This document shows positions 1 to 64,000 of a stretch of 64,000 nucleotides of DNA, piece by piece. This DNA is from Deltaproteobacteria bacterium. Its GTDB lineage: Bacteria; Myxococcota; UBA727; VGSZ01. The stretch spans positions 158,374-222,373 of the forward strand of contig JACOUT010000005.1 in NCBI GenBank assembly GCA_016177705.1, written 5' to 3'. Position numbers and translations under genes: made by a program. How positions within the stretch are numbered: the first letter of the stretch is position 1; every line of letters begins with the position of its first letter. A model generated the notes under the pieces. That model saw only the letters and a list, made by a program, of their open reading frames with translations, had not been told where the DNA came from and did no database searches.

Positions 1-224
1 GCGCGCGCGCACCTCCTCCATCACCTGGTAGGTCTCGGGGTGCAGCCGCCCGGTGTCGATGGTGAAGACCTTGACGCTCGGGGCGCAGCGTCGCGCCAGG
101 TCGATCAGCACCACGTCCTCGATGCCGAAGCTGGCGGCGATGGCGGCGTGGGCGCCGAAGGTCGCCTCGACCCACGCGAGCACCGCTTCGGCGCCTTGGT
201 CCTCGAGATCGGGTAGCGGCGTCA
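1..224 (-). CDS. cysH: Phosphoadenosine-phosphosulfate/adenylylsulfate reductase, N-terminal part (gene runs off window start)
   Basis: Minus-strand translation from ATG at 224 reads [46 protein letters not shown]..., the typical PAPS-reductase N-terminus. Its ATG overlaps the stop of the upstream sulfite reductase (ATGA). Confidence 0.7.
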
Positions 225-1964
225 TTGCGAGCACTCCCCATCGAGCGTCACCACTTGGAAGGCGACCGAGCTGCCGACGTCGACGAAGTCCTCGGGGGCC
301 GCGTTCTCCTCGGTGAGCACGGTCAGGTCCTCGATGAGCCGGGCGGCCGCCGCGGGGTCGAGGCGTTGGAAGAAGGCGCGCGGCGACTCGTCGGCGTGCC
401 TGGTAGCGGCGTAGTGGTCGAGCAGGCGATCGATCGCCTGCGGCACGCGGCGCACCGGCACCCGCGCCACCACCCGCCCGAATACCGCGCCTCGCTCGTC
501 GACGCCGCCGCCGATGGAGAGCTGATACTGCGGCGCCAGCTTGCCTCCGACCTTGCGCACCGCGCCCTGCAGCCCGATGGTCGCGACGTGGTGCTGGCCG
601 CAGCCGTTCGGGCAGCCCGACACCTTGATGTCCGCCTGGGCCGCGGCGCCCGAGTCGGCGTCGATCTGCCGCAGGTGGTCGCCGACGAGCTGGGCCACGC
701 CGCGCGAGGCGGTGACGGCGATGCGGCAGGTCTCCGCACCCGGGCAGCTCGTGACGTCCGACACGCGTTCGGCGTGCGCCTCACCGAGCCCGTGCGCGTC
801 GAGCCCGAGCCACAGCGGGTAGAGCTGCTCGTCCGCCACCCAGCGCAACAACAAGTTCTGCCCGACGGTGGTGCGCGCTGTGCCGTCGCCGTGCCGCTCG
901 CACAGATCGGCGACCGCTCCGAGCTGCGAGGCCGAGATGTCACCGAGGCGCAGGAACACGGTGGCGGACAAGAAGCCGGTCTGCCGTTGCTCACGCACCT
1001 GGGCGTCCCGCCAGGCGAGGAAGCGCGCCGGCAGCGGATCGGCGGCCGGGGCATGCCGGGGGTGACGCGGCGGCTCCTCGTCGGCGTCGTCGACGGCGAA
1101 GGGCCGGCCGCCGGCGGCGAGCACCGCCTCGAGCTCGCGGCGGTACGCGGCCCTGAACGCCTCCGGACCGAGCCGGTGCACCACCCACTTGAGGCGGGCC
1201 TTCTGCAAGTTGCCGCGGTCGCCTTCGGCGTTGAACACGCGCAGCACCGCCTCGCAGGCGGCCAGCAGCTGCTCGGGGGGCAGGTGCTCCTCGAGCACCA
1301 CGGCGGCGCGCGCGAAGGTGGCGGTGCCGCCGCCGGCGAGCACGCGGAAGACGCGCCGGCCCTCGCGCACGTGCGCGAGCACGCCGATGTCCTGCATGGC
1401 GCCGCGCGCGCAGTCGGCAGCGCAGCCCGACAGGTTGATCTTGAACTTGCGCGGCAGCCCCGAGCCGAGCGGGCCGCGCAGGAAGTGACGGGCGATGGCC
1501 TCGGCGTAGCCGGTGACGTCGACGTCGGCCTTGGCGCACACGCCCGCCTCGGCGCAGGCCACCACGTTCCTCACCGTGTGCGAGCAGGCCTCGCGGGTGG
1601 TGAGCCCGCAGCCCGCGAGCGCAGCCAGGAAGGGCGGCAGGTCGGCGGGCTTGACGAAGTGGAACTGGAAGTTCTGCCGCGTGGTGACGTGGCCGTAGCC
1701 GCGCGAGAAGCTGGTGGCGCAGTCGGCGAGCACGCGCAGCTGCGCTGCCGACAGCACGCCGGCGGGGACCTTGGCGCGCACCATGTGCACGCCGTCTTGG
1801 CGCTGTCCGTAGACGCCGCGCGACAGCCGGTACTGCCGGTAGTCGTCCGCGCCGATCTCGCCCTTCTCGAAGCGCTCGAGCATGAGGGCGAACTCGGCAG
1901 CTTCGCGCGCGTCACCGAAGCTCTGACGGTGCCGATCGGGCAGGGGGCTCGCTGGGGCGTCCAT
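222..1964 (-). CDS. sir: Ferredoxin-type sulfite/nitrite reductase hemoprotein (siroheme, 4Fe-4S)
   Basis: 580-aa ORF with two nitrite/sulfite-reductase ferredoxin-like half domains. It carries the Cys cluster motifs ([16 protein letters not shown]). It is translationally coupled to cysH downstream. Confidence 0.85.
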
Positions 1965-2012
1965 CGCGCGACCTCGTGGTGCCTACGGTTCAGCACCAAA
2001 GTACCCCGACAT

Positions 2013-2044
2013 CCGTTAAAGTCAACGTGATATCCTATTTAACG
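2013..2044. promoter_or_regulatory. 8-bp inverted repeat (CCGTTAAA ... TTTAACGG) in a low-GC intergenic region upstream of sir-cysH
   Basis: ccgttaaagtcaacgtgatatcctatttaacgg was read directly from the sequence. It lies in the only AT-rich stretch between the sir start (1964) and the K+ channel stop (2184). Confidence 0.35.
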
Positions 2045-2183
2045 GACACCGGGGAAACGGCGACGCATCAAGAAAACGTCTATTTATCAATCGGTTCCAT
2101 TGAAAGGCCGGATCGGCGCTCCGCGCGGTGCGCCCAGAGATCCGATGGGATCCGCTATGACGGACGACCGACCAGCGACCCCG

Positions 2184-3206
2184 TCACGCGGGCTGGGCGA
2201 GCTGCTCCAGCCGATCGAGGTCGCGGCGGTGGCCGAGCGAGATCAGCGTGTCGCCGCGCTCGAGCACGGTGGCGCCGCCCGGGTTGAACTCCATGTTGCC
2301 CGACAGGCGCTTGATGGCGACGACGATGATGCGCTGCTCGCGCGTCATCGACTCCGACAGCTTCTTGCCGATCAAGCTGCTGCCCTCGCGCACCAGCGTC
2401 TCCTCCATCTGCAGCTCGATGTGCTGGCTGCGCGTGGCCAGGTCGATGAAGTCGAGCACGCTCGGGCGCAGCACCGCCTGCACCACGCGACTGCCACCCA
2501 GCAAGTAGGGCGCCACCACGCGGTTGGCGCCGGCGCGTGTCAGCTTCACCTCGCTGGCCGGATCCTCGGCGCGCGCCACCACGAAGATCTTGTCGTTGAG
2601 CAGCTTGGCCGACAGCGTGATGAACAGGTTGTCGGCGTCGTGCGGCACCGCGCTCACCAAGGCGCGCGCGCGCTCGATGCCCGCCTTGCGCAACAGCTCG
2701 TCCGAGGTGGCGTCGCCCTCGAGCGCGACGCCGACGCGTACCGGGAAGTGCTCGATCAGCTCGTGGGCGCGGTCGATGACCACGAAGGGCTGGTTCGCCT
2801 GCGCCAGCTCGTCGCAAATGATGCGGCCCATGCGCCCGTAGCCGCACACGATCACGTGGTCCTTCAGGGTGGTCAAGATGCGCTCCTGGCGCTGTCTGCC
2901 GAGGAGGCGCTGGACCTCGCCGGAGACGATGGCGCGGATGACGGAGGTGACGGCGGCGGCCATGGTGAAGGCGCCACCCAGGATGAGCGCGATGGTGAAC
3001 AGGCGCCCGCTCTGGCCGAGCGGGTGCGTCTCACCAAAGCCGACGGTGCCGAGCGTGATCACCGTCATGTAGAGCGAGTCGAACAGCGACCAGCCCTCGA
3101 GCACGTGGTAGCCGGCCGTGCCGGCCGCGACGAGCAGCACCGGCAGCGAGGCGGCGAGCAGGATGCGCCGCGCCACCGGGTCGAGGAAGATGCGGATGCG
3201 GTTCAC
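2184..3206 (-). CDS. RCK/TrkA-N-gated potassium channel (two-TM pore with a TVGFGE selectivity-filter-like motif, then a NAD-binding RCK domain)
   Basis: The protein has an N-terminal TM region and the pore motif VITLGTVGFGE. A Rossmann VIVCGYGRMGR (TrkA-N) follows. Its start overlaps the stop of the FliG-like gene by 4 nt. Confidence 0.8.
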   Translation of the reverse strand: MNRIRIFLDPVARRILLAASLPVLLVAAGTAGYHVLEGWSLFDSLYMTVITLGTVGFGETHPLGQSGRLFTIALILGGAFTMAAAVTSVIRAIVSGEVQRLLGRQRQERILTTLKDHVIVCGYGRMGRIICDELAQANQPFVVIDRAHELIEHFPVRVGVALEGDATSDELLRKAGIERARALVSAVPHDADNLFITLSAKLLNDKIFVVARAEDPASEVKLTRAGANRVVAPYLLGGSRVVQAVLRPSVLDFIDLATRSQHIELQMEETLVREGSSLIGKKLSESMTREQRIIVVAIKRLSGNMEFNPGGATVLERGDTLISLGHRRDLDRLEQLAQPA

Positions 3207-4216
3207 CCGCGCGCCTCATACGCGATGGGCGCCTGGCCGTAGCGCGCGTCGATCTTGCCGCGACGCGACAGGTTGACGACGACGTCGAGCATGTGGTCGC
3301 GCAGCCGCCGCAACTGCGCATCGTCGAGCTCGCGCTCGCGCACGCGATCGAGGTAGTCGCCGAGCAGCCGGCCGTGCGCGCGCGGGAAGCGCTGCGCGAG
3401 CTGGCGGATGGTGATGGCGTCCTCCACCGAGATGGCGCGCGCCAGCCGATACAGCCCCGCCTTCTGCAGCAGCTCGTCGGTGTTCGAGAAGTTGCCGAGC
3501 ACCTTGGCCAAGAAGCCGCGCGCCGCCTTGATCTCCATCTGGTCCTTGAAGTCGGCGCGCTTGACCGCGGCGATCACCTCCTCGGCGTCCTCGGAGGGGA
3601 TGCGCTGCAAGAACTCGGCGAGCGCGCGCTTGCCGACGGCGAGGAAAGCACACGCGATCTCGTCGGCGCCGATATTGCGCGCCACGATCACGAGCTCCTT
3701 GGCCGACAGCACCACCAGGTCGCCGAACGACAGCTCGGCGAGGTCGCGCTCGAGCGGCATGGAGGCGAACTTGGCGTCGAAGCGCGCGCGCACCAGCTTG
3801 ACCACCTCGATGGGCACCTTCTTGAGCGACTCGCGCGGTGGCATCGCCTCCTGCACCGCCTCGGGCAGGCGCTGCGCCACCTGTCGCGCGATCGACGAGG
3901 GCATGTGCATGAGTGCGATCGCCACCACGCGCGGGCTCTCGCCCTTGAAGCCGGCTGCGAGCCAGCTCGGCTCGACGCCCTCGAGCCCCTTCATGGCGCG
4001 GAAAGTCATGAGCTGTTTCAGCTCGCGCACCATGAGGGGGATGCGCTTGTCGCGCGGGATCTCGTCGAGCTTCTTGGCCTTGTCGGCCAGCGCCTGTGCT
4101 TCTTCCTCGGGTAGGAGCGCGAACAGCTCGCGGCCGCCGGAGCCGCCGAACGCGAGCAGCGCGAGCAGCAGCGTCTGCTGGCGGCGGTCGAGCGGGTGCA
4201 GGAGGCGCGCGAGCAT
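3203..4216 (-). CDS. FliG-like (flagellar rotor / MgtE-N-like) domain protein
   Basis: The segment LSFGDLVVLSAKELVIVARNIGADEIACAFLAVGKRALAEFLQRIPSED aligns by eye with FliG middle/C-terminal helices (FVFEDILKLDDRSIQLVLREVDTRDLALALKGASDELKEKIF). A second FliG-like helical repeat lies upstream in the protein. Confidence 0.55.
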   Translation of the reverse strand: MLARLLHPLDRRQQTLLLALLAFGGSGGRELFALLPEEEAQALADKAKKLDEIPRDKRIPLMVRELKQLMTFRAMKGLEGVEPSWLAAGFKGESPRVVAIALMHMPSSIARQVAQRLPEAVQEAMPPRESLKKVPIEVVKLVRARFDAKFASMPLERDLAELSFGDLVVLSAKELVIVARNIGADEIACAFLAVGKRALAEFLQRIPSEDAEEVIAAVKRADFKDQMEIKAARGFLAKVLGNFSNTDELLQKAGLYRLARAISVEDAITIRQLAQRFPRAHGRLLGDYLDRVRERELDDAQLRRLRDHMLDVVVNLSRRGKIDARYGQAPIAYEARG

Positions 4217-4241
4217 CGCCGAAGGTCAGCGCCCGTCGGTC

Positions 4242-5162
4242 TCAGGCCGGCGGCGGCTGCAGGCCGGTCTGGGTGGCGCGGCCGGCCTTGCGCACCGACG
4301 CCAGCTCGGCCTCGGCCTTGGCGACGCGCTTCTTCAGGCCCATGGAGCGCACCAGGCCGCCCATGCCGAAGGCGATGCCGAGCACGGTGACTGCCAAGAA
4401 GCCGACGGCGAACAGCTGCAAGCGCTGCCAAGAGCCCTTGTCGGCGAGCTTGAGCCCGAAGGCGGTGGCCGCCGCCGGCGCCTGCTCGACCGCGCTCGAC
4501 GAGACCACGTCGTCAATCAGGTTGCCGGGCGCGTTCTTCTTCATCACGACCGTGACGTTCGGCGGCCGCAGGTCCTCGATGGAGGCGGCGACCAGGTTGC
4601 GCACCTCGTCCTCCTTGACGGTGGCCGAGCCGCGCTCGTCGATGGCGTTGTAGACGATCGCGACCGACGCGGTGGCGGGCGGCGGCGGCGTGTCGAGGTC
4701 GCGCACGATGTCCTTGTCGGGCTGCACCACCGACACGTGCGCCTGCACGATGCCCGGCAGCGCCTTGAGCTTGCGCTCGATCTCGCCCTGCATGGCCATC
4801 AGGAACTTGGCCTTCTCCTCGCTCTTGGTCGGGATCAGCCCCCCGCCGCCCGGCGGATAGACCTCCTTCAGGCCCTGGCTGCGCGTGCGGGGGAGCTTGT
4901 TGGCGACCAACAGGCGCAGCGCGTCGTCGACGTCGACGTCCTTGACCAGCACGGCGAAGGTGACCACCCGGCCCTCTTCCTTGATCTTCTCGCCGTCGAT
5001 GCCCTTGGCGCGCAACACCACCAGGATCTCGTTGGCCTCGAGCTGGTCGAGGCCGCTGACGATGTCGTGGCTCGGGCCGCAGCCCGAGGCGAGCGCGACC
5101 GCGCAGGCGAGAAACACCCACAGCAGCCTTTGGGTGCGGGTGGTGGTCGGCAGGGAGGTCAT
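4242..5162 (-). CDS. SctJ/YscJ/PrgK (FliF-N)-family inner-membrane ring lipoprotein
   Basis: Starting at the ATG at 5162 the protein has a lipobox signal (LLWVFLACAVALASGC) and YscJ-like ring-building motifs (ILVVLRAKGIDGEKIKEEGRVVTFAVLV). A single C-terminal TM follows (LQLFAVGFLAVTVLGIAFGMGGLV). This is the classic SctJ architecture. Confidence 0.7.
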   Translation of the reverse strand: MTSLPTTTRTQRLLWVFLACAVALASGCGPSHDIVSGLDQLEANEILVVLRAKGIDGEKIKEEGRVVTFAVLVKDVDVDDALRLLVANKLPRTRSQGLKEVYPPGGGGLIPTKSEEKAKFLMAMQGEIERKLKALPGIVQAHVSVVQPDKDIVRDLDTPPPPATASVAIVYNAIDERGSATVKEDEVRNLVAASIEDLRPPNVTVVMKKNAPGNLIDDVVSSSAVEQAPAAATAFGLKLADKGSWQRLQLFAVGFLAVTVLGIAFGMGGLVRSMGLKKRVAKAEAELASVRKAGRATQTGLQPPPA

Positions 5163-5402
5163 GACCGTCCTCGTTCGGCGGGTGCGCCAGGTTGGGGCGC
5201 GCCCGGTGGGGAAGTCTCCGCCATCCGCCTTGCCCGTGTCGAGCGCCGGGCGCCGGGCAGGGCACCGACCGGAGGGGGTCCAGGACGTGAGACAAGCACA
5301 GTGAGACAGTGGGTGGCGCTTTTGCCGGGGAACAACTGCGCCGTTACACTTTGTTGAGATCAGCCGACCGCCCCCCGCTGATCCGACGGTGAGGTATCTG
5401 CC

Positions 5403-6287
5403 ATGCGCTGCACCTTCTCCCCCGAGTCTGGACCGCAACCCACCGCCTGCGGCATGGGCGCAGGGCGCGAGCGCTGCCTGTTCACCTCGGTGATGATGCT
5501 CGGAGGCCTGTTCGGGCTGATGGCCTCACCGGCCGTGCGGCTGCCGTTCGTCACCATGTTCGTGGTCATCGGCATCCCGCTCTTGACCTTCGCGGTCGCC
5601 GCTCCTTCGCGGCTCGGTCTGACGCGCGAGCTGGGGCTGCTGCTGCGCGGGCTCGAGGCCTCGCTGCTGTCGATGCTGCTCGCCGTGGTCGGCCGCTTCG
5701 ACGACGCGCGCGCCGTGCTGCTGCGCCAACGCGTGCGCGTCGAGAACGCGTACGCGTCGGGCACAGGGCCGCTCGCCCAGATCGTCGCCTCTGACCCGCT
5801 GCGCCTGCACCACCTGCGGCGGCTCGGCATGCTCGGCGCCGTGCTCGCGGTGGTCGCCGGCAACGCGCTGCCGCTGGTGTTCCCGCAAACCTACACCTGG
5901 GGCGACGACGCCGGCGCCATCGGCGTCTTCGTGCTCGACGTGCTCACCATTGGCCTCGCCTCGCGGCTGGTGAGCGAGCGCATGGCAGTCCGCCTGCTCG
6001 AGACCACGCACGCGCTTGGTGGCGGCACGGTGTGGGGCGCGCGCGCCCGCGTGGTGCCGCTCGCAACCATGCTCGGCACCGCGATGGGCGCCGTCGGCGC
6101 GCTGGTGGTGCTCGCCACCGCGGCGGCCGCCTCCGCCGTCGAGACCTCTTGGTTGTTCGAGACCGACATGGTCGCGGCCGGCCTGTGGTTCATCCGCGAG
6201 ACGGCGCCCTTGGCGCTGCCGCTCGGCGTCGGCATCGGTGGCGTCATGGGTGCCGCCGCGGGCTTGGCTCAGCCACCCCAGCGCTGA
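5403..6287 (+). CDS. Hypothetical polytopic membrane protein
   Basis: The ORF has several hydrophobic helices (e.g. FVTMFVVIGIPLLTFAVAAP). It is divergent from the SctJ-like gene. The start is uncertain and may be the internal Met near 5493. There is no family-level match. Confidence 0.4.
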   Translation: MRCTFSPESGPQPTACGMGAGRERCLFTSVMMLGGLFGLMASPAVRLPFVTMFVVIGIPLLTFAVAAPSRLGLTRELGLLLRGLEASLLSMLLAVVGRFDDARAVLLRQRVRVENAYASGTGPLAQIVASDPLRLHHLRRLGMLGAVLAVVAGNALPLVFPQTYTWGDDAGAIGVFVLDVLTIGLASRLVSERMAVRLLETTHALGGGTVWGARARVVPLATMLGTAMGAVGALVVLATAAAASAVETSWLFETDMVAAGLWFIRETAPLALPLGVGIGGVMGAAAGLAQPPQR

Positions 6288-6373
6288 CCTCTCGGTCACT
6301 ATTCGCGACGTGATCCCCGCCTCCGCACAGGCGGGGATTGTCGTTTTCGCTGCGCTGGGCGACAAAGACCTAC

Positions 6374-7213
6374 ATGAACCGCCATCGCGACGACGTCGAG
6401 CTGCTGTTGGACCACGTCCGGCCAGTGCAGGCGCGGACCCGCATGACGCGGCTGCCGTTCTTCAAGGTCGTGTTGATTACGCTGGAAGAGGCGGTGCGGG
6501 CCGTGGTCGGGCTTGCGCGCGGGCGCGCCAACCTGGAGCTCGGTGACGAGCTGCTGCGTGACTGGTGGCCGCGCGTGTTCCGCTCGGGCAACGCCAGCCT
6601 GCGCGCGCGCGGCCGCGCGCACTTCGTCCCCGGTCAGGCCTACGTAGTGATGTCGAACCACTGCTCGGCCCTCGACATCCCCGCCATCGTCGGGGCCGTG
6701 CCCGCCTCGGTGCGCATGGTGACCAAGCAGGAGCTGATCAACGTGCCCTTGTGGGGCTACGCCATGCACAAGTGCGGCTTCGTGCCGGTCGATCGCAAGA
6801 ACCGCGTCAAGGCCATCCACCAGCTCGACGAGGCCAAGGCGCTCCTGCGCAAGGGCGTCTGCGTGTGGATCTCGCCCGAGGGCACGCGCTCGCGCGACGG
6901 CAAGCTGGCGTCGTTCAAGAAGGGCGGCTTCCACCTCGCGTTCGACCTCGGCGTGCCCATCGTGCCGGCGTGGGTCGACGGCACCGAGGGCATCATCGCG
7001 GCCGCTCGCCTGAACGCGCGCGAGGACGGCGAGGTCGAGGTGCGCTTCGGCGCGCCCATCGCTACGGCCGGGCTGGGCAAGGCCGACATGAAGCCAATGA
7101 TGGCGGAGGTGCGCGCCCGCATCCTCGCCCTGTCGGGGCGCGCGGCGCAGGTCGACGCCGAGGTGGGCGCCGTCGCCGACGTCGTGCGGCCACGCGTGCG
7201 CAAGGCGAGCTGA
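6374..7213 (+). CDS. 1-acyl-sn-glycerol-3-phosphate acyltransferase (PlsC family)
   Basis: Carries the HXXXXD acyltransferase motif (SNHCSALD) and the PEGTRS box (ISPEGTRSRDG). The ATG is at 6374; the ORF caller started at the TTG at 6338. Confidence 0.75.
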   Translation: MNRHRDDVELLLDHVRPVQARTRMTRLPFFKVVLITLEEAVRAVVGLARGRANLELGDELLRDWWPRVFRSGNASLRARGRAHFVPGQAYVVMSNHCSALDIPAIVGAVPASVRMVTKQELINVPLWGYAMHKCGFVPVDRKNRVKAIHQLDEAKALLRKGVCVWISPEGTRSRDGKLASFKKGGFHLAFDLGVPIVPAWVDGTEGIIAAARLNAREDGEVEVRFGAPIATAGLGKADMKPMMAEVRARILALSGRAAQVDAEVGAVADVVRPRVRKAS

Positions 7214-7225
7214 GCCGAGCGCCGG

Positions 7226-8602
7226 CTACTTGCAGTCGAAGTCGAGCGCCGCGTCGCAGTTGCCGCGTCTGGCTGCCTCGCGCGGCGCCTCAGGCGGCGC
7301 CGCGCGAGGCGCCGCGCGCACCACGGCGAGCTGCGTGCGCGACCCCTTGGGCGCGCCGATGAGCGCCACGCCCGGCAGCTCGGGCATGGGCACGACGTGC
7401 ACGAAGGCCGGCACCTGCCAGACCGTGCTCGCGTCGAGCGCGAAGCCGTCCTTGGTGCCGAGGTGGAGCGCGGCGCGGCCGGGCTCGCCGAGGTCGAGCA
7501 GGTCGGGGGTGCCGTCGCCATCGAAGTCGACCGACACCACCGGCATGGCGCCATCCATGCGCCCCGCGCGCACGTCCGCGGTGGCGGTGAGCGCGAGCGG
7601 CGCGCCCTCGCCGACCTTCACGCGCAGCGGCACCTTGCCGGTCAGCAACACCCCCGAGAGGGACACCAGGCTGGTGTCCACCTCGGCGACGACCAGGGCG
7701 CGGCCGCGCGCGCCGATGGGCGCCACCAGGCCGTCCTTGCGCCACAGCAGGCGCGACGACGACAGCGGCGCGCGATCGCCACTGACGACGAAGGCGTCGC
7801 TCTTCTCCGGGATGGCGCCGTGCGTGACGCCGACCACGGCCTCGGCGCGTCGGTCGCCCTCGAGATCGAGCAGGCGCACGCGCAGGTCCGCGTCGCCGTC
7901 CGCGCCCACCGCGGCCGCCAGGTCGCGGCTGACCACCGGCGCAGCCGCGAGCGCAGCACCCTCGCGCGCGAACACGGTCACGCGGCCCTCGTGCACCAGC
8001 GCCAGGTCGAGGTCGCCGTCGCCGTCGATGTCGACGTCGAGGGTGCGGGGCGCGTACAACGACAGCGCCGCATCGTAGCCGCGCTCGGGGCGCAGGCCGC
8101 GGTGCACGCGCCCGGAGTAGGCGCGCGCGCGGTGCGTGACCGCGAGCGTGCGCGCGGCGCCGGCGCCCTTGACGGCGACGCCGTCGACGACCAGCACGCG
8201 CAGCTCGCCGCGCGCCGCGCCGCGCTTGCCGCACAGCTCGGCGACATAGAGCGCGTCCGCGTCCGGCACGGTGAACAGCGCGCGGCCGTCGAGCAGCCGG
8301 TCGCCGTCGACGTCGGTGAGGCCGGCGGCGTCCTGCAACACCACCTGATCGCCCTTCGCCCCCGGCAGCGGGCAGGCGTCCACGAACAGCGCTGCGGCCG
8401 ACACCGCCTGTGCGCCGCGCGTCGACAGGTCGCGCGCGTCGAGGCGCACCAGGCGGCGGCGCCCCCGCTCGGTGGCGCTGACCCAGATCTCGGGCGTGCC
8501 GCCGCCGACGTAGAGCGCGTCGACGGCGACGCCCGGGATCGAGACGGCCGGCGCGGGCGCCGCAACCAGGTGCGCGAGCAGGGAGAGCGCGGCGAGCGGC
8601 AC
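7226..8602 (-). CDS. Secreted FG-GAP/VCBS-like repeat protein
   Basis: It has an N-terminal signal peptide (MPLAALSLLAHLVAAPAPA). Repeated D-x-D-G-D-G calcium-binding-like loops are present (DVDIDGDGDLD, VDFDGDGTPD). Confidence 0.5.
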   Translation of the reverse strand: MPLAALSLLAHLVAAPAPAVSIPGVAVDALYVGGGTPEIWVSATERGRRRLVRLDARDLSTRGAQAVSAAALFVDACPLPGAKGDQVVLQDAAGLTDVDGDRLLDGRALFTVPDADALYVAELCGKRGAARGELRVLVVDGVAVKGAGAARTLAVTHRARAYSGRVHRGLRPERGYDAALSLYAPRTLDVDIDGDGDLDLALVHEGRVTVFAREGAALAAAPVVSRDLAAAVGADGDADLRVRLLDLEGDRRAEAVVGVTHGAIPEKSDAFVVSGDRAPLSSSRLLWRKDGLVAPIGARGRALVVAEVDTSLVSLSGVLLTGKVPLRVKVGEGAPLALTATADVRAGRMDGAMPVVSVDFDGDGTPDLLDLGEPGRAALHLGTKDGFALDASTVWQVPAFVHVVPMPELPGVALIGAPKGSRTQLAVVRAAPRAAPPEAPREAARRGNCDAALDFDCK

Positions 8603-8707
8603 GCCGCCTGCTCACACGCCGCTACCGGCCAGGCAAGGCACGTCGACGAGCGGCCGGCCTCCAGCGTGGCGCTTTCGCGCGCGCGCCCGGTGTGGCAACG
8701 AGTCCTC

Positions 8708-9565
8708 ATGCGGCCCGTCCTCTTCGAGGTCTTCGGCGCGACCGTGCACAGCTACCCGACGCTGGTGGCGCTCGCCACCGTGGTCGGCGTGCTGGTGGGC
8801 GTGACGCTCGGGCGCAAAGACGGCAGAGCGTGGCGCGACCTCGTCGACCTCGCCATCGTGGTGGTGGTGGGCGCGTTGCTCGGCGCCAAGGTCTTTCACA
8901 CGGTGTTCGAGGCCGAGGGCCACCACCTCACCGACGGGCGCATCGCCCGCGGCGTGCTCGACCTCTTGGCCGACGATCCGTGGCACTGGGCGCGGCTGTT
9001 CGAGGCCGGCTACGTCTTCTACGGCGCCGTCGTGGGTGCGTTCCTCATCGGCTGGCTGTTCATGGTGCGGCGGGCGCTGCCCGACCGATGGAGCGTCGGC
9101 GACTACGCCACGCCCGCCCTGCTCGCCGGCATCTTCCTCGGTCGCGTCGGCTGCTACCTCGGTGGTTGCTGCTATGGCCGCGCCACCGACGTGCCGTGGT
9201 CCGTCACCTTCCCTGCTGGCCACGCCGCGGCCGGCGCGTCGGTCCACCCGGTGCAGCTCTACGACGCCGCCTTCGGGCTCGTGGGTCTCGTCGCCGTCGC
9301 GCTGCTCTACCGGCGGCGCCGCTTCGGCGGCGAGGCGCTGTGCGCGTTCTTCGTCGGCTACGCCGTCTATCGCTTTGCCACCGAGCTGGTGCGCGCGGAC
9401 GCCGACCGTGGCCTTTGGCTCGGTGGCACGCTGTCGACGTCGCAGTTGGTGGCGCTCGCCACCTTGCCGGTGGCGCTTTTCGCTTGGTGGCGCGGCCTCG
9501 CGCTGGCGCGTGCCGGCAAGGTGCGCAAGCCGAGCGAACCGCTCCCTCAGGAAGGCCCCTCATGA
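8708..9565 (+). CDS. lgt: Prolipoprotein diacylglyceryl transferase
   Basis: Translation from the ATG at 8708 shows the Lgt signature region (LGRVGCYLGGCCYGRATDVPWSVTFP) and a multi-TM profile. Confidence 0.85.
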   Translation: MRPVLFEVFGATVHSYPTLVALATVVGVLVGVTLGRKDGRAWRDLVDLAIVVVVGALLGAKVFHTVFEAEGHHLTDGRIARGVLDLLADDPWHWARLFEAGYVFYGAVVGAFLIGWLFMVRRALPDRWSVGDYATPALLAGIFLGRVGCYLGGCCYGRATDVPWSVTFPAGHAAAGASVHPVQLYDAAFGLVGLVAVALLYRRRRFGGEALCAFFVGYAVYRFATELVRADADRGLWLGGTLSTSQLVALATLPVALFAWWRGLALARAGKVRKPSEPLPQEGPS

Positions 9566-9984
9566 TCACCGTCGCCCTCGCCCTCACGCTCGCGGCCGGC
9601 CCCGATCCCTGCGCGGGCGTGGTCGACAGGACGCCGGCGTGCGTCGCCCCGGACGACGTCGCCGCCACGCTCGCGCCCGACGGCGGCGCCAAGGACGCCG
9701 CCGCCGGTGCAGCCGGCGTCATCAAGGCCGAGCAGATCCCGTCCAAGCTCGCGCTGGTCGCCGCCGCGCTCGGCATCGGCGGCACCGCCGCCATCAGCGC
9801 CACCTACGCGGTGACGCCGCCGGACGAGACCGCCGACGAGCGGCAGCTCCGCAAGGTGGTGCGCCTCGGCGGCGTGTCCGTGCTCGCGATCTCGGGGCTG
9901 GTCGGCGGCGCTGCGCTCGCGCTTGCGGTGTTCGATCCGTCGACGGGCGCGCCGCGCTACCGCTTGATCGAGGACAACGAATGA
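9562..9984 (+). CDS. Small hypothetical signal-peptide protein with a C-terminal TM
   Basis: Its ATG overlaps the lgt stop (ATGA). It has an N-terminal hydrophobic signal and a C-terminal TM (VLAISGLVGGAALALAVF). Confidence 0.45.
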   Translation: MITVALALTLAAGPDPCAGVVDRTPACVAPDDVAATLAPDGGAKDAAAGAAGVIKAEQIPSKLALVAAALGIGGTAAISATYAVTPPDETADERQLRKVVRLGGVSVLAISGLVGGAALALAVFDPSTGAPRYRLIEDNE

Positions 9985-10991
9985 GCGGCGCCCTGCTCGC
10001 GCTCGCGCTCGTCGTCGGGGCCGCGCCCGCCGCGCCCTCGGCGCCGCCCGCAGTGGTGCTGTTGCCGCTCGTCCCCGACGGCACCACCAGCGTCAAGCAG
10101 GCGCGCGGCATCACCGCCCAGTTGCGCGACGCGCTCGTGTCGGGGCCGACCGCCGATGGTCTGTGCACGATGCTGTCGGCCTCGAAGGACGACGACAAGC
10201 AAGCCGAGCGCTGCCGGCGCGACGCCGGCTGCCTCGGTGAGGTGGCGGCGCTGCGCGGCGCCGACGTGATGCTGGCGGGTGTGATCGCTCCCGGCGCCGA
10301 CGGCCTGGTGGTGTCGCTGGTGGCGGCAGCCCCGTCCGCCAAGGAGGCGCTGCGCCGGGTGGAGGTGACCTTGCGCGGCGATGCCGGCGATGCGCGGCGC
10401 ATCGATCGCGTGGTGCGCAGCGCCGTGGGGCCGCACGCGCTACGCGGCAAGCTGGCGCTGACCGGCGACGAGGGCGCCACCGTCACGCTCGATGGGGTGG
10501 CGCGCGGTGTGCTGCCGCTCACGGAGCCGCAGGCCAAACCGCTGTCCGTGCTGGTGGAGGGCGAGCACGACCTGCTCGTCGAGAAGCCCGGCTTCGAGCC
10601 CTATCGGCGCCCTGTGGCCATCGTCCATGCCGAGACCGTCGAGGTGAAGGCGACGCTGTTGCCGCTGACGAGCGGCGACCGCGCGCGCGTGCCCGACGGC
10701 GCCGGCGGCGCCGCCAGCGACGGGCCGCCGCTCGACGTGCTGGTGGTGGGCGGCGTGGGCGCCGGTTTGGTGGCGCTCGGCGCCGTCGCCGGCACGTGGA
10801 GCCTGCTCGACGCGCTGGCCGTGCAGGCGCGCGCAGAGGAGCAGCAGCTCCTGTTCCCGCGCGACGCCGGGCTGCTGCTGCGCGGCCAGATCCTGGCGTG
10901 GACGGCGGACGGCCTCTACCTCGTGGGCCTGGGCGCGCTCGGCGTCGCCGGCGCGCTCGCCTTGCTGACGCCCGCGGAGCCGCAGCCGTGA
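9981..10991 (+). CDS. PEGA-domain secreted protein
   Basis: ATGA-coupled to the previous gene. It has a signal peptide and a PEGA-like motif (LLVEKPGFEPYRRPVAI), with a C-terminal TM. Confidence 0.5.
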   Translation: MSGALLALALVVGAAPAAPSAPPAVVLLPLVPDGTTSVKQARGITAQLRDALVSGPTADGLCTMLSASKDDDKQAERCRRDAGCLGEVAALRGADVMLAGVIAPGADGLVVSLVAAAPSAKEALRRVEVTLRGDAGDARRIDRVVRSAVGPHALRGKLALTGDEGATVTLDGVARGVLPLTEPQAKPLSVLVEGEHDLLVEKPGFEPYRRPVAIVHAETVEVKATLLPLTSGDRARVPDGAGGAASDGPPLDVLVVGGVGAGLVALGAVAGTWSLLDALAVQARAEEQQLLFPRDAGLLLRGQILAWTADGLYLVGLGALGVAGALALLTPAEPQP

Positions 10992-12109
10992 CCGCGCTCG
11001 CGCGCGCGGCGCGCTCCTCGGTGGCGCTGGCGCTGATGGTGGCGCCGCTGCTGGTGAGCGCGCCAGGCTGTTTGTTCCTGCCCAACCTCGCCGGCCACGG
11101 CTACACGCCGTGCGACGACGACAGCGCCTGCCCGCCCGGACGCTTCTGCGACGAGTCGCTGTGCGCGCCGCCGCCGTGGCACGACCAGGCCTTCGGCAGG
11201 CGCCGCGCCGTCATCGTCGCCAACCCGGCCGCCTCGCCCATCCCGGCGGGCGCGGCCGTCCCCATCGTCGTGGGCGGTGAGACCGGCGTGCTCGCGCTCG
11301 CCGAGCTGGGCGCGTCCTTTCGCTTCACCGACTACGATCGCGCGAGCGCGTCGTGGCGCGTGGTGTCGGTCTACCTCGACCGCGAGAGCGACCGCTTCAC
11401 CGCCTGGATCCCCACGGCGCGCGAGATCCCGGCGGGGGGCAGCGCCCTGCTCGCCTTCGTCGAGAGCAACGCCGCTGACGGCCTGCCGCACGTGAGCGAA
11501 GATCCGGCGGCCACGTTCGCCCAGTGGCAGGCGTTCGACGCGCCGCTCGCCGACGACACCTGGTTCCAAAGCCCCGCCGGCGGTCCCGTGGTGCAAGACG
11601 GCATGGTCAACGTCGCCGACAACCAGGCGATCGTGCTGCAAGCGCCGCTGGTGCCGCCGGTGCTCGCCGTGCTGGTGGCGCGCATCAACGGCGCCACCTG
11701 CGACGAGGTCTTCTTGGGCCTGGTCGGCGACGACCGCGCGCTCTTCCAGGTGCCGCCCGAGGCGGGCATCTTCGTCGGCAGCAACCTCCAGGGCACGGCT
11801 CAGCTTGCACCGACGTCGGACAGCACGCCCACCGACGTCGGCGACGGGCTGACGGTGGTCAACGCCATGGCGCGCACCGTAGTGGCGATCGACGGCGGCG
11901 CCGTGCTGGTCGAGCACGCGGGCGCCACGGCCTTCGCCGACCCCGATCTCCGCCCGCCGTTCGGCGCCGACCCGCTCTACCTGGCGGTACAAGTCGGCGG
12001 CGCCTGCTCGGTCGACGTCGACGCGGTGTGGACCACGCCGCTGCCGCAGCCGTTCCCCACCGTCACCGTCGAGGCGCCGGTCGACTTCAACCTGGCGTAC
12101 GAGAACTGA
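10988..12109 (+). CDS. Hypothetical lipoprotein
   Basis: Likely starts at the GTG at 10988, overlapping the previous stop. It has a lipobox (LLVSAPGCLF). There is no recognisable family match. Confidence 0.45.
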   Translation: MTALARAARSSVALALMVAPLLVSAPGCLFLPNLAGHGYTPCDDDSACPPGRFCDESLCAPPPWHDQAFGRRRAVIVANPAASPIPAGAAVPIVVGGETGVLALAELGASFRFTDYDRASASWRVVSVYLDRESDRFTAWIPTAREIPAGGSALLAFVESNAADGLPHVSEDPAATFAQWQAFDAPLADDTWFQSPAGGPVVQDGMVNVADNQAIVLQAPLVPPVLAVLVARINGATCDEVFLGLVGDDRALFQVPPEAGIFVGSNLQGTAQLAPTSDSTPTDVGDGLTVVNAMARTVVAIDGGAVLVEHAGATAFADPDLRPPFGADPLYLAVQVGGACSVDVDAVWTTPLPQPFPTVTVEAPVDFNLAYEN

Positions 12110-12763
12110 GAGAGCTCATGCCGCAGAAGCCGCGCCTGCTCGTCGTGGAAGATGACAGCTCCATCGCCGCCGGGCTGCGCATGAACTTGCGGCACGAGGG
12201 CTTCGACGTGGTGGTGGCGGCCGACGGCGAGGCTGGGCTGCGCGAGGCGTTGGCCAACCCGCCCGACTTGATCTTGCTCGACGTCATGCTGCCGGTGATG
12301 AACGGCTTCGAGGTGTTGCGCGAGCTGCGCCGCCGCGGCTGCACCGCCGGGGTCATCATGCTCACCGCCAAGGGCCTCGAGGAAGACAAGGTGCTCGGCC
12401 TCGACCTCGGCGCCGACGACTACGTGCAGAAGCCCTTCGGCCTGCCCGAGTTGATCGCCCGCGTCCATGCGGTGCTGCGGCGCCGGCAGGCGCAGGCGCC
12501 GGCCACGGTCTGCTTCGACGATGTAGTCGTCGATCGCCATGCGCGCACCGTCACGCGCGCCGGTGCGCCGGTGGAGCTGTCGCCGCGCGAGATGTCGCTC
12601 CTGTTGTTCCTGGTCGAGCACCCCGGCCGCGCCGTCACGCGCAACGCGCTGCTCGAGGGCGCTTGGGGGCTCGACTACGAAGGCACCGAGCGCACCATCG
12701 ACAACTTCGTGGTCTCGCTCAGAAAGAAGCTCGAGCAGGACCCTGAGGCGCCGCGTCGCTTCG

Positions 12764-14335
<1,572 letters not shown>

Positions 14336-14416
14336 GTAGGGAGCGGCAGATCCGCGGCGTCCGCACCCGACAGGCTCGTCGGGGGTATGACACTATAGTG
14401 CACCGGCGTCGCAGCA

Positions 14417-14998
14417 ATGCGTGAGCTTCGTACCATCCTCGTCGTCGACGACGAGCAGTTGTTCCTCCGCAGCATCCATCGCGTGTTGACGCACGATGGA
14501 TACCAGGTGCGCTTGGCCGAAGGCGTGGCCGAGGCCGCGGCCGCCATCGCCGAGGGCGTCGACCTCGTGCTCACCGACTTCCGGCTGCGCGACGGCTCGG
14601 GCCTCGACGTGGCGCGCGCCGCCGCTGCCGCCTCGCCGGCGCCGCTGGTGATCGCGTGGAGCGGCCGCGCCTCCGCCTCCGAGGCGTTCCAGCTCGCCCA
14701 AGCGGGTGTGCTCGAGTTTCTCGACAAACCGGTGTCGCTCTCGATGTTGCGCGCGGCGCTCGACCGGGTGCGCACCAGGCCGCCGCCGGCCTTCGACGCG
14801 CTGGTGGCGGCGCAGGTTGGCGTGACGCCGCTGCACGAGGTCGAGGGGCGCGTGCGCACCACCATGCTCACGCAGGCGCTCGCCTCGTCGAGCGAGAGCC
14901 GCTCGAAGACGGCGCGGCTGCTCGGCGTGTCGCGTCAGCTCGTGCAGAGCATGACCAACCGCGCCGTTCGGCCCAAGCGCATGAGCGGCGGCGAGTGA
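14417..14998 (+). CDS. Response regulator with receiver plus Fis-type HTH
   Basis: It has a receiver domain (ILVVDDEQLFLRSI...LVLTDFRL). A C-terminal HTH_8 domain is present (KTARLLGVSRQLVQSMT). Confidence 0.7.
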   Translation: MRELRTILVVDDEQLFLRSIHRVLTHDGYQVRLAEGVAEAAAAIAEGVDLVLTDFRLRDGSGLDVARAAAAASPAPLVIAWSGRASASEAFQLAQAGVLEFLDKPVSLSMLRAALDRVRTRPPPAFDALVAAQVGVTPLHEVEGRVRTTMLTQALASSSESRSKTARLLGVSRQLVQSMTNRAVRPKRMSGGE

Positions 14999-15001
14999 GC
15001 C

Positions 15002-15442
15002 TCAAATGCCCCCCAGGCGAGCGCGGATCGCCTGCAACAGCATCACCGACGAGAACGGCTTGGGGATGCACGGGCGCCCGCTCGCCGCCAGGAAGCTCTG
15101 GTGGTCGGGGCGGTGTTGATCGCCGGCCAGGAAGATGACGGTTGCGGCGACGTCGGGGAGCTTGGTCTGCAGCACCTGATAGAGCGCGACGCCGCCGATG
15201 CCGGGCATCGACAGATCGCACAGGATGGCGTCGTAGCGCGCGCCCGCTTCCAGCTCGGCGAGCGCCGCGCGCGCGTCGGTGCGGGTGGTCAGCAGGACCG
15301 TGGAGCCGAGCACGCGCCGGACCGCGCGGCAGATCATCTCCTCGTCGTCGATGAGCAAGACGCGCGGCTTGGCCGCCGTCCGCTCTGCTGCCGCACTGTC
15401 GCCAGCGGGAGGGTGCGGCGGTGACTTGTCGCGCTCCGACAC
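15002..15442 (-). CDS. Single-domain response regulator (CheY-like)
   Basis: It has a receiver domain (RVLLIDDEEMICRAV...AILCDLSMPGIGG). The start is assigned to the GTG at 15442. The longer ORF is probably an over-extension. Confidence 0.55.
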   Translation of the reverse strand: MSERDKSPPHPPAGDSAAAERTAAKPRVLLIDDEEMICRAVRRVLGSTVLLTTRTDARAALAELEAGARYDAILCDLSMPGIGGVALYQVLQTKLPDVAATVIFLAGDQHRPDHQSFLAASGRPCIPKPFSSVMLLQAIRARLGGI

Positions 15443-15614
15443 GGTGCCCCCAACGCCGCCACGCCGCAGCGCTCGCGCCAGCGTACGGTGGCCGGCACGC
15501 TCGCGCGACTGTCTCGCGCACCTGATCGTCGACGGACAGGCGCTCGTCCGACGCAAAAATATTTGCACTAGCCACGCGAGATTGTGGCGCCAGCATTCGC
15601 CCTTCGAGGAACAC

Positions 15615-17384
15615 ATGCACCCACGAGATCACCGCGCTGCGCGCACGGTGCAGCCTGCCGCTGTTGGCGCGCCCGACCAGCTCGCGCCCCGGCGCACGCA
15701 CCAGCGCGCCGCGCGCCTGTTGGTCGAGCAGCTCAAGGCGAGCGGCATCGACACCATCTTCGGCCTGCCCGGCGGCGCGGTCGGCCCGCTGTATGACGCG
15801 CTGCTCGACGAGCCCAGCCTGCGCGTCATCACCACGCGTCACGAGGCAGGCGCCATGTTCGCCGCCGCCGGCTACGCCTGGGCGACGGAGCGGCCGGCCG
15901 CCGTCATCGTCACCTCGGGGCCGGGCGCGCTCAACTGCATGACCGGCATCGCTTCGGCGCGCTGCGACTCGCTGCCGGTGATCGTCATCGCTGGCGAGGT
16001 GGCGCGCACGTCGTTTGGCAAGGGCGCGTTGCAGGAGGGCAGCCCCTACCACCTCGGCATCACCGCCATGGCGCGCTGCGCCGCCAAGCTGGCCGTCGAC
16101 GTGCCGAGCGCGGAGTCGCTGCCCTGGCTGTTGCGCCAGGCCGTCACCACCGCGACCACCGGCCGGCGTGGGCCGGTGTTCTTGAGCGTGCCGCTCGACG
16201 TCTCGATGGCCGAGGTGCCGCGCCAGGGCGCTTTGGTCGCGCCCCCGTCCGCGCCTGCGCTCGGCTACGGCGAGGTGCTCGACCGCCTGGCGCGCACGCT
16301 CGAGCGCGCAAAGCGGCCGGCGATCCTCGCCGGCTCGGGCGTGCGCTGGGGCCGCGGCCCCGAGCGCCTGCGTGCGCTCGCCGAGCGCTTGCAGGTGCCG
16401 GTGATGACCACGCCCAAGGCCAAGGGCGTGTTCCCCGAGAGCCACCCGCTCTCGCTCGGCGTGTTCGGCTACGGCGGGCACCCGTCGGCCCAGGCGTACG
16501 CGAGCACGGCGCGCATCGACGTCTTGTTGGCGCTCGGCAGTGGGCTCTCCGATCCGGCGACCAACGGCTGGAGCCCGCTGCTCGCCGCCACCGAGCACCT
16601 GGTGCACGTCGACATCGACGCGGGCCAGATCGGCAGGAGCTACCCGGTGTCGCTCGGCGTCGTCGGGCGCGCCGAGGACGTGCTCGAGGAGCTGCTCGCG
16701 CGCCTGCCGCCGGGCGACCGCGAGCTGCGCACCTTCGGCGTCACGCATCACTCGTTCGCACCTGCGACGGGGCAGGGCCTGGTCTCGCCGGTGGTCGCGC
16801 TCGAGGCGGTGCAATGGAGCATGCCCGCCGACACGCTCTACACGTGCGACATCGGGCAGCACCTGCACTTCGCGACGCACACCCTGCGGCTCGACCACCC
16901 GCGCTCCTTCCTCTCGATGACCGGGCTCGCCTCGATGGGCAGCGCGATCCCGGCCGCCGTCGGAGCCGCGGTGGGCGACACGCGGCGGCCGGTGGTCGCC
17001 ATCTGTGGCGACGGTGGCTACCTGATGTCGCTAGCGGAGCTGGCCACCGCGGCGCAGGCGCGGCTGCCGGTCACGGTGGTCGTGCTCGATGACCGCCGTT
17101 ACAGCATGGTCGAGCTCGGCCACCTGGCCCATTTCGGCCGCACTCCTGGCTTCCCAAGCGACGAGGTCGACATCGCGGCGCTCGCTCGGGGCGCCGGCGC
17201 CGAGGCCGTCGAGGTCGCGGCAGCGTCGCTCGACTTCGTCGGCGAGGTGCTGGCCCGGCCCGCGTCCGGGCCGCGCGTGCTCCACGTGCGCATCGATCCC
17301 GCCGTGCGCATGCCGAGCGACCAACGATCGAAGGACATGATCTCCAAGCTCGGAACTACCCGCGAACAAGGAGCTGCAACATGA
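15615..17384 (+). CDS. Thiamine-diphosphate-dependent enzyme (acetolactate synthase large subunit-like)
   Basis: It has the N-terminal TPP Pyr domain (IDTIFGLPGGAVGPLYDAL, TSGPGALNC). The central domain and the C-terminal TPP-binding GDG motif are present (ICGDGGYLMSLAELATA). Confidence 0.8.
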   Translation: MHPRDHRAARTVQPAAVGAPDQLAPRRTHQRAARLLVEQLKASGIDTIFGLPGGAVGPLYDALLDEPSLRVITTRHEAGAMFAAAGYAWATERPAAVIVTSGPGALNCMTGIASARCDSLPVIVIAGEVARTSFGKGALQEGSPYHLGITAMARCAAKLAVDVPSAESLPWLLRQAVTTATTGRRGPVFLSVPLDVSMAEVPRQGALVAPPSAPALGYGEVLDRLARTLERAKRPAILAGSGVRWGRGPERLRALAERLQVPVMTTPKAKGVFPESHPLSLGVFGYGGHPSAQAYASTARIDVLLALGSGLSDPATNGWSPLLAATEHLVHVDIDAGQIGRSYPVSLGVVGRAEDVLEELLARLPPGDRELRTFGVTHHSFAPATGQGLVSPVVALEAVQWSMPADTLYTCDIGQHLHFATHTLRLDHPRSFLSMTGLASMGSAIPAAVGAAVGDTRRPVVAICGDGGYLMSLAELATAAQARLPVTVVVLDDRRYSMVELGHLAHFGRTPGFPSDEVDIAALARGAGAEAVEVAAASLDFVGEVLARPASGPRVLHVRIDPAVRMPSDQRSKDMISKLGTTREQGAAT

Positions 17385-18472
17385 GTGACACCATAGCTAC
17401 CCACGGGACGAACGCCGCGATCCTCGGGCTCGGCATCCATCTACCGAACGAGGTACGCGCCAACTCGTGGTGGCCCATTGGCACCGTCGACCGATGGCGC
17501 CAGCGCGCGTCGGCGAAGATCTCCGATGGACGCGCCGACGAAACCGCGCGCATGACGCCGAACCAGCGCCGCGTGCTCGAGGCGATGGCGCAAGAGCGTG
17601 ACGACCCGTTTCGCGGTGCGCGCGAGCGCCGCGTGATGGACCCGGCCCAGCGCTCGTCCGACATCGAGACGCTGGCGGCACGTGAGGCCATACAGCAAGC
17701 GGGCGTCGCGCCGGCCGACCTCGACTTCGTGTTGGTGCAGTCGGCGGTGCCGGACTTCCTCAACACACCCAACGCCGCCTTCGTGCACCAGAAGCTCGGC
17801 CTCAAGGACGCGTGCTTCAGCCTGCAGACCGAGGGCATGTGCAACTCGTTCCTGCTGCACCTGACGCTCGCCGACAAGCTGCTGCGCGGCGGCATGGGCA
17901 AGCTCGGGCTCATCGTGCAGTCGTGCGGCATGTCGCCGACGCTCGATCCCGAGGAGCCGCACTCCGCCTGGTTCGGCGACGCGGCCAGCGCGGCCGTCGT
18001 CGGCTTGGTCGAGGGGCGCGGCCTGCTGTCGCAGGCGCACGGCACCGACAGCTCGCTGTCACCTTCCATCGTCTACGGCGTGCCTGGCGGGCGCTGGTTC
18101 GACGCAGGGCGCACGGTGCCGTACCTCGAGAACCAGAAGAACGGCTTCCTGATGCTGCTCAACTCGGCGGACCTGGTGGCCAACGGCATGCGCCAGGCGC
18201 TGGCGCCGCTCGGCATGAGCGCGGAGGACGTCGAGTTCTACGGCGCCCACCAGGCGACGCCCTGGTTCCGCCGGGTGACGCAGCAGGCGGCCGGCATGAC
18301 GAACGCGCGCTTCGTCGACACCTTCCCCTGGGCGGCCAGCGTGGTCGGCTGCAACGTCCCACTCGGTCTCGCCGTCGCGGCGCGCGAGGGCATGCTCAAG
18401 AGCGGCATGCTGGTGGGCGCATTTTCGGGGTCGCCCGGAGTAACCTGGACCGCGGCGGTCTACCGCTGGTGA
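17381..18472 (+). CDS. KAS-III (FabH)-like condensing enzyme
   Basis: It is ATGA-coupled to the ThDP enzyme. It has a thiolase-fold KAS III pattern with candidate Cys (EGMCNSF), His (GAHQATPWF) and Asn (GCNVPLG) catalytic positions. Confidence 0.7.
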   Translation: MSDTIATHGTNAAILGLGIHLPNEVRANSWWPIGTVDRWRQRASAKISDGRADETARMTPNQRRVLEAMAQERDDPFRGARERRVMDPAQRSSDIETLAAREAIQQAGVAPADLDFVLVQSAVPDFLNTPNAAFVHQKLGLKDACFSLQTEGMCNSFLLHLTLADKLLRGGMGKLGLIVQSCGMSPTLDPEEPHSAWFGDAASAAVVGLVEGRGLLSQAHGTDSSLSPSIVYGVPGGRWFDAGRTVPYLENQKNGFLMLLNSADLVANGMRQALAPLGMSAEDVEFYGAHQATPWFRRVTQQAAGMTNARFVDTFPWAASVVGCNVPLGLAVAAREGMLKSGMLVGAFSGSPGVTWTAAVYRW

Positions 18473-18518
18473 GGAGGGAGCGGCCATCGTCGACACGAGC
18501 ACCATCGAGGACGACGCC

Positions 18519-18998
18519 GTGACCGTGCGCGCCGCGGCCAACGCGCTCTACGTGCGGTGGCGCGCCACGCCCACGATCGCCCGGCTGCAGGGGATCCTCG
18601 AGCGCGTTGAGTCGGTCGCGCGGACGTACGGCCGGCCCATCGCCTTCATCATGGAGCAAGACGCGAGCGCGGGCGCGCCCGATGCCGAGTTCCGGCGACG
18701 TTCGGTCGAGGCGGTCGACTCTGTCGGCCATGCGATCGCCTGCCTCGCGATGGTGACGCGGGCGAGCGGGCTGCGCGCCGCAATCCTGCGCAGCGTGCTC
18801 ACCGGCATCACCTTCCTCGCCCGGCGGCAGTTCCCAGTCAGGGTCTTTGCCGGCCTCGACGAGGAGGCTCAGAACTGGATCGTCGGCCACGCCGACGGCG
18901 ATGAGCACGCGCGCTCCGAGCTGCAGGCGCTGCTGCGCGAGGTCGAGCAGGAGCACACGCAAGCGAGCGCCGCCTCAGGCCCCGCCGAGCGGTCGTAG
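18519..18998 (+). CDS. Hypothetical protein
   Basis: It follows the KAS-III-like gene on the same strand, 47 nt downstream, as a GTG-start ORF. There is no recognisable domain. Confidence 0.35.
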   Translation: MTVRAAANALYVRWRATPTIARLQGILERVESVARTYGRPIAFIMEQDASAGAPDAEFRRRSVEAVDSVGHAIACLAMVTRASGLRAAILRSVLTGITFLARRQFPVRVFAGLDEEAQNWIVGHADGDEHARSELQALLREVEQEHTQASAASGPAERS

Positions 18999-20229
18999 CC
19001 CACCCTCGCTTACCGCGTACCAGCCGGGCGCCGCGTCCGCCTTGACGCGCGCGAGCACGCGCCCCGGCTCGCCCACCAGCTTGACGCCGCGCGGGATGGC
19101 GCGACCGGCCGCGATCGCCACGTCGGCGCCGACGAACACGTCGGGCCCGAAGGCGGCGCCGCACGGCAGCTCGCCGGCCTCGCGCAAGGTGCCGCCGTCG
19201 TCGACCTTGACCTGACCGCCCGGGGTCAGGTCCTGCGGCCGAGCGAACGAGGTGAGCGCGCAGCGCGGCCCGATGACGCACGCCTGGACGCCGTTGGCGC
19301 ATGCGTCGGTGTCGCCGAAGGTGACGCACGCCGACAGCGACGAATTGAGCGAGACGAAGGTGCGCGGGCCGAGCGCGCAGCCGTTCAGGTGCGCGCGCTG
19401 CTCGATGACGCAGCCGTCGCCCACCACCGAGTTCCGCAGGTACGCATAGGCGCCAACGCTGACGTCGTCGCCGAGCACGCAGGCCTCCACCGTCGCGGTC
19501 GGGTGGATCGAGACGCGCTTGCCGGTGAACACCAGGCGCCCGGGCAGCGCGCGCAGCGTCGCCGCCCGCGACAGACGAAGCGCGGGTAGGCACCGCAGCG
19601 AGGTGCGAACCGGCGTTGCGGCGGCGCGGTCCAGCAGCGCCACCTGCGGCGCCAGGTGCCCCGCGCGCAGCACGTGCAGCCAGTGACGCACCCGTAGCGC
19701 CACGGTGGACGTGAGCGGCCACGCGAGCGTGGGCGAGGCGCTGCCGAGGATGTGGCGCGGCACCGGCACCTCGAGCAGGCGCTCGCGGTAGCGCGGCGCC
19801 ACCCAGGCGTCCGCGCCGAGCGCGAACAGCTCCCGCGCCGTGGCGCGCGCGCCGGCGGGCACCATGGCGACGTCGAACGCCGCCCGCCCCTCGCCGTCGA
19901 TCGGCACGTCTTGCAGCGGCAGCGTCAGCTCGAGCAGGCGGGAGCGCGGCAGGCACAGGCGCGCGGTAGCGGCGCGGTCGGCGGTGGCGCGCAAGAAGCC
20001 GCGCAGCGCGCGGCGGGTCACCCAGACGTCGTCTCGCAGCACCAACGCCGGTCCTTCGACTAGCACCTCGTCGCCGAGCGCCGCGGGCAACGCGCCGGCG
20101 ACCAGCGGCGCCAGATCGCGTAGCGCGGCGGCGCGCGCCTGGGCGAGCGTGCCCGCGCCGATGGGTACCTCGTCGACGGCGCAATCGAACGGCGCGATGC
20201 GCGCGCCGCTCGCCACCAGCACGACCCTC
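18975..20229 (-). CDS. Nucleotidyltransferase with a C-terminal left-handed beta-helix (hexapeptide-repeat) domain
   Basis: Its GTG at 20229 overlaps the glmU stop (GTGA). The C-terminal half is hexapeptide-rich (VGAYAYLRNSVVGDGCVIEQRAHLNGCALG...). The 900-aa ORF in this frame is a read-through artefact. Confidence 0.55.
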
Positions 20230-21640
20230 ACGGCTTCTTCTGGGCGCGTTCGGCGTTCTTCGCGCGGATACCGGCGGCGTAGCCGGCCTTGTTCTGCTGC
20301 CGGCCGCGCCCGATGGCCAGCGCGTCCTCGGGCACGTCGGCGGTGATGGTGCTGCCCGCCGCCACGTAGGCGCCGCGCGCGATCGCGACCGGCGCCACCA
20401 GCGTGGCGTTGCTGCCGACGAATACCTCGTCGCCGATGACGGTGCGGTGCTTGCCGATGCCGTCGTAATTGCAGGTGATGGTGCCGGCGCCGATGTTGGC
20501 CTTGGCGCCGATGTCGGCATCGCCGAGGTAGGCCAGGTGGTTCGCCTTGCTGCCACGGCCGAGCCGCGCCTTCTTCATCTCGACGAAGTTGCCGACGTGC
20601 GCGCCCTCCTCCAGCACGGCGCCGGGGCGCAGGCGCGCGAACGGGCCGACCACGCACCCTTTGCCGATGCGTGCACCGTCGCACACCGAGTAGGGGTGGA
20701 CGACGGTGCCGGTGGCGACCGTGGTGTCGTGCAGCACGCAGCCGGCGCCGATGTGCACCTCGCTCTCGAGCGCGGTGGCGCCGGTGAGCACCGCGTGTGC
20801 CCCCACGGTGACGTCGATGCCGAAGCGAACCTGTGCGTCGACCGCCACGGTGGCTGGGCTCAGGAAGGTGACGCCGTCGAGTTGGGCGCGCCGCACCACG
20901 CGCGCCTGCAAGGCCGCGGCGGCCTCGCCGAGCTGGGCGCGGTCGTTCACGCCCATGGTCTCGAGCGCACCCACCTCGAGCGCGGGCACGCTGCGGCCGT
21001 CCGCGCGCGCCAGCGCCACCAGATCGGTCAGGTACAGCTCGGCCTGTGCGTTCTTGGGCTCGAGCCGAGCGAGCGCCGAGCGCAGCCACGCCGCGTCGGC
21101 GGCGTACACGCCGGGGTTGGTCTCCGTGACGCGCCGCTGCTCCGCCGTGGCGTCCCTCTCCTCGACGATGCGCTCCGGCAGCCCGTCGTCGCCGCGCAGC
21201 ACGCGGCCGTAGCCGCGCGGCTCGTCGAGCCGCGTGGTCCAGAGCGCCAACGGCGCGGCGGTGCGCGCACGCAGCTCGAGCAGCGACGTCAGCGACTCGG
21301 CTGTGAGCAAGGGACAATCGCCGTAGACGATCAGCACCGAGCCCGACCACTCGCCGAGCGCCTCGAGGCCGACTCGCGCCGCGTGCCCGGTGCCGAGCTG
21401 CTGTTGCTGCACGGCGGTGCGCACGCTCGCGGGGAAGCGCTGCGCGAGCAGCGGCCTGACCGCGTCCGCGCCGTGGCCGACGACGACCACCACCGGGTCG
21501 GCGCCGGCAGCGAGCGCCGCCTCGACCGGCCAGGCCACCAGCGGCTTGCCGCACGCCGGGTGCAGCACCTTGGGCAGCGCGCTCTTCATGCGCGTGCCTT
21601 TGCCGGCGGCGAGGACCAGGGCGGCGACGTTGCGCTCCAT
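20228..21640 (-). CDS. glmU: Bifunctional UDP-GlcNAc pyrophosphorylase / GlcN-1-P acetyltransferase
   Basis: From the ATG at 21640 the protein opens LVLAAGKGTRMKS (nucleotidyltransferase motif). LbH repeats follow (ANIGAGTITCNYDG). Confidence 0.85.
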   Translation of the reverse strand: MERNVAALVLAAGKGTRMKSALPKVLHPACGKPLVAWPVEAALAAGADPVVVVVGHGADAVRPLLAQRFPASVRTAVQQQQLGTGHAARVGLEALGEWSGSVLIVYGDCPLLTAESLTSLLELRARTAAPLALWTTRLDEPRGYGRVLRGDDGLPERIVEERDATAEQRRVTETNPGVYAADAAWLRSALARLEPKNAQAELYLTDLVALARADGRSVPALEVGALETMGVNDRAQLGEAAAALQARVVRRAQLDGVTFLSPATVAVDAQVRFGIDVTVGAHAVLTGATALESEVHIGAGCVLHDTTVATGTVVHPYSVCDGARIGKGCVVGPFARLRPGAVLEEGAHVGNFVEMKKARLGRGSKANHLAYLGDADIGAKANIGAGTITCNYDGIGKHRTVIGDEVFVGSNATLVAPVAIARGAYVAAGSTITADVPEDALAIGRGRQQNKAGYAAGIRAKNAERAQKKP

Positions 21641-21737
21641 TGGGGCGACGATGACCGCATGGTGGTGCAAAGCACAAGGAGGAGCGACCACGTTTGACGT
21701 CGGCCCCCCGGGCGTGGAATCAAGGGGCCTCGGAGGC

Positions 21738-23015
21738 GTCGTGGCGACGATTAGCGGCGACATCGGCTTCATGCCGGTCGGCGACCTCGTCATCTGGATC
21801 GCGAATCGTGCGCTCAACTGCACGATGACCGTGCGCCGCCGTGGCGCCGAGGCCAAGCTGGTGGTGCGCGACGGCCAGCTCTGGCAGGCGGCCTCGTCGG
21901 ATCCGCGCGAGTACCTCGGCCAGCACCTGATCAACTTCGGCTACATCAGCGAGGACCAGCTCCAGCGCGCCTTCGACACGCAGCAGGAGACGCACGTGCC
22001 GCTCGGGCGCGTGCTGGTGATGGTCGAGGCGGTGACGCAGGAGCAGCTCGACCGCGTGCTCGTGTTCAAGACCCGCGAGAGCCTGCTCGAGGCCATGGGG
22101 TGGGGCGAGGGCACGTTCAAGGCAACCGACGACGTGCCGGGCACGCGCGAGCTCGACGTCATCCAGCCGGTGGACCTGTTCGAGGCGCACAGCGAGGCGT
22201 TGGCGCGCATGCAGATGTGGCAGGAGATCCGCCGCGTGTTCCCGTCGGACGCGACGCGCGTCGAGGTCACCATCGACCCAGCGCGTCTCGCCGGCTTCGA
22301 CAAGAAGCTGGTGACGCTGATGCTCGCCGGTCGCTCCATCGGCGAGGCCAGCCTCGAGCTGCGCTCGATGGACTTCCAGACCTACGCGCGCCTGTACGAC
22401 CTGTACAACCGCGGCGCGGTGCGCCCACGCCTGGCGGGGGAAGCGCCACCGCCGCGCGCGCCGCCGAGCGCGCCGCCGCCGCAGGCGCCGGCCGCCACGC
22501 CCTTTCGCGCGGACATGCCGCGCACCGCGACGCCGCGCAGCACCCTGCCGACGCCGCCTCCCGGTCTGCCGCCGCCTCCACCCGTGCGCGCCGAAGTGCC
22601 GCGCGAGGCGCCGGGCGTCCAGGTGCCGGCCGAGGCGCAGGACCCGGCCGCTGCGCTGCGCCTGGCGCTCGCCGGGAGGAACTGGTCCGAGGCGCTGTTG
22701 ATGTCGCAGCGCATCCTCGAGCGCGATCCGCTCGACGCTGAGGGCATCGCCGGCTACCGCATCGCCGAGGCACAGCTCAAGAAGTCAGTGCCCGAGGACG
22801 AGGCCATCGACATGCGCCGCGTGCCCAAGCTCGGCATGCGCCGCGAGCAGATCGCGCTCGCGCACCTCACGTCCAAGGAGCGCTACGTGCTGTCGCGCGT
22901 CGACGGGCGGCGCTCGCTGCAGCAGATCGCCGCCGTCAGCCCCATCCAGAAGGCCGAGCTGGTGCGCATCGTCAACGCCTTCGTCAGCCGCGGCGTGCTC
23001 AAGCTCGATCTCTGA
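21738..23015 (+). CDS. DUF4388-like domain protein with a Pro-rich linker (Myxococcota-typical)
   Basis: The N-terminus (SGDIGFMPVGDLVIWIANRALNCTMTV) resembles DUF4388 openings. A long PPPxAPP low-complexity linker follows. The start is approximate. Confidence 0.55.
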   Translation, partial: VVATISGDIGFMPVGDLVIWIANRALNCTMTVRRRGAEAKLVVRDGQLWQAASSDPREYLGQHLINFGYISEDQLQRAFDTQQETHVPLGRVLVMVEAVTQEQLDRVLVFKTRESLLEAMGWGEGTFKATDDVPGTRELDVIQPVDLFEAHSEALARMQMWQEIRRVFPSDATRVEVTIDPARLAGFDKKLVTLMLAGRSIGEASLELRSMDFQTYARLYDLYNRGAVRPRLAGEAPPPRAPPSAPPPQAPAATPFRADMPRTATPRSTLPTPPPGLPPPPPVRAEVPREAPGVQVPAEAQDPAAALRLALAGRNWSEALLMSQRILERDPLDAEGIAGYRIAEAQLKKSVPEDEAIDMRRVPKLGMRREQIALAHLTSKERYVLSRVDGRRSLQQIAAVSPIQKAELVRIVNAFVSRGVLKLDL

Positions 23016-23018
23016 CCC

Positions 23019-23600
23019 ATGCGTGCACGGTACCCGCTCCTGGCCTCGTCAGCGCTGTTCGCGGTGCTGCTGGTAGTGCTGGCGGCGGGCGCCTGTCGGC
23101 CGGTGCTGGCCCCGCTGCAGGGCTACGACGTGGTGCGCCAACCGATCCTCGACTGCACGCTCACCGGCTCCACGTCGCGCGATTGCATCGACGACGCCGA
23201 GCTGGCGCAGCGCCGCACGCGCGCCCACTGGATAGTCGAGCACGCGCCGCAGGAGTCCTTCTCGTTGACCCTCGAGGACGGCGTCACGCTGCCCGGCATC
23301 TGGTTCGACGACGACGGCCTGGTGTTGAGCGATCCGCCGTGCACGGGCGAGGGCGGCCTCTGCTACTTCGCGCGGCGCAAGTTCGAGTCGGTGGACGACC
23401 GGCAGGGAGGGTGCACTCGCTTCGGCGAGCTGGTCGCCATCCTGCGGCGAGACTACGAGGGGACGATCAGCGGCATCATCGGCGACCAAAACGGCACCGA
23501 CGAGCGCTGCGGCACCTCGACCATCGTGCAGCGCATCGACGATGTCACCGGCGCGCCGACCATCGAGCCGTCCGTGGCCCGCCCGGGGGCCGAGCCGTGA
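23019..23600 (+). CDS. Hypothetical lipoprotein, paralog 1 of 3
   Basis: It has a lipobox (LVVLAAGACRP) and a Cys-rich mature region. Confidence 0.5.
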   Translation: MRARYPLLASSALFAVLLVVLAAGACRPVLAPLQGYDVVRQPILDCTLTGSTSRDCIDDAELAQRRTRAHWIVEHAPQESFSLTLEDGVTLPGIWFDDDGLVLSDPPCTGEGGLCYFARRKFESVDDRQGGCTRFGELVAILRRDYEGTISGIIGDQNGTDERCGTSTIVQRIDDVTGAPTIEPSVARPGAEP

Positions 23601-24085
23601 GGCGGCGCCCCTGCCTGGTCGCGTGCTTGCTGCTCGTCGCAGCGGGCGGCGCCTGCCGCTGCGACAGCTTCTACTTCTATGACGTCGTGCGCGCGCGCAC
23701 CGAGGAGTGCGACATCCTCCCGCAGGGCGAGCTGTGCGACGAACCGGACGGCTTCGCGCCGCCCGTCACCGAGGTCTGGGGCATCGAGCACACCGGCGAT
23801 CAGGTGCGCGTCTATGTCGACGAGGAGGTGTGGATCGCCAACCCGGCGAACCCCGAGGACGACCCCGATTTCGTCACGGCCAACAAGCTCGAGGTGAGCG
23901 CGCGCGAGCCCGGCCCCTGCACCACGACACGTACGCGCAGCTTCGAGCTGCTGGCGTCGTTCGAAGGGCTGACCGGCGAGATCGCCGAGCGCTCGCGCCT
24001 CGACGGCCCCGAGGAGTGCGGCGAAACGCCCACCGGCCTGCGCACCTTGTCGCGTCTCGACGGCGTCTTGGCGGGTGCGCCGTGA
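23597..24085 (+). CDS. Hypothetical lipoprotein, paralog 2 of 3
   Basis: Its GTG at 23597 overlaps the previous stop (GTGA). It has a lipobox (LLLVAAGGACRC). Confidence 0.5.
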   Translation: MRRRPCLVACLLLVAAGGACRCDSFYFYDVVRARTEECDILPQGELCDEPDGFAPPVTEVWGIEHTGDQVRVYVDEEVWIANPANPEDDPDFVTANKLEVSAREPGPCTTTRTRSFELLASFEGLTGEIAERSRLDGPEECGETPTGLRTLSRLDGVLAGAP

Positions 24086-24618
24086 GCCGCCATGCTGCGC
24101 CTTCCGTGCTCGCGCTCGCGCTGCTCGCTTCGGCATGCGGCGACCCACCGCTCCACGCGACCTTCACGAGCCGCATCCTGCAGCACGAGACTTGCCGGGT
24201 GGTCGGCGATCGACCCGAGGTGTGCACGCGCGACGAGCGCACCGACGACGTGCGCGTGCGCATCGTCGAGCAGGCCGACGACAACGTCTGGCTCTACGGC
24301 ATCCCGCGCGGCGGCGTGCCCGACCGCGCCATCCTCGGCTCGCTCGACGCCGAGGGCGGCTGGCTGTTCGTCGACGAGGTGGTGCACGAGAGCGACGGCA
24401 GCGGGTGCACGGTCACCGATCGCATCGAGATCTCACTGGAGGTTTCGCCGGAGGCGGACCAGGGCGCGATTGGCGTCGACCCCTGCGTGCCGCTGCTCGG
24501 GCACGAGACCGAGGTGACCCAGTCGTCGGCCGGTTGCGACACGGTCAACGACCCGCAGCTCGCGCAGGCGCTGATCGCGCGCAGGCGATGGGAGCAGATG
24601 CCGGAGTGCACGCCGTAG
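24082..24618 (+). CDS. Hypothetical lipoprotein, paralog 3 of 3
   Basis: Its GTG at 24082 overlaps the previous stop (GTGA). It has a lipobox (ALALLASACGD). Confidence 0.5.
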   Translation: MSRHAAPSVLALALLASACGDPPLHATFTSRILQHETCRVVGDRPEVCTRDERTDDVRVRIVEQADDNVWLYGIPRGGVPDRAILGSLDAEGGWLFVDEVVHESDGSGCTVTDRIEISLEVSPEADQGAIGVDPCVPLLGHETEVTQSSAGCDTVNDPQLAQALIARRRWEQMPECTP

Positions 24619-24633
24619 CAGGCGGCGAGCGCG

Positions 24634-27528
24634 TCACTCGCGCTCGATGATGCTCGTGAGGAAGTCCTCGGGCGATGCGTAGAGCACGGCGGTGGTGCAC
24701 GCGGCGGCGCTCGAGAAGGAGCCGGCGGCGAGCGTCACCGTCAACGCGCCGTCGCCGTAGCCGACGGTGGAGAGCCCGAGCGCCGCCTCGCGATCGTCGT
24801 CGACGTCGAGCGCGAGCGCCCATGGTCCGCCCTCAGCCATGCCCGGGTGGTCTGCCGAAAACGCGGTGTGCACGGCGGAGCGTCGCTGGCCGGCGGCGGC
24901 GCCGAGCGCGGGCACGTCGGCGACGAAGTCGACGACCACGAAGGCGGCGAAGGGCACGACGCCGAAGCCGAGCTCGGGAGGCTTGAGCGGGTCGCTGAAG
25001 ACGTCGGTCACCGACGCCCGCAAGGCGCCTGCGTCGCACGTGCGTTGCTCGACGCGGCGCGCGCGCGCCAGCAGATCTTGCGGGATCGGCATGTTGCGCA
25101 CCGTGGTCGGCACGCGCAGCAGGCTCGGCTCGAGCGTGCGCGCCTGCTTGATGACGACGCGCGAACCGGCGAGCGTGCCGTCGGCATAGGCGGGCCAACC
25201 GTCGGCCACCTCGCGTAGCTCGAAGTCGATGGTGAGCGTGCTGCGTTGCTGGCTGACCGCCAGCGCCGCGTTGTCGACCGCGAGCCACAGCTCGGTCACG
25301 CGGCGCGCCTGCTCGAACACGCGCAGCAACTGGGTGCTCGTGAGCACGGTGTGCTTCGGCGGCAGCAGCGTGGACCCGCGCACGCGCTGGATGTGCACCA
25401 GGCCGTCCTCGTCGAGCACCAGCCGGTCGACCTCGGGCAGGTTTGGATCGCCCGGCGGCGGGTTGGTGACCGACAGCGCGCCCTCTTGCGCGTTGACCTC
25501 GAGCACCGCGGCGCCGTCAGGGTGCCCCGTCGGCAGGATGGTGTAGGTGAAGACGCCATTGCCGAGCTCCAGCTCATCCTGGAAGTTCGGGTGCACCACC
25601 AAGCCCATGGCTCCCGACAGGTGCGCCACGTTGGCCAGGCGGCGCTCCTCGAACGCCTCGCTGCCCCAGTAGGAGGCCCAGGTCTCGAGGATCGCGTGCT
25701 CGACGGTCAGCCCCTGGCGCGAGGGGTCGAGGCGGTCCGCGTGCAAGTAGCCGGTGTTCGAGGTGTACAAGCCGGCGCCGTTGAAGCCCTCGGCGTCCTC
25801 CACGTTCGACGACGAGCGGAAGCGCAGGCCCTGGCCGTCTGCCAGGTTGCCGTAGGCGGCCAGCAGCTCGGCTTCGATGGCGTCGAGCGCCACCGGGTCG
25901 ATCGGCTTGTTGCGGACGCGCCCTTGCGCGCCGCCGGCCTCGACCAGGATGCGCCGCGGATCGGAGGCGGGGTAGAGCGCGAGGAAGCGCTCGGCGTAGG
26001 TCGGATCATCCGGGTGCTTGACGGCCCATTGGTCTGGTCCCTCGAGCAGGAGCGCGCGCCGCAGCGGATCCTGGTTGAACAGCGGATCGGCCAAGATGGG
26101 CTCGAGCTCGTCCACGAGGTCGACCGTGTGCTCCATGTTGGCGCGCACCGAGATGCCGATGGGTCGCGGCGGCGTGACGACGTCGACGGCGTCGAGCAGC
26201 GCGAGGAAGCCGGTGGACTTGCCGCCGAGGATGGGCCGCCAGCTCGCCTGGTCCGCGAACGAGAGCTCCTCGAGGCGATAGACGTACTCGATGCTGTTCG
26301 GATCGACCGGCGTCACCGAGGTCGGCGGCACGGCGGTCAACTGGCGATACTGCGTGTACTCCTGCTCGGTCATGGGCGCGACGTCGAGCAGGTCCGGTGT
26401 CTGCGCGCGCACCACCACCGGCGCAAACACGCGCGCCAGCGCGTCGATCTCCGGATCGTCGAGGATGCCGCCCCGATAGGCGTTGGGGATGCCGCGGTTC
26501 TTGGCCAGGATGTTGACGTGCGCGAGCGCCGTCTGCGGCACCGAGGTGATCAACCCCGCGCACTGCGGCAGGAAGTCGGGCACGTCTTCCAGCACCAACA
26601 GGTCGGTCGAGCGCGCGCTCTCGAAGTCGCCCTCGCCGGCGCGGATCACCCGCAGGCGCCCGGCCACGAGCCCTGGCGAGTAGACCTCGGTCTCGCCCGG
26701 CACGGTGACGTCGGAGAAGCGCAGGATGCGCGCGGCCAGCGGCGAGCCCGCGTCCTCGAGCGCCTGCGCGAGCTGCTCCTGCTGTGGCGAGCGCACCAGC
26801 AACTTGAGCAGCGGGCCGACGTCAGCCGGCAGACCCGCGCCCACCATGTCGAGCAGCGACTGCAGCTCCACTTCGTCGAGCGCGTGCTGGTACTCGAGCT
26901 CCATGGCCCACAGCTCCGGCCGTGGCGGCGTGAGGTCGGGGCGCGCCGCGAAGCGCAGCACCGTGCCGATGCCGAGCACCTTCGGCTGTTGGAAGAGCGC
27001 GAGCTGGTAGAAGTGCGGTGAGTACAGGCGCCCGTCGCCCACGAACTGCAAGTCCAGCGGCAGCGCGCTCTGCTGGCGCGCCCACGAATAGATGTCGGCG
27101 ACGGTCTCGAAGTTGCGGCCGAGGTCGACCGGTTGCGTGTCGACCCGATCGACGGGCACGTTGTTGAGCAGGCGGTACCAGTACCACTCGTCGTGCAGCG
27201 TGTAGGCGGCGCTGTCCATGAAGCGAAGCTGCGGGCTCGGCTGCAAGAAGCCCGTGATGACGAACTTGACGGCGGTGGACGACGCCGAGGGGGCGGCGAA
27301 TGCCTCGAACGCCTCGACGTCGGCGAACGACGACGTGGTGAAGTCCTCGAACCCGTCGGAGCCGCCGTCCGGGCCGGCGTCCGGGCCGGGCAGCGGCGGA
27401 CAGCCCTGCGGGCACGCCGCTCCCCAGGCGACGGAGAAGCAGCTCATGAGAACTGCAGGCAGCAGCGACGGCCGGTGAGCGCGCGGAAAGCTGGTCACGT
27501 TGAGCCCTCGGGAAGCATCGCAGGCCAC
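24634..27528 (-). CDS. Large signal-peptide protein with PEP-utilising / pyruvate-phosphate-dikinase-N (ATP-grasp-like) domains
   Basis: A PPDK_N-like nucleotide-binding domain is present (ILGGKSTGFLALLDA...RFRSSSNVEDAEGFNGAGLYTS). A possible swivelling phospho-histidine-like segment is present (GLITSVPQTALAHVNILAKNRGIP). The N-terminus has a hydrophobic signal (SLLPAVLMSCFSVAWGAA). Confidence 0.55.
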   Translation of the reverse strand: MACDASRGLNVTSFPRAHRPSLLPAVLMSCFSVAWGAACPQGCPPLPGPDAGPDGGSDGFEDFTTSSFADVEAFEAFAAPSASSTAVKFVITGFLQPSPQLRFMDSAAYTLHDEWYWYRLLNNVPVDRVDTQPVDLGRNFETVADIYSWARQQSALPLDLQFVGDGRLYSPHFYQLALFQQPKVLGIGTVLRFAARPDLTPPRPELWAMELEYQHALDEVELQSLLDMVGAGLPADVGPLLKLLVRSPQQEQLAQALEDAGSPLAARILRFSDVTVPGETEVYSPGLVAGRLRVIRAGEGDFESARSTDLLVLEDVPDFLPQCAGLITSVPQTALAHVNILAKNRGIPNAYRGGILDDPEIDALARVFAPVVVRAQTPDLLDVAPMTEQEYTQYRQLTAVPPTSVTPVDPNSIEYVYRLEELSFADQASWRPILGGKSTGFLALLDAVDVVTPPRPIGISVRANMEHTVDLVDELEPILADPLFNQDPLRRALLLEGPDQWAVKHPDDPTYAERFLALYPASDPRRILVEAGGAQGRVRNKPIDPVALDAIEAELLAAYGNLADGQGLRFRSSSNVEDAEGFNGAGLYTSNTGYLHADRLDPSRQGLTVEHAILETWASYWGSEAFEERRLANVAHLSGAMGLVVHPNFQDELELGNGVFTYTILPTGHPDGAAVLEVNAQEGALSVTNPPPGDPNLPEVDRLVLDEDGLVHIQRVRGSTLLPPKHTVLTSTQLLRVFEQARRVTELWLAVDNAALAVSQQRSTLTIDFELREVADGWPAYADGTLAGSRVVIKQARTLEPSLLRVPTTVRNMPIPQDLLARARRVEQRTCDAGALRASVTDVFSDPLKPPELGFGVVPFAAFVVVDFVADVPALGAAAGQRRSAVHTAFSADHPGMAEGGPWALALDVDDDREAALGLSTVGYGDGALTVTLAAGSFSSAAACTTAVLYASPEDFLTSIIERE

Positions 27529-27583
27529 CGATGCAAGCGCTACGCCCGTTGCCGTCGCGCGTCGGCACGCGACCTTGAGGGCG

Positions 27584-29401
27584 TCAGGGGGGGCTGCCCT
27601 TGATGCGGCAGCGAAGCGGCCCTTCGGCCAGGCGGCCCCGCACGTAGCCTTCCGCGTCGGCGTTGGCGCAACGCCCGGTGGGCGGCCGCAACCACACCTC
27701 GTCGCAGGAGAGGCCGTCGACCTCGAAGGTGACGCTGCCGCTCAGCTCGATCACGCCTTCATAACCCTGCGCCGGATCGCGCAGCGGCCACCAACCGACG
27801 TCGACACCGACGCGACTGCCGGGCTCCCCCTCCACGATGACGCTGCCGGCGCAGCCGGCGAAGCGCGCCAACACGACGCCCGGCGCCCGCGCGCGCGCGC
27901 GATAGCCGGCCGCGAGCGCCTGGGCGACGTCGTCGTCGCTGCCGAGCAGCACCAGCTCGTCGAGCTCGGCGCTGGCGGCCAGGATGCGGGTGAGCTGCGC
28001 CCGGCGCGCAGGTCCCGGGCGCGCGTCGACGTGCTCGAGCCAGGCGACCGGCGGCGCCGTCATCTGCTCCAGGGCGCCAGGTCGCACCAGCAGCGGGTGG
28101 ATGGCGGGCGCACCAACCAGGCCGTAGAGGCCGATGCCACCGAGCTCGAGCGCCACGAGCTGTCCGAGCTGACGCCACGGCTCCACGTAGCGGACGCCGA
28201 GCTCGCCGCCGGGCTCCACCGGCAGCACGACAGTGAGCCGGCGCGCCGGCGCCGGCTCGAGCGTCGACACCAGCGCCAGCAGTGGGCGCGCGCGCTCGTA
28301 GTAGCCGCGGTGCACGTCGCTGCTCCAGCGGCAAGACACCGCGAGCCACACGCCCACAGCGACCACGAGCAACGCGCGCCCGCGAGGATGGAGACGCTCG
28401 CACGGCAGCGCCAGCAGCACGAACGACATTCCGAGCGGGGCGAAGCGCGGCGAGAAGAACATCCAGCGCAGGTGCAACGGCGTCGCGGCCACCAGCGAGA
28501 GCAGCACGATCCCCATGCCGCCGATCGCGGCATCATGGGCGATGAGCTGCTTGCGGCGCCGGACCAGCAGGGCGATGGACGCGACAGCGAGCGCCGCGAG
28601 CGGCAGCGCGCGCCACCACGGCCCGGCCAAGGTGCATGCCAAGATGTTGCCGAGCCGCTCGCCGAGCGAACCCCACACCTTGGTCAAGGGGTCGTGCTGC
28701 TCCCGGGCTGACGTCGACAGCGCCGCGACGACCGCAGCGGGCACACCCGCGGTCGCGACCAAGGCCAGCGCGCGCCATCGCTGCGGGCCGCGCCGGCGCG
28801 CGGCCTCGATGACGAGGAGCGCGGCACCCGCGAGCATGGCCGCGAACACGTGCGCACTGGCCGTCGCCCACAAGGTGGGGGCGAGCGCGAGCGGCAGCCA
28901 TCGGCGATCGGCGAAGCGGATCGACAGGCCGACGACGACGAGCGCGCCCGCGGTCGCCTGCCAGAAGCTGAAGAAGCCGAGGTCGAGCGGCCAGCCGAGC
29001 GCGAGCACGAAGCCACACAGCCCCACCGGCCAGCGGCGCCTCTCGAGCGCGGTGGCGGCGAACAGGAAGGCGAAGGCCCAAAGCTCCGCGATGATGATGA
29101 CGGTGACGCGATAGGCCTGCTGCCAAGGCAGGAACGGGTCGATCAGGCGGTAGGTCTCGAGGAAGCCGCGCGTCGTGATCGGGCTGTTCGGCACGAAGTA
29201 GTCGGCGAACCCCTTGGCAGGGTCGCCGAGGTGAGCTGAGGCGTATGCCGAGAACAGGTGCGCCGGCGCGTCGTTGCCGAACCACACCGGCACTGACCAC
29301 ACCGCGGCCGCCAGCACGGCCGCGGCAAGCACGACCGCAACCGCAGCGATGCGCGCCTCGCTCTTCGACAACGTGCCGGCGTGGTGCTCCACCGTCCCCA
29401 C
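27584..29401 (-). CDS. Hypothetical large polytopic membrane protein
   Basis: It has ten or more predicted TM helices in the N-terminal 330 aa, followed by a soluble C-terminal domain. Confidence 0.5.
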   Translation of the reverse strand: MGTVEHHAGTLSKSEARIAAVAVVLAAAVLAAAVWSVPVWFGNDAPAHLFSAYASAHLGDPAKGFADYFVPNSPITTRGFLETYRLIDPFLPWQQAYRVTVIIIAELWAFAFLFAATALERRRWPVGLCGFVLALGWPLDLGFFSFWQATAGALVVVGLSIRFADRRWLPLALAPTLWATASAHVFAAMLAGAALLVIEAARRRGPQRWRALALVATAGVPAAVVAALSTSAREQHDPLTKVWGSLGERLGNILACTLAGPWWRALPLAALAVASIALLVRRRKQLIAHDAAIGGMGIVLLSLVAATPLHLRWMFFSPRFAPLGMSFVLLALPCERLHPRGRALLVVAVGVWLAVSCRWSSDVHRGYYERARPLLALVSTLEPAPARRLTVVLPVEPGGELGVRYVEPWRQLGQLVALELGGIGLYGLVGAPAIHPLLVRPGALEQMTAPPVAWLEHVDARPGPARRAQLTRILAASAELDELVLLGSDDDVAQALAAGYRARARAPGVVLARFAGCAGSVIVEGEPGSRVGVDVGWWPLRDPAQGYEGVIELSGSVTFEVDGLSCDEVWLRPPTGRCANADAEGYVRGRLAEGPLRCRIKGSPP

Positions 29402-29446
29402 GATCGCACGATGCCGGTACGAACGCGCAAGCGTCCGTCGGCCCCG

Positions 29447-30505
29447 CTATTGGTTGGGCTGGCCCGGCGTCGGCGCCGTCAGCCGCCGCCCGCCCGCGCT
29501 CTCGTCGCCGTCGGGGAGCAGGCCCCACGCGGTGTCCGCCGCCGGGCTCGGGTCGAGCAGCAGCGTGCGCCAGATGGTGCCGCAGCGATCGGTGAGCACC
29601 AGCACGTCGTCGAGGGGCGACAGCAGCAGCCCCGGCGTCGTATGGGCGATGGTGCCGCCGGTGGGCCCGTCTTCATCGGCGACCACGAGGACGAAGCCGC
29701 GCGGCGCGATGCTGACGTCGGGGAGCGCGAAGGCGCCGTCGAGCGCCAGGTTGTCCGCCACGCGAAGGCCAGCCAGCGGCACCGCGGCGTCGCTCGCGTT
29801 GTGCAGCTCGAACCAGGGAGCGTACTCGCCGTCGACGAGCGTCGCGCTGTTCTCAACCTCGACCTCGTTGAGGATCAGCGGTGGCGCTTCTTCGAGCGGA
29901 ACGCACTCGCCCTCGCCCTCGCCCTCGCCCTCGCCCGGGTCGTCGTTGGCTCGACCGGGTGACGTGTAGGGCAGCACGGCCGGAGCACCCTCACCGTCAG
30001 GCAGCCGCCCGAAGCTCTGGTCCGCGCCGAGCGCGCCGAACGAGACGCGATCGGCGACCGCGCCGTCGGGCGCGAGCAGCGTGACCGTGTCGCCGTTCGC
30101 GCCGCTCAGCTTGAAGGGGAAGGTCGGCAGCGCCGGCGTGCCGCCGTCGATCGCATCGTTGGCGAGCACGACCAGCCAGGCACCGGCCGGCACGCTGGCG
30201 CCCGCCACGAACGCGCCGAGCGTCGAGGCATCGCCGAGCTGCCAGCCGTCAAGCGCGATGGCCGAGCCCGTGCGGTTCCTGATCTCGATCCAGTCCGGGA
30301 AGCCGGTGGTCCCCACGATGGCGGTCGACTGGTTGCTCGACATCAGCTCGTTGATCACGAGGTCCCCGAGCGCGAAGCCCGCGTCCTCGCTCGGGCCCGC
30401 GTCGGTGTCGGTGAAGTTGAAGCAGCCCTCGCAGCCCGCGGGCGCGAGCGCCACGAGCAGCGCGAGCGCCATCCGCAGCAATCGGCCGATCCCTGGTGAC
30501 GTCAC
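29447..30505 (-). CDS. Lipoprotein with two lamin-tail-domain (LTD)-like modules
   Basis: It has a lipobox (ALAPAGCEGC). Two LTD-like units are present (LVINELMSSN...DWIEIRNRTGSAIALDGWQLGD and LILNEVEVEN...WFELHNASDAAVPLAGLRVAD). They are separated by a PGEGEGEGEGE linker. Confidence 0.6.
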   Translation of the reverse strand: MTSPGIGRLLRMALALLVALAPAGCEGCFNFTDTDAGPSEDAGFALGDLVINELMSSNQSTAIVGTTGFPDWIEIRNRTGSAIALDGWQLGDASTLGAFVAGASVPAGAWLVVLANDAIDGGTPALPTFPFKLSGANGDTVTLLAPDGAVADRVSFGALGADQSFGRLPDGEGAPAVLPYTSPGRANDDPGEGEGEGEGECVPLEEAPPLILNEVEVENSATLVDGEYAPWFELHNASDAAVPLAGLRVADNLALDGAFALPDVSIAPRGFVLVVADEDGPTGGTIAHTTPGLLLSPLDDVLVLTDRCGTIWRTLLLDPSPAADTAWGLLPDGDESAGGRRLTAPTPGQPNQ

Positions 30506-30592
30506 ACGGCCCCTCGCCCGGCTCCCGCGGCGACAGCCGCGCCGCTCGAGCCGTACCGGTTGTAGCGCGCGGCCGCGGCGCGCTCCAGCCTG

Positions 30593-33565
<2,973 letters not shown>

Positions 33566-33672
33566 GGAGCCGGGATCTACCCTCTCGGAGGGGGTACGCA
33601 ACAGGTGTTCAGGTTGGCGGCCCATCGCGTCCCCAATCGACGAGGCCGGCGCCGGCCGCTACCAGGCTTCGA

Positions 33673-35621
33673 TGCCCTCGGCTTGTCGCCGTTTCGCCTT
33701 GCTCGCCGCTGCGCTGGTGGCGAGCGCGCACGGCAGCGCGGCGCTGGCCGCGCCCCTCATCACGTCGGGCGCCGATGCCGCCCTCGACCTGCGGGCGGAG
33801 CGCATCCTCAAGCAGTTCCGCACCTTCAACGCGGCAGCGTTCGGGGTCTCGCTCGACGCGCGCGTCGCCGACCCGGACGACCAGGCGGCGGTGCGCGCCT
33901 TCCTGCTCGACGACGGCGCGCTCGACTTCGCCGCGTTCACGACGGCTGCCGGGCGACCGCGCAGCGCGCGTGAAGTGGTCACCGCCTTCGACGAGCACGG
34001 CGATCTCGGGATGTTCGGCGGCACCGCGGCGGCCGCCACCGCCTACCGCTACCAGGTGCTGCGCGATCAGGGCGCGCCCGCCGACGTCGTCGACGCGGCG
34101 CGCGCCGACCTGCTGCGCGCCGTCGAGACCTTCCACGTGGTGCTGTCCATCACCGGCTTCGCCGGCGGGCTCGCGCGCGGTGTCGGCCACCCCGATGACG
34201 TCGGCGCGCAGACCTTCGTGCCCTGGCCCTCGACGTGTCCGAACGCGTGGGAGCGTACCGACACCTGGCGCACGGCGCTCGACCCCGCGTTCGCCGACTG
34301 GGTGTGGCGCGACAACGGCAGCAAGGATCAGTTGCTCGGCACCGCGCTGGCGCTCGGCGCCTTCTGGGACGCGGTGGCGCTCGATCCGTCCGTCGACGCC
34401 ACCGTCAAGCAGAAGTTGCAGGACGACGCGCGCGCGCTCGGCCATGCCTTGATGGAGCAGGTCGAGGTGGCGCCCGGCGAGGCGATCGACCTCGTCATCA
34501 GAGACGGTACCGGCTGTCTGACCCGCTTCCACGATCTGAACCCGCGCGAGGTGGTGCGCTCGGGACAGGCGCCCCTGGTCTTGTCCGAGACCTCGACGTC
34601 GCAAAACGCCTTCAACGCCATGGCGGCGCTCGCCATCGTGCGCACCACCTTCCACGTCTCCGGTGACGCCGCCATCGGCGCCTACTACTACGACGAGCTG
34701 GTCGGCCGCCGTGGCTATCCCGCGTTACTGACCAGCGGCGCCGGGCGCCTCAAGTCGATGCTCGTCGACCTGTGCGTGCTCGGTAACTGCTTCGTCACCA
34801 ATTTCTCGAACGTCAACATGGCGTGGGTCGCGTTTCATCAGTTGCTGCGCGACGAGAGCGACGAGGCGCTTCGCGCGAGCTATCGCGCGGCGCTCGAGGG
34901 CGAGCTGTTCGACAACGATCGCTCGCACTGCGCCAACAACCTGCCGCAGGCCTACTTCCACCTGGTGCGCGCCGCCTTCGTCGCGCACGACGCCGCGGTG
35001 GTCGACGTGGCGGTGGCGCAGCTCGCGGCCTGGCCCGAGGCGCCGCTGTTCGAGCGCGCCGTCGAGAACTGCGATGCCGCGGAGCTTGCCAGCGGCTCGT
35101 GCGTGGCCGACGACGGCACGGCGCTCACGCTCGCCGAGGCCGACTCGTGGAACGGCTCGCCGGTGGCGACCAGCGCGCTGCCGATCGGCGTGCGACCGTC
35201 GTCGAACTTCATGTGGCGCAGCGACCCGCGCACCGTCAACGGCGGCGGGGGCGACCGGCTGAACCCGGGTGGCGACTTCCTGCTCGCCTACTGGCTCGGT
35301 CGCGCCATGCAAGGTGACACCGAAGTCGACGCCAACCGCTCGCCGGTTGCCCGCCCGTGGCCGTTCGAGGTGGACGGCGGCGTGGTGGTCGACGCAGGCG
35401 CCACCGATGCGGGCTCGATCGCCGATGGCGGCGCGCCGGCCGACGGCGGTGCAGGCACCGACGGTGGCGCTGCTGCCGACGCGGGATCGCCAACCGGGGA
35501 CGCGGGCCCGGTTGATGACGCGCCCGTCGGCTGCGGCTGTGGCGCGGTGCCGGCGATGGCCCCGCTGCCGCTCGCGCTCGCGATCCTCGTCGTCACGCGG
35601 CGGCGACGCACGCGCTCATAG
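33673..35621 (+). CDS. Secreted protein with a C-terminal MYXO-CTERM-type sorting signal
   Basis: It has a signal peptide ([19 protein letters not shown]). A Gly/Asp/Ala-rich linker follows. The C-terminal tail is [30 protein letters not shown] (Cys motif, TM, basic tail). Confidence 0.6.
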
Positions 35622-36878
35622 GCTCGCGACGATCTCGGTCGCGTTGCGCTCGCCCTCGCGCCTGCCGATGGCAGCGGCCGCACGTCGAGCCGCGTCGCGG
35701 AAGGCCGGCTGCTCGAGGAGGCGCCGCAGCGCCATGCGCAGCTCATCGGTGGAGGACTTGGGGCTCAGCGACAAGCCGGCGCCCAAGGCGGCGACGCGCG
35801 CCGCGTTGTCGTTCTGATCGCGTCCGAGCGGCAAGCACAACATCGGCACGCCCGCGGCCAGGCCCTTGATGGTGGTGCCGTGACCCGCGTGGGTGACCAG
35901 CACCGAGGTGGACGGCAGCACCTGCGCATGCGGCACGGATGGCACGACCGCGACGTCTCCGCGCGCCGGCACCTCGTCGACGCGCACGGTGGGACCGAGC
36001 GTCACGAGCCCTCGCACCGGCAGGGAGGCGAGCACCTCGACCAGGCGGCGCAGCAGCTCGACGTGGTTCTGGAAGGTCGACGACATGCCGACCAGCACGA
36101 GCGGGCGCTTGTCGTCGGCGGGCCACGGTGAGGCCCAGGGCGCGCACCACGTCGGGTCGCCCAGGCGCGGGCCGATCCAGTGCACGTCGTTCGGCGCGCC
36201 CTGGCCGCCGTGATCGAACACCCTCGAGGTGAACACGATCTTCGCCTTGGCCTTGCGGAGTTGGTCGAAGGTGTGCGCCACCGGCGTCAGGCCGTGGTGA
36301 GTACGCACGCGGTTCACGTGCGGCACGAAGCCGTCGAACACCTTCTCGAACAGCCAGCGCAACATGGCGTCACGCGCGCCCTCGAGCGGCCCGGGCACGC
36401 GCAGCATGGCCGCGCCGCTCGGCCGCATGCCCGGCGTCGGCACCATGTAGGGCATGGTGAACAGCGCGGCGCTCGGTAGAGCGCGCACCTCGGCGGCGAG
36501 CACGCCCCATGGGATCATGCAGTCGCTCAACACCAGATCCGCGCGGTGCGCGTCGATGGCAGCGAGCGCGTCGGCCGTCCACTCCAGGCCGGGCTGGTAG
36601 AGGTAACCGCCGAGCGTCTCCTTCAGGTAGGTGCGCCGGCTCTTGGCCGCGTAGTCGGTCAGGATGTCGGCGCTGCGATCGCGCGTGGTACGGTGCGGCG
36701 CCGACGTCCACGGCCGGAACGAGCAACCGGCGGCGCGTGCCTCGGCCTCGATGGTCGGATCGCCGAGCACACAGACATCGTGGCCGGCCTTGATCAGCTC
36801 GCCGGCCAGCTCCATCTCCGGCGGCACCACACCACCGCCGTCCCACAGCATGAGCACGATACGCCTCGCCTTGGTCAT
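35616..36878 (-). CDS. GT1 glycosyltransferase of the MGT/UDP-glucuronosyl-glucosyl family
   Basis: A C-terminal UDPGT-like nucleotide-sugar binding region is present ([35 protein letters not shown]). The start is the ATG at 36878, preceded by GGAGGAAG. Confidence 0.8.
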
Positions 36879-37483
36879 CGCTTCCTCCTTGGTACCGACG
36901 GGTTCGTCCACGACGCCACCAGCGCGTCGAGCAGCGTGCGCAGCACGCCGGTCGCGGCCTTGCGATCGAAGCCGAGCGCGTGGCGCACTGTCCACCAGCA
37001 GCGCACCTCGGTGGCCCAAAACAACGCACCGAGGCGCTGACTGCGCACGCGGCCGCGCGCCGGCAGCCAGGGCGCAAAGGCGCGCGCCAGCCACTCTCGG
37101 TGACTCTTGCGCGCGCGATCGACCCAGGCGCGCATCGCCGGGTAGCGGAGCTCGGCGTCGCCGTTCTTGACCACGCGATCGGCGATCAGCTCGTAGCGCT
37201 GCGCCAGCACCTCGACGACGGCACCGACGTCGCCCACCGGCACCTCGCGTTCGCCCTCCTCGCGGCCGACGGCGACCTCCATGCACGCGCGCAGCAGGCC
37301 GTCCTTGTTGCCGAAGTAGCGCACCACCGACTTGAGCGAGAGGCCGGCGTGATTCGCGACGGCCTGCAGCGTGATGGCATCGAGCCCCCCCTCGAGCCAC
37401 AGCGCGATGGCGGCGTCGGCCGCTGCCTGGCGGCGGTCCTCGAGTGCGCGCGCACGCAGCTGTTGGCGGTAGCGGCGAACCAT
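36875..37483 (-). CDS. TetR-family transcriptional regulator
   Basis: It has the TetR HTH (ITLQAVANHAGLSLKSVVRYFGNKDGLL). Its stop overlaps the glycosyltransferase start (ATGA). Confidence 0.75.
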   Translation of the reverse strand: MVRRYRQQLRARALEDRRQAAADAAIALWLEGGLDAITLQAVANHAGLSLKSVVRYFGNKDGLLRACMEVAVGREEGEREVPVGDVGAVVEVLAQRYELIADRVVKNGDAELRYPAMRAWVDRARKSHREWLARAFAPWLPARGRVRSQRLGALFWATEVRCWWTVRHALGFDRKAATGVLRTLLDALVASWTNPSVPRRKR

Positions 37484-37592
37484 TTCGTGACCATAGTATG
37501 GACACGAAAGAGTGTCGAGCGCGGATCCGCGGCGTCGCGCCTCGGCGCGTCGGCGAGCTGCTCCGTCGTCGCGCGGCTCGCGCGACGGGCGG

Positions 37593-38564
37593 TCAGTTGC
37601 TCTTTTGGCCCCAGGTGGTCTCCGCCTCGATCGCGGGCTTGGCTCGATCGACCGTGATCGGCGGCAGCGCGGCGGTCTTGGTGCGGCCCGTCGCGTCGGT
37701 GACGTCGACGGCGAGCTGGTTCTGCCCGTCCTTGAGCGGCACCTTGACCTGGAAGCGCCCCTTGTCGTCGACCCTGGCGACCTGTTCGCCGACGCTGACG
37801 ACGCTGCCGGGATCGGCGGCGCCGCTGACGGTCGTCGACAGCTCGCGCGTCTTCTGCGGTCCGAGCGCGCCCACCTTGAGGAACAGGCTCGACGGGATGG
37901 GACGCGGCGCCGACGGCGCGCCCCCCGTCACTGCCGACGTCTCACCGGCCGCGACCTCCACGGTGCTGCCGGCCGCGCTCAGCTTGACCGAGCCGGTCGA
38001 GGTGGCGACCGCCAACTGGCCGGAGCCGTCGGTGACGACGCCGAACTGGCCGCCGGCCGACTCGGCCTCCGCATCGGAGCCGCGCGCCTGCACGCGCAGC
38101 ACCCGCTTGCCGCCCTCGTCGACGCTGGCGGTGACGTGGCCTTGGTCGAGGCGGATCTTTGACACCTCCGCCGAGAGCTCGCGCACGGTGAATTCCGAGC
38201 GCGGGCTCAGCCGCACCTCGACGCCGTCGCCGAGGCGCAAGGTGGCCTCGGACGCGCGACCGGCGCGCACGCTGTCGTCGCTGGCGAGGCGTTGCCCCAC
38301 GGCCGCGTCGGCCCAACCGCCCTGCGCCGCACGTGCCTGCACGCTGCCGCGCAGCGCCGTGATCTCGGCGCGCGCGTCGACCGGCGCGGCGACGCCGCCG
38401 TCGCTCACGGCGGGGCTCGAGACGCTTGGCGCGGTGCCGGCGTCGAGCAGCACGGTGACCTTGCCGTTGGCCTGCTCGATGCCCACGGTGCGGCCGTAGA
38501 TGACCCACGCGACCGCCACCACGGCCACCATCAGCGCCACGGCAACCACGACGGAGCGGGTCAC
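37593..38564 (-). CDS. FecR-like anti-sigma-type membrane protein
   Basis: It has an N-terminal TM (VVVAVALMVAVVAVAWVIY). The periplasmic region is Ser/Ala/Gly-rich and beta-rich. It is coupled to the upstream response regulator by a 4-nt overlap. Confidence 0.45.
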   Translation of the reverse strand: MTRSVVVAVALMVAVVAVAWVIYGRTVGIEQANGKVTVLLDAGTAPSVSSPAVSDGGVAAPVDARAEITALRGSVQARAAQGGWADAAVGQRLASDDSVRAGRASEATLRLGDGVEVRLSPRSEFTVRELSAEVSKIRLDQGHVTASVDEGGKRVLRVQARGSDAEAESAGGQFGVVTDGSGQLAVATSTGSVKLSAAGSTVEVAAGETSAVTGGAPSAPRPIPSSLFLKVGALGPQKTRELSTTVSGAADPGSVVSVGEQVARVDDKGRFQVKVPLKDGQNQLAVDVTDATGRTKTAALPPITVDRAKPAIEAETTWGQKSN

Positions 38565-39307
38565 GCGGCGGCCCCCGTCGGCAGCAGCGCGGGATCGACC
38601 ACGGCGCCCCCGCCGGCGTCAATCAGCGCGACCACATCGGAGAAGGAGACCCCGGCGTCGAGCAGTACCAGGGAGCTTCCGCCCCTGCGCCGAGCGAGGG
38701 CGCTCAGGTCCTCGACGCGGCCGGCCACCAGGCCGGTCTGGCCGCTTGCGGGCATCCGGTCGACGTCGACGATGCGGGCGCCGGCGCCGGTGAGCGCGGC
38801 GCGCGCCTGCGCGGCGCGGCGCGCATCGTCGAGCAACAGCGCCACCGGCAGCGCGGCGGGCAGCGACACCTGCAGGCCTGCGAGCGCCTGCGCGACGCGC
38901 CGCGCGGTCGCGGCTGCGGCACGCCGAGGCGGCAGGTCGGACCCCAGCAAGCGCTCGACGTGCTCGACCGCCGCCGACAGCGAGCGAAAGGGCTTGACCA
39001 GGTAGCCGTCGCCGTCGTTGGCCAGCACCGCGAGCGCGCTCTCGCGGCTCGGGTAGCCCGTGACCATGACGAAGCCGATCTCCGGCCAGCGCGTTCGCAA
39101 CTGCGCCAGCAGGTCGATGCCGCTCATGGCGGGGAGGTTCTTGTCGCACAGCACCATGTCGACGCCGCCGCGCTCGAGGTGCTCGAGCGCCTGTTCGGCG
39201 GTGGCCACGCCGTCGACCCTATGACCGCTGTCACCCAGCACCGAGCCCAGGATGCGTTGCAGCGTGGGCTCGTCCTCGACGAGCAGCAGGTTCTTGCCGG
39301 CGGCCAT
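38561..39307 (-). CDS. Response regulator (receiver plus uncharacterised C-terminal domain)
   Basis: From the ATG at 39307 the receiver domain reads LLLVEDEPTLQRIL...MVLCDKNLPAMSGIDLL...YLVKPF. Confidence 0.7.
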   Translation of the reverse strand: MAAGKNLLLVEDEPTLQRILGSVLGDSGHRVDGVATAEQALEHLERGGVDMVLCDKNLPAMSGIDLLAQLRTRWPEIGFVMVTGYPSRESALAVLANDGDGYLVKPFRSLSAAVEHVERLLGSDLPPRRAAAATARRVAQALAGLQVSLPAALPVALLLDDARRAAQARAALTGAGARIVDVDRMPASGQTGLVAGRVEDLSALARRRGGSSLVLLDAGVSFSDVVALIDAGGGAVVDPALLPTGAAA

Positions 39308-39534
39308 GCTCGAGGCGACTCTAGCCGATTCACCTACGGGCGCGCCGTGCCCGTGCGCTCGGTCGGGGGATGTCGGACCGACGCCCCTGTCGCCTCCATG
39401 TCTCGCCTCGGCTACCCGATGGCCAGGCCCACTCTGGGCGCGGTAGGTGTAGTGGATGCCTCCGGCGGGGATCGCACCGCTCGCCAGGGGAGAACGAAAC
39501 GTCGGTGCACGCAGGCACAAGAGTCCGAGGGAAT

Positions 39535-40018
39535 CGTGGGAAACCGCCTCTACGTTGGAAACCTTCCGTACAACCTCACTGAAGAGCAACTGCGGGCCGC
39601 GTTCGCGCCGCACGGCGACGTGGTCTCGGCCAGCGTCGTGATGGACCGCGCCACCGGACGATCGCGCGGCTTCGGCTTCGTCGAGATGGCGACGCCCGAC
39701 GCCGCGGCCAAGGCGACACAGGCGATGAACGGCGCGCTGCTCGAGGGACGACCGCTGACGGTGAACGAGGCGCGCGAGCGGGCGCCGCGTGGGCCGGGCG
39801 GGCCGCGCTCCTTCGACCGCGGCGACCGCGGCGGCGGCTTCGGCGGCGACCGCGGCGGCGGCTTCGGCGGCGACCGTGGCGGCGATCGCGGCGGCGACCG
39901 TGGCGGCTTCGGCGGCGACTACGGCGGCGCTGACCGCGGCCGTGGGCGTCGTGACCGCGATCGCAGCGACCGCGACCGCGACGGCGGTGGCGGCGGCGGC
40001 GGACGCGGTCGCTGGTAG
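39535..40018 (+). CDS. Glycine-rich RNA-binding protein with a single RRM
   Basis: It has RNP-2 (LYVGNL) and RNP-1 (RGFGFVEM). The C-terminal tail is RGG/GGDRGG-repeat-rich. The GTG start at 39535 is preceded by GAGGGAAT. Confidence 0.8.
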
Positions 40019-40078
40019 CGAAACGACCGAGCCAGTCGACGATCCCCGTCGCACCCGACGGGGATCTCAGGTGTGGCC

Positions 40079-42004
40079 TCACACCAGGTGCAGCGTCTCC
40101 CGCGTGGCCGGGAAGGTCAGCCGGAAGCTCGCGCCCTTGCCGGGCGCGCTCTCGACGCTGATGCGCCCGCCGTGCTCCTCCACGATGCGGTGCACGATGG
40201 CGAGCCCCATGCCCTTGTTGCCCTTGCTCGCGCGCGTCGTGAAGAAGGGCTCGAAGATGCGCTCCTTCATCGGCTCGGGGATGCCCTGACCGGTGTCGTC
40301 GACGACGATCTTGACCAGGCGCCCGTCCACCGCCTCGGTGCGCACCGTCAACGTGCCGCCGTCCGGCATGGCGTCCTTGGCGTTGGTCAGAAGCTGCATC
40401 ACCGCCTGCTGCAGCTCGGAGACCTTGCCGCGCACCTTGGGTAGGCCGCTCGCGAGCTCCTTCTTGACCGAGATGCGCTGCGCGATGATGGGCCGCGCCA
40501 GCAATGCCACCGCGCCATCGACGACCTGATTGAGGTCGATGGTGCCGGCCGCCTGGCCCGCCTGATCCTGCGAGAGCTTGAGCAGCGAGTCGACGATGTC
40601 CTTGATGCGCAGGGCCTCCCGCTCGATGTCCTGCAGGTGCGTGCGCACGCGCGTGTCGCTCTTGTCGGCGCGCAGGAGCGCGAGCTGCGCCGAGCCGAGC
40701 ACGCCGGCGAGCGGGTTGTTGATCTCGTGCGCCACGCCGGCGCCGAGCTCGCCCACCGCCGCCATCTTCTGGCTCTGGATGAGCTGACCCTGGGCTTCCT
40801 TCAGCTCGCGCGTGCGGTCATCGACCTTCTTCTGCAGCTCCTCGTTGAACGAGCGCAGTTGGCTGGTGTAGCCGTCGATGTCGTCGGCCATCTTGTTGAA
40901 GGCGCCGGCCAGCTCACCGATCTCGTCGCTGCCGAGGTCGGGCGCGCGCGCCTCGAGGTCACCCTTCTGGCCGCCGCCGGCGAAGCGCCGCACGATGGCG
41001 GTCAGCCGCTCGACGGGCCGCGCGATACCGCGGGCCAGCACGGTACCGGCGATGAGCGCGAGCATGAGCGCGGTGGCGACCCAGAAAAGTGTTCGGCGGC
41101 TCAAGGCCTGCACGTCGGCGAGCGCGTCCGCGCGATCGCGCTCGACCACCACACCCCAGGTCTTGCCGTCGGGCGCCGCCAGGCGCGAGGCGCGCGCGTA
41201 GGCGATCAGCGTCCGTGCGTCCTTGCCGCCGTCGATCGCGGCGGAGCTCGGTGCGCGCGGGTCGGCCAGGCGCAGCGCGCCCTCCGAGGTGACGGGCGCG
41301 CGCGCGAGCGCGGTGGCGCGCGTGGTGTGGCACACGGCGCGGCCTTCCAGGTCGACCAACGCGGCGCTGAAGCGCTCGTCGGCCGCCTCCTCGAAGCGCT
41401 GGTTCAGCCCGCGCAGCGACACCTCGACCGCGACCACCCAGGGGCGCTCCTTGCCCGCGGCGTCACGCTTGCCGGGGACGCGCACCGCCAGCGCGATCAG
41501 GGGCGCGCCACGTGCGGCGTCGGCGTAGGGGACGCTCACGGCCTTACCGGTCGCGAGCGCGTCGGCGAGCGGCACGTGCTGCGCGAACGCGTCGACCGCG
41601 CTCGCGGGGAAGGGCTCGTGACCTGCCAGGCCCGGCTCGTCGGACGCCTCGGCCTGAAACACGGGGTCGACCACCGCCTCACCGGTCTCGCCGTCGATGA
41701 GCGCGACCGCCGCGCGGGTGGCGTCGCCTCGGTAGATGACCCACAAGGCGCCCGCGATCTCGTCGTTCGACAGCGCGTGCAGTCCGAGGTTGGCCGCCTG
41801 TCGCAGATCCTCCAGGCCGCCGATGATGGTGGTCTCGCCCACCTCGGCGAGGTGGCGCGCCTCGGCCTCGAGCTTGTCGGAGGCGGCCACGGTCACGGCG
41901 TTTCGCGCCAGCACGACGCTGGTGATGCCGCTGACGGCGACCGGCACCACGGCGACCAGCAGCACCACCAGAAGGATCTTGAGGGAGATGCGCATCCGCG
42001 CCAT
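40079..42004 (-). CDS. Sensor histidine kinase with periplasmic sensor, HAMP, HisKA and HATPase domains
   Basis: There is an N-terminal TM, a periplasmic region and a second TM. A HAMP domain follows. The H-box (AHEINNPL) and G-boxes (DDTGQGIP, GMGLAI) are present. Confidence 0.8.
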   Translation of the reverse strand: MARMRISLKILLVVLLVAVVPVAVSGITSVVLARNAVTVAASDKLEAEARHLAEVGETTIIGGLEDLRQAANLGLHALSNDEIAGALWVIYRGDATRAAVALIDGETGEAVVDPVFQAEASDEPGLAGHEPFPASAVDAFAQHVPLADALATGKAVSVPYADAARGAPLIALAVRVPGKRDAAGKERPWVVAVEVSLRGLNQRFEEAADERFSAALVDLEGRAVCHTTRATALARAPVTSEGALRLADPRAPSSAAIDGGKDARTLIAYARASRLAAPDGKTWGVVVERDRADALADVQALSRRTLFWVATALMLALIAGTVLARGIARPVERLTAIVRRFAGGGQKGDLEARAPDLGSDEIGELAGAFNKMADDIDGYTSQLRSFNEELQKKVDDRTRELKEAQGQLIQSQKMAAVGELGAGVAHEINNPLAGVLGSAQLALLRADKSDTRVRTHLQDIEREALRIKDIVDSLLKLSQDQAGQAAGTIDLNQVVDGAVALLARPIIAQRISVKKELASGLPKVRGKVSELQQAVMQLLTNAKDAMPDGGTLTVRTEAVDGRLVKIVVDDTGQGIPEPMKERIFEPFFTTRASKGNKGMGLAIVHRIVEEHGGRISVESAPGKGASFRLTFPATRETLHLV

Positions 42005-42015
42005 GACTCTAGCCC

Positions 42016-42549
42016 ATGGCGAAACCCAAGCTCACCCACGTCGACGACCAGGGTCGTGTCCACATGGTCGACGTGTCGGACAAGGCCGAGACCGAGCGGG
42101 TGGCGGTGGCGCGGGCCACGCTCCGCTGCAAGAAGGCGACGCGGGACGCCATCGTCGGCGGCACCCTGAAGAAGGGCGAAGCCATGGCGACCGCCAAGGT
42201 CGCCGCTATCCTCGCCGCCAAGCGCACCGGCGAGCTGATTCCTTTGTGCCACCCGCTGCCGCTCACCGACGTACAGGTTGTGCTGACGCCGGTGGCTGCC
42301 GGTATCGCCATCGAGGCCATGGCGAAGACCGTCGGACGCACCGGCGTCGAGATGGAGGCGATGGTGGCGTGCAGTGTCGCCGGTCTGGTGCTCTACGACA
42401 TGGCCAAGGCCGCCGAGCGCGGCATGGTGCTCGACCAGGTGCGCTTGGTGGAGAAACGCGGCGGCAAGAGCGGCCATTGGCGCAGGGCGGGAGAACGCTC
42501 GTCAGCCCGGCGCGCGACCCACGCGCTCGGTGTCGCCGGCGGCCGGTAG
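42016..42549 (+). CDS. moaC: Cyclic pyranopterin monophosphate synthase
   Basis: It carries MoaC family signatures (THVDDQGRVHMVDVSDK, KGEAMATAKVAAILAAKRTGELIPLCHPL, MEAMVACSVAGLVLYDM). Confidence 0.85.
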   Translation: MAKPKLTHVDDQGRVHMVDVSDKAETERVAVARATLRCKKATRDAIVGGTLKKGEAMATAKVAAILAAKRTGELIPLCHPLPLTDVQVVLTPVAAGIAIEAMAKTVGRTGVEMEAMVACSVAGLVLYDMAKAAERGMVLDQVRLVEKRGGKSGHWRRAGERSSARRATHALGVAGGR

Positions 42550-43719
42550 GCGCCGACGCAGCTCACGCTCGAGCGGCACCGAAACCGCGCTGACCCGCTT
42601 GTGGGTCAGGCGCTCGCGCAGCCGGGCCCACAGCGGCGCCGCGCGCGGCGGCAGCTCTGCGAGCGTGGGCAACGCCAGTGAGGTGCCGTCGAGCGCGAAG
42701 GCCGCGGCCACCGTGCTCCAATAGACACGACTCGGCTCGCTCATCTTGGCCAGGTCGCCGTCGAGCACTTCGCGCAACGTGCTCGTCTCCTCGGCCCCGG
42801 GCGCGTCGGCCTGAATCAAGCACAGCGTCAACGCCAGATGCGTGCACAGCTCGACGGCGCGCCGCACCAGGCGCGGCGGCCCGTCTTCGCGCACCAGCGA
42901 CAGGAGCGCGAGCGCGAGCGGCGGCCCGGTGACCTCGACGCCGACATCAACCAGTCGATCGACGACGGCTCGGGCCAGCGCACGATCCTCGAGCGCGTCG
43001 AGCGGCGACACTTTTTTGCCGCCGAGCTTGTAGGGCAGCACCAGCGAGAAGCCGAGCGCCTTCTGCGCCGGATCGCCGAGCAGCCACAGCCTCGTCATCG
43101 GCGAGACATCGAGCAGCGCCACCATCAGCGCAGCGCGGGCCACTCGCAGCTCCTCCTCGCCGGCCGAGAGCGCGAGCTTCCACATCGGGGTCTTGCGGCG
43201 GTCGACGTTGACGCGGCGCACGCCCGGCCACGCGGTCAGGCGCTTGGGGACGTCTGCGCCGTAAAACGACGCGTTGCCGGTCCACCATTTGACGTGCACG
43301 TCGGTGCGCGTGGTGCCGAAGGCACGCCCGACCACCAAGTGGCGCGTCAGCAGTCGCCCGGCGTCGAACGTGTGCGGCAGCGCCAGCACCTCCTGCGCTG
43401 CGGCGCGGCAGAACAGGTGTGCGCGCGCGTAGAAGGAGCTGGCCTGCGGGTGCGTGCAGGCGAACAGCTCGTGCACGGCGTAGAGCAGGGTGCCGGCGTC
43501 CTCGTCGAAGGGCGCCGGCGTCAGGTCGGCCAGGTGCGCCGCCTCCTCAATCTGGCGCTCGCACGCGTCGGCGAGGGCAGTGTCGACGGAGAGGCCGTTC
43601 CTGATGGCGAGCAGCCCGTCGTTGCCGAGCGGCGAGGACACGGTACAGCGCGCGCCGCGCAGGAACGGCACCCCGAAGTCCGCCGAGAAGCGCGCCAGGA
43701 GCTCGGCGTGCTTGGGCAT
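42502..43719 (-). CDS. Conserved hypothetical protein
   Basis: A 405-aa ORF with no recognisable domain. Its start abuts the stop of the upstream 572-aa hypothetical gene, so the two are a likely operon. Confidence 0.45.
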   Translation of the reverse strand: MPKHAELLARFSADFGVPFLRGARCTVSSPLGNDGLLAIRNGLSVDTALADACERQIEEAAHLADLTPAPFDEDAGTLLYAVHELFACTHPQASSFYARAHLFCRAAAQEVLALPHTFDAGRLLTRHLVVGRAFGTTRTDVHVKWWTGNASFYGADVPKRLTAWPGVRRVNVDRRKTPMWKLALSAGEEELRVARAALMVALLDVSPMTRLWLLGDPAQKALGFSLVLPYKLGGKKVSPLDALEDRALARAVVDRLVDVGVEVTGPPLALALLSLVREDGPPRLVRRAVELCTHLALTLCLIQADAPGAEETSTLREVLDGDLAKMSEPSRVYWSTVAAAFALDGTSLALPTLAELPPRAAPLWARLRERLTHKRVSAVSVPLERELRRRLPAAGDTERVGRAPG

Positions 43720-45438
43720 CTACGGTTCGCCCTCGAGCTTGCCGGTCGGCTCGTCGAACACGTCGCCCGGCTTGCTCGCGGCTTGCGCGGCTGCGCTCGG
43801 CGCGGTGTCGCCGTCGTCGATGGTGACCGCAGCGGCGGCGGCGGGGTTCTTCCTGGTCGTTGCCTCGGCCGCCGGCAGCGCGCGCGCGGGGGGCGTCGCC
43901 GGGCTCGGCAGCGCGCGCTCGTCTGGTGGCGTGACCTTGGCGCCGCGCCACAAGGAGAAGGCGCCCTGTCGCTTGTGCGCCACCTCGGGCAGCGGCAGCG
44001 TCTCCGAGATCTCACGCGTGCGCAGCTCGACGATGCTGGCGCGCGCGCGCTCGGGCGCCACCACCGCGCGCGACAGCGGCCGCAGTTGGTCGTTGGCGAC
44101 CGCGAAGGCCGGCTTGCCCTCGGGGAAGAAGTAGAGGTTCTGCTCGGGGCGGATCTGCAAGTGCTCGCGCAACAGGTCGTAGTCGACGTGCGGCAACAGC
44201 TCCATGCCGACGGGCAGGAAGATCTGCGGGTAGCTCTCGGTCATCGGTTGGCCGAACGGGATGCCATGAACGCCGCGCCGGTTGATGACGATGATGTAGT
44301 TACCGGCGATGACCGCCTCGTAGGTGCGCAGGATGGCGGCCGGCAGCAAGTAGACGAGCTTGCGAAACCACGGCAGCCGCTCGACCTCGATGAGCAGCGC
44401 CGTGGTGGCCGCAGCCGCGCGCGGCAACCGCGCCAGGCGCAGCTCGACGTCGAGCGAGTCGATGGTCTGTGCCGGCGCCGCTTCAGGCGGCGCCAGCACG
44501 CCCTCGCGGCCGCGCACGGTGACGTCGACCAGGTCACGTACGTCCACCGCCTCGTCGCCCACGTGGAGCTGCTCGACCTTCTCGGGCGGTCCCCAGAAGA
44601 GCACGGTGGTGTCGTCGGCAAACGCATGGCCCACGCTCTCGAGCGCGATGGGGTGACGGAAGCCCCACTCGACCAGCAGGTGCGGCTGGTACGGAACGAA
44701 CACGCGCATGCCGGGCGTGCGCGACACCAGCGTGGCGACGTGCCGCGGCATGCCCTCGCAGGTGACGAGCTGCACCTCGCGCTGCGCGCCGGTGAACAGG
44801 CTCCTTTTTGCGCTGGCGGCGCTGGTCACTGTCGCCGAGATCTGGCGCGCCCACAGGTACCGACACAGCGGCTTGGCCAGGCCCTGCTCGCAGCGCACCA
44901 CCAGGCGCGCGTGTGCCTCCTTGTCCTTCTCCGCGGCCGACAGCGGGCGCGGCGACAGCCCGAGCACGAGGTCGACGAGCCGAATGGCCCGGCCGAAGCT
45001 CCGACGATCCGCGCCCGCCTCACCGTAGAGCACAAGGTCGCCGGGATCGGGCACCAGCTCGTCGGAGCCGCCGAGGTCGTAGCCGAGCGGTGAACGTCGG
45101 TCGCGGTAGGGGACGTAGTGCGCGTCGGTACCGGTGAAGGGGCGGCCCTTATGCATGCGCGCCGCCTGCGCGGCGCGATCAGCGGCGTAGCTGCCGGCCA
45201 CCTCGAAGGTGACGCACAGCTCGCGCCCGCCGCGCTCCGAGATCGCCTCCTTGATCTCGAGCGTAGCCAGGATCTCGTCGAGCGACACCTCGCGAGAGTA
45301 GGAGCGGAAGAAGCCGACGGCGCGCGCGACGTCAGGAAAGAAGAGCGCGAGGCGACGCCCCATGACGACGCCGCGTTCGTCCGCCGCGAGACCGGGGCAG
45401 TGGGTGCGGGCCTGGCCGAGGCTGATCGGCTCGAGCAT
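43720..45438 (-). CDS. Conserved hypothetical protein
   Basis: Assigned from the ATG at 45438 (MLEPISLGQ...). It is 572 aa with no recognisable domain. It is divergent from zapA. Confidence 0.45.
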   Translation of the reverse strand: MLEPISLGQARTHCPGLAADERGVVMGRRLALFFPDVARAVGFFRSYSREVSLDEILATLEIKEAISERGGRELCVTFEVAGSYAADRAAQAARMHKGRPFTGTDAHYVPYRDRRSPLGYDLGGSDELVPDPGDLVLYGEAGADRRSFGRAIRLVDLVLGLSPRPLSAAEKDKEAHARLVVRCEQGLAKPLCRYLWARQISATVTSAASAKRSLFTGAQREVQLVTCEGMPRHVATLVSRTPGMRVFVPYQPHLLVEWGFRHPIALESVGHAFADDTTVLFWGPPEKVEQLHVGDEAVDVRDLVDVTVRGREGVLAPPEAAPAQTIDSLDVELRLARLPRAAAATTALLIEVERLPWFRKLVYLLPAAILRTYEAVIAGNYIIVINRRGVHGIPFGQPMTESYPQIFLPVGMELLPHVDYDLLREHLQIRPEQNLYFFPEGKPAFAVANDQLRPLSRAVVAPERARASIVELRTREISETLPLPEVAHKRQGAFSLWRGAKVTPPDERALPSPATPPARALPAAEATTRKNPAAAAAVTIDDGDTAPSAAAQAASKPGDVFDEPTGKLEGEP

Positions 45439-45625
45439 GTCCCGACCGTAGCAGGACACGCCCGGCCGTTGACCAGCCCGTACCGGACAAACGGCGCCCG
45501 AACGCAAGCGCGATCGAGTGTCCGCGGACGAAAAAGAAAATGTGACCAACCGACGGTCAACCGTTTGACACGACCTCGCCCGCGCTCGTACCGTTTGGTC
45601 TCGACGAGCGGGGAAACGAACGACG

Positions 45626-46023
45626 TGAAGCGCAAAGTCGACGTCACCCTGCTGGGGCACCGCTTCACCGTGAAGACGGATCGCGACGAGGCCTTTGTGC
45701 GCGGCCTGGCCACCCATGTCGGCCGCCGCATCGACGAGGTGCGCCGCACCATGAAGACCTCGCCACCCGAGGCGGTGGCGTTGCTCGCCGGGCTATTGAT
45801 CGCCGAGGAGCTGTTCGAGGAACGCGAGCGCGCGGCCGGCAGTCGCGCCGACGTTCGTCGCGCCACCGAGGCGATGATCGAAAAGCTGACTGCCGCGCTC
45901 GGCGATGGCGCGCTCGATCGTTTGCCGGAGCCGCGCGCCGACGTGCGCGGCTCGCTGCGTGACACCGAGCGCGACGACGACGAGATTGTGCTCGCGGCCG
46001 CACCGGTCTCCCGACAGGTTTGA
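45626..46023 (+). CDS. zapA: Cell-division protein ZapA-like
   Basis: From the GTG at 45626 it opens VKRKVDVTLLGHRFTVKTDRDEAFVRGLATHVGRRIDEV, matching the ZapA N-terminal pattern. A coiled-coil tail follows. Confidence 0.55.
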
Positions 46024-46065
46024 TCGTCGTCACCGGTGCTGCTCGCGTGAGCGCGGGGCGTCAGC

Positions 46066-47244
<1,179 letters not shown>

Positions 47245-47279
47245 CCGTCGAGCCTACCAGGTCGATGCCTGCCGCCTCG

Positions 47280-48083
47280 CTATCGCAGCGCCGTCAGGCC
47301 GCCGGCAGCCAGCGCGATCAACATGCCCAAGACGAGCAGCGCGCGCAGCCAGCGCAGCGCTACGCGCCGTGTTGCGGGGGACGGCGGTGGTCGCACGGCC
47401 ATGAACGCCGCCGCCATCTGCAAGAGCGCGCAGCCGCCCACCACGACGTTGACGAAGCCCTTGACGTCGGCGACGTCGAGCAAGGCGCCCATGACCACCA
47501 GCGCGTTCAGCACGACGTGTGGCCACGGCGTGCGCAGCCAGCGCAGCAGCAGCAGGCCGACGAGGTTGGCGCCCGCGATGGCGGGGAAGAACAGCAGGTC
47601 GGGGTCCCGCACCACCTCCCGCAGGGCGAAGACCGTGATCATGGAGTGTGCGCCGATGTCGGCGATGGCGAGCACGGTGGCGACGAACAGCATCGGCTCC
47701 CGCCCGCGCAGGCGCCGGCCGAGGCGTGACAGCAGGAGCAGCGCGCCGCCCGACGGCAGCGCGAGCAGTGCACCCATCTCGGAGCGGCCGTGGCCTGCGA
47801 GGCTCAGCGCCAGGCCGCAGACGAACGAGCCCCAGAGCGCCGCCCGCACCAGCGCCTGCGCCCAGCGCGCGCGCAGCGGGATGAGCGTGCCGGAGGTGGC
47901 GACGGCGGCCGCGATGAGCGCGAGGGAAGGGTTCCAGTCGAGGCGCAGCACCGTCAGCCAAGCGAGGCCGGAGAGCGCCGTCAGCCCGATGGAGATGACG
48001 CGCCACGGCATGACCCGCGCGCGCACGCGTGCGCGCAGCCGCGGCGTGGGGCCGGTGACAGGTAGGGCGGGGACGTCGGCCAT
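47280..48083 (-). CDS. Hypothetical membrane protein (6-7 TM)
   Basis: It has hydrophobic helices throughout. It lies between the HEXXH lipoprotein gene and the CTLD lipoprotein gene on the same strand. Confidence 0.45.
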   Translation of the reverse strand: MADVPALPVTGPTPRLRARVRARVMPWRVISIGLTALSGLAWLTVLRLDWNPSLALIAAAVATSGTLIPLRARWAQALVRAALWGSFVCGLALSLAGHGRSEMGALLALPSGGALLLLSRLGRRLRGREPMLFVATVLAIADIGAHSMITVFALREVVRDPDLLFFPAIAGANLVGLLLLRWLRTPWPHVVLNALVVMGALLDVADVKGFVNVVVGGCALLQMAAAFMAVRPPPSPATRRVALRWLRALLVLGMLIALAAGGLTALR

Positions 48084-48140
48084 CGACCCTTGGCAACGAG
48101 CGAGCGGCGACGGCGGTTCCCCGGCCGGATCAGCAGGCCG

Positions 48141-49416
48141 TCAGCGCGTCAGGCGCACGGTCAGCGCCAAGGGCGCCGTCGAGCGCGCGTCGACGTCGGT
48201 CGGGCCGTCCGGCAGCGCCGTGACGGCCAACGTGCGCGGCAGCGTCACCGCCGCTGGCAGCGTGAGCACGTCGCCGTCCGCGGCGTCGCCGGGGAGCGCC
48301 TGCACCACTACGCGCGCGCCCGCGGGCACGCCCTCGACGTCGAGCGTGACGCTGCCCTCGCCCGACACCGCGAGGTAGGAGGTGCCGAGCAGCGCCGGTC
48401 GCACGACGATGCTGGTGGGACCGGTCGCGTCGACCGAGCCGACCTCGACCTCGGGGTAAAGCGCGCCGCGCGCGAAGTGCGCGCCGTCGTCGCGCGCGCC
48501 GGTGTACCACCGCCAACGCGCGTAGCGCGGCACCGTGTCGAGGAAGCTCATGCCGTGGGGCGCCAGCAGCGCGTCGAGCGCGTCCTGATAGTCGGGGTCT
48601 TCGCCGGCCGGTGACGGCATGCCCTGCCACATCTGCGCGAGGAAAGCGCTGTCGCCGTCGAACACCCCCTGCTGCAGGAACACCAGGTAGAGCGCTTGGC
48701 CGTACATGAACCAGCCGGCGTAGCCGTCGTCGAGGTCGATGGGCAGCTCCGGTGACTCTTGGATCTCCTCGAGCGCGAATTCCCAGGAGTCGTGGCAGCC
48801 GGCCACCGTGTCCTCGACGAAGGTGGCGGACATCTCGTAGACCACGGCCGCGTCCCACCAATCGAGCGCCGCCTGGCTCATGTGGTGCAGCTCGTGCAGC
48901 GCGGTGCAGCGCAGCACGTCGCCGCCGTAGGGGCCGTAGGGGTCGACCACCATCATGGTGGCGTAGTCCTCGGTGGCGGTGGCGGCACGCTCGGCCACCA
49001 CGTCGACGAACGACTCCTCGTGGCCGGCCCACAAGAAGACGTCGAGGCGCTCGTCCTCGCCACAGCCATACCCACCGTCGTCCGTGGTGTCGGGCAGCGG
49101 CTCGGCGAGGCCGAGCTCGTCGATCTCGAGCCGCCAGCCCTCCTCGAGGTAGCCGAGCAGGCGCTCCGCCTCGGCGCGCTCGTCGGCGCGGCGGAAGTGC
49201 AGCAAGAGCGGCGTCACCGTCGAGGTCAGCGCGTGCGGGAAGGCGTCCAGCCGATCGCACGGCCAGGTGGCGAAGGGCAGCTCCTCCGTCGAGTCCGGCA
49301 CCGGCTCGCCCTCGCCCTCTCCTTCGCCCTCGTCGCCGGGCGGTTCGGGCGGCGGCGCGGGGCAGGCGCTGACGATAGCGACAGCAAGCAGCGTGAAGCG
49401 GCGCACGCGCCGAGCA
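48141..49416 (-). CDS. Putative zinc-metalloprotease-like lipoprotein (HEXXH)
   Basis: Its proposed GTG start at 49416 gives a lipobox (LLAVAIVSACP). A GDEGEGEGEGE linker follows. An HELHH motif is present (LRCTALHELHHMSQAAL). Confidence 0.5.
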
Positions 49417-49495
49417 TGGCACCGGGCGCGCGCCTGTCGACTCCCCGCGACGCACGATGGCGCCGCGAACGACCGCAGCAAGCCACCGCGGCGAG

Positions 49496-50517
49496 CTACC
49501 GCCGCGCGCGGCGTCGGCGGACCAGCGCCAACGCCAGCGTGGCCAGCGGCAACGCTCCAGCGGCGCCAGACTGCGCGCAGTCGATGCGGATCAGGTCGTC
49601 GTCGCCATCGTCGTCCTGGTCGCCGTCCTCGCCCTCGCCCTCGGCCGGATCGGTGCCGCTCTCGGCCCGCACCACGCCGCCCTGCTCGGTGAAGCCGGCA
49701 GGAGCGCACAGCCGCTCCGTGTCGTTGGTGCCATCGCCGCACTCGACGGTGCCATCCTCGAGCAGCGCGCACGGCACCGCGCCGAGCTGCTCGACGCACA
49801 CGAGGCCGTCCGGGCAGTCCGCATCGTCCTCGCACACGATGGGCTCGAGCACGCAGGTCAGCTCGCCCGAGCTCTCGCAGCTGCACTGCTCAGGCACCGA
49901 CGGGTCGCTGCTCGCTGTGCAGGTGCACAGCTCGACGGCCTCGCAGGTGAAGCCCGGTCCGCAGTCGGCGTCCACCGCGCAGCCGTCGAGCCAGCGCGGC
50001 CCGCAGAAGGAGACGGTCTCCGACGTGCAGGTGGGCTCCTCGGGCGGCGGGCAGTCGCAGGGCGGATCGTTCGACGGATCGCCGTCGCCGTCGTCGGGGC
50101 AGACGCAGCCGCCGCCCGTGCAGGTCTCCCAGGTCTCGGTGATGCACACCTCGCCGCCGGCGCAATCGGCGTCGCTGGCGCAGCCGGCCGGCGGATCCTC
50201 TCCAGTCGGCAGGCACTTGCCGACGCCGTCGCAGACGGTGGGATCGCACAGCGGGTCGTCGACGGGACAGCCGGCACAGGCGGTCTCGAGGATCTCGCAC
50301 ACCTCGCCTGCGTCGCACTCGAGGTCGCTCGCGCACAGCGTCAGGCACTTGTAGGCGCAGTCTTCGTTGGCCTGACAGCGCACACAAGTGTCGCCCAGCT
50401 CGCAGGTGACGGTGCACTGCTCGACGGGAGGCACCGGCTGCGCGCGCGCGGCCGTGGCCGCGAGGCAGGGGACGAGCGCCAGCGGGAGCAGGAAGGGGGT
50501 GACGTTGAAAGCACGCA
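49496..50517 (-). CDS. Cysteine-rich repeat secreted protein with a MYXO-CTERM tail
   Basis: From the ATG at 50517 it has a signal peptide (FLLPLALVPCLAATAARA). Repeated D-A-D-C-x-x-G-x-x-C units resemble the Myxococcus Cys-rich repeat. The C-terminal tail is IDCAQSGAAGALPLATLALALVRRRRARR. Confidence 0.65.
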
Positions 50518-50670
50518 TGAAGCCTCCGGAGCCGTCTGTTTTCGCAACAAGCGTGCCCGCGTCAGGCCGCGTCGGCTGGCCGCTGGCGGCCGCTTGTGCC
50601 GCGGGAATTCGTGGGGTGCTGGCCGCTGCTGGCTGCCGCGGCGCCCACCGCATCCGCGGGGCCGCGCCAA

Positions 50671-51429
50671 TCAGGCGGCCGTGTTCGACAGCTCGGGTGT
50701 CCTGGCGAGCAGGTAGCTGGTCCCCACGGTGCCGTCCGCGAACAGGTTGATGCTGGTGCTTTGGGCGGCGGCGAAGTCCCACCACGTCACCTCCATCTCC
50801 CCCAGCGCATACACCGGGTTGCCTCGGTACTCGCCGCGCCGCTCGAGCACCGAAGGGATCTCCCATGCACGCGTCTCACCATAGAGCCGCCGCAGCACGA
50901 GCCGCCGCACGCCGATTGCGCGGCAGCGCTCGAGGAACTCCGGCAGCTCGGGGAGGTTGTGCTCGTTCACCACGCAACTCACCTTCACCGGGATGCGGGC
51001 GCGGCGGAGGATCTCTGCCAGCGGCGGCACCTGCCGCGAGCCCATGTGCTTCTCGTAGGTGCTCGGCTCGAACGAAGGGAACGAGATGCACGCCCGGTCA
51101 TACTGGTCGAACACGTCGAGCTTCTCGAGCGCCAGCGCGCCGTTGGTGTGCAGCGAGATCCGCGGCCCCGTCGACACGCGTTCGCGCAGCAACGCCAACA
51201 GCCGCGCCTCGTGCCGATAGAGCTGGGGGTCGGTCACGGTGCCGGTGAAGACGAGCTGGCGGATGCCCCGGCGGTTCACCTCGGCGATGAACGGGTCAAG
51301 CCCAGCGAGCGGGAAGGCGTCGAGGTTGGAGACGTTGACGCGCTCGGGGAGCAGCCGCCCGATGCAATACGGGCAGCGCCGGTTGCACGGGCCGGCGAAC
51401 AAGATGTTGGCGAAGTCGCACTCAACCAA
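50671..51429 (-). CDS. Small radical-SAM enzyme (single CX3CX2C, activase-like)
   Basis: It has the CNRRCPYC motif at residues 15-22. It overlaps the upstream HemN-like gene by 8 nt. Confidence 0.75.
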   Translation of the reverse strand: MVECDFANILFAGPCNRRCPYCIGRLLPERVNVSNLDAFPLAGLDPFIAEVNRRGIRQLVFTGTVTDPQLYRHEARLLALLRERVSTGPRISLHTNGALALEKLDVFDQYDRACISFPSFEPSTYEKHMGSRQVPPLAEILRRARIPVKVSCVVNEHNLPELPEFLERCRAIGVRRLVLRRLYGETRAWEIPSVLERRGEYRGNPVYALGEMEVTWWDFAAAQSTSINLFADGTVGTSYLLARTPELSNTAA

Positions 51430-52882
51430 CGGCCGGCTCCTGGCGCGGCAGCGGGGCCCGCCGCTGGCGCGGCGGGGCCTCGTCGAGGCTCGGCGCAGTG
51501 AGCAGCCAGGCCTGCACCGACGGGGCGAAGAAGAGCGCGATGGTGCCGTTGAAGTGTCGCGCGCCGTGCGGCGTCAGCGAGAAGGCGCGGGGCGACGCCT
51601 CCATCAGTCCCTCCTCGAGCGCGAAGGCCACCTCGCGCGGATAGACGTCCTCGAAAGGGCGCTGGAACTTCGCTTGGAACGCGGCGCGGTCGACCTCGCC
51701 GAAGTAGAGGCTGACGGCCACCATCTTGGCCGCCGCGTGCTCGAGCGGCAGGTGGTAGAGGTCCTGCAGCGGGGGGATGCCCGCCTCCACCGAGCGCACC
51801 CACGGGGCGAGCGCCTTGCCGGCTGCTCCCTCCCCGTACGAGAGGGTGGTGTGGGTGAAGCTCTGTGCGCCCAAGCCGACGCCGAGGTAGGGCATGCCAT
51901 CCACGACGCGGCGCCTCAGGTAGTCGCTGGTGCCCACGTCGCCCTCGAGGCGCGAGAAGGTGTTCTTCCCCGGCCGCGCCAGGTAGCCGGCGCCCTCGAG
52001 CAGCTCACCCGCCAGTGCCGCTTGCGCGCGCACATCGCCGAGCCGCACCCGGCCCGCGTGGTGCGAGAGCCGCGTCAGCTTGTAGCGCATGCGGTAGAGC
52101 GTCACGTACTCGGGGGCCAGTGCCAGCGCGTGCTCCACCGTGGCGCGCCAGTCCTCGAGCGACTGGCCGGCGAAGCCGTACATCAGGTCGACGTTCAATT
52201 TCCGAAGGCCCGCGGCGCGAATGTTGTCCACGGCGCGCTGGTGGAGGTGTGCGCCCTGCGCGGCGCGCGCGAGCACGGACAGGAGCGATGCCTGCGTCAC
52301 CTGGATGCCGAGGCTGATGCGCCGGATGCCGGCGCGAAGATAGGCCGCGAGCTTCGCCGGCTCGGCAGCCGCCACCTTCGGCGTGGTCTCGATGCTGATG
52401 TCGACGCCGGGCGCGAAGGCGAAGCTGGCCTTCGCCTGCTCCACCAGCGCCGCGATGTCCTCGGCCGCCACCAGCGACGGGGTACCGCCGCCGATGTCGA
52501 AGCCGTGCAGCGTGCGGCGGCGGGTGTCGAGCCGCTCCCGCCAGAGGTCGAGCTCGCGGCGGAGCAGCGCCATGTAGCGGCCGGACTGGGCGAGCTGCTC
52601 GCGCTCGAGCACCGTGTACTCGCAGTAGGCGCAGCGGGCCTCGCAGAAGGGCACGTGCGCGTACAGGCAGAGGTGGTCGACGCCCTCGAACGCGGCCTGC
52701 ACCTGCTCGGCGTGCGCGTCGCGCGCACAGCGGTAGGGCGAGAGCGTCTGCCGGTGCGCGATGGGATAGGCGGTGTTGGCGACGTGGTGGTGCCGCTCGC
52801 CGGCGGCGAAGGCGGCGCGAGGGTGATGGCGGGCGGCGTCGGCGGGAGCAGGCGGCGCCCACTCCCGTCCGCGGTCGCTCAT
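51422..52882 (-). CDS. HemN/HemW-like radical-SAM protein (oxygen-independent coproporphyrinogen-oxidase-like)
   Basis: It has CEARCAYCEY (CX3CX2C) after an N-terminal extension of about 85 aa. A HemN-like body is present (GGGTPSLV, ISIETTP, the N-D-L-M-Y-G region) with a HemN_C-like tail. Confidence 0.8.
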   Translation of the reverse strand: MSDRGREWAPPAPADAARHHPRAAFAAGERHHHVANTAYPIAHRQTLSPYRCARDAHAEQVQAAFEGVDHLCLYAHVPFCEARCAYCEYTVLEREQLAQSGRYMALLRRELDLWRERLDTRRRTLHGFDIGGGTPSLVAAEDIAALVEQAKASFAFAPGVDISIETTPKVAAAEPAKLAAYLRAGIRRISLGIQVTQASLLSVLARAAQGAHLHQRAVDNIRAAGLRKLNVDLMYGFAGQSLEDWRATVEHALALAPEYVTLYRMRYKLTRLSHHAGRVRLGDVRAQAALAGELLEGAGYLARPGKNTFSRLEGDVGTSDYLRRRVVDGMPYLGVGLGAQSFTHTTLSYGEGAAGKALAPWVRSVEAGIPPLQDLYHLPLEHAAAKMVAVSLYFGEVDRAAFQAKFQRPFEDVYPREVAFALEEGLMEASPRAFSLTPHGARHFNGTIALFFAPSVQAWLLTAPSLDEAPPRQRRAPLPRQEPAVG

Positions 52883-54549
52883 CGGGCCCGCTCGCGCACC
52901 AGCGGCTGGCCGACGAGCTGCCAGGACGCGAGGCCGCCGCCGAGATAGCGCACGTCCGTCAGCCCGCGCTGCTGCAAGAGCCGCGCGGCGAGGTAGCCGC
53001 GGCGCCCGCTGTCGCAGAAGGCGACGGTGGGTCGCTTGCGGTCGAGCTCACCGACGCGCTCGCGCAGCGCCTCGAGCGGCAGGTGCACCGCGCCGGCGAT
53101 GGTGCCCGCCCGGTGCTGCTTCGACCCGCGCACGTCCACCAACTGGAAGGTGGGTGCGAGCTTGGCCAACTGCTCGGCGCCGATGGAGCGAACCCACTCC
53201 CGCCAGTGCGCAGCGGCGACGGTGGCGGCGACGTTGATCGGATCTCTGGCGGCAGAGAAGGGCGGGGCGTAGCCCAGGTCCACCTCAGCGAGCTGGTCCA
53301 CCGTCAGTCCGCCCGCGATGGCGGCGGCGGCGACGTCGATGCGCTTGTCGACGCCCGAGCGGCCGGCGCACTCGGCGCCCAACAGCCGGCCGCTGTGCCG
53401 GTTCCACACCAGCTCGACCAGCACATCGTCGGCGCCGGGGAACCACGGGTCGTGCGAGGGCGCGTGAATGGTGGTGACTTCGGCGTCCACGCCGACGTGC
53501 GCGCGCGCCTGCGCGGCCGACAGCCCGGTGCGCCCCACCACGGTGTCGAGCACGCGCACCAGCATGGTCTCGGCCGCGGCGCCCAGGCGCACCTGTGCGC
53601 CCGCTGCGTTGGCGCCCGCCACCTGTGCAGTCTTGTCCGCCAGCGCGCCCTGTGCGCTCCACACCGGTCGGCCTGTCACCGCCGACGGCACGGAGACGCA
53701 GACACCGCATGCCCAGACGTGCGGCAGCGAGGTGCGGGCCAGGGCGTCCACCAGCACCGTGCGGTCGGGCGCGAGCACGGCGCCCGCCGCCTCGAGCAGC
53801 TCGGTGCGCGGCGAGAGGCCAGCGGCGATGACCACGGCGGCCACCTCGAGCTTGGTGCCGTTGGACAGATGCAGTCGGCGCACCTTGCCGCGTGCGCTCT
53901 CCGCCCCAATCACCTCGGCGCCGAGGATGACGCGGGCCCTGGCCGCGAGCGCCGCCTCGGCGTGGCGTGCCACCTGCGTGCCGAGCTGCGGGAGCAGCCG
54001 CTGGTGGCGCTCGACGAGCGTCACCTTGGCCTTGGCGCGCACCAGGCCGTCGGCGGCCTCCACGCCCATCGAGCCGCCGCCGAGCACGGCCACTCGCCTG
54101 CCGGAGCCCGCGAGCGCCTTCTTGAGCGCGGCGAGATCGGCGAGGGTGCGAAAGGTGCGGACGTTTTTTCCCGAGAGCCCGGGCACGTCGGGGACCGGCG
54201 AGGCAGCGCCGAGCGCGAACACGAGCGCGTCGTACGGCACTGTGGTGCGCTCGCCTCCCCGCTGCACGGTCAGCACGCGCGCCGGTGCGTCGAGGGCGGT
54301 GGCCTCGGCGCCGGTCCACACTTCGACGCCGTAGACCGACGCGAAGAAGTCCGAGCGCTGGCTGTCGAGATCGGCGAGGGCCTTCACCTCGCCCGACAGG
54401 TGGTACGCGAGCCCGCCGACGGCGTAGCTGACGTGAGCGTTGCGCTCGATGAGCAGGATGCGGGCGTGCTCGTCCACCTCGCGGGCGCGCGCGGCGGCCG
54501 TGGGGCCCGACAACGCTCCCCCGACGATGACGATGGTGCGCTTGGTCAT
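52879..54549 (-). CDS. Pyridine-nucleotide-disulfide oxidoreductase (CoA-disulfide reductase/NADH-oxidase-like) fused to a C-terminal rhodanese domain
   Basis: From the ATG at 54549 it has an FAD GXGXXG (IVIVGGALSGPTAAARA) and an NAD site (VAVLGGGSMGVEAA). The C-terminal rhodanese domain has an active-site Cys (VAFCDSGRRG). It overlaps the HemN-like gene by 4 nt. Confidence 0.8.
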   Translation of the reverse strand: MTKRTIVIVGGALSGPTAAARAREVDEHARILLIERNAHVSYAVGGLAYHLSGEVKALADLDSQRSDFFASVYGVEVWTGAEATALDAPARVLTVQRGGERTTVPYDALVFALGAASPVPDVPGLSGKNVRTFRTLADLAALKKALAGSGRRVAVLGGGSMGVEAADGLVRAKAKVTLVERHQRLLPQLGTQVARHAEAALAARARVILGAEVIGAESARGKVRRLHLSNGTKLEVAAVVIAAGLSPRTELLEAAGAVLAPDRTVLVDALARTSLPHVWACGVCVSVPSAVTGRPVWSAQGALADKTAQVAGANAAGAQVRLGAAAETMLVRVLDTVVGRTGLSAAQARAHVGVDAEVTTIHAPSHDPWFPGADDVLVELVWNRHSGRLLGAECAGRSGVDKRIDVAAAAIAGGLTVDQLAEVDLGYAPPFSAARDPINVAATVAAAHWREWVRSIGAEQLAKLAPTFQLVDVRGSKQHRAGTIAGAVHLPLEALRERVGELDRKRPTVAFCDSGRRGYLAARLLQQRGLTDVRYLGGGLASWQLVGQPLVRERAR

Positions 54550-54696
54550 GGCGTCCCCCTCCCGTGGCGGCGGATAGCAGCCGCGCGAGAGCGATAGCGC
54601 CCCTGACGGCTCGCTGCGAGGTGGCACACGCTGCAAGGGGACGCGGTGGTCATCGCCGAGCACGGACACCGCGGCGGGCAGCAGCACGAGGTGCCC

Positions 54697-56280
54697 TCAG
54701 CGCCGTCGCCGTCCTGGGCGCTCGACCCCGAGCCGGTCCATCTTCCCCATCAAGGTGCGCCGCGCGATGCCGAGCCGCAGGGCGGCGCGCTCGATGTTGC
54801 CGCTCTCGGCCGTCAGCGCCTCGCGCACCTGGGCGGCGGTCAGGCGGTGCGGGTTGACGGACGCCGTCGCCGCGACGTCGACCAGGCTCGGCCGCTGCCG
54901 CAGATCGTGCCTCGTTGGCTGGTCGTCCCAGTCGCTCGAGCGCTCGGTGCCGTACATCGCCTGCTCGAGCGCGAGGCGCGCACGCAGGTGCTCGTCGGTG
55001 ATGACGACCTGCACGGCGGTACTATCGGCCTGGTCGCACGCGGCGTGCGCGCACGCCTCGACCACGCCGCGCAACTGGCGCAGCTCGCCGAGCCAGCGCG
55101 CGTCCTTGAGCGCGGCGATCGCCTCGGGCGAGAAGCGCACGCGCCGGCTGCTGGCGCGCGTCGCCTCGGCCAGGAAGGCGCGCGCCAGGCCCGGGATGTC
55201 GGCGCGCCGGTCCACCAACGAGGGCACCGGCACGATGTCGCCGACGCCGAGGCGAAACTGCAGGTCGGGCCGCAGCGCGCTCGCCGCCAGCCGTGCCTTG
55301 CTGGCCGCGATGATGCGCAGCTCGGGCGGCGCGCGCTGCGCGTCAGGCGGAGCGCCGAGCGGCAAGAGCGCGGCGCGCCGCTCGATGACGTCGAGCAGGA
55401 AGCCCTGCGCCGCCGGGTTCAGGCTCTCAACCTCGTCGAGGAACAGCGTGCCGTCCTGCGCCGCGTACACCAGGCCGGTGAGCGCGTGCTCCGCTCCCGT
55501 GAAGGCGCCCTTGGCGTGGCCGAACAGCGCGGAGCGAAGCTGCGCCGGGTCGGCCGGCAGGCCCGCGCAGTTGACGGCGACGAAGCGGCCACGTGCGCCT
55601 GACGCGGCGTGGATCTGCTCCGCCGCGTGCGTCTTGCCGGCACCCGACGGGCCGACCAGCAACACCGTGCGACGGTGCCGCGCGGCGCTCTCGAGGGCCT
55701 GTGCCAACGCGCGGGCGGCGTCGGAGCGGCCGGTGTCGTCGGTGTCGCCCTCCGGCTCGCGCACGCGCGCCGGCGCTGCCAGCACCTCGAGCCAGGCGCG
55801 GCGCGAGCCCGCGAGCACGGCGTCGCCGGGCTCGAGGCGATGGCGCGCGCCGCCGATGCGCTCGGCCTCGAACAGCACGTCGTCGGCGAGCGAGCGCGCC
55901 AGGTGGTCGGCGCGCCCGACGAAGGTGCCGTTGGCGCTGTTGGCGTCCACCACCACCCAGCCGTCGTGGAACAAGAGCGTGCCGTGCATGCGCGAGGTGC
56001 GGTCACTGTCGACCAACAAGTCCGCGCTGGTGGTGCGACCGAAGGTGTAGGCGCGCCACGGGCTCAGCTCGTGGTCGTCGGTGCCGCCGTGCTCGTGGTG
56101 GACGCGCAGGTGCAGCGCCGCGCGCACCGCCTCGGTCATGGGGGCAGGCGGCGCCATCACCTCCATGTGCCGGCGGGGTCGAGCCCCCGCGGTGCTCTCC
56201 TGATCGGTCAGCGAGCCGCGCCGGCGTCTTGCGTCTCTGGCCTTCGTCATCGTGTCCCCTTCGGTTGCGGGGCCGCCCAC
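54697..56280 (-). CDS. Sigma-54-dependent transcriptional activator with an N-terminal FHA domain
   Basis: It has an FHA domain ([27 protein letters not shown]...[13 protein letters not shown]). An AAA+ sigma54-interaction domain is present ([12 protein letters not shown], a GAFTG box). A C-terminal Fis HTH follows. The exact start is uncertain. Confidence 0.8.
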
Positions 56281-56358
56281 CCCGGACGCGATGCTAACGC
56301 GCTCGTTTCGCCCTCAGAGGGAGATCCGCGGTCGACGGCGCGCAATTGCGCGCACGGA

Positions 56359-57312
56359 TCAGGCGTCGCGCTCGACGAGCAGACGCACCGCGATGCCCGC
56401 GAGCACGATGGTGGCATGTCGCCCGCATTCCACGGCGCGTCGTCCCCTGGTCAAGACCACCCGGCGCGCGCCGTCCTGCACGGCGGTGCCGTTGGTGGAG
56501 CCGACGTCGGCCACCAAGAGCCCGTCGCCGCGCGCTGCCACCCAAACGTGCACGCGCGAAATGCGCGAGTCGACGCCGCCGCCGACGCAGCGCTCGAGCC
56601 GTCCGAGCAGCACGCCCTCTGACAGCGCGTGCTCGCCGACCGCCACGCGGCAGGCGTCACGCGCCCCGCCGTCGAGCGCGACGCCGAGGTGGGTCGCACC
56701 GTCCCGCCAGGCGCGCATCGGCGCCGGCACCGGCGCGCACACCGAGCGATCCCACGAGGCAACCTGGACCTCGGGCTGCGGTGCCAGCGGCAGCACGGCG
56801 AGGTCGAGCACGGCGCGCGCGCGCTCGACGCCGGCGTCCACCCGCTCGCCGGCGGCGAGCGGGATCGCGAGCACGTCGGCGGTGCCGGCGCCGAAGCGCA
56901 CCGCGCCCTCGGCGAGCACGCGGCGCAGGCCGTGCTCGCCGTCCTGTCGCAGCCCCTCCTCGGTGCGCAGGTCGACGACGTCGACGCAGCCGGGGCGCCG
57001 CTCCTGGTCGAGCAGCAGGAGCGCGTGGCGCAGCGAGGCGCCGAGCACCGGCCCGACGTCGCACTCGAGGTGCGCACCGAGCGATACCGCGAGCGGGCCG
57101 CCGTCGGGCGGCGCGGTGCGCAGCCAGCAGCCGACGCGATCGCGCGAGCGCTCGTCGCGCCAGCTCGCGACCACCACCAGCGCCGGCTGATCGAGCGCGG
57201 CGCGGCGCGCGCCCGCCAGGTCGGCGGTGATGGTGTCGAGGCGGTCGAGGTAGGGACGCAGGCTGGTGCGTGCGCGCGCTGGCGCGACCGCGGTGCGGGT
57301 GAAGCTCATGGT
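56359..57312 (-). CDS. FHA-domain protein
   Basis: Assigned from the ATG at 57312. A C-terminal FHA domain is present (LLVADVGSTNGTAVQDGARRV). Confidence 0.55.
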   Translation of the reverse strand, partial: TMSFTRTAVAPARARTSLRPYLDRLDTITADLAGARRAALDQPALVVVASWRDERSRDRVGCWLRTAPPDGGPLAVSLGAHLECDVGPVLGASLRHALLLLDQERRPGCVDVVDLRTEEGLRQDGEHGLRRVLAEGAVRFGAGTADVLAIPLAAGERVDAGVERARAVLDLAVLPLAPQPEVQVASWDRSVCAPVPAPMRAWRDGATHLGVALDGGARDACRVAVGEHALSEGVLLGRLERCVGGGVDSRISRVHVWVAARGDGLLVADVGSTNGTAVQDGARRVVLTRGRRAVECGRHATIVLAGIAVRLLVERDA

Positions 57313-57462
57313 GACCTCCTGGTGGCGCGACCTGTAGCGGGCGCCGTGCCAGCGCCGACGTCGCGGCGTGGCGCGCCCGTCCGCGGCAGCGCGCGCGACC
57401 AGGCGCCCGCGAGGCAACCTCCCTGGCAGGTCTGCCTGGCAGCGGGCGCCGCTCTGCGCGCG

Positions 57463-58128
57463 TCAGATGTCCTTGCCGCGCAGCCGCGCGCGCTGCTCGG
57501 CGACGCCGTGCCCCGCCTCCGCGACCGGCACGAACTGCCCGCGCTCGTCGGAGAAGGCGTGCACGGCGCCGGTCTCGATGTCGTAGACCCAGGCGTGCAG
57601 TGTCAGCTCGCGCGCGGCCAGCTTGGCCATCACCGACGGGTGCGTGCGCAGGTTCTCGATCTGACACATGACGTTCTCCTCGACGCAGACGTCCTGCAGC
57701 GCGTCGGCGTCGAGGCCGGGGTAGTGCTTGGCGAGCACGCGGCGCGTGCCCTCGGCATACGTGAGCCACTGCTTCATGGCGGGCAGCTTCGCCACCTTCT
57801 CCGGGTGGAGGATGGCCGACATGGCGCCACAGTGCGTGTGGCCGCAGACGATGACGTCGCTGACGTCGAGGCACTCGAGCGCGTACTCGATGGTGGCGGC
57901 AGCGCCGCTCTCCTGGCCCCAGGGTGGGATCAGGTTGCCGGCATTGCGCACGATGAACAGGTCGCCCGGGTTGGTCTGCGTGATCAGGTTGGGCGCGATG
58001 CGCGAGTCCGAGCAGGTGATGAACAGCGCGTCGGGCGCCTGCCCGTCGACCAGGCGCTTGAACAGCTCGCGCTGCGGTCCGAACACGCCCGACTGGAAGC
58101 GATGGATGCCGTCGATGAGCTGGCGCAT
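57463..58128 (-). CDS. Beta-class carbonic anhydrase
   Basis: It carries the zinc ligands in the conserved context (ITCSDSRIAP and VCGHTHCGAM). Confidence 0.85.
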   Translation of the reverse strand: MRQLIDGIHRFQSGVFGPQRELFKRLVDGQAPDALFITCSDSRIAPNLITQTNPGDLFIVRNAGNLIPPWGQESGAAATIEYALECLDVSDVIVCGHTHCGAMSAILHPEKVAKLPAMKQWLTYAEGTRRVLAKHYPGLDADALQDVCVEENVMCQIENLRTHPSVMAKLAARELTLHAWVYDIETGAVHAFSDERGQFVPVAEAGHGVAEQRARLRGKDI

Positions 58129-58246
58129 CGCGCAACCCTACCCCGATCCGGGCGCCGACCCGGTGGACGGCGGTCCCTGCCGGCCGCAGCCCGGCAAATG
58201 TGCAGCTGCACTGGCCAACCGACCCGAGCGCGGCGATCATGGGCGC

Positions 58247-60658
58247 GTGCCAGTCATCGACCGCCACTCCGTCCGCCGCCGTCGCCTCGAGGGCGAGCAG
58301 GGCAACGTCGGCGGCACGGGCACGGTTCATCGCACCGGCAACGTCGAGGGCGGCGGCGACCCCACGCAGGTCGGCGGGGTCCAGCTCGAGGCGCCGGTGC
58401 CGTCGGCGGGCGGCACGCTGCATGCGCCGGTCGGGCCGGCCAAGAACCCCGCGCTGCGCGCGCACCAGCTCCAGCGCGCGCTCGAGACCAAGGGCGGCGC
58501 GCGGCTGCTGCACGGCGTCGGCGAGGCGTCCGCCGAGTGGGCGCGCGCCAGCCTGGCCGGCAGCGCCGTCATTCGCGTGTTCGCACGCACGCCCGAAGCG
58601 CCCTTCGCCGTGCTCGAAGCCGCGGCGCGCAAGGAGCTGCAGCGCCACGGGCTTGCCGGTCACGACGTCAGCGCGCTGTTTGCTCGATTGGTCGAGATGG
58701 GCGTGCTCGCCGAGACCGGCGATCGCGCCGCGCCCTACGCGCTCGCGGTCACCAAGGAGGAGGCCGCCTTCCAGCTCGGCGACGTCGGCGCGCTGCAGGG
58801 CGCCCTGACCGCGGCGCTCAAGGACGTCGCCAAGGACGCGCCGCAGGCGCGCGTGCGTTTGCAGAGCCTGCTCTTGCGCTGCGCGCGCGCCAGCGAGACC
58901 TGGCCGCGCTACCCGGTGGAAGCGCGCTGGCCGTTCCTGAAGGCGGTGGCCTTGCTCGACAAGCGCGAGCAGTCGCTGCTGTCGGACGCGCTCGCGAGCG
59001 ACCCGCAGTTGCGGCACTTCCCGCTCGTCGACACCACGCTGTTGATGCTGAGCGGCCGCCCCGCCGATGATTGGGTCAAGCAGTACGCGCCGCGGCTCGC
59101 CGGCAGCGCCGTCTACACCGTCGCCGCCGAGGGGTGGTTCGCCGCCGGCGGCCTCGGCCGCGTGCAGCAGTACCACGCCGCCGCCATGAAGCAGCTCGTC
59201 GGCAAGGAGGCGCGCGTCGTCACCATCGAGCCCTTCTACGCCAAGACCGCGCAAGGGCAGGACATCGACTACGGCAAGCTGCCCACGCCGGTGCAGCTCG
59301 GCCCCGCGCCGGAGCACGTCTTCGAGGTGATGGTCGACGGTCGCATGGTGAAGGCCGAGGCGTGGAAGGGCACCACGCCCGAGGGCGTCGAGGCCTGGCT
59401 TCTCAAGGACGCCGACCACCGCCACACCAAGGTCTGCTACGGCTACAACCGCGACGGCCAGAGCTGTTGGGAGGACTTCACCGAGTTCTTCTCGCGCGCC
59501 TCGGCCGAGCTGATGCGGACGCTCGAGGCCAAGGAGCAGCAGACGCGCGGCGCCAGCTACAAGCCGCCGGCGATCATCGCCAACGACGGCCAGGCGGCGC
59601 CCGTGGTGCCCTTCTTGAAAGAGATCGAGAAGCGCGACCCGACGCTCAAGCACGCGGCCACCTGGATGGTGACCCACACCTACAAGAACCGCGGCGTGTT
59701 CGACGGCGTGCAGCAGGCCGACGGCCTGCTCGCGCGCTGGCGCATCCACGACGAGCTGCGCGCCTCGTTCTGGCGCATCGGCGCCGCCGACGTCTCGAGC
59801 GGCGGCGTGCGAAACGCCCACGGTGCCTCCGGCGTCTCGGCCGTGCACGTCGATGAGGTCAACCCGATCGATCCCAAGGTCGCGCTGGTCGCCATCACCA
59901 ACGGCGACAACCGCGTGGCGTCCTCCTCGGTGTTCCGCGGCCTGCTGCCGCCGGGCGCCGACGCCGACGCGCCCACGCCTGCCGAGCTGGCGGTAGCCAA
60001 GCGCTCGGCCAAGCAGGCGCTCGGGCTCGACCCAAACCAGCCCGTCATTTCGTACTCGGGCCGGCTGGTCGACGAGAAGGCCGGCCGCCAGCGCGCCTTC
60101 ACCGACGACAACCTGCGCGCGCTCGTCAAGCAGGGCGCGCAGGTGGTGCTCTACGGCAACGTGCAGGCCTTCGCGGCCAGCGAGGCCATCTGGCGCGACC
60201 TGCAGCGCCTGGCCGACGAGCTCGCCAAGGGCCCGGGGCCTGGCCGGCTGGTGCTCAAGAGCGGCTGGGGTGTCGCCGAGCAGCGGGCGCTGCTCGCTGC
60301 CACCGACGTGCAGGTGCAAGACAGCGACCGCGGTACCGGTGCGGCCGAGTACACCGAGGCCGACGTCTCGGCCAACGGCGGCCTGCAGATGGGCCCGCCG
60401 TGGATCGAGGGCATCATCAACCGACAGGGCGTGCTCGTCGATCGCGAGAGCCCCGGCAGCGGCAACACGCTGATCCCGGCCGACGCGCAGCCCTCGTCGT
60501 ACCTGGAGACGCTGTCGTGGGCCGTCGAGCGCTTCAACGACGGCACGCTGTCGCAGTGGCAGGCCTCGAGCGTGCGGCTGTCGCGCAGCCTGGAGGCGCT
60601 GCTCACCTCGAGCGAGTACCTGCGCCAGCTCGATCGGGTCTTGAGCCTGACCGAGTAG
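58247..60658 (+). CDS. Large GT5-like (glycogen/starch-synthase-fold) glycosyltransferase domain protein
   Basis: It has a GlgA-like KxGGLGxV motif (AAEGWFAAGGLGRVQQY) and a Rossmann-fold GT-B pattern. The start is not determinable, because the 976-aa ORF begins inside the carbonic-anhydrase gene. The GTG at 58247 is tentative. Confidence 0.5.
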   Translation: MPVIDRHSVRRRRLEGEQGNVGGTGTVHRTGNVEGGGDPTQVGGVQLEAPVPSAGGTLHAPVGPAKNPALRAHQLQRALETKGGARLLHGVGEASAEWARASLAGSAVIRVFARTPEAPFAVLEAAARKELQRHGLAGHDVSALFARLVEMGVLAETGDRAAPYALAVTKEEAAFQLGDVGALQGALTAALKDVAKDAPQARVRLQSLLLRCARASETWPRYPVEARWPFLKAVALLDKREQSLLSDALASDPQLRHFPLVDTTLLMLSGRPADDWVKQYAPRLAGSAVYTVAAEGWFAAGGLGRVQQYHAAAMKQLVGKEARVVTIEPFYAKTAQGQDIDYGKLPTPVQLGPAPEHVFEVMVDGRMVKAEAWKGTTPEGVEAWLLKDADHRHTKVCYGYNRDGQSCWEDFTEFFSRASAELMRTLEAKEQQTRGASYKPPAIIANDGQAAPVVPFLKEIEKRDPTLKHAATWMVTHTYKNRGVFDGVQQADGLLARWRIHDELRASFWRIGAADVSSGGVRNAHGASGVSAVHVDEVNPIDPKVALVAITNGDNRVASSSVFRGLLPPGADADAPTPAELAVAKRSAKQALGLDPNQPVISYSGRLVDEKAGRQRAFTDDNLRALVKQGAQVVLYGNVQAFAASEAIWRDLQRLADELAKGPGPGRLVLKSGWGVAEQRALLAATDVQVQDSDRGTGAAEYTEADVSANGGLQMGPPWIEGIINRQGVLVDRESPGSGNTLIPADAQPSSYLETLSWAVERFNDGTLSQWQASSVRLSRSLEALLTSSEYLRQLDRVLSLTE

Positions 60659-60700
60659 CTCGGCGGCCAGCACTGAGCCTCCGAAAAGGTACCCAGAAGC

Positions 60701-60732
60701 ACCCATAAAGTGTTATGGGTACTTATGGGTAG
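60701..60732. promoter_or_regulatory. Perfect palindrome ACCCATAA-AGTG-TTATGGGT plus an extra TTATGGGTA half-site, overlapping the Fic gene start
   Basis: cacccataaagtgttatgggtacttatgggtagc was read directly from the sequence. Local GC is about 45% against about 70% in the rest of the window. Coordinates are accurate to +/-1. Confidence 0.6.
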
Positions 60733-61783
60733 CATTCTGGATGCCGACCTCGACGATCTGGAGGCGCTCGTGGTCACCCGCGAGCTGCTCGGCCTGATCG
60801 CCAAGGTCGACGAGCTGAAGGGCCGTTGGTCGGCGCTCGGCACGCTCGCGCCCGAGCGGCTCGGCGCCCTCAAGAAGGTCGCCACCATCGAGTCGGTCGG
60901 GTCCTCGACGCGCATCGAAGGCGCGACCCTGAGCGACGTCGAGGTAGGCAGGCTGTTGCGCGGCCTCGACGTGCGCTCGTTCCGCTCGCGCGACGAGGAG
61001 GAGGTCGCCGGCTACGCGCGCGCCATGGAGCTGGTGTTCGACAGCTACACCGAGATGCCGCTGACCGAGAACCTGATCAAGCACCTCCACCAGGTGCTCT
61101 TGCAGTTCGCGAGCAAGGACCGGCGCCACCGCGGCGAGTACAAGAAGCTGCCGAACGACGTCCAGGCGTTCGGGCCCGACGGTACGCCGATCGGCGTGGT
61201 GTTTCGCACCGCCACGCCGTTTTCGACCCCGCGGCGGATGCAGGCGCTGACGTCGACGACCGCAGCGGCGCTCGCCGACGGCCGCGACCATCCGCTGCTC
61301 GTCATCGGCGTCTTCGTGTTGCGCTTCCTCGCCATCCACCCGTTCCAGGACGGCAACGGCCGCCTCTCACGCATCTTGACGACGTTGTTGCTGCTGCGCG
61401 CCGGCTATCTCTACGTGCCCTATTCGTCGCTCGAGCGCGTCATCGAGGAGAACAAGGAGGGCTACTACCTGGCGCTCCGACATGCGCAGCACGACCGCGG
61501 GCGTCTCGGCGAGTGGCTGGTGTTCTTCCTGCGCGCGCTCCGCCGGCAACAAGAGGTGCTGGTCACGCGCGTCGAGCGAGAGCGACTGATGGACCCGATG
61601 CCGGAGCTGCAAGAGCGCCTGCTGGCGCTCGCCCGGGAGCACGGGCGCCTGACCGTGCGTGCGGCGACCGCTGCGCTCGAGGCCAACCGCGAGACCGTCA
61701 AGGCCAACATCGGCAAGTTGGTCGACAAGCGCCTGCTGGTGCTGCGCGGCAAGGGCAAGGGCGCTTGGTACGAGCCAGCGTGA
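60725..61783 (+). CDS. Fic/DOC-family protein (putative AMPylating toxin-like)
   Basis: It has the canonical Fic motif HPFQDGNGRLSR and a C-terminal winged-helix-like tail. The ATG start is the sixth codon of the listed ORF. Confidence 0.8.
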   Translation: MGSILDADLDDLEALVVTRELLGLIAKVDELKGRWSALGTLAPERLGALKKVATIESVGSSTRIEGATLSDVEVGRLLRGLDVRSFRSRDEEEVAGYARAMELVFDSYTEMPLTENLIKHLHQVLLQFASKDRRHRGEYKKLPNDVQAFGPDGTPIGVVFRTATPFSTPRRMQALTSTTAAALADGRDHPLLVIGVFVLRFLAIHPFQDGNGRLSRILTTLLLLRAGYLYVPYSSLERVIEENKEGYYLALRHAQHDRGRLGEWLVFFLRALRRQQEVLVTRVERERLMDPMPELQERLLALAREHGRLTVRAATAALEANRETVKANIGKLVDKRLLVLRGKGKGAWYEPA

Positions 61784-61816
61784 ATCGCGTGGCGCGCCTG
61801 CGCTACCGTTGTCGCC

Positions 61817-62320
61817 GTGGCCAAGCGACCGACCATCGACAAGCGCGCGCTGCTCGCGCAATTGCGCGCCGACGAAGAGCGCGCGCTCGCCACCATGCAG
61901 CAGGCCGCCGACATCGCGCGCGCCGCGGCGGCGCACGAGGAGATGCGCCCCGAGAACGACAAGGACACGCGCGCGCTCGAGGCCGGCTACCTCGCGGCCG
62001 GGCAGTCGGCGCGCGCCGCCGAGCTGCGCAAGAGCATCGCCGCCCTCGCCGCGCTGCAGCCGCGCGCGTTCGCGCCCGGCGACCGCATCGACGTCCTCGC
62101 CGTCGTCGACGTCGAGGATGCGGACGACGCCAAGGCGGCCCGCTACTTCATCGCCCCGGTCGGCGGCGGCAAGAAGCTCACGGCCGCAGGCTGCACGCTG
62201 CTCGTCGTAACGCCCGGCTCACCGCTCGGCGATGCGCTGATGGGGAAGCGCGCCGGCGACGTCGTGGAGGTGCTGCTCGGCGGCAAGCGCCGCGAGCTCG
62301 AGGTCGTCGCCGTCTGCTAG
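61817..62320 (+). CDS. GreA/GreB-family protein (coiled coil plus FKBP-like C-domain)
   Basis: It has an N-terminal helical region and a C-terminal GreA-C-like segment (FAPGDRIDVLAVVDVED...RYFIAPVGGG). It starts with a GTG. Confidence 0.6.
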   Translation: MAKRPTIDKRALLAQLRADEERALATMQQAADIARAAAAHEEMRPENDKDTRALEAGYLAAGQSARAAELRKSIAALAALQPRAFAPGDRIDVLAVVDVEDADDAKAARYFIAPVGGGKKLTAAGCTLLVVTPGSPLGDALMGKRAGDVVEVLLGGKRRELEVVAVC

Positions 62321-62402
62321 CGGCGCGGGCGACCGCCGCGACGGTACGGCGGTCCGCGCCCAGCCGGTTGACCGGGCGCGACCTCGATGGGAATGCCGCT
62401 GC

Positions 62403-63617
62403 GTGGAGTCACCGCACGACCGCTGGCAGCGCCTGCGCCGAGCCATCAAGGACGTGCCGCTGCCGTGCGCGCTGGTCGACCTCGACGCGCTCGAGCAGAA
62501 TGCGCGCACGCTCGATGCCATCGCGCGCGACCACAAGAAGACGCTGCGCCTCGCCACCAAGTCGGTGCGCTGCCCGCGCCTCATTCGCCTGATCCTCGAG
62601 GGCGGGCAGGGCACGGTGCGCGGGCTGATGACCTACACCGCCAGCGAGACCGCCTTCCTCGCCGCCGAGGGCCACGACGACCTGCTGCTCGCCTACCCGA
62701 CGGCGCAGCGATCGGACGCCGAGCTGCTCGCGGGGCTGTGCGCGCAGGGCAAGACCGTGGCGGTGGTGTGCGACGACGAGGTGCAGCTCGCCGTGCTCGA
62801 CGCCGCCGCCGCGCGGGCGGACACCAAGCTGGGCATCTGCGCCGAGCTCGACGTCTCCTATCGGCCGGCGCCCGGCCTGCACCTCGGCGGACGCAGGAGC
62901 CCGCTGCACACGCCCGCCGACGTGGTCGCGTTCGCCGCGCGCGTGCGCGCGCACGCGCACCTCAGGTTCGACGGCGTCATGGCCTACGAAGGCCACATTG
63001 CGGGCTCGACCGACAAGAACCCGTTTACGCCCGTGATGAACGTGCCCAAGCGCCTGGTGAAGCTGCTGTCGAAGGACAAGGTGGCGCACACGCGCGCACA
63101 GGCGGCGAGCGCGCTACGCGCGGCCGGGCACGAGCTGCGCGTGGTCAACGGCGGCGGCACCGGCAGCCTGCGCTGGGCCAGCGACGAGGACGCGCTCACC
63201 GAGGTGACGGCGGGTTCCGGTTACGTCGACAGTCAGCTCTTCTCCTACTACCGCGACCTGCACCTCGAGCCCGCGGCCTACTTCGCGCTGCAGGTGGTGC
63301 GCCGGCCCGCGCCGGGCATCGTCGCCTGCCACGGCGGTGGCTACGTCGCCTCCGGCGAGGCGGGCGTCGACCGCCTGCCCACACCGGCGTTGCCGGCCGG
63401 CGGCGCGCTCATCGGCTTCGAGGGCGCGGGCGAGGTGCAGACGCCGGTGGTGCTGCCGCGCGGCGTCGACGTCGCGCCCGGCGAGCCGTTCTTCTTCCGC
63501 CACGCCAAGGCGGGCGAGCTGGCTGAGCACTTCACCGAGTACCTGCTCGTGCGGGGCGACCGCATCGTCGAGCGGGCGCCCACCTACCGCGGCCTCGGCC
63601 ACTGCTTCCTCGGATGA
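62403..63617 (+). CDS. PLP-dependent alanine-racemase-fold enzyme (D-serine dehydratase-like/D-threonine-aldolase-like)
   Basis: It has an alanine-racemase N-domain pattern with a Lys in LRLATKSVRCP and a C-terminal DSD1-like beta domain. Confidence 0.65.
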   Translation: MESPHDRWQRLRRAIKDVPLPCALVDLDALEQNARTLDAIARDHKKTLRLATKSVRCPRLIRLILEGGQGTVRGLMTYTASETAFLAAEGHDDLLLAYPTAQRSDAELLAGLCAQGKTVAVVCDDEVQLAVLDAAAARADTKLGICAELDVSYRPAPGLHLGGRRSPLHTPADVVAFAARVRAHAHLRFDGVMAYEGHIAGSTDKNPFTPVMNVPKRLVKLLSKDKVAHTRAQAASALRAAGHELRVVNGGGTGSLRWASDEDALTEVTAGSGYVDSQLFSYYRDLHLEPAAYFALQVVRRPAPGIVACHGGGYVASGEAGVDRLPTPALPAGGALIGFEGAGEVQTPVVLPRGVDVAPGEPFFFRHAKAGELAEHFTEYLLVRGDRIVERAPTYRGLGHCFLG

Positions 63618-64000
63618 CCATGAAGCTCGCGTACACCGACAAGAGCCAGGATCCCGCCGGCTGGGCCAAGCAGCTCGGCATCTCGCGCGAGGCCGTCGAC
63701 ATTTACCTCGCCAGCGATGTGCTCGACCTGCACATCGAGACCTTCATCTGGCAGCGCATCCTCGGCTACGACATGCACAAGCGCCACGGCCGCGAGCCGT
63801 TCGGCGCGCGTGGCCTCGGGCAGATCGACATGCCGCGCGCGCGCGAGGCGTGCATCACCGGCGGCACGTGGTCGATCTCGACCTACCCACTGCGCACCGC
63901 CGAGGGGCGCGCGCGCGCCTTCGTCGAGAACCAGGCGTGGCTCAAGCGCATCCTCGAGAGCGCCGACGAGGACTACGCGCTGTGCCGTAACCTGGCCGAG
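63616..64000 (+). CDS. Membrane-dipeptidase (M19)-like protein, N-terminal part (runs off window end)
   Basis: It is ATGA-coupled to the PLP enzyme. A VLDLHIETF segment resembles the M19 metal-binding D-x-H region. Confidence 0.5.

Follow-up and report, generated by a model that had tools for sequence, protein, structure and literature searches.

[quoted passage not shown] This question is raised by the DNA analyzed here, a 64 kb stretch of a Myxococcota genome (hereafter, the window). The first-pass annotation had interpreted the two genes as an orphan kind of machine, possibly combined with the K+ channel encoded next to them. The comparison of related genomes presented below points to a different explanation, namely that the pair probably is a displaced module, the SctJ ring with its FliG-like adaptor, of a dispersed, needle-less T3SS of Myxococcota.

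Layout of the locus and content of the window

The sctJ-like gene (positions 4242-5162, minus strand) encodes a 306-aa inner-membrane ring lipoprotein and is followed, after a spacer of 25 nt, by the fliG-like gene (3203-4216, minus strand), the product of which is a 337-aa, all-helical cytoplasmic protein, a distant homolog of FliG in the SctK position. The stop codon of the latter gene overlaps by 4 nt (GTGA) the start of a gene for a 340-aa MthK-like K+ channel with two transmembrane (TM) segments and an RCK domain (2184-3206, minus strand). This arrangement of three co-directional genes with 4-nt and 25-nt junctions is as originally reported, and calling genes independently on the identical Logan contigs reproduced the lengths of 306, 337 and 340 aa. 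Divergently from the sctJ-like gene, the plus strand (5403-6287) encodes a 294-aa polytopic membrane protein with approximately six hydrophobic segments that belongs to no Pfam family. A promoter and terminator scan of positions 1800-6400 yielded no minus-strand element. The genome of the window is an NCBI metagenome-assembled genome with the locus tags HYS27_10470 and HYS27_10475 and the proteins MBI1946112.1 and MBI1946113.1.

The claim that the window contains no other secretion or flagellar gene also holds: Pfam scans of the approximately 45 other genes detected no further T3SS or flagellar family, and a six-frame tblastn search of the window, in which the queries were T3SS proteins of five related clusters, matched only the pair. 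No T3SS core gene is present in the 64 kb or in the 3.7 kb to the left of it (SctV was searched for in the window by the Pfam scans only). The genes for the export apparatus and the ATPase, which in relatives are found beside the sctJ-like gene or elsewhere in its genome, are missing from the window.

The SctJ-like ring protein

The SctJ-like protein starts with a signal peptide and a lipobox, LASGC, with Cys28 (nt 5079-5162, minus strand), followed by two ring-building domains in the periplasm (residues approximately 31-87 and 113-209), a linker modeled with low confidence (215-235), a single C-terminal TM segment (about 246-272, nt 4347-4427, minus strand; a hydrophobic stretch spans residues 250-268 by another estimate) and a conserved cytoplasmic helical tail, RSMGLKKRVAKAEAELASVRKAGRATQTG (272-306; nt 4245-4346, minus strand). 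Cys28 is shared by all of 36 homologs, and conservation extends to the tail. The match to the Pfam family YscJ_FliF (PF01514) is clear (69.3 bits; cut-off, 24.4; E = 4.9e-19), and the SctJ profile TIGR02544 scores 130.5 bits, which is below its equivalog cut-off of 161.95, compared to 26 bits for FliF. In a profile search against PDB, PrgK is matched at 3.8e-16, and MxiJ and EscJ also rank above FliF (5e-8). An AlphaFold2 model of the protein (pLDDT 76.5) retrieves MxiJ, PrgK and EscJ in Foldseek at E of about 1e-13, with target TM-scores of 0.63-0.68, and the first ring-building domain alone superimposes on residues 19-92 of PrgK with a TM-score of 0.95. The identification of a ring lipoprotein of the SctJ type is borne out by the Pfam match, the lipobox, the single TM segment and the structural comparison. 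Both this gene and the fliG-like gene are subject to purifying selection, with dN/dS of 0.08-0.16 for the sctJ-like gene.

The FliG-like protein

Four domains can be delineated in the FliG-like protein, all encoded on the minus strand: an N domain (residues 1-75, nt 3992-4216); a FliG_M-like domain, in which ESPR at residues 93-96 replaces EHPQ (80-155, nt 3752-3979); a domain resembling the C-terminal bundle of FliG, with an SFGDL/MFxF-like motif at its start (160-241, nt 3494-3739); and a family-specific C-terminal domain with an invariant RFPRAHG motif (246-337, nt 3206-3481). The scores of the protein from the window against FliG_N (PF14842), FliG_M (PF14841) and FliG_C (PF01706) are 21.0, 23.6 and 22.2 bits, all below the respective Pfam cut-offs of 25, 25 and 23.3, and the full-length FliG profile TIGR00207 gives 17.8 against a cut-off of 226.7; some homologs of the protein do pass the cut-offs of individual FliG domains. 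The three-domain, N-M-C helical fold of FliG is present, and the fold is also similar to that of the solved SctK protein PscK (6UIE). No match to the Pfam families of SctK (YscK, OrgA_MxiK and HrpB4) was detected at E-values up to 0.1. The earlier assignment to FliG stands as distant homology, with the Pfam scores of this particular protein remaining under threshold.

When aligned to Aquifex FliG with HMMER, the family consensus has E, A and A at the torque-helix positions, which we take to be equivalent to R281, D288 and D289, the stator contacts of E. coli FliG. Genes of the MotA/B, rod and hook families were found neither in the window nor in any related locus read. Given the replacement of the torque-helix charges and the lack of stator genes accompanying the family, the FliG-like protein is unlikely to function as a torque-generating rotor and would rather be an adaptor between the ring and the sorting platform.

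Conservation of the gene pair and T3SS loci in related genomes

In approximately 20 separate loci, among which the identity of the FliG-like protein falls to 37%, a sctJ-like gene is located immediately upstream of a fliG-like gene. The pairing noted originally is a conserved unit, which resembles the fliF-fliG adjacency of flagellar operons. Where the two genes are separated, the contig still carries both, at a distance of 75 kb. In one such genome, a 411-aa Zn-ribbon protein encoded upstream of the fliG-like gene (locus L006) was considered as the ring partner and rejected, given that it has neither a lipobox nor similarity to SctJ; the actual sctJ-like gene of this genome lies 75 kb away. 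In most of the pair loci, there are no T3SS genes within 10 kb on either side.

The same family is, however, embedded in T3SS gene clusters of related bacteria. The gene order is sctF-sctJ-fliG-like-sctL-sctN-sctO-sctP-sctQ-fliO-sctR-S-T-U in L031; sctD-FHA ... sctJ ... fliG-like-sctL-sctN-sctO-x-fliM-fliN-fliO-sctR-S-T in L030; sctJ-fliG-like-sctL-sctN in L035; and fliG-like-sctL-sctN-sctO-sctP in L052. The FliG-like proteins encoded in these clusters align end to end with the protein from the window at 24-36% identity, and the embedded and dispersed members share the whole architecture. In the slot between sctJ and sctL, flagellar operons have fliG and injectisome operons have sctK, the product of which (YscK, OrgA, MxiK, PscK) is an adaptor that connects the SctD/SctJ rings to the SctQ pods. 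The FliG-like family takes this slot in L031 and L035 and directly precedes sctL in L030 and L052; in the window, the fliG-like gene follows sctJ but sctL is missing. The statement that injectisomes have no FliG therefore was too strong, since these T3SS clusters hold a FliG homolog in the SctK slot.

The neighbors of the embedded genes also bear on the notion that the pair represents fliF-fliG in a degenerate form, left behind by a lost flagellum. The gene order matches that of fliF and fliG, and JGI labels many homologs as "flagellar motor switch protein FliG". However, L030 encodes an FHA protein of the SctD type (Yop-YscD_cpl) and L031 contains weak matches to T3SS_needle_F and SepQ_C, which are non-flagellar markers. 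Furthermore, the ring protein is a 306-aa lipoprotein of the SctJ type that lacks the N-terminal TM segment and the third ring-building domain (RBM3), it prefers SctJ and PrgK to FliF by the scores given above, and the torque-helix charges of its partner are replaced. We give this notion next to no credence; along with that of a decaying relic, it is rejected in view of the architecture of the proteins and of dN/dS (0.1-0.16).

Several genomes show how the pair and the remaining T3SS genes are arranged relative to each other. In GCA_043821645.1, a distance of 4.3 kb separates the pair from the cluster sctD-sctN-sctO-sctP-(512 aa)-fliO-sctR-S-T, which itself lacks both sctJ and a fliG-like gene. 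The 6.98 Mb contig Ga0558120_00002 has the pair at 5.31 Mb, and sctD-sctN is located 4.5 Mb away, at 0.81 Mb. In two other loci, sctL (L019) and sctO (L020) are located 9.5 kb and 9 kb from the pair, respectively. In L020 and L024, a large gene located upstream of sctJ was examined as a candidate SctV and dismissed, its Pfam match being to a PMT_2-like, glycosyltransferase-type membrane protein. Between L034 and L035, the identity decreases from 77% for SctN to 41% for the FliG-like protein and 33% for SctJ, a gradient that fits orthology. T3SS genes are present in every pair-bearing genome for which a link could be made. The membership of the FliG-like family in T3SS clusters, together with the sct genes elsewhere in pair-bearing genomes, indicates that the pair is not an orphan machine, contrary to the original proposal. 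For the genome of the window itself, we infer a T3SS core encoded elsewhere; among 20 of the 120 best SctN matches, there is no accession of the HYS27 (MBI19461xx) series or of the RBG_16_71_12 (OGQ26...) and IT383 (MCC7071...) series, which belong to nearly identical genomes.

The divergent membrane protein and the possibility of an autonomous scaffold

The gene for the 294-aa membrane protein is the most widely conserved neighbor of the sctJ-like gene in the clade that includes the window. It is arranged head-to-head with the sctJ-like gene in L010-L014, L022, L025/L045, L028 and L037, its dN/dS is 0.14, and in L029 it still adjoins the sctJ-like gene even though the fliG-like gene has moved 75 kb away. 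The protein is a possible partner of the SctJ-like protein.

This persistent neighbor is one of the observations that would be expected if the T3SS core had been lost and the SctJ ring with the FliG-like protein had taken on a new function as a self-sufficient scaffold in the envelope, perhaps involving the 294-aa protein. The absence of T3SS genes from the window and from the surroundings of most pair loci, the strong purifying selection on the pair, and the fact that conservation of the C-terminal domain bearing the RFPRAHG motif is highest in the dispersed clade are of the same kind. Nevertheless, we consider an autonomous scaffold unlikely: the pair-bearing genomes for which a link could be made all contain T3SS genes, precisely sctJ and the fliG-like gene are missing from the L034 cluster, and the dispersed FliG-like proteins do not differ in architecture from the embedded ones.

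The K+ channel

The third gene encodes a two-TM K+ channel with an RCK domain, as first described. All three Pfam domains score above their cut-offs (Ion_trans_2, 5e-17; TrkA_N, 1e-32; TrkA_C, 3.5e-11), the selectivity filter TVGFG is located at residues 54-58, and the alignment with MthK covers the full length of the protein (residues 10-335, 1.5e-29). The two TM helices, the pore and the RCK domain are the same as in MthK of Methanothermobacter (PDB 1LNQ), whereas the filter is TVGFG instead of TVGYG.

The ring had been proposed to form a triad with the FliG-like protein and the channel, conceivably a single ion-conducting or ion-gated assembly. The 4-nt overlap of stop and start implies co-translation in the lineage of the window, the channel is under purifying selection, and the arrangement recurs in five related loci (L010, L011, L012, L036 and L037). 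In these loci and the window, the FliG-like proteins are at least 76% identical; at lower identity, the channel is absent from beside the pair in all of the approximately 15 loci, so the triad is not a conserved unit, an outcome that the first-pass annotation had itself listed as refuting, and local adjacency within one shallow clade is what ties the channel to the T3SS module. Moreover, the channel is a complete, ordinary member of the MthK type with a gating ring of its own, formed by RCK domains, and its dN/dS of 0.27-0.31 is about twice that of the pair. The neighborhood analysis already largely refutes an ion-conducting ring, which we regard as very improbable. The channel is a recent, lineage-specific neighbor outside the conserved module, most simply an unrelated, co-transcribed passenger that joined the 3' end of the operon.

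A proposed model of a displaced ring-adaptor module

Under the preferred explanation, a displaced module of a dispersed T3SS, SctJ would be lipidated at Cys28 and form a two-tier periplasmic ring around the export gate, similarly to PrgK, MxiJ and EscJ, with the single C-terminal TM helix positioning the conserved tail, which is amphipathic and about 35 residues long, on the cytoplasmic side. Docking of the FliG-like protein at the base of this ring is predicted to occur via the SctJ tail, by analogy with the binding of FliG_N to the C-terminus of FliF, via SctD-like FHA domains, by analogy with SctK, or via both. The FliG_M-like domain of the adaptor, with an E-x-P-R version of the EHPQR motif, might serve as the attachment site for both the SctQ/FliM-like pods and the ATPase complex of SctL, SctN and SctO. 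In the lineage of the window, the T3SS genes would be scattered around the chromosome. More specifically, it is conceivable, and we propose it tentatively, that the needle-less T3SS of Myxococcota keeps a true FliG homolog in the SctK slot, docked on the SctJ tail as FliG is on FliF. In a more far-reaching variant of this proposal, the ring-adaptor pair in the lineage of the window might work without an export gate.

What is new here is modest, a true FliG homolog in the SctK position, but it replaces an apparent orphan machine with a testable picture of a displaced module, and it suggests that in a large uncultured clade of Myxococcota, the T3SS is scattered in modules of two to ten genes with an adaptor that is still recognizably FliG. 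This bears on the origin of SctK, that is, on the evolution of the injectisome sorting platform from the C-ring junction of the flagellum. If the proposal is correct, these systems would be a living intermediate between the FliF-FliG-FliM and SctJ/SctD-SctK-SctQ junctions and direct evidence for the descent of SctK from FliG, in contradiction to the published notion that Myxo systems lack FliG. There are also consequences for annotation: T3SS detection tools that depend on gene clustering will miss dispersed systems, and the "flagellar motor switch protein FliG" label is misleading in non-flagellated Myxococcota.

Comparison with known systems

The closest known counterpart is the needle-less "Myxo" NF-T3SS (T3SS*) of Myxococcales (Abby and Rocha, 2012; PMC3459982), represented in M. 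xanthus by MXAN_2434-2464 (reviewed in PMC10433427); functional T3SS that lack a needle are thus documented in myxobacteria (PMC3459982, PMC10433427). The present results bear on such systems beyond the cultured species, and the M. xanthus system has been implicated in contact-dependent lysis of prey. The host phylum is the same, the clusters of relatives include SctJ, an SctD-like FHA protein, SctL, SctN, SctO, SctQ and SctRST(U), and there is no secretin in the related loci read. In contrast to the single cluster of the Myxo systems, the genes here form small dispersed modules, a FliG homolog follows sctJ, whereas the published descriptions state that FliG is lacking and name no SctK, and one related cluster (L031) contains a weak SctF-like match.

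With the flagellar FliF and FliG (PDB 5TDY, 5WUJ, 3HJL, 8UMD), the pair shares the order ring protein, FliG-type protein, FliH/SctL, the folds of the N, M and C domains with an EHPQ-like motif retained as ESPR, and a conserved cytoplasmic C-terminal helix on the ring protein. Unlike in flagella, the ring protein is of the SctJ type, the profile alignment of the FliG-like protein passes over the helix_MC/ARM_C segment, R281, D288 and D289 are replaced, an additional C-terminal domain of about 95 residues is present, and no stator, rod or hook genes are found alongside.

A FliG-like role of SctK has been hypothesized previously (PMC4045390), and SctK of Chlamydiota resembles the FliG, YscK and OrgA_MxiK families (bioRxiv 10.1101/2025.03.14.643159). 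Compared to SctK, the FliG-like protein is approximately 130-160 residues longer and has recognizable FliG_N, M and C domains; by both sequence and structure, it resembles FliG more closely than PscK.

Gene organization of the locus

The SctJ-like ring protein (306 aa, 4242-5162), the FliG-like protein (337 aa, 3203-4216) and a K+ channel (340 aa, 2184-3206) are encoded on the minus strand, with a 25 nt gap between the sctJ-like and fliG-like genes and a 4 nt overlap (GTGA) between the latter and the channel gene; gene calling done independently on identical contigs in public data yields these three products as well. Genes for a sulfite reductase, a PAPS reductase and TauE follow downstream on the same strand, whereas a divergent gene upstream of sctJ-like (5403-6287, plus strand) encodes a 294 aa polytopic membrane protein without a Pfam family. 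Comparison with two close relatives yields dN/dS values of 0.08-0.16 for sctJ-like, 0.14 for both fliG-like and the divergent membrane protein gene, and 0.27-0.31 for the channel, indicating that all four genes are functional and that the channel is the least constrained among them.

The first-pass annotation described this triad as unaccompanied by any other T3SS or flagellar gene in the 64 kb, and this description holds in full. A Pfam scan of the remaining genes among the 52 called in the window by codon-position GC detected no other secretion or flagellar families, and six-frame tblastn searches of the window with T3SS proteins from five related clusters recovered the sctJ-like/fliG-like pair only.

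Protein families

The ring protein is of the SctJ type rather than the FliF type. It scores 69 bits against Pfam YscJ_FliF and 130 bits against NCBIfam SctJ, under the equivalog cut-off of 162, compared with only 26 bits against FliF. The profile of 36 homologs matches the solved structures of PrgK (3.8e-16), MxiJ and EscJ ahead of FliF (5e-8), and the AF2 model, which consists of two alpha-beta-beta-alpha-beta domains and one long C-terminal helix, has MxiJ, PrgK and EscJ as its top Foldseek matches (E about 1e-13). The lipobox Cys28 is invariant among these homologs, and beyond the only TM segment (about 250-268) extends a conserved tail of ~35 residues, basic and amphipathic in character.

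The window FliG-like protein alone shows only sub-threshold Pfam matches, in the order FliG_N, FliG_M, FliG_C; precomputed FliG domain matches are available for many members of its well-conserved family, which includes at least 146 clusters (at 90% identity) with 50-91% identity, all of metagenomic or MAG origin with the label Myxococcota or Deltaproteobacteria. A 56-member profile retrieves nothing but FliG from the PDB (best 4e-7), and FliG accounts for all of the first twelve Foldseek matches of the confident AF2 model (pLDDT 89). Positions 73-142 align to FliG_M, with ESPR in place of EHPQ (E93, P95 and R96 are conserved), and positions 159-240 align to the FliG C-terminal helical bundle from the MFxF-like motif onward, the alignment jumping over the helix_MC/ARM_C segment. 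The torque-helix charge positions are occupied by acidic or neutral residues, and nothing in FliG corresponds to residues 246-337, where the RFPRAHG motif is invariant. When 1.84 billion representatives were searched exhaustively with the profile, only 544 matches emerged at E up to 0.001; the family is small and distinct, and is not canonical FliG.

The product of the third gene is an ordinary channel of the MthK type, with Ion_trans_2, TrkA_N and TrkA_C domains, a TVGFG filter and a full-length alignment to MthK (1.5e-29).

Conservation of the gene neighborhood

We gathered ~35 distinct loci from related genomes and metagenomic contigs (hereinafter denoted by L numbers) using exact look-ups, a one-genome-per-species scan and a metagenome scan, and mapped their neighbors by tblastn. 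In ~20 distinct loci, with FliG-like identities as low as 37%, the sctJ-like gene lies immediately upstream of fliG-like. The channel gene follows the pair in the window and in just five other loci, all close relatives (L010, L011, L012, L036 and L037) whose FliG-like identity is at least 76%, and is never adjacent elsewhere. The conserved unit is thus the pair, not the triad. The family assignments and the pairing proposed in the first-pass annotation stand; most simply, the channel is a passenger that joined the operon in one shallow clade. In one subclade (FliG-like proteins of ~360 aa), the two genes are apart and both are retained, and in GCA_023248635.1 they are separated by 75 kb on the same contig.

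The 294 aa membrane protein is encoded head-to-head with sctJ-like over a wide clade (30-90% identity), far wider than that of the channel, and remains beside sctJ-like even in L029, where fliG-like has relocated to a position 75 kb distant; it could be an unrecognized ring partner. In a second subclade, it is replaced by a co-directional gene for a PMT_2-like membrane protein (~700-745 aa) directly before sctJ-like (L020 6946-9051, L024 6779-9016, L023 1-1788, L043 4354-6501 and L051 2-733). In the subclade with non-adjacent sctJ, a gene ~3 kb upstream of fliG-like (L006 6042-7115, L015 5920-6498) shows weak similarity to SctL (22-26% identity, E 2e-5 to 3e-4) and may be a diverged sctL.

Association with T3SS gene clusters

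More distant members of the FliG-like family are embedded in T3SS clusters and align with the window protein from one end to the other, the additional C-terminal domain included. The gene order is sctF-like, sctJ, fliG-like, sctL, sctN, sctO, sctP, sctQ, fliO, sctR, sctS, sctT, sctU in L031, and sctJ, fliG-like, sctL, sctN in L035. L030 contains a gene for an sctD-like FHA protein and, after intervening genes, sctJ, then, after others, fliG-like, sctL, sctN, sctO, an unassigned gene, fliM, fliN, fliO, sctR, sctS, sctT; in L052, fliG-like, sctL, sctN, sctO, sctP occur with no adjoining sctJ. The flagellar order is fliF-fliG-fliH-fliI-fliJ and the injectisome order is sctJ-sctK-sctL. The embedded fliG-like gene thus occupies the slot of fliG in the former and that of sctK in the latter. 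The sctJ-K-L synteny has been demonstrated (bioRxiv 10.1101/2025.03.14.643159).

T3SS genes are also present in relatives with a separate pair. In GCA_043821645.1 (L034), where the FliG-like protein is 52% identical to that of the window, the pair lies 4.3 kb from a cluster, sctD(2xFHA+TPR)-sctN-sctO-sctP-(512 aa)-fliO-sctR-sctS-sctT, that lacks exactly sctJ and fliG-like. On a 6.98 Mb JGI metagenome contig, the pair is near 5.31 Mb and sctD-sctN near 0.81 Mb; L019 has sctL 9.5 kb away from the pair, and L020 has sctO at a distance of 9 kb. The reading of the pair as belonging to no secretion system is not supported. Together, the arrangements resemble a single ancestral cluster whose breakpoints differ between lineages, and the identities between L034 and L035 (77% for SctN, 41% for FliG-like, 33% for SctJ) fit one orthologous system with component-specific rates of evolution.

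L030 and L052 (GC 0.39-0.41) come from low-GC "Deltaproteobacteria" MAGs, so the FliG-like family is not restricted to high-GC Myxococcota; in L052, a phage-type integrase gene directly follows sctP. The gene after sctT in L034 (17430-19205) encodes a ~590 aa protein with weak "Helical_needle", Aq_493_lipo and MlaD matches, and its homologs are encoded directly upstream of sctJ in L049 (7553-9019) and L050 (4238-5716). This protein may be a periplasmic component, as yet undescribed, of these needle-less systems.

Other genes of the window

A plus-strand operon (8700-12804) encodes Lgt, a 140 aa protein, a 336 aa PEGA-domain protein, a 373 aa protein and an OmpR-type response regulator. Lgt is the prolipoprotein diacylglyceryl transferase, the enzyme that would lipidate SctJ. 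At least the genes for the 140 aa, PEGA and 373 aa proteins show synteny with the pair in L010, L012 and L014, and a PEGA domain is also found on the SctD-like protein of L030. A Fic-domain protein (60710-61783, plus strand) is 31% identical (6e-32) to the product of the Fic gene directly after the SctD-like gene in the L030 T3SS cluster; it might act as an effector or regulator associated with the T3SS, or the resemblance could be a coincidence. On the minus strand, a gene for an FHA and sigma-54 activator protein (489 aa) adjoins one for a 352 aa protein with a weak FHA match (54697-57417). Myxobacterial T3SS and Kil systems repeatedly have FHA proteins as partners; SctD-like proteins showed no similarity to this region by tblastn. 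Also on the minus strand (24634-30481), genes for 937 aa and 605 aa proteins without a Pfam family adjoin one for a Lamin-tail-domain protein (344 aa).

Proposed role and comparison with known systems

We propose that the pair belongs to a dispersed Myxococcota-type T3SS, with the SctJ-like protein as its inner-membrane ring and the FliG-like protein as the adaptor between ring and sorting platform. The FliG-like protein would dock on the SctJ tail, the SctD FHA domains, or both, and its M domain would hold SctQ/SctL. The core T3SS genes would be carried by the window's own genome (HYS27 MAG), to which no SctN was assignable among the 120 best matches. A residual possibility is that in this lineage the pair functions with no export gate; this is less likely than another one, namely that the FliG-like family is an evolutionary link between FliG and SctK.

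The needle-less "Myxo" T3SS has been described as early-branching and explicitly without FliG (Abby and Rocha, PMC3459982), and reviews give the components of the M. xanthus T3SS* as SctD, J, I, Q, RSTUV, N and L, SctK not being among them (PMC10433427). The hypothesis that SctK plays a FliG-like role dates from 2014 (PMC4045390), and a 2025 preprint described a Chlamydiota SctK that resembles the FliG, YscK and OrgA_MxiK families (10.1101/2025.03.14.643159). Neither a FliG homolog in myxobacterial T3SS nor the dispersed arrangement turned up in full-text literature searches; the pair is thus a new variant within a known system type, not a new machine, and its interest lies in a FliG homolog in the SctK slot and in the scattered gene organization.

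Follow-up and report, generated by a model that had tools for sequence, protein, structure and literature searches.

A conserved gene pair for a ThDP-dependent enzyme and a KASIII-like enzyme in two-component signalling operons of Myxococcota, a candidate small-molecule synthase

The question raised by this locus is whether a gene for a ThDP-dependent enzyme that overlaps a gene for a KASIII-like enzyme belongs to primary metabolism or to the synthesis of a small molecule, and whether the regulators encoded beside it matter. The window, as the 64,000-nt stretch of DNA analyzed is called here, carries on its plus strand a gene for a ThDP-dependent carboligase-like enzyme (15615..17384, 589 aa), a gene for a KASIII-like, thiolase-fold enzyme (17381..18472, 363 aa) and a GTG-started gene for a 159-aa protein (18519..18998). 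Their GC3 values were 0.90, 0.91 and 0.91, respectively, in a window of 72% GC, so all three open reading frames (ORFs) behave as real genes, in agreement with the three-gene layout described by an earlier note. The ATG start of the ThDP gene is preceded by GAGGAA, and AAGGAG lies 8 nt upstream of the KASIII-like start. The same note had called the first two genes translationally fused. They are two ORFs in different frames that share a 4-nt ATGA stop/start overlap (GCTGCAACATGAGTGAC, 17381..17384, plus strand), found also in the related loci L043, L044 and L051, and are translationally coupled rather than fused. No PKS, NRPS or other cluster genes were found around the pair in the Pfam domain survey of the window, and genes for an acyl-CoA ligase, an ACP or an ammonia lyase are missing beside it.

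The ThDP protein matched Pfam TPP_enzyme_N, M and C (E values of 1e-40, 1e-39 and 4e-33) and has its superfamily (acetolactate synthase), fold, ThDP-binding GDG motif and catalytic Glu in common with AHAS (IlvB/G/I); both the Glu (RHEAG) and the GDG...DD ThDP/Mg motif are kept. It scored 346.9 bits against TIGR00118, whose cut-off is 538.35, and missed every AHAS equivalog cut-off in NCBIfam. In the alignment, the RFDDR stretch of AHAS is replaced by SGLSDP, and the genomic context differs as well, with no ilvN or ilvC near the pair in the domain survey of the window, all of which argues that this is not a genuine AHAS. The best solved relative was BbmA (8x3x, 346 bits, 36% identity), compared to 261 bits for CsmA (8x3z) and 259 bits for E. 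coli AHAS I (6lpi). In BbmA (8x3x/8x3y/8xod) and CsmA, the motif GS(S/G)L(G/S)D..TN.W takes the place of RFDDR, as in the window enzyme; no biochemical account of either protein was found in the literature searched. Over 120 homologues were 46% or more identical to it, and an N-terminal receiver domain was present in 7 of the top 120.

The KASIII-like protein was matched weakly by Pfam ACP_syn_III (E value of 4e-10) and ACP_syn_III_C (5.5e-10), and missed the NCBIfam FabH cut-offs, scoring 104.8 against TIGR00747 with its cut-off of 292.1. Its AF2 model (pLDDT 93.6) has a FabH-like fold, matching FabH, PqsD and OleA at 17-24% identity, and is predicted with confidence to be a complete thiolase fold. 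In the alignment with E. coli FabH, Cys154, His290 and Ser320 correspond to Cys112, His244 and Asn274. The Cys and His are therefore common to both, whereas Asn274, Arg36 and Arg249 are lost, the last replaced by an invariant Trp, and an insertion of about 40 residues ending in DPFRG is added. Loss of Asn274, which serves malonyl decarboxylation, and of the ACP-docking Arg argues against ordinary malonyl-ACP condensation and against a housekeeping FabH. For the OleA-, PqsD- or pyrone-type Claisen chemistry that the earlier note had also considered, no specific indication was seen. Its view that this is not a fatty acid synthesis arrangement held: both proteins fall under the curated cut-offs and lack ilv or fab context, and neither is a housekeeping enzyme.

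Conservation of the pair was assessed in a synteny scan with one genome per species, counting assessable loci only. The ThDP gene lay directly upstream of the KAS gene on the same strand in 32 of 36 loci and adjoined it in another orientation at 3 further loci, a pairing far beyond chance. The KAS family comprised at least 150 clusters at 50% identity. Across 35 genomes, the pairwise identities of the two proteins co-varied (r = 0.60, reached by 0 of 2000 permutations), and the pair, hereafter type B, is conserved and co-inherited. Its distribution is patchy and mostly within Myxococcota.

Upstream of the pair, the window encodes an OmpR-type response regulator (12103..12804, plus strand; Pfam Response_reg and Trans_reg_C), a PAS-HisKA-HATPase histidine kinase (12764..14335, minus strand; HATPase_c, PAS and HisKA), a REC-HTH response regulator (14417..14998, plus strand; Response_reg, E value of 1.8e-18) and a receiver-only response regulator divergent from the ThDP gene (15002..15442, minus strand; Response_reg, E value of 3.5e-15), whose start is uncertain, with the GTG at 15442 the likeliest. 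The pair is thus indeed embedded among response regulators and histidine kinases, here between 12103 and about 15442. In locus L051, where the ThDP and KAS proteins are 65% and 68% identical to those of the window, orthologues of the REC-HTH regulator (55% identity, same position) and of the PAS kinase (50%, same position and orientation) are present, and both are conserved upstream partners in the window's sub-lineage. For the OmpR-type regulator, a candidate member of the module, no orthologue was seen in L051, whose corresponding flank differs, and the receiver-only regulator is not present there; a divergent single-domain receiver also precedes the receiver-ThDP fusion gene of L001.

Across Myxococcota, the family lies almost always inside two-component signalling operons. 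A hybrid histidine kinase with a cytoplasmic, uncharacterized N-terminal domain lacking a Pfam match was encoded directly downstream of the pair in 30 of 38 assessable loci and was followed in about 19 of them by a REC-HATPase gene. The usual order is HTH-REC regulator, ThDP, KAS, hybrid kinase and REC-kinase. Receiver-ThDP fusions occur in L001 and L024. The hybrid kinase, on which the signalling argument mostly rests, is missing from the window, whose sub-lineage keeps the PAS kinase, the REC-HTH regulator and the 159-aa protein instead. The pair stands without signalling neighbours in the genomes of cultured Sorangium and Minicystis. The relevance that the earlier note had given to the adjoining regulators is strongly upheld by the conserved kinase and regulator synteny together with the fusions, and this signalling link is a new element relative to the known ThDP and KASIII-like pairs. 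The kinase synteny speaks for regulation of, or by, the pathway and is not proof that the product is a kinase ligand.

Precedents exist for the proposal that ThDP carboligation and a KASIII-type step together yield acyloins or butenolides. One is CybE/CybF, a pair with chemistry established in vitro, in which CybF performs acylation from a CoA thioester with decarboxylation and then butenolide closure (PMC12395478, PMC13288894, PMC8777810); its pathways lead to cyanobacterin, nostoclide, maculalactone and enhygrolide. The window pair might be a plain orthologue whose product, a tri-substituted butenolide of the enhygrolide or cyanobacterin type, serves as an antibiotic or allelochemical, the regulators beside it being incidental. 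This is consistent with the furanolides made by the myxobacteria Plesiocystis and Enhygromyxa, which carry co-localized cybE/cybF homologues, and with the ThDP gene immediately upstream of a KASIII-like gene of about 360 codons. Cyanobacterial and Nannocystaceae pairs that match the published sizes and identities were used as proxies for CybEF (type A), and these share with the window protein the DPFRG insertion of about 40 residues, the Trp in place of FabH Arg249, which follows the His/Asn position, and the C-terminal RW(G).

Such orthology is nevertheless improbable. The window proteins were only 25-31% (KAS) and 29-33% (ThDP) identical to the proxies, which are 41-54% and 46-62% identical among themselves, and the published values for true myxobacterial homologues against Tolypothrix are also higher (39% and 44%). 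BbmA is 29% identical to the proxy CybE-like enzymes and stands no nearer to them than the window ThDP protein. The active-site motifs differ, N-T-P-T-A-W and G-N in type A proxies compared to H-Q-A-T-P-W and A-S in the window (H-Q-x-x-x-W and mostly Ser in type B at large). One Nannocystaceae contig (L041) carries a type A and a type B pair in tandem, so the two types are paralogues. Unlike CybE/CybF, the window pair has no ammonia lyase, CoA ligase or tailoring genes nearby, and type B has conserved two-component neighbours and receiver fusions, with a kinase synteny too regular for incidental regulators. As judged by these comparisons, type B falls outside AHAS, FabH and the proxy CybEF-like pairs as a clade of its own and appears to be part of a large sister family, so far unstudied, of the enzyme pair for butenolide furanolides, with CybEF represented by proxies.

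We consider it reasonably probable that the pair is a two-enzyme synthase under phosphorelay control that makes a small molecule of the acylated acyloin or butenolide type and follows the logic known from CybE/CybF (furanolides) and NzsH/NzsJ (carbazoles), an analogy that underlies all chemical steps proposed for type B. The ThDP enzyme, as in its family, would decarboxylate a 2-oxo acid to an acyl-anion equivalent and add it to the keto group of a second 2-oxo acid, giving an acetolactate-type alpha-hydroxy-beta-keto acid (acyloin acid). In Kribbella, a type B KAS gene lies beside LeuA/LeuCD/LeuB-like 2-oxo-acid elongation genes and a ThDP enzyme gene, neighbours that fit 2-oxo-acid substrates. 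Cys154 of the KASIII-like enzyme would then take up an acyl group, supplied by primary metabolism as acyl-CoA or acyl-ACP, and pass it to the acyloin acid with loss of CO2. The product would be an O- or C-acylated acyloin able to close to a butenolide or hydroxy-diketone.

Alternatively, the ThDP enzyme alone could make the product, a free acyloin or alpha-hydroxyketone like the CAI-1-type signals, with the KASIII-like protein as a partner that is non-catalytic or acts in another way, for example as a regulatory subunit, a scaffold or a thioesterase-like editor. We regard this as unlikely. The nucleophile Cys is absent in about 23% of KAS family representatives (Ser, Phe, Gly, Ala or Asn instead) and the His in 16%, so some members may act differently or have lost activity. 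The residue at the third triad position, mostly Ser, varies widely, and it is the ThDP enzyme, not KAS, that carries the receiver domain in the fusions. However, 77% keep the Cys and 84% the His, the window protein included, W31, D75, G79, R83, G199-D200, H290 and W363 are invariant at 40% sequence divergence, the modelled thiolase fold is complete, and the KASIII-like partner is catalytic in both characterized precedents.

The second precedent, NzsH/NzsJ of carbazole biosynthesis, includes a KASIII-like enzyme that condenses the ThDP product decarboxylatively with an acyl thioester, and NzsI/CqsB2 of a Bet v1-like ARO/CYC fold (PMC7466098). NzsH/CqsB3 and NzsJ/CqsB1 share the two-step logic proposed for the window pair. 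Homologous NzsH/NzsJ/NzsI triads have been reported in Sorangium, and the layout in the window is superficially similar, so the 159-aa protein could be read as the ring-closing cyclase of a carbazole-type cassette. This is very improbable. The 159-aa protein had no Pfam or NCBIfam match, and its weak AF2 model (pLDDT 64) has a predicted alternating beta-alpha repeat topology with no significant fold match and at most two weak SpoIIAA-like hints (2q3l at TM 0.41-0.50; PF11964 at an E value of 0.07 for P0059), in contrast to a Bet v1-like cyclase. Homologues with 40-72% identity in the same position in relatives make it a real gene. Four full-length homologues (62-100% identity) and a partial, 40%-identical copy in L051 were found, and it was absent from the 41 other loci. 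It is therefore restricted to the window's sub-lineage and drops out of the family-wide module, although it had been counted as part of the cassette. The gene sits in the slot held by the hybrid kinase in most relatives, and its product is unrelated to the kinase N-terminal domain (hhalign probability 0.4%). NzsJ/CqsB1 is described as a member of the fatty acid KASIII subfamily with catalytic residues retained, unlike the window protein, and the Bet v1-like cyclase, ACP, second KASIII, aminotransferase and prenyltransferase of that pathway are absent near the window pair.

A housekeeping acetolactate synthase for branched-chain amino acids beside a FabH starting (branched-chain) fatty acid synthesis, as the named NCBIfam models that matched best (acetolactate synthase large subunit and FabH) and the source annotations of relatives ("acetolactate synthase" and "3-oxoacyl-ACP synthase III") would have it, is effectively refuted by the wide margin to all curated cut-offs, the missing RFDDR, Asn274 and Arg36/Arg249, the absence of ilvN/ilvC and fab genes nearby, and the patchy distribution tied to signalling genes.

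For the two-enzyme synthase, the conserved signalling operons and the receiver-ThDP fusions lead us to infer that phosphorylation would gate synthesis and that the product most likely serves regulation or signalling and is neither a bulk metabolite nor an antibiotic. Similar operons are those of cqsA-cqsS (CAI-1 alpha-hydroxyketones), lqsA-lqsR-lqsS and phcBSR, in which the genes for small-molecule synthases share a transcript with those for a (hybrid) histidine kinase and for response regulators. Together with AfsA-type gamma-butyrolactone synthesis, they give alpha-hydroxyketone or butenolide/butyrolactone products by acyl transfer and then ring closure. The synthases come from other families than the ThDP and KAS pair, CqsA being PLP-dependent, PhcB a methyltransferase and AfsA of a further family. 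Their kinases are membrane sensors, whereas the N-terminal domain of the type B hybrid kinase is soluble, and we know of no counterpart of the receiver-fused ThDP enzyme in these systems. Among the furanolides of the sister family, the nostoclides of Nostoc are cell-density-dependent mediators (PMC9324945).

The ThDP enzyme gene (15615-17384, + strand, 589 aa) and the KASIII-like gene (17381-18472, +, 363 aa) encode two enzymes that are conserved and inherited together, a pair of the kind represented by CybE/CybF of the furanolides and NzsH/NzsJ of the carbazole cassette. Genes in the window, whose G+C content is 72%, were called from third-position GC and Pfam. Upstream of the pair lie an OmpR-type response regulator (12103-12804, +), a PAS-HisKA-HATPase kinase (12764-14335, -), a REC-HTH regulator (14417-14998, +), and a receiver-only regulator with several start candidates (15002-~15442, -). 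Downstream, an ORF of 159 aa called from third-position GC (18519-18998, +) is convergent with a gene for an LbH protein (18978-20231, -), which itself stands directly downstream of a glmU-like gene (20231-~21550, -). The 3' ends of the 159-aa ORF and the LbH-protein gene overlap by 24 nt (18975-18998). The stop codon of the ThDP gene and the start codon of the KAS gene overlap in the sequence ATGA, and a ribosome-binding site, AAGGAG, precedes the overlap. The gene calls and this overlap confirmed the pair described in the earlier note, which had called it fused by ATGA; the overlap stood and the fusion did not, the two genes being translationally coupled.

No larger biosynthetic cluster was found in the flanks of the pair, where the encoded products are sulfite/nitrite reductase, a K+ channel, FliF/FliG-like proteins, an acyltransferase, PEGA and FG-GAP proteins, GlmU, and the LbH protein. 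The Rfam scan of the whole window gave no match and thus no TPP or other riboswitch, and a consensus promoter and terminator scan of 14900-19300 returned nothing. Two adjoining genes with FliG_M (weak) and YscJ/FliF-family domains (3206-5438, -) were located next to the TrkA-type K+ channel and the sulfite/nitrite reductase.

Housekeeping functions were set aside for both enzymes, in agreement with the earlier note. For acetohydroxyacid synthase (AHAS), the ThDP protein scored 346.9 bits against the TIGR00118 cut-off of 538.35 and missed the remaining AHAS models, including the PRK models, by a factor of 2 to 4. The FAD-contacting RFDDR motif has no counterpart, since 'garfddrai' of E. coli AHAS I (6lpi) was aligned to 'gsglsdpatn' (SGLSDP), and no ilvN/ilvH or ilvC was found beside the gene, its neighbors being the response regulators, the kinase, the KASIII-like gene, and the 159-aa ORF. 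The catalytic Glu (RHEAG) is kept, and the Mg/ThDP motif reads CGDGGY...LDD, with DD in place of NN; the catalytic Glu and the GDG motif define the ThDP superfamily only and not AHAS. The best solved relatives were BbmA (PDB 8x3x, 8x3y, and 8xod; 346 bits) and CsmA (8x3z; 261 bits), followed by AHAS I (259 bits). No paper explaining the BbmA or CsmA reaction was found in the searched literature; this reaction, if known, would sharpen the substrate prediction for the ThDP enzyme.

For FabH, the KASIII-like protein reached 104.8 bits against the TIGR00747 cut-off of 292.1 and 107.9 against 249 for NF006829. In the alignment to the E. coli FabH sequence, Cys154 and His290 occupy the positions of FabH Cys112 and His244. 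The position of FabH Asn274 is Ser in the window protein and S, N, H, T, or G across the family, and the ACP-docking arginines are gone (Arg36 to Ala and Arg249 to Trp), the Trp at the Arg249 position being present in 113 of 124 family representatives. With Asn274 and both arginines replaced, malonyl-ACP chemistry is disfavored. The Asn is also absent from the KASIII-like acyltransferases CerJ and DpsC. Relative to FabH, the protein carries an extra insertion of ~40 residues ending in DPFRG. The AlphaFold model (pLDDT 93.6) has the thiolase/KAS III fold, and no solved structure was more than 24% identical. Across the full-length KAS representatives of its clade, hereafter type B (P0182-P0327; n = 124), the nucleophile Cys is absent in ~23%, replaced by Ser in 7 and by Phe, Gly, Ala, Asn, Gln, or Thr in 21, and 16% are without the His.

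The protein search recovered ~40 KAS homologues at 38-89% identity (alignment A1, 40 homologues). HYS27_10540, from a Deltaproteobacteria/Myxococcota metagenome-assembled genome (MAG), is 100% identical to the window protein. In the search of 1.84 billion cluster representatives, >150 clusters matched the KAS profile at E < 1e-69, and at 50% identity the family resolves into at least 150 clusters. The locus scan with one genome per species yielded 41 loci, nearly all from Myxococcota MAGs, with the exception of Sorangium sp. So ce1099, S. cellulosum So0157-2, Minicystis rosea, and, unexpectedly, the actinomycete Kribbella deserti. Enough upstream DNA for assessment was available in 36 of the 41 loci; a ThDP gene lay directly upstream on the same strand in 32 of these, was adjacent in another orientation in 3, and was missing within 10 kb in 1. 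The ThDP partners are 36-50% identical across type-B loci, and the 4-nt overlap is retained in the closer relatives. Pairwise identities of the ThDP and KAS proteins co-varied over 35 genomes (r = 0.60, a value reached in 0 of 2000 permutations), which fits co-inheritance, with shared species phylogeny also contributing.

The idea that such a pair makes acyloins or butenolides has direct precedent in the CybE/CybF and NzsH/NzsJ pathways. CybE makes an acid from two 2-oxo acids, as in the carbazole route, and CybF, the 'furanolide synthase', whose annotation is 3-oxoacyl-ACP synthase, carries out O-acylation from a CoA thioester, decarboxylation, and butenolide closure (PMC12395478, PMC13288894). 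Co-localized cybE/cybF homologues are reported from the myxobacteria Plesiocystis and Enhygromyxa, makers of enhygrolide-type furanolides, and these likewise lack ammonia lyase and acyl-CoA ligase genes (PMC8777810). Around the window pair, neither of these genes, which would provide a cinnamoyl-type CoA supply, was found within ~15 kb on either side.

The relation to CybEF was assessed by proxy, with plasmid-borne ThDP and KASIII-like pairs from Calothrix brevissima NIES-22 (L045) and Gloeothece verrucosa PCC 7822 (L049), whose gene sizes match those published for CybE and CybF, as stand-ins. This group, type A, equals CybEF by proxy only and further includes the second tandem pair on the Nannocystaceae contig L041 and two metagenomic proteins; it was compared with a type-B set of the window pair, the relative L001, and the first L041 pair. 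Identities were 41-54% (KAS) and 46-62% (ThDP) within type A, 40-57% and 36-48% within the type-B set, and 25-31% and 29-33% between the types. For the Plesiocystis homologues, identities of 39% to Tolypothrix CybF and 44% to Tolypothrix CybE have been published, values that fit type A and not type B. The clearest evidence for paralogous families is L041, where one pair of each type stands side by side (type B at 5694-8492 and CybEF-like type A at 8879-11780). The order of a ThDP gene followed by a gene for a ~360-aa KASIII-like protein with the DPFRG insertion is shared by the window, Calothrix, Gloeothece, and the second L041 pair. In contrast, the window pair falls outside the proxy CybEF sequence cluster and lacks the type-A active-site motifs (Cys, N-T-P-T-A-W, and G-N); type B has Cys, H-Q-x-x-x-W, and mostly Ser, in the window Cys, H-Q-A-T-P-W, and A-S. 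The DPFRG insertion and the Trp common to both types point to a common KASIII-like branch apart from FabH. Type B is placed as a sister family of CybEF, in a clade of its own that includes neither AHAS nor FabH nor the proxy CybEF-like pairs.

The carbazole cassette is the second known system. Its KASIII-like enzyme NzsJ/CqsB1, described as a member of the fatty-acid KASIII subfamily with catalytic residues retained, condenses the acid decarboxylatively with 3-hydroxybutyryl-ACP, and ring closure is performed by the Bet v1-like (ARO/CYC-type) cyclase NzsI/CqsB2 (PMC7466098). Compared with NzsJ as described in the literature, the window KASIII-like protein departs from the canonical triad. A carbazole-type cyclase was rejected as the identity of the 159-aa protein, which gave no Bet v1-like match and has a beta-alpha-beta repeat predicted in a low-confidence model, and no NzsI-like cyclase was found beside the Sorangium So0157-2 copy of the pair.

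According to the precomputed annotation and our own mapping, the usual type-B order is HTH_17-REC (~200 aa), ThDP, KASIII-like, a hybrid kinase of ~900-1050 aa (HisKA-HATPase-REC-HATPase), and REC-HATPase (~390 aa). In 30 of 38 assessable loci the hybrid kinase gene is the first one after the pair, and REC-HATPase follows in ~19. The kinase begins with a conserved domain of ~200 residues (A3; for example, L036:11058-11660) with the pattern MKEVSC...ERIDW...FY.W...G.G.Q.F.C...GY.PC.EFF...MPR.LG. Pfam assigned no family to this domain beyond weak matches to Arabinose_bd, seen in 4 of 26 members with a best E of 0.0038. It has no PDB relative by profile search and no consistent hydrophobic segment, which together suggest a soluble sensor domain that presumably binds a ligand.

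In some members the signaling part is joined to the synthase itself. An N-terminal receiver on the ThDP enzyme was observed in L001 (5803-7983), L024 (6541-8769), and 7 of the 120 best ThDP homologues (P0152, P0153, P0157, P0165, P0167, P0168, and P0178), the fusions measuring 691-742 aa and one of them being labeled Acidobacteriota. The sequence of the L001 receiver contains a typical acidic pocket together with the Asp that accepts the phosphoryl group and the conserved Lys. We know of no ThDP carboligase described as gated by phosphorylation. Two-component genes are abundant in myxobacteria in general, but this does not account for synteny so regular or for fusions that recur; these point to a pathway under phosphorelay control, to one that acts on phosphorelays, or to both. 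In the cultured Sorangium and Minicystis genomes, signaling neighbors are absent around the pair, with a TetR regulator upstream in So0157-2 and unrelated genes downstream in So ce1099. On the JGI contig of P0165, a cytochrome P450 gene lies between the REC-ThDP gene and an inverted KAS gene, and an unannotated gene for a 161-aa protein, which may be a split-off sensor domain, precedes a shortened (806-aa) hybrid kinase.

The window differs from the usual type-B module in that the pair and the conserved regulator and kinase neighbors are present, whereas the hybrid kinase and the REC-HATPase that follows it are not. An orthologue of the hybrid kinase is absent from the entire window, and the 159-aa ORF and the convergent gene stand after the KAS gene. 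The order of the window recurs in the related locus L051, with the PAS kinase (50% identity, minus strand), REC-HTH (55%), ThDP (65%), KAS (68%), and a 159-aa homologue (40% over 82 residues), and the 4-nt ThDP/KAS overlap is kept. The position of the pair among regulators, to which the earlier note had given weight, is thus borne out by kinase and regulator orthologues that hold their places in L051. In the closer relatives L043 and L044, the downstream part is as in the window. The local order shared with L051 and the downstream part shared with L043 and L044 indicate a rewired but conserved module in the sub-lineage of the window.

By locus scan and homologue search, the 159-aa protein was found only in this sub-lineage, and it evolves faster than the enzymes. 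A detached sensor domain of the hybrid kinase was rejected as its identity, with nothing by BLASTP and a profile-profile probability of 0.4%. The AF2 model has a pLDDT of 64, and Foldseek against PDB gave no match at E < 0.01, with TM ≤ 0.41 on the query throughout. With Pfam at E up to 10, one 159-aa homologue had one SpoIIAA-like match of 14 bits; sequence and model give concordant, weak hints of a SpoIIAA-like fold.

By analogy with the known pathways, an acyl group from a primary-metabolism thioester would be loaded onto Cys154 of the KASIII-like enzyme, no ligase or ACP gene being found near the window pair. The enzyme would then transfer this acyl group to the intermediate with decarboxylation, and the product would be an acylated acyloin, which may cyclize to a butenolide. 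From the genomic context, we infer that the product of the pair is a regulatory or signaling molecule. Nostoclides, from the sister family, are cell-density-dependent mediators (PMC9324945).

A wider scheme is put forward tentatively, as possible but rather unlikely in its entirety. The type-B pair would be the synthase of a new class of myxobacterial signal, either an acylated acyloin or a butenolide. Synthesis would take place in the cytoplasm, the hybrid kinase would sense the product through its soluble N-terminal domain, and the receiver-ThDP fusions would let phosphorylation switch the synthase. This would amount to a self-contained synthase-sensor circuit widespread in Myxococcota, of which the window would hold a rewired version with the PAS kinase, REC-HTH, and a SpoIIAA-like 159-aa protein on the sensing side. 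The enzyme logic is already known; what sets the type-B pair apart is its clade, its altered active site, its association with kinases and regulators, and the joining of receivers to ThDP enzymes, and no description of the type-B pair was found in the searched literature.

Myxobacteria are a standard model of bacterial multicellular behavior, and a biosynthetic gene is known for few of their diffusible small-molecule signals. The family couples a known butenolide/acyloin route to kinases and response regulators, in some members through a fused receiver, and extends the ThDP and KASIII-like pathway type beyond furanolides and carbazoles. With two genes and one soluble kinase domain, it offers a concrete target for a new signal and its receptor, and since two genes suffice for a direct test, the interest of the pair is moderate to high. 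If the signaling reading is wrong, the pair would still be an unexplored source of acyloin/butenolide natural products and biocatalysts.

Outside Myxococcota, Kribbella deserti carries a hybrid locus (L026:2445-11756) in which a type-B KAS, 57% identical to that of L001 and with Ser at the nucleophile position, is combined with a type-A-like ThDP enzyme and followed by a hydrolase. Upstream of this pair are HMGL-like (LeuA-type), fused aconitase-like (LeuCD-type), and Iso_dh (LeuB-type) genes, a 2-oxo-acid chain-elongation set that fits 2-oxo-acid substrates, and the locus has the appearance of a chimeric small-molecule cluster that was gained by horizontal transfer and uses an elongated 2-oxo acid. 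The CybEF-like pairs on the cyanobacterial plasmids (L045:6040-9053 on plasmid2 and L049:7208-11223 on Cy782201) stand alone without other cyb genes and are flanked by WD-40, TPR, and NB-ARC proteins, the Gloeothece pair being followed by a methyltransferase.

Follow-up and report, generated by a model that had tools for sequence, protein, structure and literature searches.

The window, by which we mean the whole stretch of 64,000 nucleotides analysed here from a Deltaproteobacteria bacterium, carries two sets of genes that meet tail to tail. On the plus strand lies unit B (21735-24618), an operon that would encode first a cytoplasmic protein with a DUF4388 domain and a c-di-GMP motif, and then three small lipoproteins that are disulfide-rich and translationally coupled. 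On the minus strand lies unit A (24634-27498), whose product appears to be a member of the His-swivel/ATP-grasp dikinase superfamily (PpsA, PPDK, rifampin phosphotransferase, glucan water dikinase), and two further minus-strand genes lie upstream of it. The features are as follows, with residues of the large protein numbered along its 964-aa open reading frame (ORF).

21735..23015 (+): DUF4388/PatA_N protein with MshEN-like c-di-GMP-binding motif, 426 aa from the start chosen at 21735
23019..23600 (+): lipoprotein 1 (193 aa), a predicted 8-stranded β-barrel; conserved Cys are C26 of the lipobox and six others
23597..24085 (+): lipoprotein 2, 162 aa; lipobox Cys C20; GTG start overlaps the lipoprotein 1 stop (GTGA)
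24082..24618 (+): lipoprotein 3 (178 aa) with seven invariant Cys, of which C19 is the lipobox Cys; GTG start overlaps the lipoprotein 2 stop
24634..27528 (-): dikinase-like lipoprotein, 964-aa ORF counted from the first GTG, stop codon included
27412..27498 (-): signal peptide of the dikinase-like lipoprotein; its last codon (27412-27414) is that of the lipobox Cys, C39
27352..27411 (-): tether, residues 40-59, disordered and rich in Pro, Gly, and Asp; low pLDDT up to residue 53, variable length
26704..27351 (-): family-specific N-terminal α/β domain, residues 60-275; without Pfam match, with invariant residues
26371..26703 (-): phosphohistidine swivel domain, residues 276-386; candidate catalytic His H337 (codon 26518-26520)
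25129..26286 (-): ATP-grasp (PPDK_N-type) nucleotide-binding domain, approximately residues 415-800, with invariant residues
24637..25128 (-): C-terminal domain, residues 801-964, rich in β-strands and containing C831 and C944
27584..29401 (-): polytopic membrane protein of 605 aa; a hydropathy scan shows at least 8 hydrophobic segments within residues 1-360
29447..30505 (-): lipoprotein with two Lamin Tail Domains (LTD), 352 aa; Pfam LTD E 3.3e-22

In each lipoprotein of unit B, a basic N-terminus and a hydrophobic stretch lead up to a Cys conserved among orthologues, the lipobox Cys being invariant in lipoprotein 1 (C26, n = 29), lipoprotein 2 (C20, 7/7), and lipoprotein 3 (C19, n = 48). The three consecutive lipoprotein genes described in the initial annotation are borne out, as are the GTGA overlaps that it placed at 23597 and 24082 (23597-23600 and 24082-24085). 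Overlaps of four bases are more frequent than any other operon junction and are unremarkable alone. The gene that precedes the trio, which matches Pfam DUF4388 (E 3.1e-16) and the NCBIfam c-di-GMP motif NF053729 (E 3.2e-14), stops 3 nt before lipoprotein 1 and is probably the first gene of the trio operon; its orthologue in locus L082 is also 426 aa and overlaps the lipoprotein 1 gene by 4 nt, and gene order is identical in L084.

The trio had also been read as three paralogues, products of tandem duplication with a shared Cys-rich pattern. For lipoproteins 1 and 2 homology is demonstrable: BLASTP gives E 1e-4 with 25% identity over 175 columns, and hhalign gives E 1.8e-8 at full length and E 8.4e-5 over 135 columns for the mature domains. 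The two are paralogues, each predicted to be an 8-stranded β-barrel. Support for the proposal does not extend to lipoprotein 3, which by sequence is not demonstrably related to the other two: its mature domain aligns with lipoprotein 1 at E 0.24 and with lipoprotein 2 at E 0.09, and an apparent E of 1e-4 arose from the signal peptide. Only the Cys spacing Cys(+1)-x18-19-Cys-x8-9-Cys is common to the trio, and lipoprotein 3, for which 58 homologues were found, has its own invariant set (C19, C38, C48, C109, C135, C152, and C176). Compared with other small 8-stranded β-barrels among lipoproteins and binding proteins (avidins, the NHBA C-domain, the Cap15 barrel), lipoproteins 1 and 2 share 3-12% sequence identity and have no recognisable family-specific ligand site, and lipoprotein 1 carries three extra conserved Cys pairs. 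They are most likely periplasmic ligand-binding or scaffolding proteins.

The large ORF is convergent with lipoprotein 3, as initially annotated, with 15 bp between the stop codons, and because the genes converge, the trio and the large gene would not be co-transcribed. Nothing points to a link between them. A single functional module, in which the trio would serve, for example, as substrates, inhibitors, or anchors of the kinase, is in keeping with the short distance, with all four products being lipoproteins, and with an arrangement that loci L001-L003 keep and that L082 keeps apart from two small inserted genes. However, the trio is present in just 3 of the 80 genome loci that carry the large gene and absent from 77, and among the trio loci L081, L082, and L084/L085 the large gene occurs only in L082; L082 and L084 both have the DUF4388 gene and the trio as a recurrent coupled block, and L081 has the trio alone. 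In addition, no sequence relation was found between the trio and the N- and C-terminal domains of the large protein. Because the trio occurs without the large gene and in so few of its loci, we treat unit B as separate from unit A; a common module is very improbable, and the adjacency looks incidental, a case of lineage-specific synteny with no functional link.

For the large gene itself, the likely start is GTG 27498 (ORF residue 11), which gives a 954-aa precursor; GAGGG lies 6 nt upstream, and with this start the Cys position, +29, matches the closest homologues. The NCBI protein (P0001) starts at M28 and is 27 residues shorter than the 964-aa ORF, and this start, the sole mis-call, cuts the signal peptide short. 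The hydrophobic, secretion-type leader noticed at the outset is real, and by its sequence it is a lipoprotein signal. The lipobox Cys lines up in 114 of 116 family members, with a disordered linker after it; position -1 is A, G, or S in 108 of these 114, position -3 is mostly L, A, or V, a stricter lipobox pattern is satisfied by 108 of 120 sequences, and textbook lipoprotein signals such as MRRLLLLPLLISLAAC are present in the family. The 10 Acidimicrobiia homologues likewise have a lipobox, then a Ser/Thr/Pro linker. In the structure model, residues 1-53 have pLDDT below 50 and the C-terminal domain is all-β over 823-951, and the tether is of variable length and low complexity across the family. 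C831 and C944, each at least 90% conserved in 116 sequences, are kept in 10/10 Acidimicrobiia homologues, which lack about 90 residues between them, and this conservation points to a probable disulfide in the C-terminal domain. Because the lipobox is conserved, residues 1-53 are disordered, C831 and C944 are kept, and the recurrent neighbours of the gene are envelope proteins (LTD lipoproteins, a TonB_C/Plug protein), we infer that the protein is exported; it should be lipid-anchored and located outside the cytoplasm.

An ordinary cytoplasmic PpsA/PPDK-like enzyme, whose start had been mis-called and whose true internal start drops the leader, would agree with the position of the NCBI start and with the fact that the characterised relatives are, to our knowledge, all cytoplasmic or stromal. 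Yet the hydrophobic core and lipobox are retained even from M28 (MSCFSVAWGAAC), classic signal peptides precede the aligned Cys in two phyla, the roughly 15 residues after the Cys form a disordered tether and no domain, and the domain order is non-canonical from either start. The candidate is contradicted by the Cys, the tether, and the order, and we give it almost no chance of being correct. Of the N-terminal mis-call suspected in the initial annotation, the shortened signal peptide stands; the internal Met that would restore a canonical cytoplasmic enzyme does not.

The dikinase-like lipoproteins form a family of approximately 200-230 sequence clusters, found in 171 species genomes, mostly Myxococcota and some Acidimicrobiia. 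The PPDK_N match first reported is weak in the window protein (E 0.015, 15 bits, against a Pfam cut-off of 27), but 22/22 family members scanned match PPDK_N (best E 2.9e-10). The Pfam PEP-utilizers model left the His domain undetected in all 22, and PEP-utilizers_C had no match at E up to 1 in the window protein or in these members. Domain boundaries come from the structure model and from alignment of the family profile, in which positions 258-323 align to PpsA 387-455 and positions 505-645 to PpsA 111-238. The swivel-like motif precedes the PPDK_N region, an order permuted relative to PpsA, just as had been suggested. Taken together, the alignments support a PPDK_N/His-swivel homologue with an export signal.

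Both defining features of the superfamily are present, a PPDK_N-type ATP-grasp domain and a phosphohistidine domain with a conserved candidate catalytic His, along with the ATP-site residues (the GGK Lys, the RSS Arg, acidic residues, and Gln/Arg). H337 sits in the swivel-domain motif PQTaLAHvniLAkNRGIP, and the ATP-grasp domain has the invariants G435-G436-K437, R569, R571-S572-S573, E577-D578, E770, Q795, and R797. H337, K437, R569, R571, S572, S573, E577, D578, E770, Q795, and R797 are invariant in 116 Myxococcota-dominated and 10 Acidimicrobiia sequences, which answers the initial question about the catalytic His. R571 aligns to the Arg of PpsA VRSS, and K437 was matched to Lys22 of rifampin phosphotransferase by motif and fold, the residue-level alignment having recovered only PpsA. 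Two such counterparts in rifampin phosphotransferase, Lys22 and Arg117, are required for rifampin phosphorylation (PMC4844700). Judged by these matches, the protein retains every catalytic residue that could be mapped, and the catalytic repurposing once envisaged is not indicated by the residues, since neither the phosphohistidine nor the phosphate-binding residues of the ATP-grasp domain vary. The N-domain has invariant residues of its own (H112, D113, N122, E212, R246, and S247) and no Pfam match in the window copy or the 22 members scanned. Among 1.84 billion proteins, no more than 199 cluster representatives match it, each time at the N-terminus of a protein of about 900-1100 aa or in a fragment, and by analogy the N-domain is a candidate acceptor-binding or second active site.

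Several known systems are informative in interpreting this architecture. GWD1, a glucan water dikinase, is a plastid enzyme. Its order is central domain, His domain, and ATP-binding domain, a precedent for the permuted order seen here, and its pivoting His domain ferries phosphate from ATP to the acceptor; it also has two CBM45 modules, and its central domain (483-926) is described as α-helix clusters (PMC13553574). Compared by described domain order, the dikinase-like protein resembles GWD1 and the related PWD of plants and algae in its acceptor-side domain, phosphohistidine domain, and PPDK_N-type ATP domain. It differs from GWD1 in its α/β N-domain, family-specific and about 215 residues long, in a further β domain that follows the ATP-grasp domain at the C-terminus, and in a lipoprotein signal, GWD1 being without lipid anchor. 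The best structural match is rifampin phosphotransferase (RPH-Lm; PDB 5hv1, 5hv6, and 5fbs) at 12-17% sequence identity; that enzyme is cytoplasmic, however, and is ordered as ATP-grasp, rifampin-binding domain, and C-terminal His domain, and the dikinase-like protein has no equivalent of the rifampin-binding domain. In PpsA and PPDK, the ATP-grasp domain is followed by the His domain and a PEP/pyruvate-binding TIM barrel (PEP-utilizers_C), whereas here His precedes ATP-grasp, the TIM barrel is missing, and export is predicted. Two-component aromatic kinases (HpeHI, of the phenylphosphate synthase type) distribute their modules over separate polypeptides in the cytoplasm, and their substrates are phenolic catabolites.

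Modelled on these relatives, the most likely course would begin with cleavage of the signal peptide at C39, after which a flexible tether would carry the family-specific N-domain, the phosphohistidine swivel, the ATP-grasp domain, and the C-terminal β domain, in that order. A nucleoside triphosphate would occupy the ATP-grasp cleft (K437, R571, E770, Q795, and R797), its β-phosphate would pass to H337, and the swivel domain would move the phosphate to an acceptor bound by the N-domain. We assign the acceptor to the N-domain by analogy, because it directly precedes the His domain, the place that the acceptor domain takes in glucan water dikinase. A probable working partner is the LTD-domain lipoprotein, whose gene lies just upstream. 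In our judgement, the locus is best explained, and with reasonable likelihood, as a lipid-anchored extracytoplasmic dikinase (unit A) lying tail to tail with an unrelated lipoprotein operon (unit B). We propose more tentatively that the family is a working phosphohistidine dikinase tethered by lipid outside the cytoplasm, in the periplasm or at the surface in Myxococcota and on the outer membrane face in Acidimicrobiia, with a local nucleotide or other donor, an envelope or extracellular substrate, and the LTD lipoprotein as partner. We found no report of a His-swivel/ATP-grasp dikinase acting outside the cytoplasm, and if one does, a usable high-energy phosphate source there is implied.

The phosphoryl donor is unexplained, because we know of no established ATP pool in the periplasm or outside Gram-positive-type cells. 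On one hand, this would suit an exported protein that keeps the fold and is independent of ATP, using another donor (such as a different nucleotide, polyphosphate, or a phosphorylated metabolite of the envelope), running the reaction in reverse, or serving only in binding or sensing, and the strong divergence from PPDK_N and the family-specific N- and C-domains are compatible with such a role. However, the mapped phosphate-binding and metal-binding residues and the His are all invariant across two phyla, as would not be expected of a pure binding protein, and we regard ATP independence as somewhat unlikely. A predicted periplasmic ATP-dependent enzyme also has a precedent in the DNA ligase Lig E, which has a conserved periplasmic leader and an ATP source outside the cytoplasm that is equally unexplained (PMC10799422), although Lig E is unrelated in fold and chemistry and is soluble, not a lipoprotein.

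The likely substrate raises two further alternatives. If the protein were a glycan dikinase, phosphorylating an insoluble polysaccharide at the cell surface (exopolysaccharide of the cell itself, or a glycan from prey or the environment) as plant glucan water dikinase does, this would account for the shared domain order, a polymeric substrate would suit a surface tether, and the LTD of the partner is an Ig-like module, which we take to be typical of secreted bacterial enzymes. Yet neither starch-binding modules (CBM45, CBM20), other carbohydrate-binding modules, nor any Pfam domain N-terminal of the His domain were found in the window copy and 22 members, the N-domain is mixed α/β, unlike the helical central domain described for GWD1, and genes for glycan synthesis or degradation are not consistently adjacent, all of which makes a glycan substrate improbable. 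Still more doubtful is a role in antibiotic inactivation, in which the protein, as an exported counterpart of rifampin phosphotransferase, would phosphorylate a toxic small molecule ahead of its entry into the cell. The best structural match and the habitats that Myxococcota and actinobacteria share with antibiotic producers speak for it, but the match is limited to the ATP-grasp and His domains, and no recurrent resistance or biosynthetic genes lie near the large-gene loci examined.

Returning to the neighbourhood of the dikinase-like gene, the gene between it and the LTD gene encodes the 605-aa membrane protein, which has no Pfam match and is found only in the window and L001; it is not conserved with the family and is context only. 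The LTD lipoprotein gene is a recurrent same-strand partner upstream of the large gene, in just ~10 of the ~72 loci with enough upstream sequence. It lies directly upstream, often with an overlap of 1-4 nt, in L002, L003, L082, L086, L089, L091, and L092.

To our knowledge, every characterised member of the His-swivel/ATP-grasp dikinases (the superfamily of PpsA, PPDK, rifampin phosphotransferase and glucan water dikinase) works where ATP is abundant. The family of the 964-aa protein encoded in the window at 24634–27528 (− strand) keeps the full catalytic set, yet it is consistently made as a lipoprotein. Its probable disulfide is conserved and its gene neighbours are exported. Our search of the literature on exported or lipoprotein dikinases found nothing relevant, which is not proof of absence. 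If this protein is active, bacteria would phosphorylate an envelope or extracellular target by a swivelling-histidine mechanism, and what powers the reaction there could then be asked by experiment; with no activity, or with a different donor, the protein would clearly exemplify an ATP-grasp/His module in a new role.

An AlphaFold model built with a 116-sequence alignment (pLDDT 91.8, pTM 0.83) establishes the fold of the protein and the order of its domains, with residues counted from the first GTG.

Domains of the dikinase-like lipoprotein
Residues 1–59, signal peptide and tether
Residues 60–275, family-specific α/β domain (N-domain)
Residues 276–386, His swivel domain
Residues about 415–800, ATP-grasp domain
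Residues 801–964, β-rich C-terminal domain

The family profile matches PEP synthase (8a8e) in two pieces whose order is swapped, as the initial annotation had proposed in calling the protein permuted relative to PpsA: profile positions 505–645 fall on PpsA 111–238 (the VRSSATAED block) and 258–323 on PpsA 387–455, where H337 lands on the catalytic His of TSHAAIVSRELGIP. This order is not unprecedented, since potato glucan, water dikinase likewise runs from a central (acceptor) domain through the His domain to the ATP-binding domain (PMC13553574). The protein has the defining features of the superfamily but none of the three known types describes it: it differs from PpsA and PPDK in its domain order and in having no TIM barrel, from rifampin phosphotransferase in order and in having no rifampin-binding domain, and from glucan water dikinase in the absence of CBM45 and of the central domain. 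A phmmer search against PDB sequences returned chance matches only.

Residues H337, G435-G436-K437, R569, R571-S572-S573, E577-D578, E770, Q795 and R797 are invariant across the 116 sequences and in ten Acidimicrobiia homologues. Rifampin phosphotransferase needs Lys22 and Arg117, which hold the triphosphate in position, to phosphorylate rifampin (PMC4844700). The alignment to PpsA favours R571 as the arginine of the RSS motif, and K437 is a candidate for Lys22 by its GGK motif and by fold; a profile of the ATP-grasp domain recovered PpsA and not rifampin phosphotransferase, giving no residue-level map to Lys22. The N-domain carries an invariant polar cluster of its own (H112, D113, N122, E212, R246, S247), and its matches among 1.84 billion proteins amount to only 199 cluster representatives, always N-terminal in proteins of similar size, or fragments. 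In the C-terminal domain, C831 and C944 are kept in the Acidimicrobiia homologues despite the loss of about 90 residues between them, and this conservation across a deletion fits a probable structural disulfide and hence an oxidising compartment. The missing part (homologues at loci L049–L079) corresponds to window residues about 845–940 (24709–24996); because the flanking cysteines persist without it, the Myxococcota stretch acts like an insert in a loop closed by the disulfide.

The initial annotation also noted a secretion-type hydrophobic leader, and the alignment supports export. Of the 116 sequences, 114 have a Cys in the position of C39, with A, G or S at −1 in 108 and hydrophobic residues before it, and many members carry textbook lipoprotein signals, e.g., MRRLLLLPLLISLAAC. 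The ten Acidimicrobiia homologues have the lipobox too, followed by a Ser/Thr/Pro-rich linker. Across the family the tether after the lipobox Cys is variable in length and low in complexity, and residues 1–53 of the model are disordered (pLDDT below 50). Lys at +2, a reported inner-membrane retention signal in Myxococcus xanthus (PMC3222651), occurs in none of 114 family sequences, so that, if the M. xanthus rule applies, the proteins of Myxococcota would move on from the inner membrane. A Tat signal for pre-folded export was considered and set aside, as many of the signals, judged by eye, are short and have no twin Arg.

An N-terminal mis-call had been raised as a possibility, and there is one, although correcting it restores the signal peptide rather than removing it. 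The public annotation begins the protein at M28, within the signal peptide (window 27445–27528, −), and thereby loses the signal's positively charged segment. GTG 27498 has GAGGG six bases upstream; counted from it, the Cys would fall at +29, its position in the four closest homologues, and on this sequence evidence the public start needs correcting to that codon. Relatives are publicly named "PEP/pyruvate-binding domain-containing protein", and P0001 (HYS27_10580), which is identical to our protein and comes from a Deltaproteobacteria/Myxococcota metagenome-assembled genome, is recorded as a "hypothetical protein". Together, such a start and such names hide the export signal, which is a lesson for annotation.

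The database search found 231 full-length relatives of 900–1000 aa, and the family comprises about 200 sequence clusters in two phyla. When one genome per species was scanned by pattern, 171 species genomes proved to encode a relative, mostly Myxococcota, plus Acidimicrobiia; cultured hosts are Enhygromyxa salina (three strains) and Nannocystaceae ST9. One Polyangiales metagenome-assembled genome (STL-MYX9) holds two copies of the gene on separate contigs (L057 and L067), so paralogues exist within genomes.

We propose that the protein is an exported, lipid-tethered dikinase in which H337 would take phosphate from a nucleotide held in the ATP-grasp cleft and would then swing to a site for the acceptor on the neighbouring N-domain, by analogy with glucan water dikinase and rifampin phosphotransferase, probably acting together with a Lamin Tail Domain (LTD) lipoprotein. 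Fold, domain order, residue conservation and the lipobox stand as results, and export, activity, donor and acceptor as inferences. Architecture and export are the part of which we are most confident, and we consider them highly probable. Activity as a dikinase outside the cytoplasm is a tentative suggestion, with a chance at or a little short of even, and the proposal as a whole we regard as somewhat favoured. Its chief problem lies in the phosphoryl donor outside the cytoplasm, a puzzle also posed by Lig E, a leader-bearing ATP-dependent ligase (PMC10799422).

No gene was found to be conserved beside the dikinase-like gene across the whole family. The recurrent neighbour is the LTD lipoprotein gene, which encodes two Lamin Tail Domains (Pfam E 3e-22 in the window).

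LTD lipoprotein genes
Window, 29447–30505, −
L086, 6772–8001
L089, 3877–5004
L092, 3763–5004
L091, 3862–5001

At L086, L089, L091 and L092, whose dikinase-like proteins are 44–46% identical to that of the window, it is the next gene upstream, in the same orientation, with a 1–4 nt overlap. The same gene lies immediately upstream in L002, L003 and L082, which belong to the window's own clade. It has this position in at least three subclades and, as a partner, is a stronger candidate than the trio of small lipoproteins encoded next to the dikinase-like gene. In the window and in L001 alone, a non-conserved gene for an 8-TM membrane protein is inserted between the two. In the window (27584–29401, −) its product has 605 aa, with at least eight hydrophobic segments in the first 360 residues, none in the C-terminal ~240, and no Pfam match. 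Elsewhere, a TonB_C/Plug protein gene lies upstream at L088 and a divergent hybrid histidine kinase gene at Archangium-type loci; an apparent upstream same-strand family at the latter was discarded as the antisense of that kinase. The neighbours are envelope or signalling proteins, and none points to a substrate.

Two further associations were seen. In the clade of relatives P0030, P0042, P0059 and P0080, a di-iron protein (AurF- or ribonucleotide-reductase-small-subunit-like) is divergent from the LTD–dikinase pair and an α/β-hydrolase usually adjoins, which may together form a larger conserved cluster.

Genes of the possible di-iron/α/β-hydrolase cluster
L086, 5817–6641 (−) and 4887–5744 (−)
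L089, 2962–3780 (−)
L091, 2931–3761 (−)
L092, 2874–3698 (−) and 1954–2811 (−)

A canonical cytoplasmic PPDK (PPDK_N, PEP-utilizers, PEP-utilizers_C) lies on the opposite strand a few kb upstream of the exported homologue at six of 11 Acidimicrobiia loci (L054, L058, L061, L063, L069 and L072; e.g., L063 1024–3606, −, and L069 3883–6666, −). This may reflect shared synteny, a trace of duplication origin or a functional link.

The small lipoproteins form a separate story. Their coordinates and GTGA overlaps (at 23597 and 24082) are as initially annotated, in a window of ~72% G+C, and the dikinase-like gene ends 15 bp from the third.

Probable small lipoprotein operon
21735–23015, +, DUF4388/PatA_N protein
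23019–23600, +, lipo1
23597–24085, +, lipo2
24082–24618, +, lipo3

Operon genes usually meet in a four-base overlap, which here shows co-translation but is otherwise unremarkable; the coupled trio is ordinary. Each of the three proteins carries a conserved lipobox Cys, and its other conserved Cys are even in number. They had been read as three paralogues, and alignment upholds this for the first two: lipo1 and lipo2 are homologous from end to end (BLASTP E 1e-4; profile–profile E 1.8e-8, and 8.4e-5 over 135 columns with signal peptides removed). A relationship of lipo3 to them is not demonstrable. For lipo1 and lipo3, a deep-profile E of 1e-4 became 0.24 after signal-peptide trimming and was rejected as a sign of paralogy, and what lipo3 has in common with the others is limited to how the first Cys pair behind the lipobox is spaced.

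Because the trio and the dikinase-like gene are convergent, they are not co-transcribed. Among 80 loci with the latter, tblastn and HMM searches found the trio only in L001–L003; conversely, of three independent contigs with the trio (L081, L082, L084), the dikinase-like gene is downstream only in L082, with unrelated genes there in L081 and L084/L085. A relationship of lipo1–lipo3 to the N- or C-domain, considered since both had 8-stranded-barrel fold matches, was rejected (hhalign E 0.08–0.9). Gene neighbourhoods, the 80 loci and the domain comparison thus gave no evidence for a link.

The trio recurs as a 4-nt-coupled block on three independent contigs (L081, L082, L084). It is preceded by a TP_0789-like gene in L081 and by the DUF4388/PatA_N gene in L082 and L084, with a 4-nt overlap with lipo1 in L082, and this gene's product appears to be its real operon partner. 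The product has an MshEN-type c-di-GMP-binding motif (NF053729, E 3e-14), suggesting a putative cytoplasmic c-di-GMP receptor in one operon with periplasmic lipoproteins. With 28 and 58 sequences, the trio families are small, and they are clade-restricted; on their own these β-barrel lipoproteins, whose operon includes a c-di-GMP-motif protein, are of modest interest.

NCBIfam gave no useful match for the four lipoproteins, PADLOC gave zero defence-system matches on seven genes, and a promoter/terminator scan gave signal no higher than background. GlmU-like NTP-transferase/hexapeptide genes (18975–21662, −) lie divergent from the DUF4388 operon and uvrA (30593–33625, −) lies upstream of the LTD gene; given these housekeeping neighbours, the region looks like ordinary chromosome rather than a mobile element. 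Public annotation starts lipo3 eight residues late (24082–24105, +; 170 aa vs. 178 aa), trimming its signal peptide.

Follow-up and report, generated by a model that had tools for sequence, protein, structure and literature searches.

The AT-rich palindrome at the start of a winged-helix Fic gene is a likely self-operator built of two opposed arrays of phased repeats

Fic enzymes that carry a winged-helix (wHTH) domain are widespread, and those of the SoFic type are counted among anti-phage defence systems; to our knowledge, the DNA targets of such enzymes have been mapped for CccR only, and that of SoFic is known to within a 100-bp fragment. CccR of Yersinia pseudotuberculosis (YPK_0951, PDB 7XUX) leaves a footprint on inverted repeats over its own -35 and -10 boxes and represses its own gene, such that autoregulation by a protein combining Fic and HTH domains has been shown experimentally (PMC9755527). 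Its operator is one 10-bp inverted pair, AGATAATCAT-N26-ATGATAATCT, its catalytic and DNA-binding functions are separable, and its gene adjoins a T6SS effector-immunity locus, the target of the enzyme being FtsZ. SoFic of Shewanella oneidensis (SO_4266, PDB 3EQX), whose target is EF-Tu, binds as a dimer to the 100 bp that precede its own start codon (bioRxiv 10.64898/2026.07.09.737422). CbFic2 of Coxiella burnetii (PDB 8CIL) is a further case, in which dimerisation and activity are linked to the binding of DNA (PMC10628234).

The Fic gene considered here lies in a stretch of 64,000 nucleotides (hereafter, the window), in which the following features are relevant to the coding region and its downstream neighbour:

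60725-61783, plus strand: Fic-family gene, 352 aa, identical to the NCBI 'Fic family protein' of a Deltaproteobacteria MAG
60905-60922, plus strand: inhibitory-helix motif S61-T-R-I-E65-G66, of the form (S/T)xxxE(G/N), N-terminal to the Fic core
61337-61372, plus strand: catalytic Fic motif HPFQDGNGRLSR, residues 205-216, by motif and Pfam match
61604-61777, plus strand: predicted C-terminal winged-helix region, from the structure model (pLDDT 83-93) and covariation
61817-62320, plus strand: neighbouring gene, 167 aa, with a GreA/GreB C-terminal domain (PF01272, E 7.8e-10), not part of the system by synteny

The encoded protein has the HxFx(D/E)GNGRxxR motif within a Fic fold by which the Fic/Fido family is defined: It matches Pfam PF02661 (Fic) with an E-value of 2.6e-14 (54.3 bits against a cut-off of 24), and the fold of its predicted structure matches SoFic (best), 8UQU and FICD. 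With an inhibitory motif on its own chain it is, judged by its residues, a class II Fic protein; S61, E65 and G66 are invariant among 30 homologues, although the structure model is weak at this segment (pLDDT <50 for residues 59-77), and the geometry of the helix is putative. The initial annotation had proposed looking for this motif to distinguish intramolecular from intermolecular inhibition, and its internal position points to the former. That annotation also saw no classical antitoxin gene, and indeed the spaces between the Fic gene and its neighbours, 66 nt before it and 33 nt after it, contain no open reading frame of at least 40 aa; the lack of an antitoxin gene would follow from the inhibitory motif being internal.

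At its C-terminus the model predicts helices at residues 294-306, 311-318 and 322-334 and a beta-hairpin at 338-351 (pLDDT 83-93), with the third helix (residues 322-334, nt 61688-61726) as recognition helix and residues 342-347 as the wing loop; homologues yield matches to PF06163 or PF13412. As modelled, this is therefore a wHTH-carrying Fic enzyme of SoFic-like architecture, with the domain order of SoFic itself, i.e., N-terminal helix, inhibitory helix, Fic core and winged helix. The PADLOC SoFic model matches the protein over its full length (E 3.7e-45), which is its one link to anti-phage defence; by the NCBIfam equivalog NF046030 (60.2 bits against a cut-off of 550, over residues 189-284 only) it is not a SoFic orthologue. 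CccR, in which a class II Fic domain is likewise followed by a C-terminal HTH, is a distant match (E 5e-6, fold match, about 20% identity), and no T6SS context is seen at the present gene. CbFic2 is also of class II with a winged helix, but it is activated by generic double-stranded DNA and its substrate is host histone H3, whereas the putative sites described below are sequence-specific and on the gene's own promoter. The class I FicT/FicA systems and EcSofic-AS1 (PMC12249575) share with this locus a potentially toxic AMP-transferase that is kept under restraint and whose expression is autoregulated, or here probably so. The putative DNA-binding module here is, however, part of the enzyme's own chain and is not supplied by an antitoxin; and the locus has neither a separate small antitoxin with an inhibitory helix, as in FicT/FicA, nor a 47-aa antitoxin directly downstream, as in EcSofic-AS1, the next gene, 33 nt on, being that of the GreA/GreB-C-terminal protein.

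Upstream of and across the start of the Fic gene, three overlapping elements can be delineated:

60677-60744, no strand: extended imperfect palindrome, which is the AT-rich patch; 32-nt arms (60677-60708 and 60713-60744), 78% complementary, centre AGTG
60690-60708, minus strand: distal (upstream) inverted array, TTCTGGGTA at 60690-60698 and TTATGGGTG at 60700-60708, 10 bp apart
60713-60743, plus strand: proximal array, TTATGGGTA at 60713-60721, TTATGGGTA at 60723-60731 and TTCTGGATG at 60735-60743

A perfect 8+4+8 palindrome, ACCCATAA (60701-60708), AGTG and TTATGGGT (60713-60720), had been recognised at the outset together with an additional half-site, which corresponds to the TTATGGGTA copy at 60723-60731. 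Both are present, but the real pattern is larger: TTATGGGTA, allowing at most one mismatch, occurs in four copies within 42 bp, two per strand and at 10-bp spacing. The overlooked copy, TACCCAGAA (60690-60698, minus strand), has one mismatch, and a fifth, weaker copy, TTCTGGATG, also overlooked, follows 12 bp past the preceding repeat; the distal array may be said to have a very weak third position at 60678-60686. The element thus consists of two opposed arrays of phased repeats and is not a plain two-half-site operator. In the 64 kb, the 9-mer TTATGGGTA occurs four times at up to one mismatch, every time at the Fic start, where 0.25 occurrences are expected and none of 100 shuffles reached four, and allowing two mismatches still yields a single cluster.

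These arrays differ from those of the described systems. Where CccR has one inverted pair, there are four to five copies of another 9-mer, with 10/12-bp phasing and the arrays 4 bp apart; and the SoFic upstream fragment contains three of five ATGTCGA(T) copies, which occur in both orientations and have the core TCGACA, versus TGGGTA here. Regulators of the OmpR/PhoB type use winged helices to read direct repeats in tandem, with a period of about one helical turn and several sites to a promoter. PhoP, for example, recognises 11-nt direct repeats (PMC2275107). The likeness to these regulators is an analogy of layout only, the Fic protein having no receiver domain.

The same layout recurs well beyond this genome: In a comparison of about 150 homologous loci, which represent many phyla, some 74% have three repeats of about 10 bp, spaced 10 and then 12 bp, that abut the start codon, and the proximal array described above follows this pattern. 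Because exact k-mer counting is too crude for such arrays, a motif-free triplet test was used in its place, which seeks three mutually similar 8-mers, 10 and then 12 bp apart, from -130 to +5 of the start and requires a score of at least 17 of 24 (the present locus scores 20). Among the genome loci, 55 of 74 passed (58 of 75 if either orientation counted), as did 54 of 73 independent metagenome loci, against a background of 1.9e-4 per position, i.e., about 0.05 expected per locus; and same-strand core spacings upstream of the genes are 10 bp (n = 91) or 12 bp (n = 40) over a flat background. The hosts of these genes comprise Myxococcota-like bacteria, Acidobacteriota, Bacteroidota, Cyanobacteria/Melainabacteria, Planctomycetota, Lentisphaerota and all classes of Proteobacteria, and the family, which matches more than 8000 database clusters at E <1e-20, is also present on 67 plasmids, 33 of them conjugative. 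This breadth of hosts and plasmids indicates that the element travels with the gene and not with the host. The inverted-plus-direct layout of the present locus is kept in its closest relatives (L161, with 74% identity, L162 and L163). Most homologues have direct-repeat arrays, to which a dimer with two-fold symmetry like that of CccR or SoFic has no obvious fit.

A -10-like TANNNT element ending 4-9 nt (mode 7) before the start is present at 74 of 146 loci, compared with 6% of control ATGs, and a Shine-Dalgarno-like motif at only 12 of 146; together, these suggest that the arrays sit on top of the core promoter and that the genes are probably leaderless. The distal arrays would then be outside the transcript, on its upstream side, and would be recognised as DNA. 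In a literature search from which most subscription journals were absent, we came across no account of these arrays. The family-wide layout, as derived from these comparisons, thus appears to be undescribed, and the Fic enzyme itself would be a further case of the known self-regulated wHTH type.

All of the approximately 340 protein columns were scanned against each variable core base. For every such base the top column falls in the recognition helix or the wing: position 6 covaries with the column of A327, position 4 with those of I329 and V325, position 2 with that of R322, and position 1 with that of G346 in the wing, followed by R322. Lysine at 327 accompanies A at position 6 in 22 of 23 loci, and D, E or Q accompanies G in 38 of 45; R322 goes with G2 (81/84) and P322 with C or A (11/13), while G346 goes with T1 (70/72) and S or A at 346 with C1 (22/25). 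When the position-6 rule, fixed on the first set of loci, was applied to the second set, D, E or Q at 327 occurred with G in 18 cases and with A in 4, and other residues with G in 3 and with A in 22. These associations are partly confounded by phylogeny, in that the P322 class is in effect one clade and column 327 provides nine independent contrasts, of which five changed as predicted, none in the opposite direction, and four were unchanged. For the protein in the window, G346, R322 and A327 predict T1, G2 and A6, as observed in TGGGTA.

Taken together, conservation of the layout and covariation of the core with recognition-helix and wing residues indicate that the Fic protein very probably binds its own operator, and we regard it as likely that the AT-rich palindrome is this self-operator, bound by the enzyme's own C-terminal wHTH. 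A self-repressor of the CccR type is expected to have repeats in its promoter to which its own HTH binds; repeats are present here, are conserved in the family and covary with recognition-helix residues, and their binding by the protein is putative. The winged helix would bind the 9-10-bp repeats with core TGGGTA, which lie about one helical turn apart and would align the bound domains on one face of the DNA. The plus-strand array of two to three repeats would cover the start codon, and the opposed minus-strand array of two would generate the palindrome. When occupied, the sites would mask core promoter and translation start and hold expression of a potentially toxic AMP-transferase low (i.e., negative autoregulation), while the SxxxEG helix within the enzyme would keep it inactive. 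What is observed are the repeats with their phasing, the conservation of layout and the covariation. In that no sigma-70-type promoter-like site was found by a scan of 60400-62500, and the window has no -10-like hexamer where the family pattern would place it relative to ATG 60725, we infer the transcriptional effect of occupancy here, as we do the binding itself, repression as its sign and the position of the promoter in the source genome; the sign of regulation may instead be activation. The earlier reading of the palindrome as an operator therefore stands insofar as arrays abut the starts of homologues and their cores covary with the wHTH, but its description as two half-sites was imprecise.

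How the operator relates to translation depends on the start codon. The likely start is ATG 60725, which yields the 352-aa NCBI product and sits in the second plus-strand repeat, i.e., inside the extended palindrome and outside the perfect one. The start was originally thought to be embedded in the perfect palindrome, which applies to GTG 60710, the start of the longest open reading frame, and to no other. A further alternative is GTG 60770, preceded by a good Shine-Dalgarno sequence (GGAGG at 60760-60764); were it the true start, the operator would lie at least 27 nt upstream instead of covering the start. An out-of-frame ATG at 60741, after TAGCAT, was considered as a displaced ancestral leaderless start and set aside, because in the protein alignment that start falls at about 60749. 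The explanation needs neither a frameshift nor an assembly error, both of which were also weighed.

The comparison yields a concrete operator model for the whole family, in which the residue-to-base code predicts specificity-swap mutants and there is an indication that many members are leaderless with the promoter inside the operator. A more inclusive reading would have one operator layout (three repeats at 10/12 bp, the -10 element in the 12-bp junction and a leaderless start after the third repeat), one code (346 reading base 1, 322 base 2, 325 and 329 base 4, and 327 base 6) and an allosteric operator switch hold together across phyla; as a combination, we consider this speculative and rather unlikely. 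If phased arrays do assemble an active or inactive oligomer, the operator would be an allosteric switch by which the state of the DNA (e.g., during phage attack) is passed on to AMPylation.

A related possibility, compatible with autoregulation, is that the repeats are a DNA platform controlling the enzyme, oligomerisation toggling AMPylation, and not the gene. We judge this unlikely: CbFic2, also a wHTH protein, dimerises on DNA with a more than 20-fold increase in activity (PMC10628234), SoFic requires dimerisation for AMPylation and only its dimer binds promoter DNA (bioRxiv 10.64898/2026.07.09.737422), and several phased sites per locus would suit cooperative assembly; yet the DNA that activates CbFic2 may be of varied GC with no specific site required, whereas about 110 loci have specific sites placed exactly on the gene's own promoter and start codon, as expected of a transcriptional operator, and the 64 kb contain one repeat cluster only. 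There is still less reason to favour control at the level of RNA, by which the palindrome with its 32-nt arms would be transcribed and fold into a hairpin, either sequestering the start codon or terminating the upstream glycosyltransferase gene. Folded as RNA, 60670-60750 reaches -30.9 kcal/mol (z = -3.75, with none of 200 shuffles folding equally well), and ATG 60725 is in the 3' arm; but no T-run follows the stem, and a terminator scan of 60400-62500 found no such site at the palindrome. The conserved feature of the family is, moreover, direct repeats, which are unable to form a hairpin: Among 109 loci with arrays, the distal arrays are direct-only in 47 and inverted-only in 17. That copies are found in both orientations, and that many precede the likely transcription start, agrees with a reading of the sites as double-stranded DNA, and the hairpin may be a by-product of inverted arrays.

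Binding of the repeats by another host regulator or nucleoid protein, with the Fic winged helix binding something else, seems to us very improbable. An AT-rich patch in a 72% GC genome is a natural target for nucleoid-associated proteins, but this element is found with the gene in many phyla and on plasmids, its core types vary within one host group and recur in unrelated hosts, and its bases covary best with the recognition-helix and wing residues of the Fic protein itself. Nor is there much chance that the locus is a recently acquired low-GC islet comprising the Fic gene and a GreA-like partner, as the initial annotation proposed. The patchy distribution over phyla and plasmids makes horizontal transfer likely over evolutionary time, and the closest relative, L161, has no neighbours in common with the window. 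The GC dip is real (54.5% in the intergenic region 60659-60724 and 47% in the array at 60678-60743, against 72% for the window), and the patch is the second-lowest 66-nt stretch of the 64 kb; but it is limited to these roughly 66 nt of operator, and the Fic gene has a GC content of 0.685 and a GC3 of 0.92, near the 0.95-0.96 of its neighbours, so that composition, once taken as a sign of acquisition, gives no signal of transfer. A short, abruptly AT-rich stretch in a GC-rich genome does not have to be foreign DNA; it can also be a conserved site of protein binding. No tRNA adjoins the gene (the only call, 91 nt long, 4 kb away and in a stretch of 80% GC, is probably spurious), no integrase is among the neighbouring ORFs examined, and flanking direct repeats are limited to short GC-rich matches of the chance type.

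The supposed partner fares no better, since a tblastn search found the GreA-like gene at none of 163 homologous loci, and the glycosyltransferase, carbonic-anhydrase and aldolase-like proteins had no match there either. It is also not a member of GreA/GreB as defined by an N-terminal coiled coil and a C-terminal domain above cut-offs: Only the C-terminal domain is matched, and among the NCBIfam GreA models the highest score, 30.8 bits, falls far short of the cut-off of 167. The immediate neighbours, i.e., carbonic anhydrase, glycosyltransferase, GreA-like and aldolase-like genes, look like housekeeping and not like defence.

The stop codon of the upstream glycosyltransferase gene (starch-synthase-type domain), at 60658, is separated from the Fic-family gene (60725-61783, plus strand) by a 66-nt gap that holds a repeat element, GGTACCCAGAAGCACCCATAAAGTGTTATGGGTACTTATGGGTAGCATTCTGGATG on the plus strand. 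The palindrome reported for this region in the initial annotation, ACCCATAA-AGTG-TTATGGGT at 60701-60720, is indeed perfect, and the additional half-site, TTATGGGTA at 60723-60731, is likewise present. A search of the 64-kb window for the 9-mer, allowing at most one mismatch, returned four copies within the element and zero in the rest of the 64 kb, against a chance expectation of 0.25; none of 100 shuffles reached four. Even with two mismatches allowed, the element is the sole cluster in the window. A fifth, weaker copy follows the other four:

60690, minus strand: 9-mer copy
60700, minus strand: 9-mer copy, 10 bp from the preceding one
60713, plus strand: 9-mer copy
60723, plus strand: 9-mer copy, 10 bp from the preceding one
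60735-60743: weaker copy, TTCTGGATG, 12 bp past the fourth

A repeat finder lengthened the dyad to 32-nt arms with 78% complementarity. The previously noted drop in GC is real but local: it covers 60678-60743, where GC is 47% vs. 72% for the window, and only one other 66-nt stretch in the 64 kb is lower.

The family of homologues is very large (at least 8000 clusters scored at E below 1e-20), and we fetched 80 loci from genomes, 80 from metagenomes, contigs of three close relatives and two plasmid examples. In the upstream regions read, nearly all lineages show arrays of approximately 10-bp repeats that abut the start codon. Between -100 and +10, the degenerate core [TC][GC]G[GAC]T[AG] is found 4.4 times, vs. 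1.5 times per background window, and neighboring same-strand cores are spaced by 10 bp in 91 cases and by 12 bp in 40, where the background is flat. A motif-free test for three mutually similar 8-mers (at least 17/24) spaced by 10 and then 12 bp picked up plus-strand triplets at 55/74 genome and 54/73 metagenome loci, and triplets in either orientation at 58/75 genome loci, the background frequency being 1.9e-4 per position. The family consensus for one array is wwwTGGGTrT-wwwTGGGTrT-At-wwwTGGnTat, with repeat 1 usually starting 27-30 nt ahead of the start codon. A further array is present 34-50 bp upstream at many loci: among 109 array loci, the distal copies are direct only in 47, inverted only in 17 (including the window) and in both orientations in four, with the proximal array alone detected in 33 and no clear plus-strand pair in eight. 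The closest relative (L161, 74% identity) has the same layout as the window, TACCCATAAATACCCAT-ttatt-TTATGGGTGgTTATGGGTA...TGGGCC-gaac-ATG, and the other two close relatives (L162 and L163) have variants of it. Given this conservation of arrays across relatives, the low-GC patch is a conserved, AT-rich putative binding element that is kept even in 70% GC genomes.

What might bind such an element is suggested by the Fic protein itself. Translated from ATG 60725, it is 352 aa long and identical to a protein that NCBI lists as 'Fic family protein', encoded on a 362-kb contig from a Deltaproteobacteria MAG; it contains the canonical Fic motif HPFQDGNGRLSR (PF02661). Because it possesses an internal inhibitory motif, S61-TRI-E65-G66, which is invariant among 30 homologues, its sequence places it in class II, predicted to be held back by its own helix; this restraint, which the initial annotation had raised as a point to check, would also explain why no classical antitoxin ORF was seen at the locus. 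In the AlphaFold model (mean pLDDT 79), the C-terminal winged helix is confident and comprises predicted helices at residues 294-306, 311-318 and 322-334 and a hairpin at 338-351. By fold, the protein best matches SoFic, 8UQU from Bordetella, CbFic2 and CccR, and a search of solved structures by sequence agrees. A full-length match to the PADLOC 'SoFic' defence model was obtained (E 3.7e-45), but the NCBIfam SoFic equivalog scores 60 bits, far short of its cut-off of 550; by these sequence comparisons, the protein shares the architecture of SoFic yet is not a SoFic orthologue.

The repeat core varies among loci (TGGGTA, TGGGTG, TGGATA, TGGATG, CGGGTA, CCGGTA, CAGGTA and TGAATA), and we tested the association of each variable core position with every full-length alignment column (101 sequences, permutation z-scores; columns are named by residues of the window protein). 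If shared ancestry alone were responsible, the top columns would scatter over about 340 columns; in every case, the top-associated column fell within the recognition helix or wing. These columns were G346 for position 1 (z = 22.7, with R322 next), R322 for position 2 (z = 11.6), I329 and V325 for position 4 (z = 16.1 and 13.3), and A327 for position 6 (z = 13.8). The contingency tables are clean: at column 346, G accompanies T1 in 70/72 and S or A accompanies C1 in 22/25; at column 322, R accompanies G2 in 81/84 and P accompanies C or A in 11/13; at column 329, F accompanies G4 in 51/51; and at column 327, K accompanies A6 in 22/23 and D, E or Q accompanies G6 in 38/45. The column-327 rule was framed on the genome set and tested afterwards on the metagenome set, where D, E or Q was found with G 18 times and with A four times, and other residues with G three times and with A 22 times. 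In nine phylogenetically independent pairs differing at this column, base 6 changed as predicted in five and in the opposite direction in none. For the window, G346, R322 and A327 predict T1, G2 and A6, as observed in TGGGTA. Comparative evidence therefore points strongly to the Fic protein's own winged helix as the reader of the repeats.

The initial annotation regarded the palindrome as an operator for autorepression. Covariation backs the reading of the repeats by the protein's own winged helix, and repression in the window would follow from the element overlapping the start codon and from a good analogy with CccR and SoFic. The HTH-bearing Fic enzyme CccR represses itself and leaves a footprint on inverted repeats over its own -35 and -10 boxes (PMC9755527). 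According to a preprint (bioRxiv 10.64898/2026.07.09.737422), the SoFic dimer binds specifically to the 100 bp immediately upstream of its gene; the 300 bp upstream given in its Table S2 contain ATGTCGA(T) five times, counting both orientations (-136(-), -107, -68, -56(-) and -28), with three of the copies inside the bound fragment. The same table also has four TATAGA/TCTATA copies further upstream, and a Nitrospira homologue (L076) carries TTATCGACA repeats that share their core with ATGTCGA(T). Across the family, 74 of 146 loci carry a -10-like TANNNT whose end lies 4-9 nt (mode 7) ahead of the start codon, vs. 6% at control ATGs; the hexamer lies within the 12-bp junction that separates repeat 2 from repeat 3. 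Shine-Dalgarno-like motifs are rare (12/146). In TANNNT-bearing members, the gene is probably leaderless, and the proximal array would overlie the spacer, -10 and transcription start, such that bound protein would block RNA polymerase. The window has no TANNNT at the proper distance from ATG 60725, and a promoter scan of 60400-62500 gave no match.

An RNA hairpin could instead be the functional feature, and folding computations indicate that it is energetically real; however, it has no T-tract, and because most relatives have direct repeats, hairpin formation is not a conserved property, leaving this explanation unsupported. Moreover, the distal array of TANNNT-bearing members would stay untranscribed, a point in favor of recognition acting on DNA. 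DNA binding might also switch the enzyme, as it can in CbFic2 (PMC10628234), an effect that is compatible with autoregulation and could operate alongside it.

Where transcription and translation of the Fic gene truly begin is uncertain. Homologues typically start 19-21 codons ahead of a conserved DEFKGxW motif, a position at which the window has no start codon. The in-frame candidates are:

60710, plus strand: GTG
60725, plus strand: ATG, the annotated start, inside repeat 2
60770, plus strand: GTG

We retain ATG 60725 because it is annotated and because the GC of 60743-60769 at the three codon positions (9/9, 2/9 and 8/9) is of the coding type; in L162, the sole ATG is also within repeat 2. 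GTG 60770, with GGAGG 5 nt ahead (60760-60764), could nonetheless be the true start. The uncertainty arises because this pair coexists with a -10-like TAGCAT followed, 5 nt on, by an out-of-frame ATG at 60741 (60730-60743). Several of the fetched homologues have an annotated or longest ORF that opens at a repeat-borne ATG (ATGGGTA, ATGGCTA or ATGGATA) and another ATG where the family typically starts; N-terminally extended database entries of this family may often reflect mis-called starts.

Composition had been taken as a sign of horizontal acquisition, but the GC3 of the Fic gene is 0.92 vs. 0.95-0.96 in its neighbors, and we found no insertion signature at the locus. The family as a whole is clearly mobile over evolutionary time, because its distribution over phyla is patchy and 67 plasmid records, of which 33 are conjugative, carry a member. 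The GreA-like gene, once proposed as a co-acquired partner, has the GreA/GreB C-terminal domain only and is missing from all 163 homologous loci; we regard it as an unrelated neighbor.

Self-regulating winged-helix Fic enzymes are of a known kind, of which this locus is a further example. In the searchable literature, we found no description of the family-wide layout (arrays of three repeats with 10/12-bp phasing, paired in direct or inverted orientation), of the integration of arrays with a leaderless promoter, or of residue-to-base covariation for these enzymes. Together, these features make it a variant deserving specialists' attention, though no surprise. Convenient experimental models would be the members on plasmids of cultured strains, annotated 'DUF977 family protein', which have two clean three-repeat arrays: L164 (2900-2982, Burkholderia thailandensis), with a TAATAT hexamer 7 nt ahead of the ATG, and L165 (2890-2975, Agrobacterium pAoF64/95).

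Elsewhere in the window, the ORFs at 56250-60700 are very long and overlap on both strands (for example, 1349 aa minus; 976 and 813 aa plus), as is typical of 72-80% GC DNA; most are not genes, and Pfam supports solely:

57463-58128, minus strand: carbonic anhydrase
within 58700-60658: glycosyltransferase domain

A 91-nt tRNA-Ala(GGC) called by ARAGORN at 56589-56679 (minus strand), in an approximately 80% GC stretch under long overlapping ORFs, is probably a spurious call. At 44%, the 66-nt stretch with the least GC in the window is intergenic and contains a perfect 9-nt inverted repeat, TCCGTTAAA-N17-TTTAACGGA at 2012-2046, that looks like another operator.
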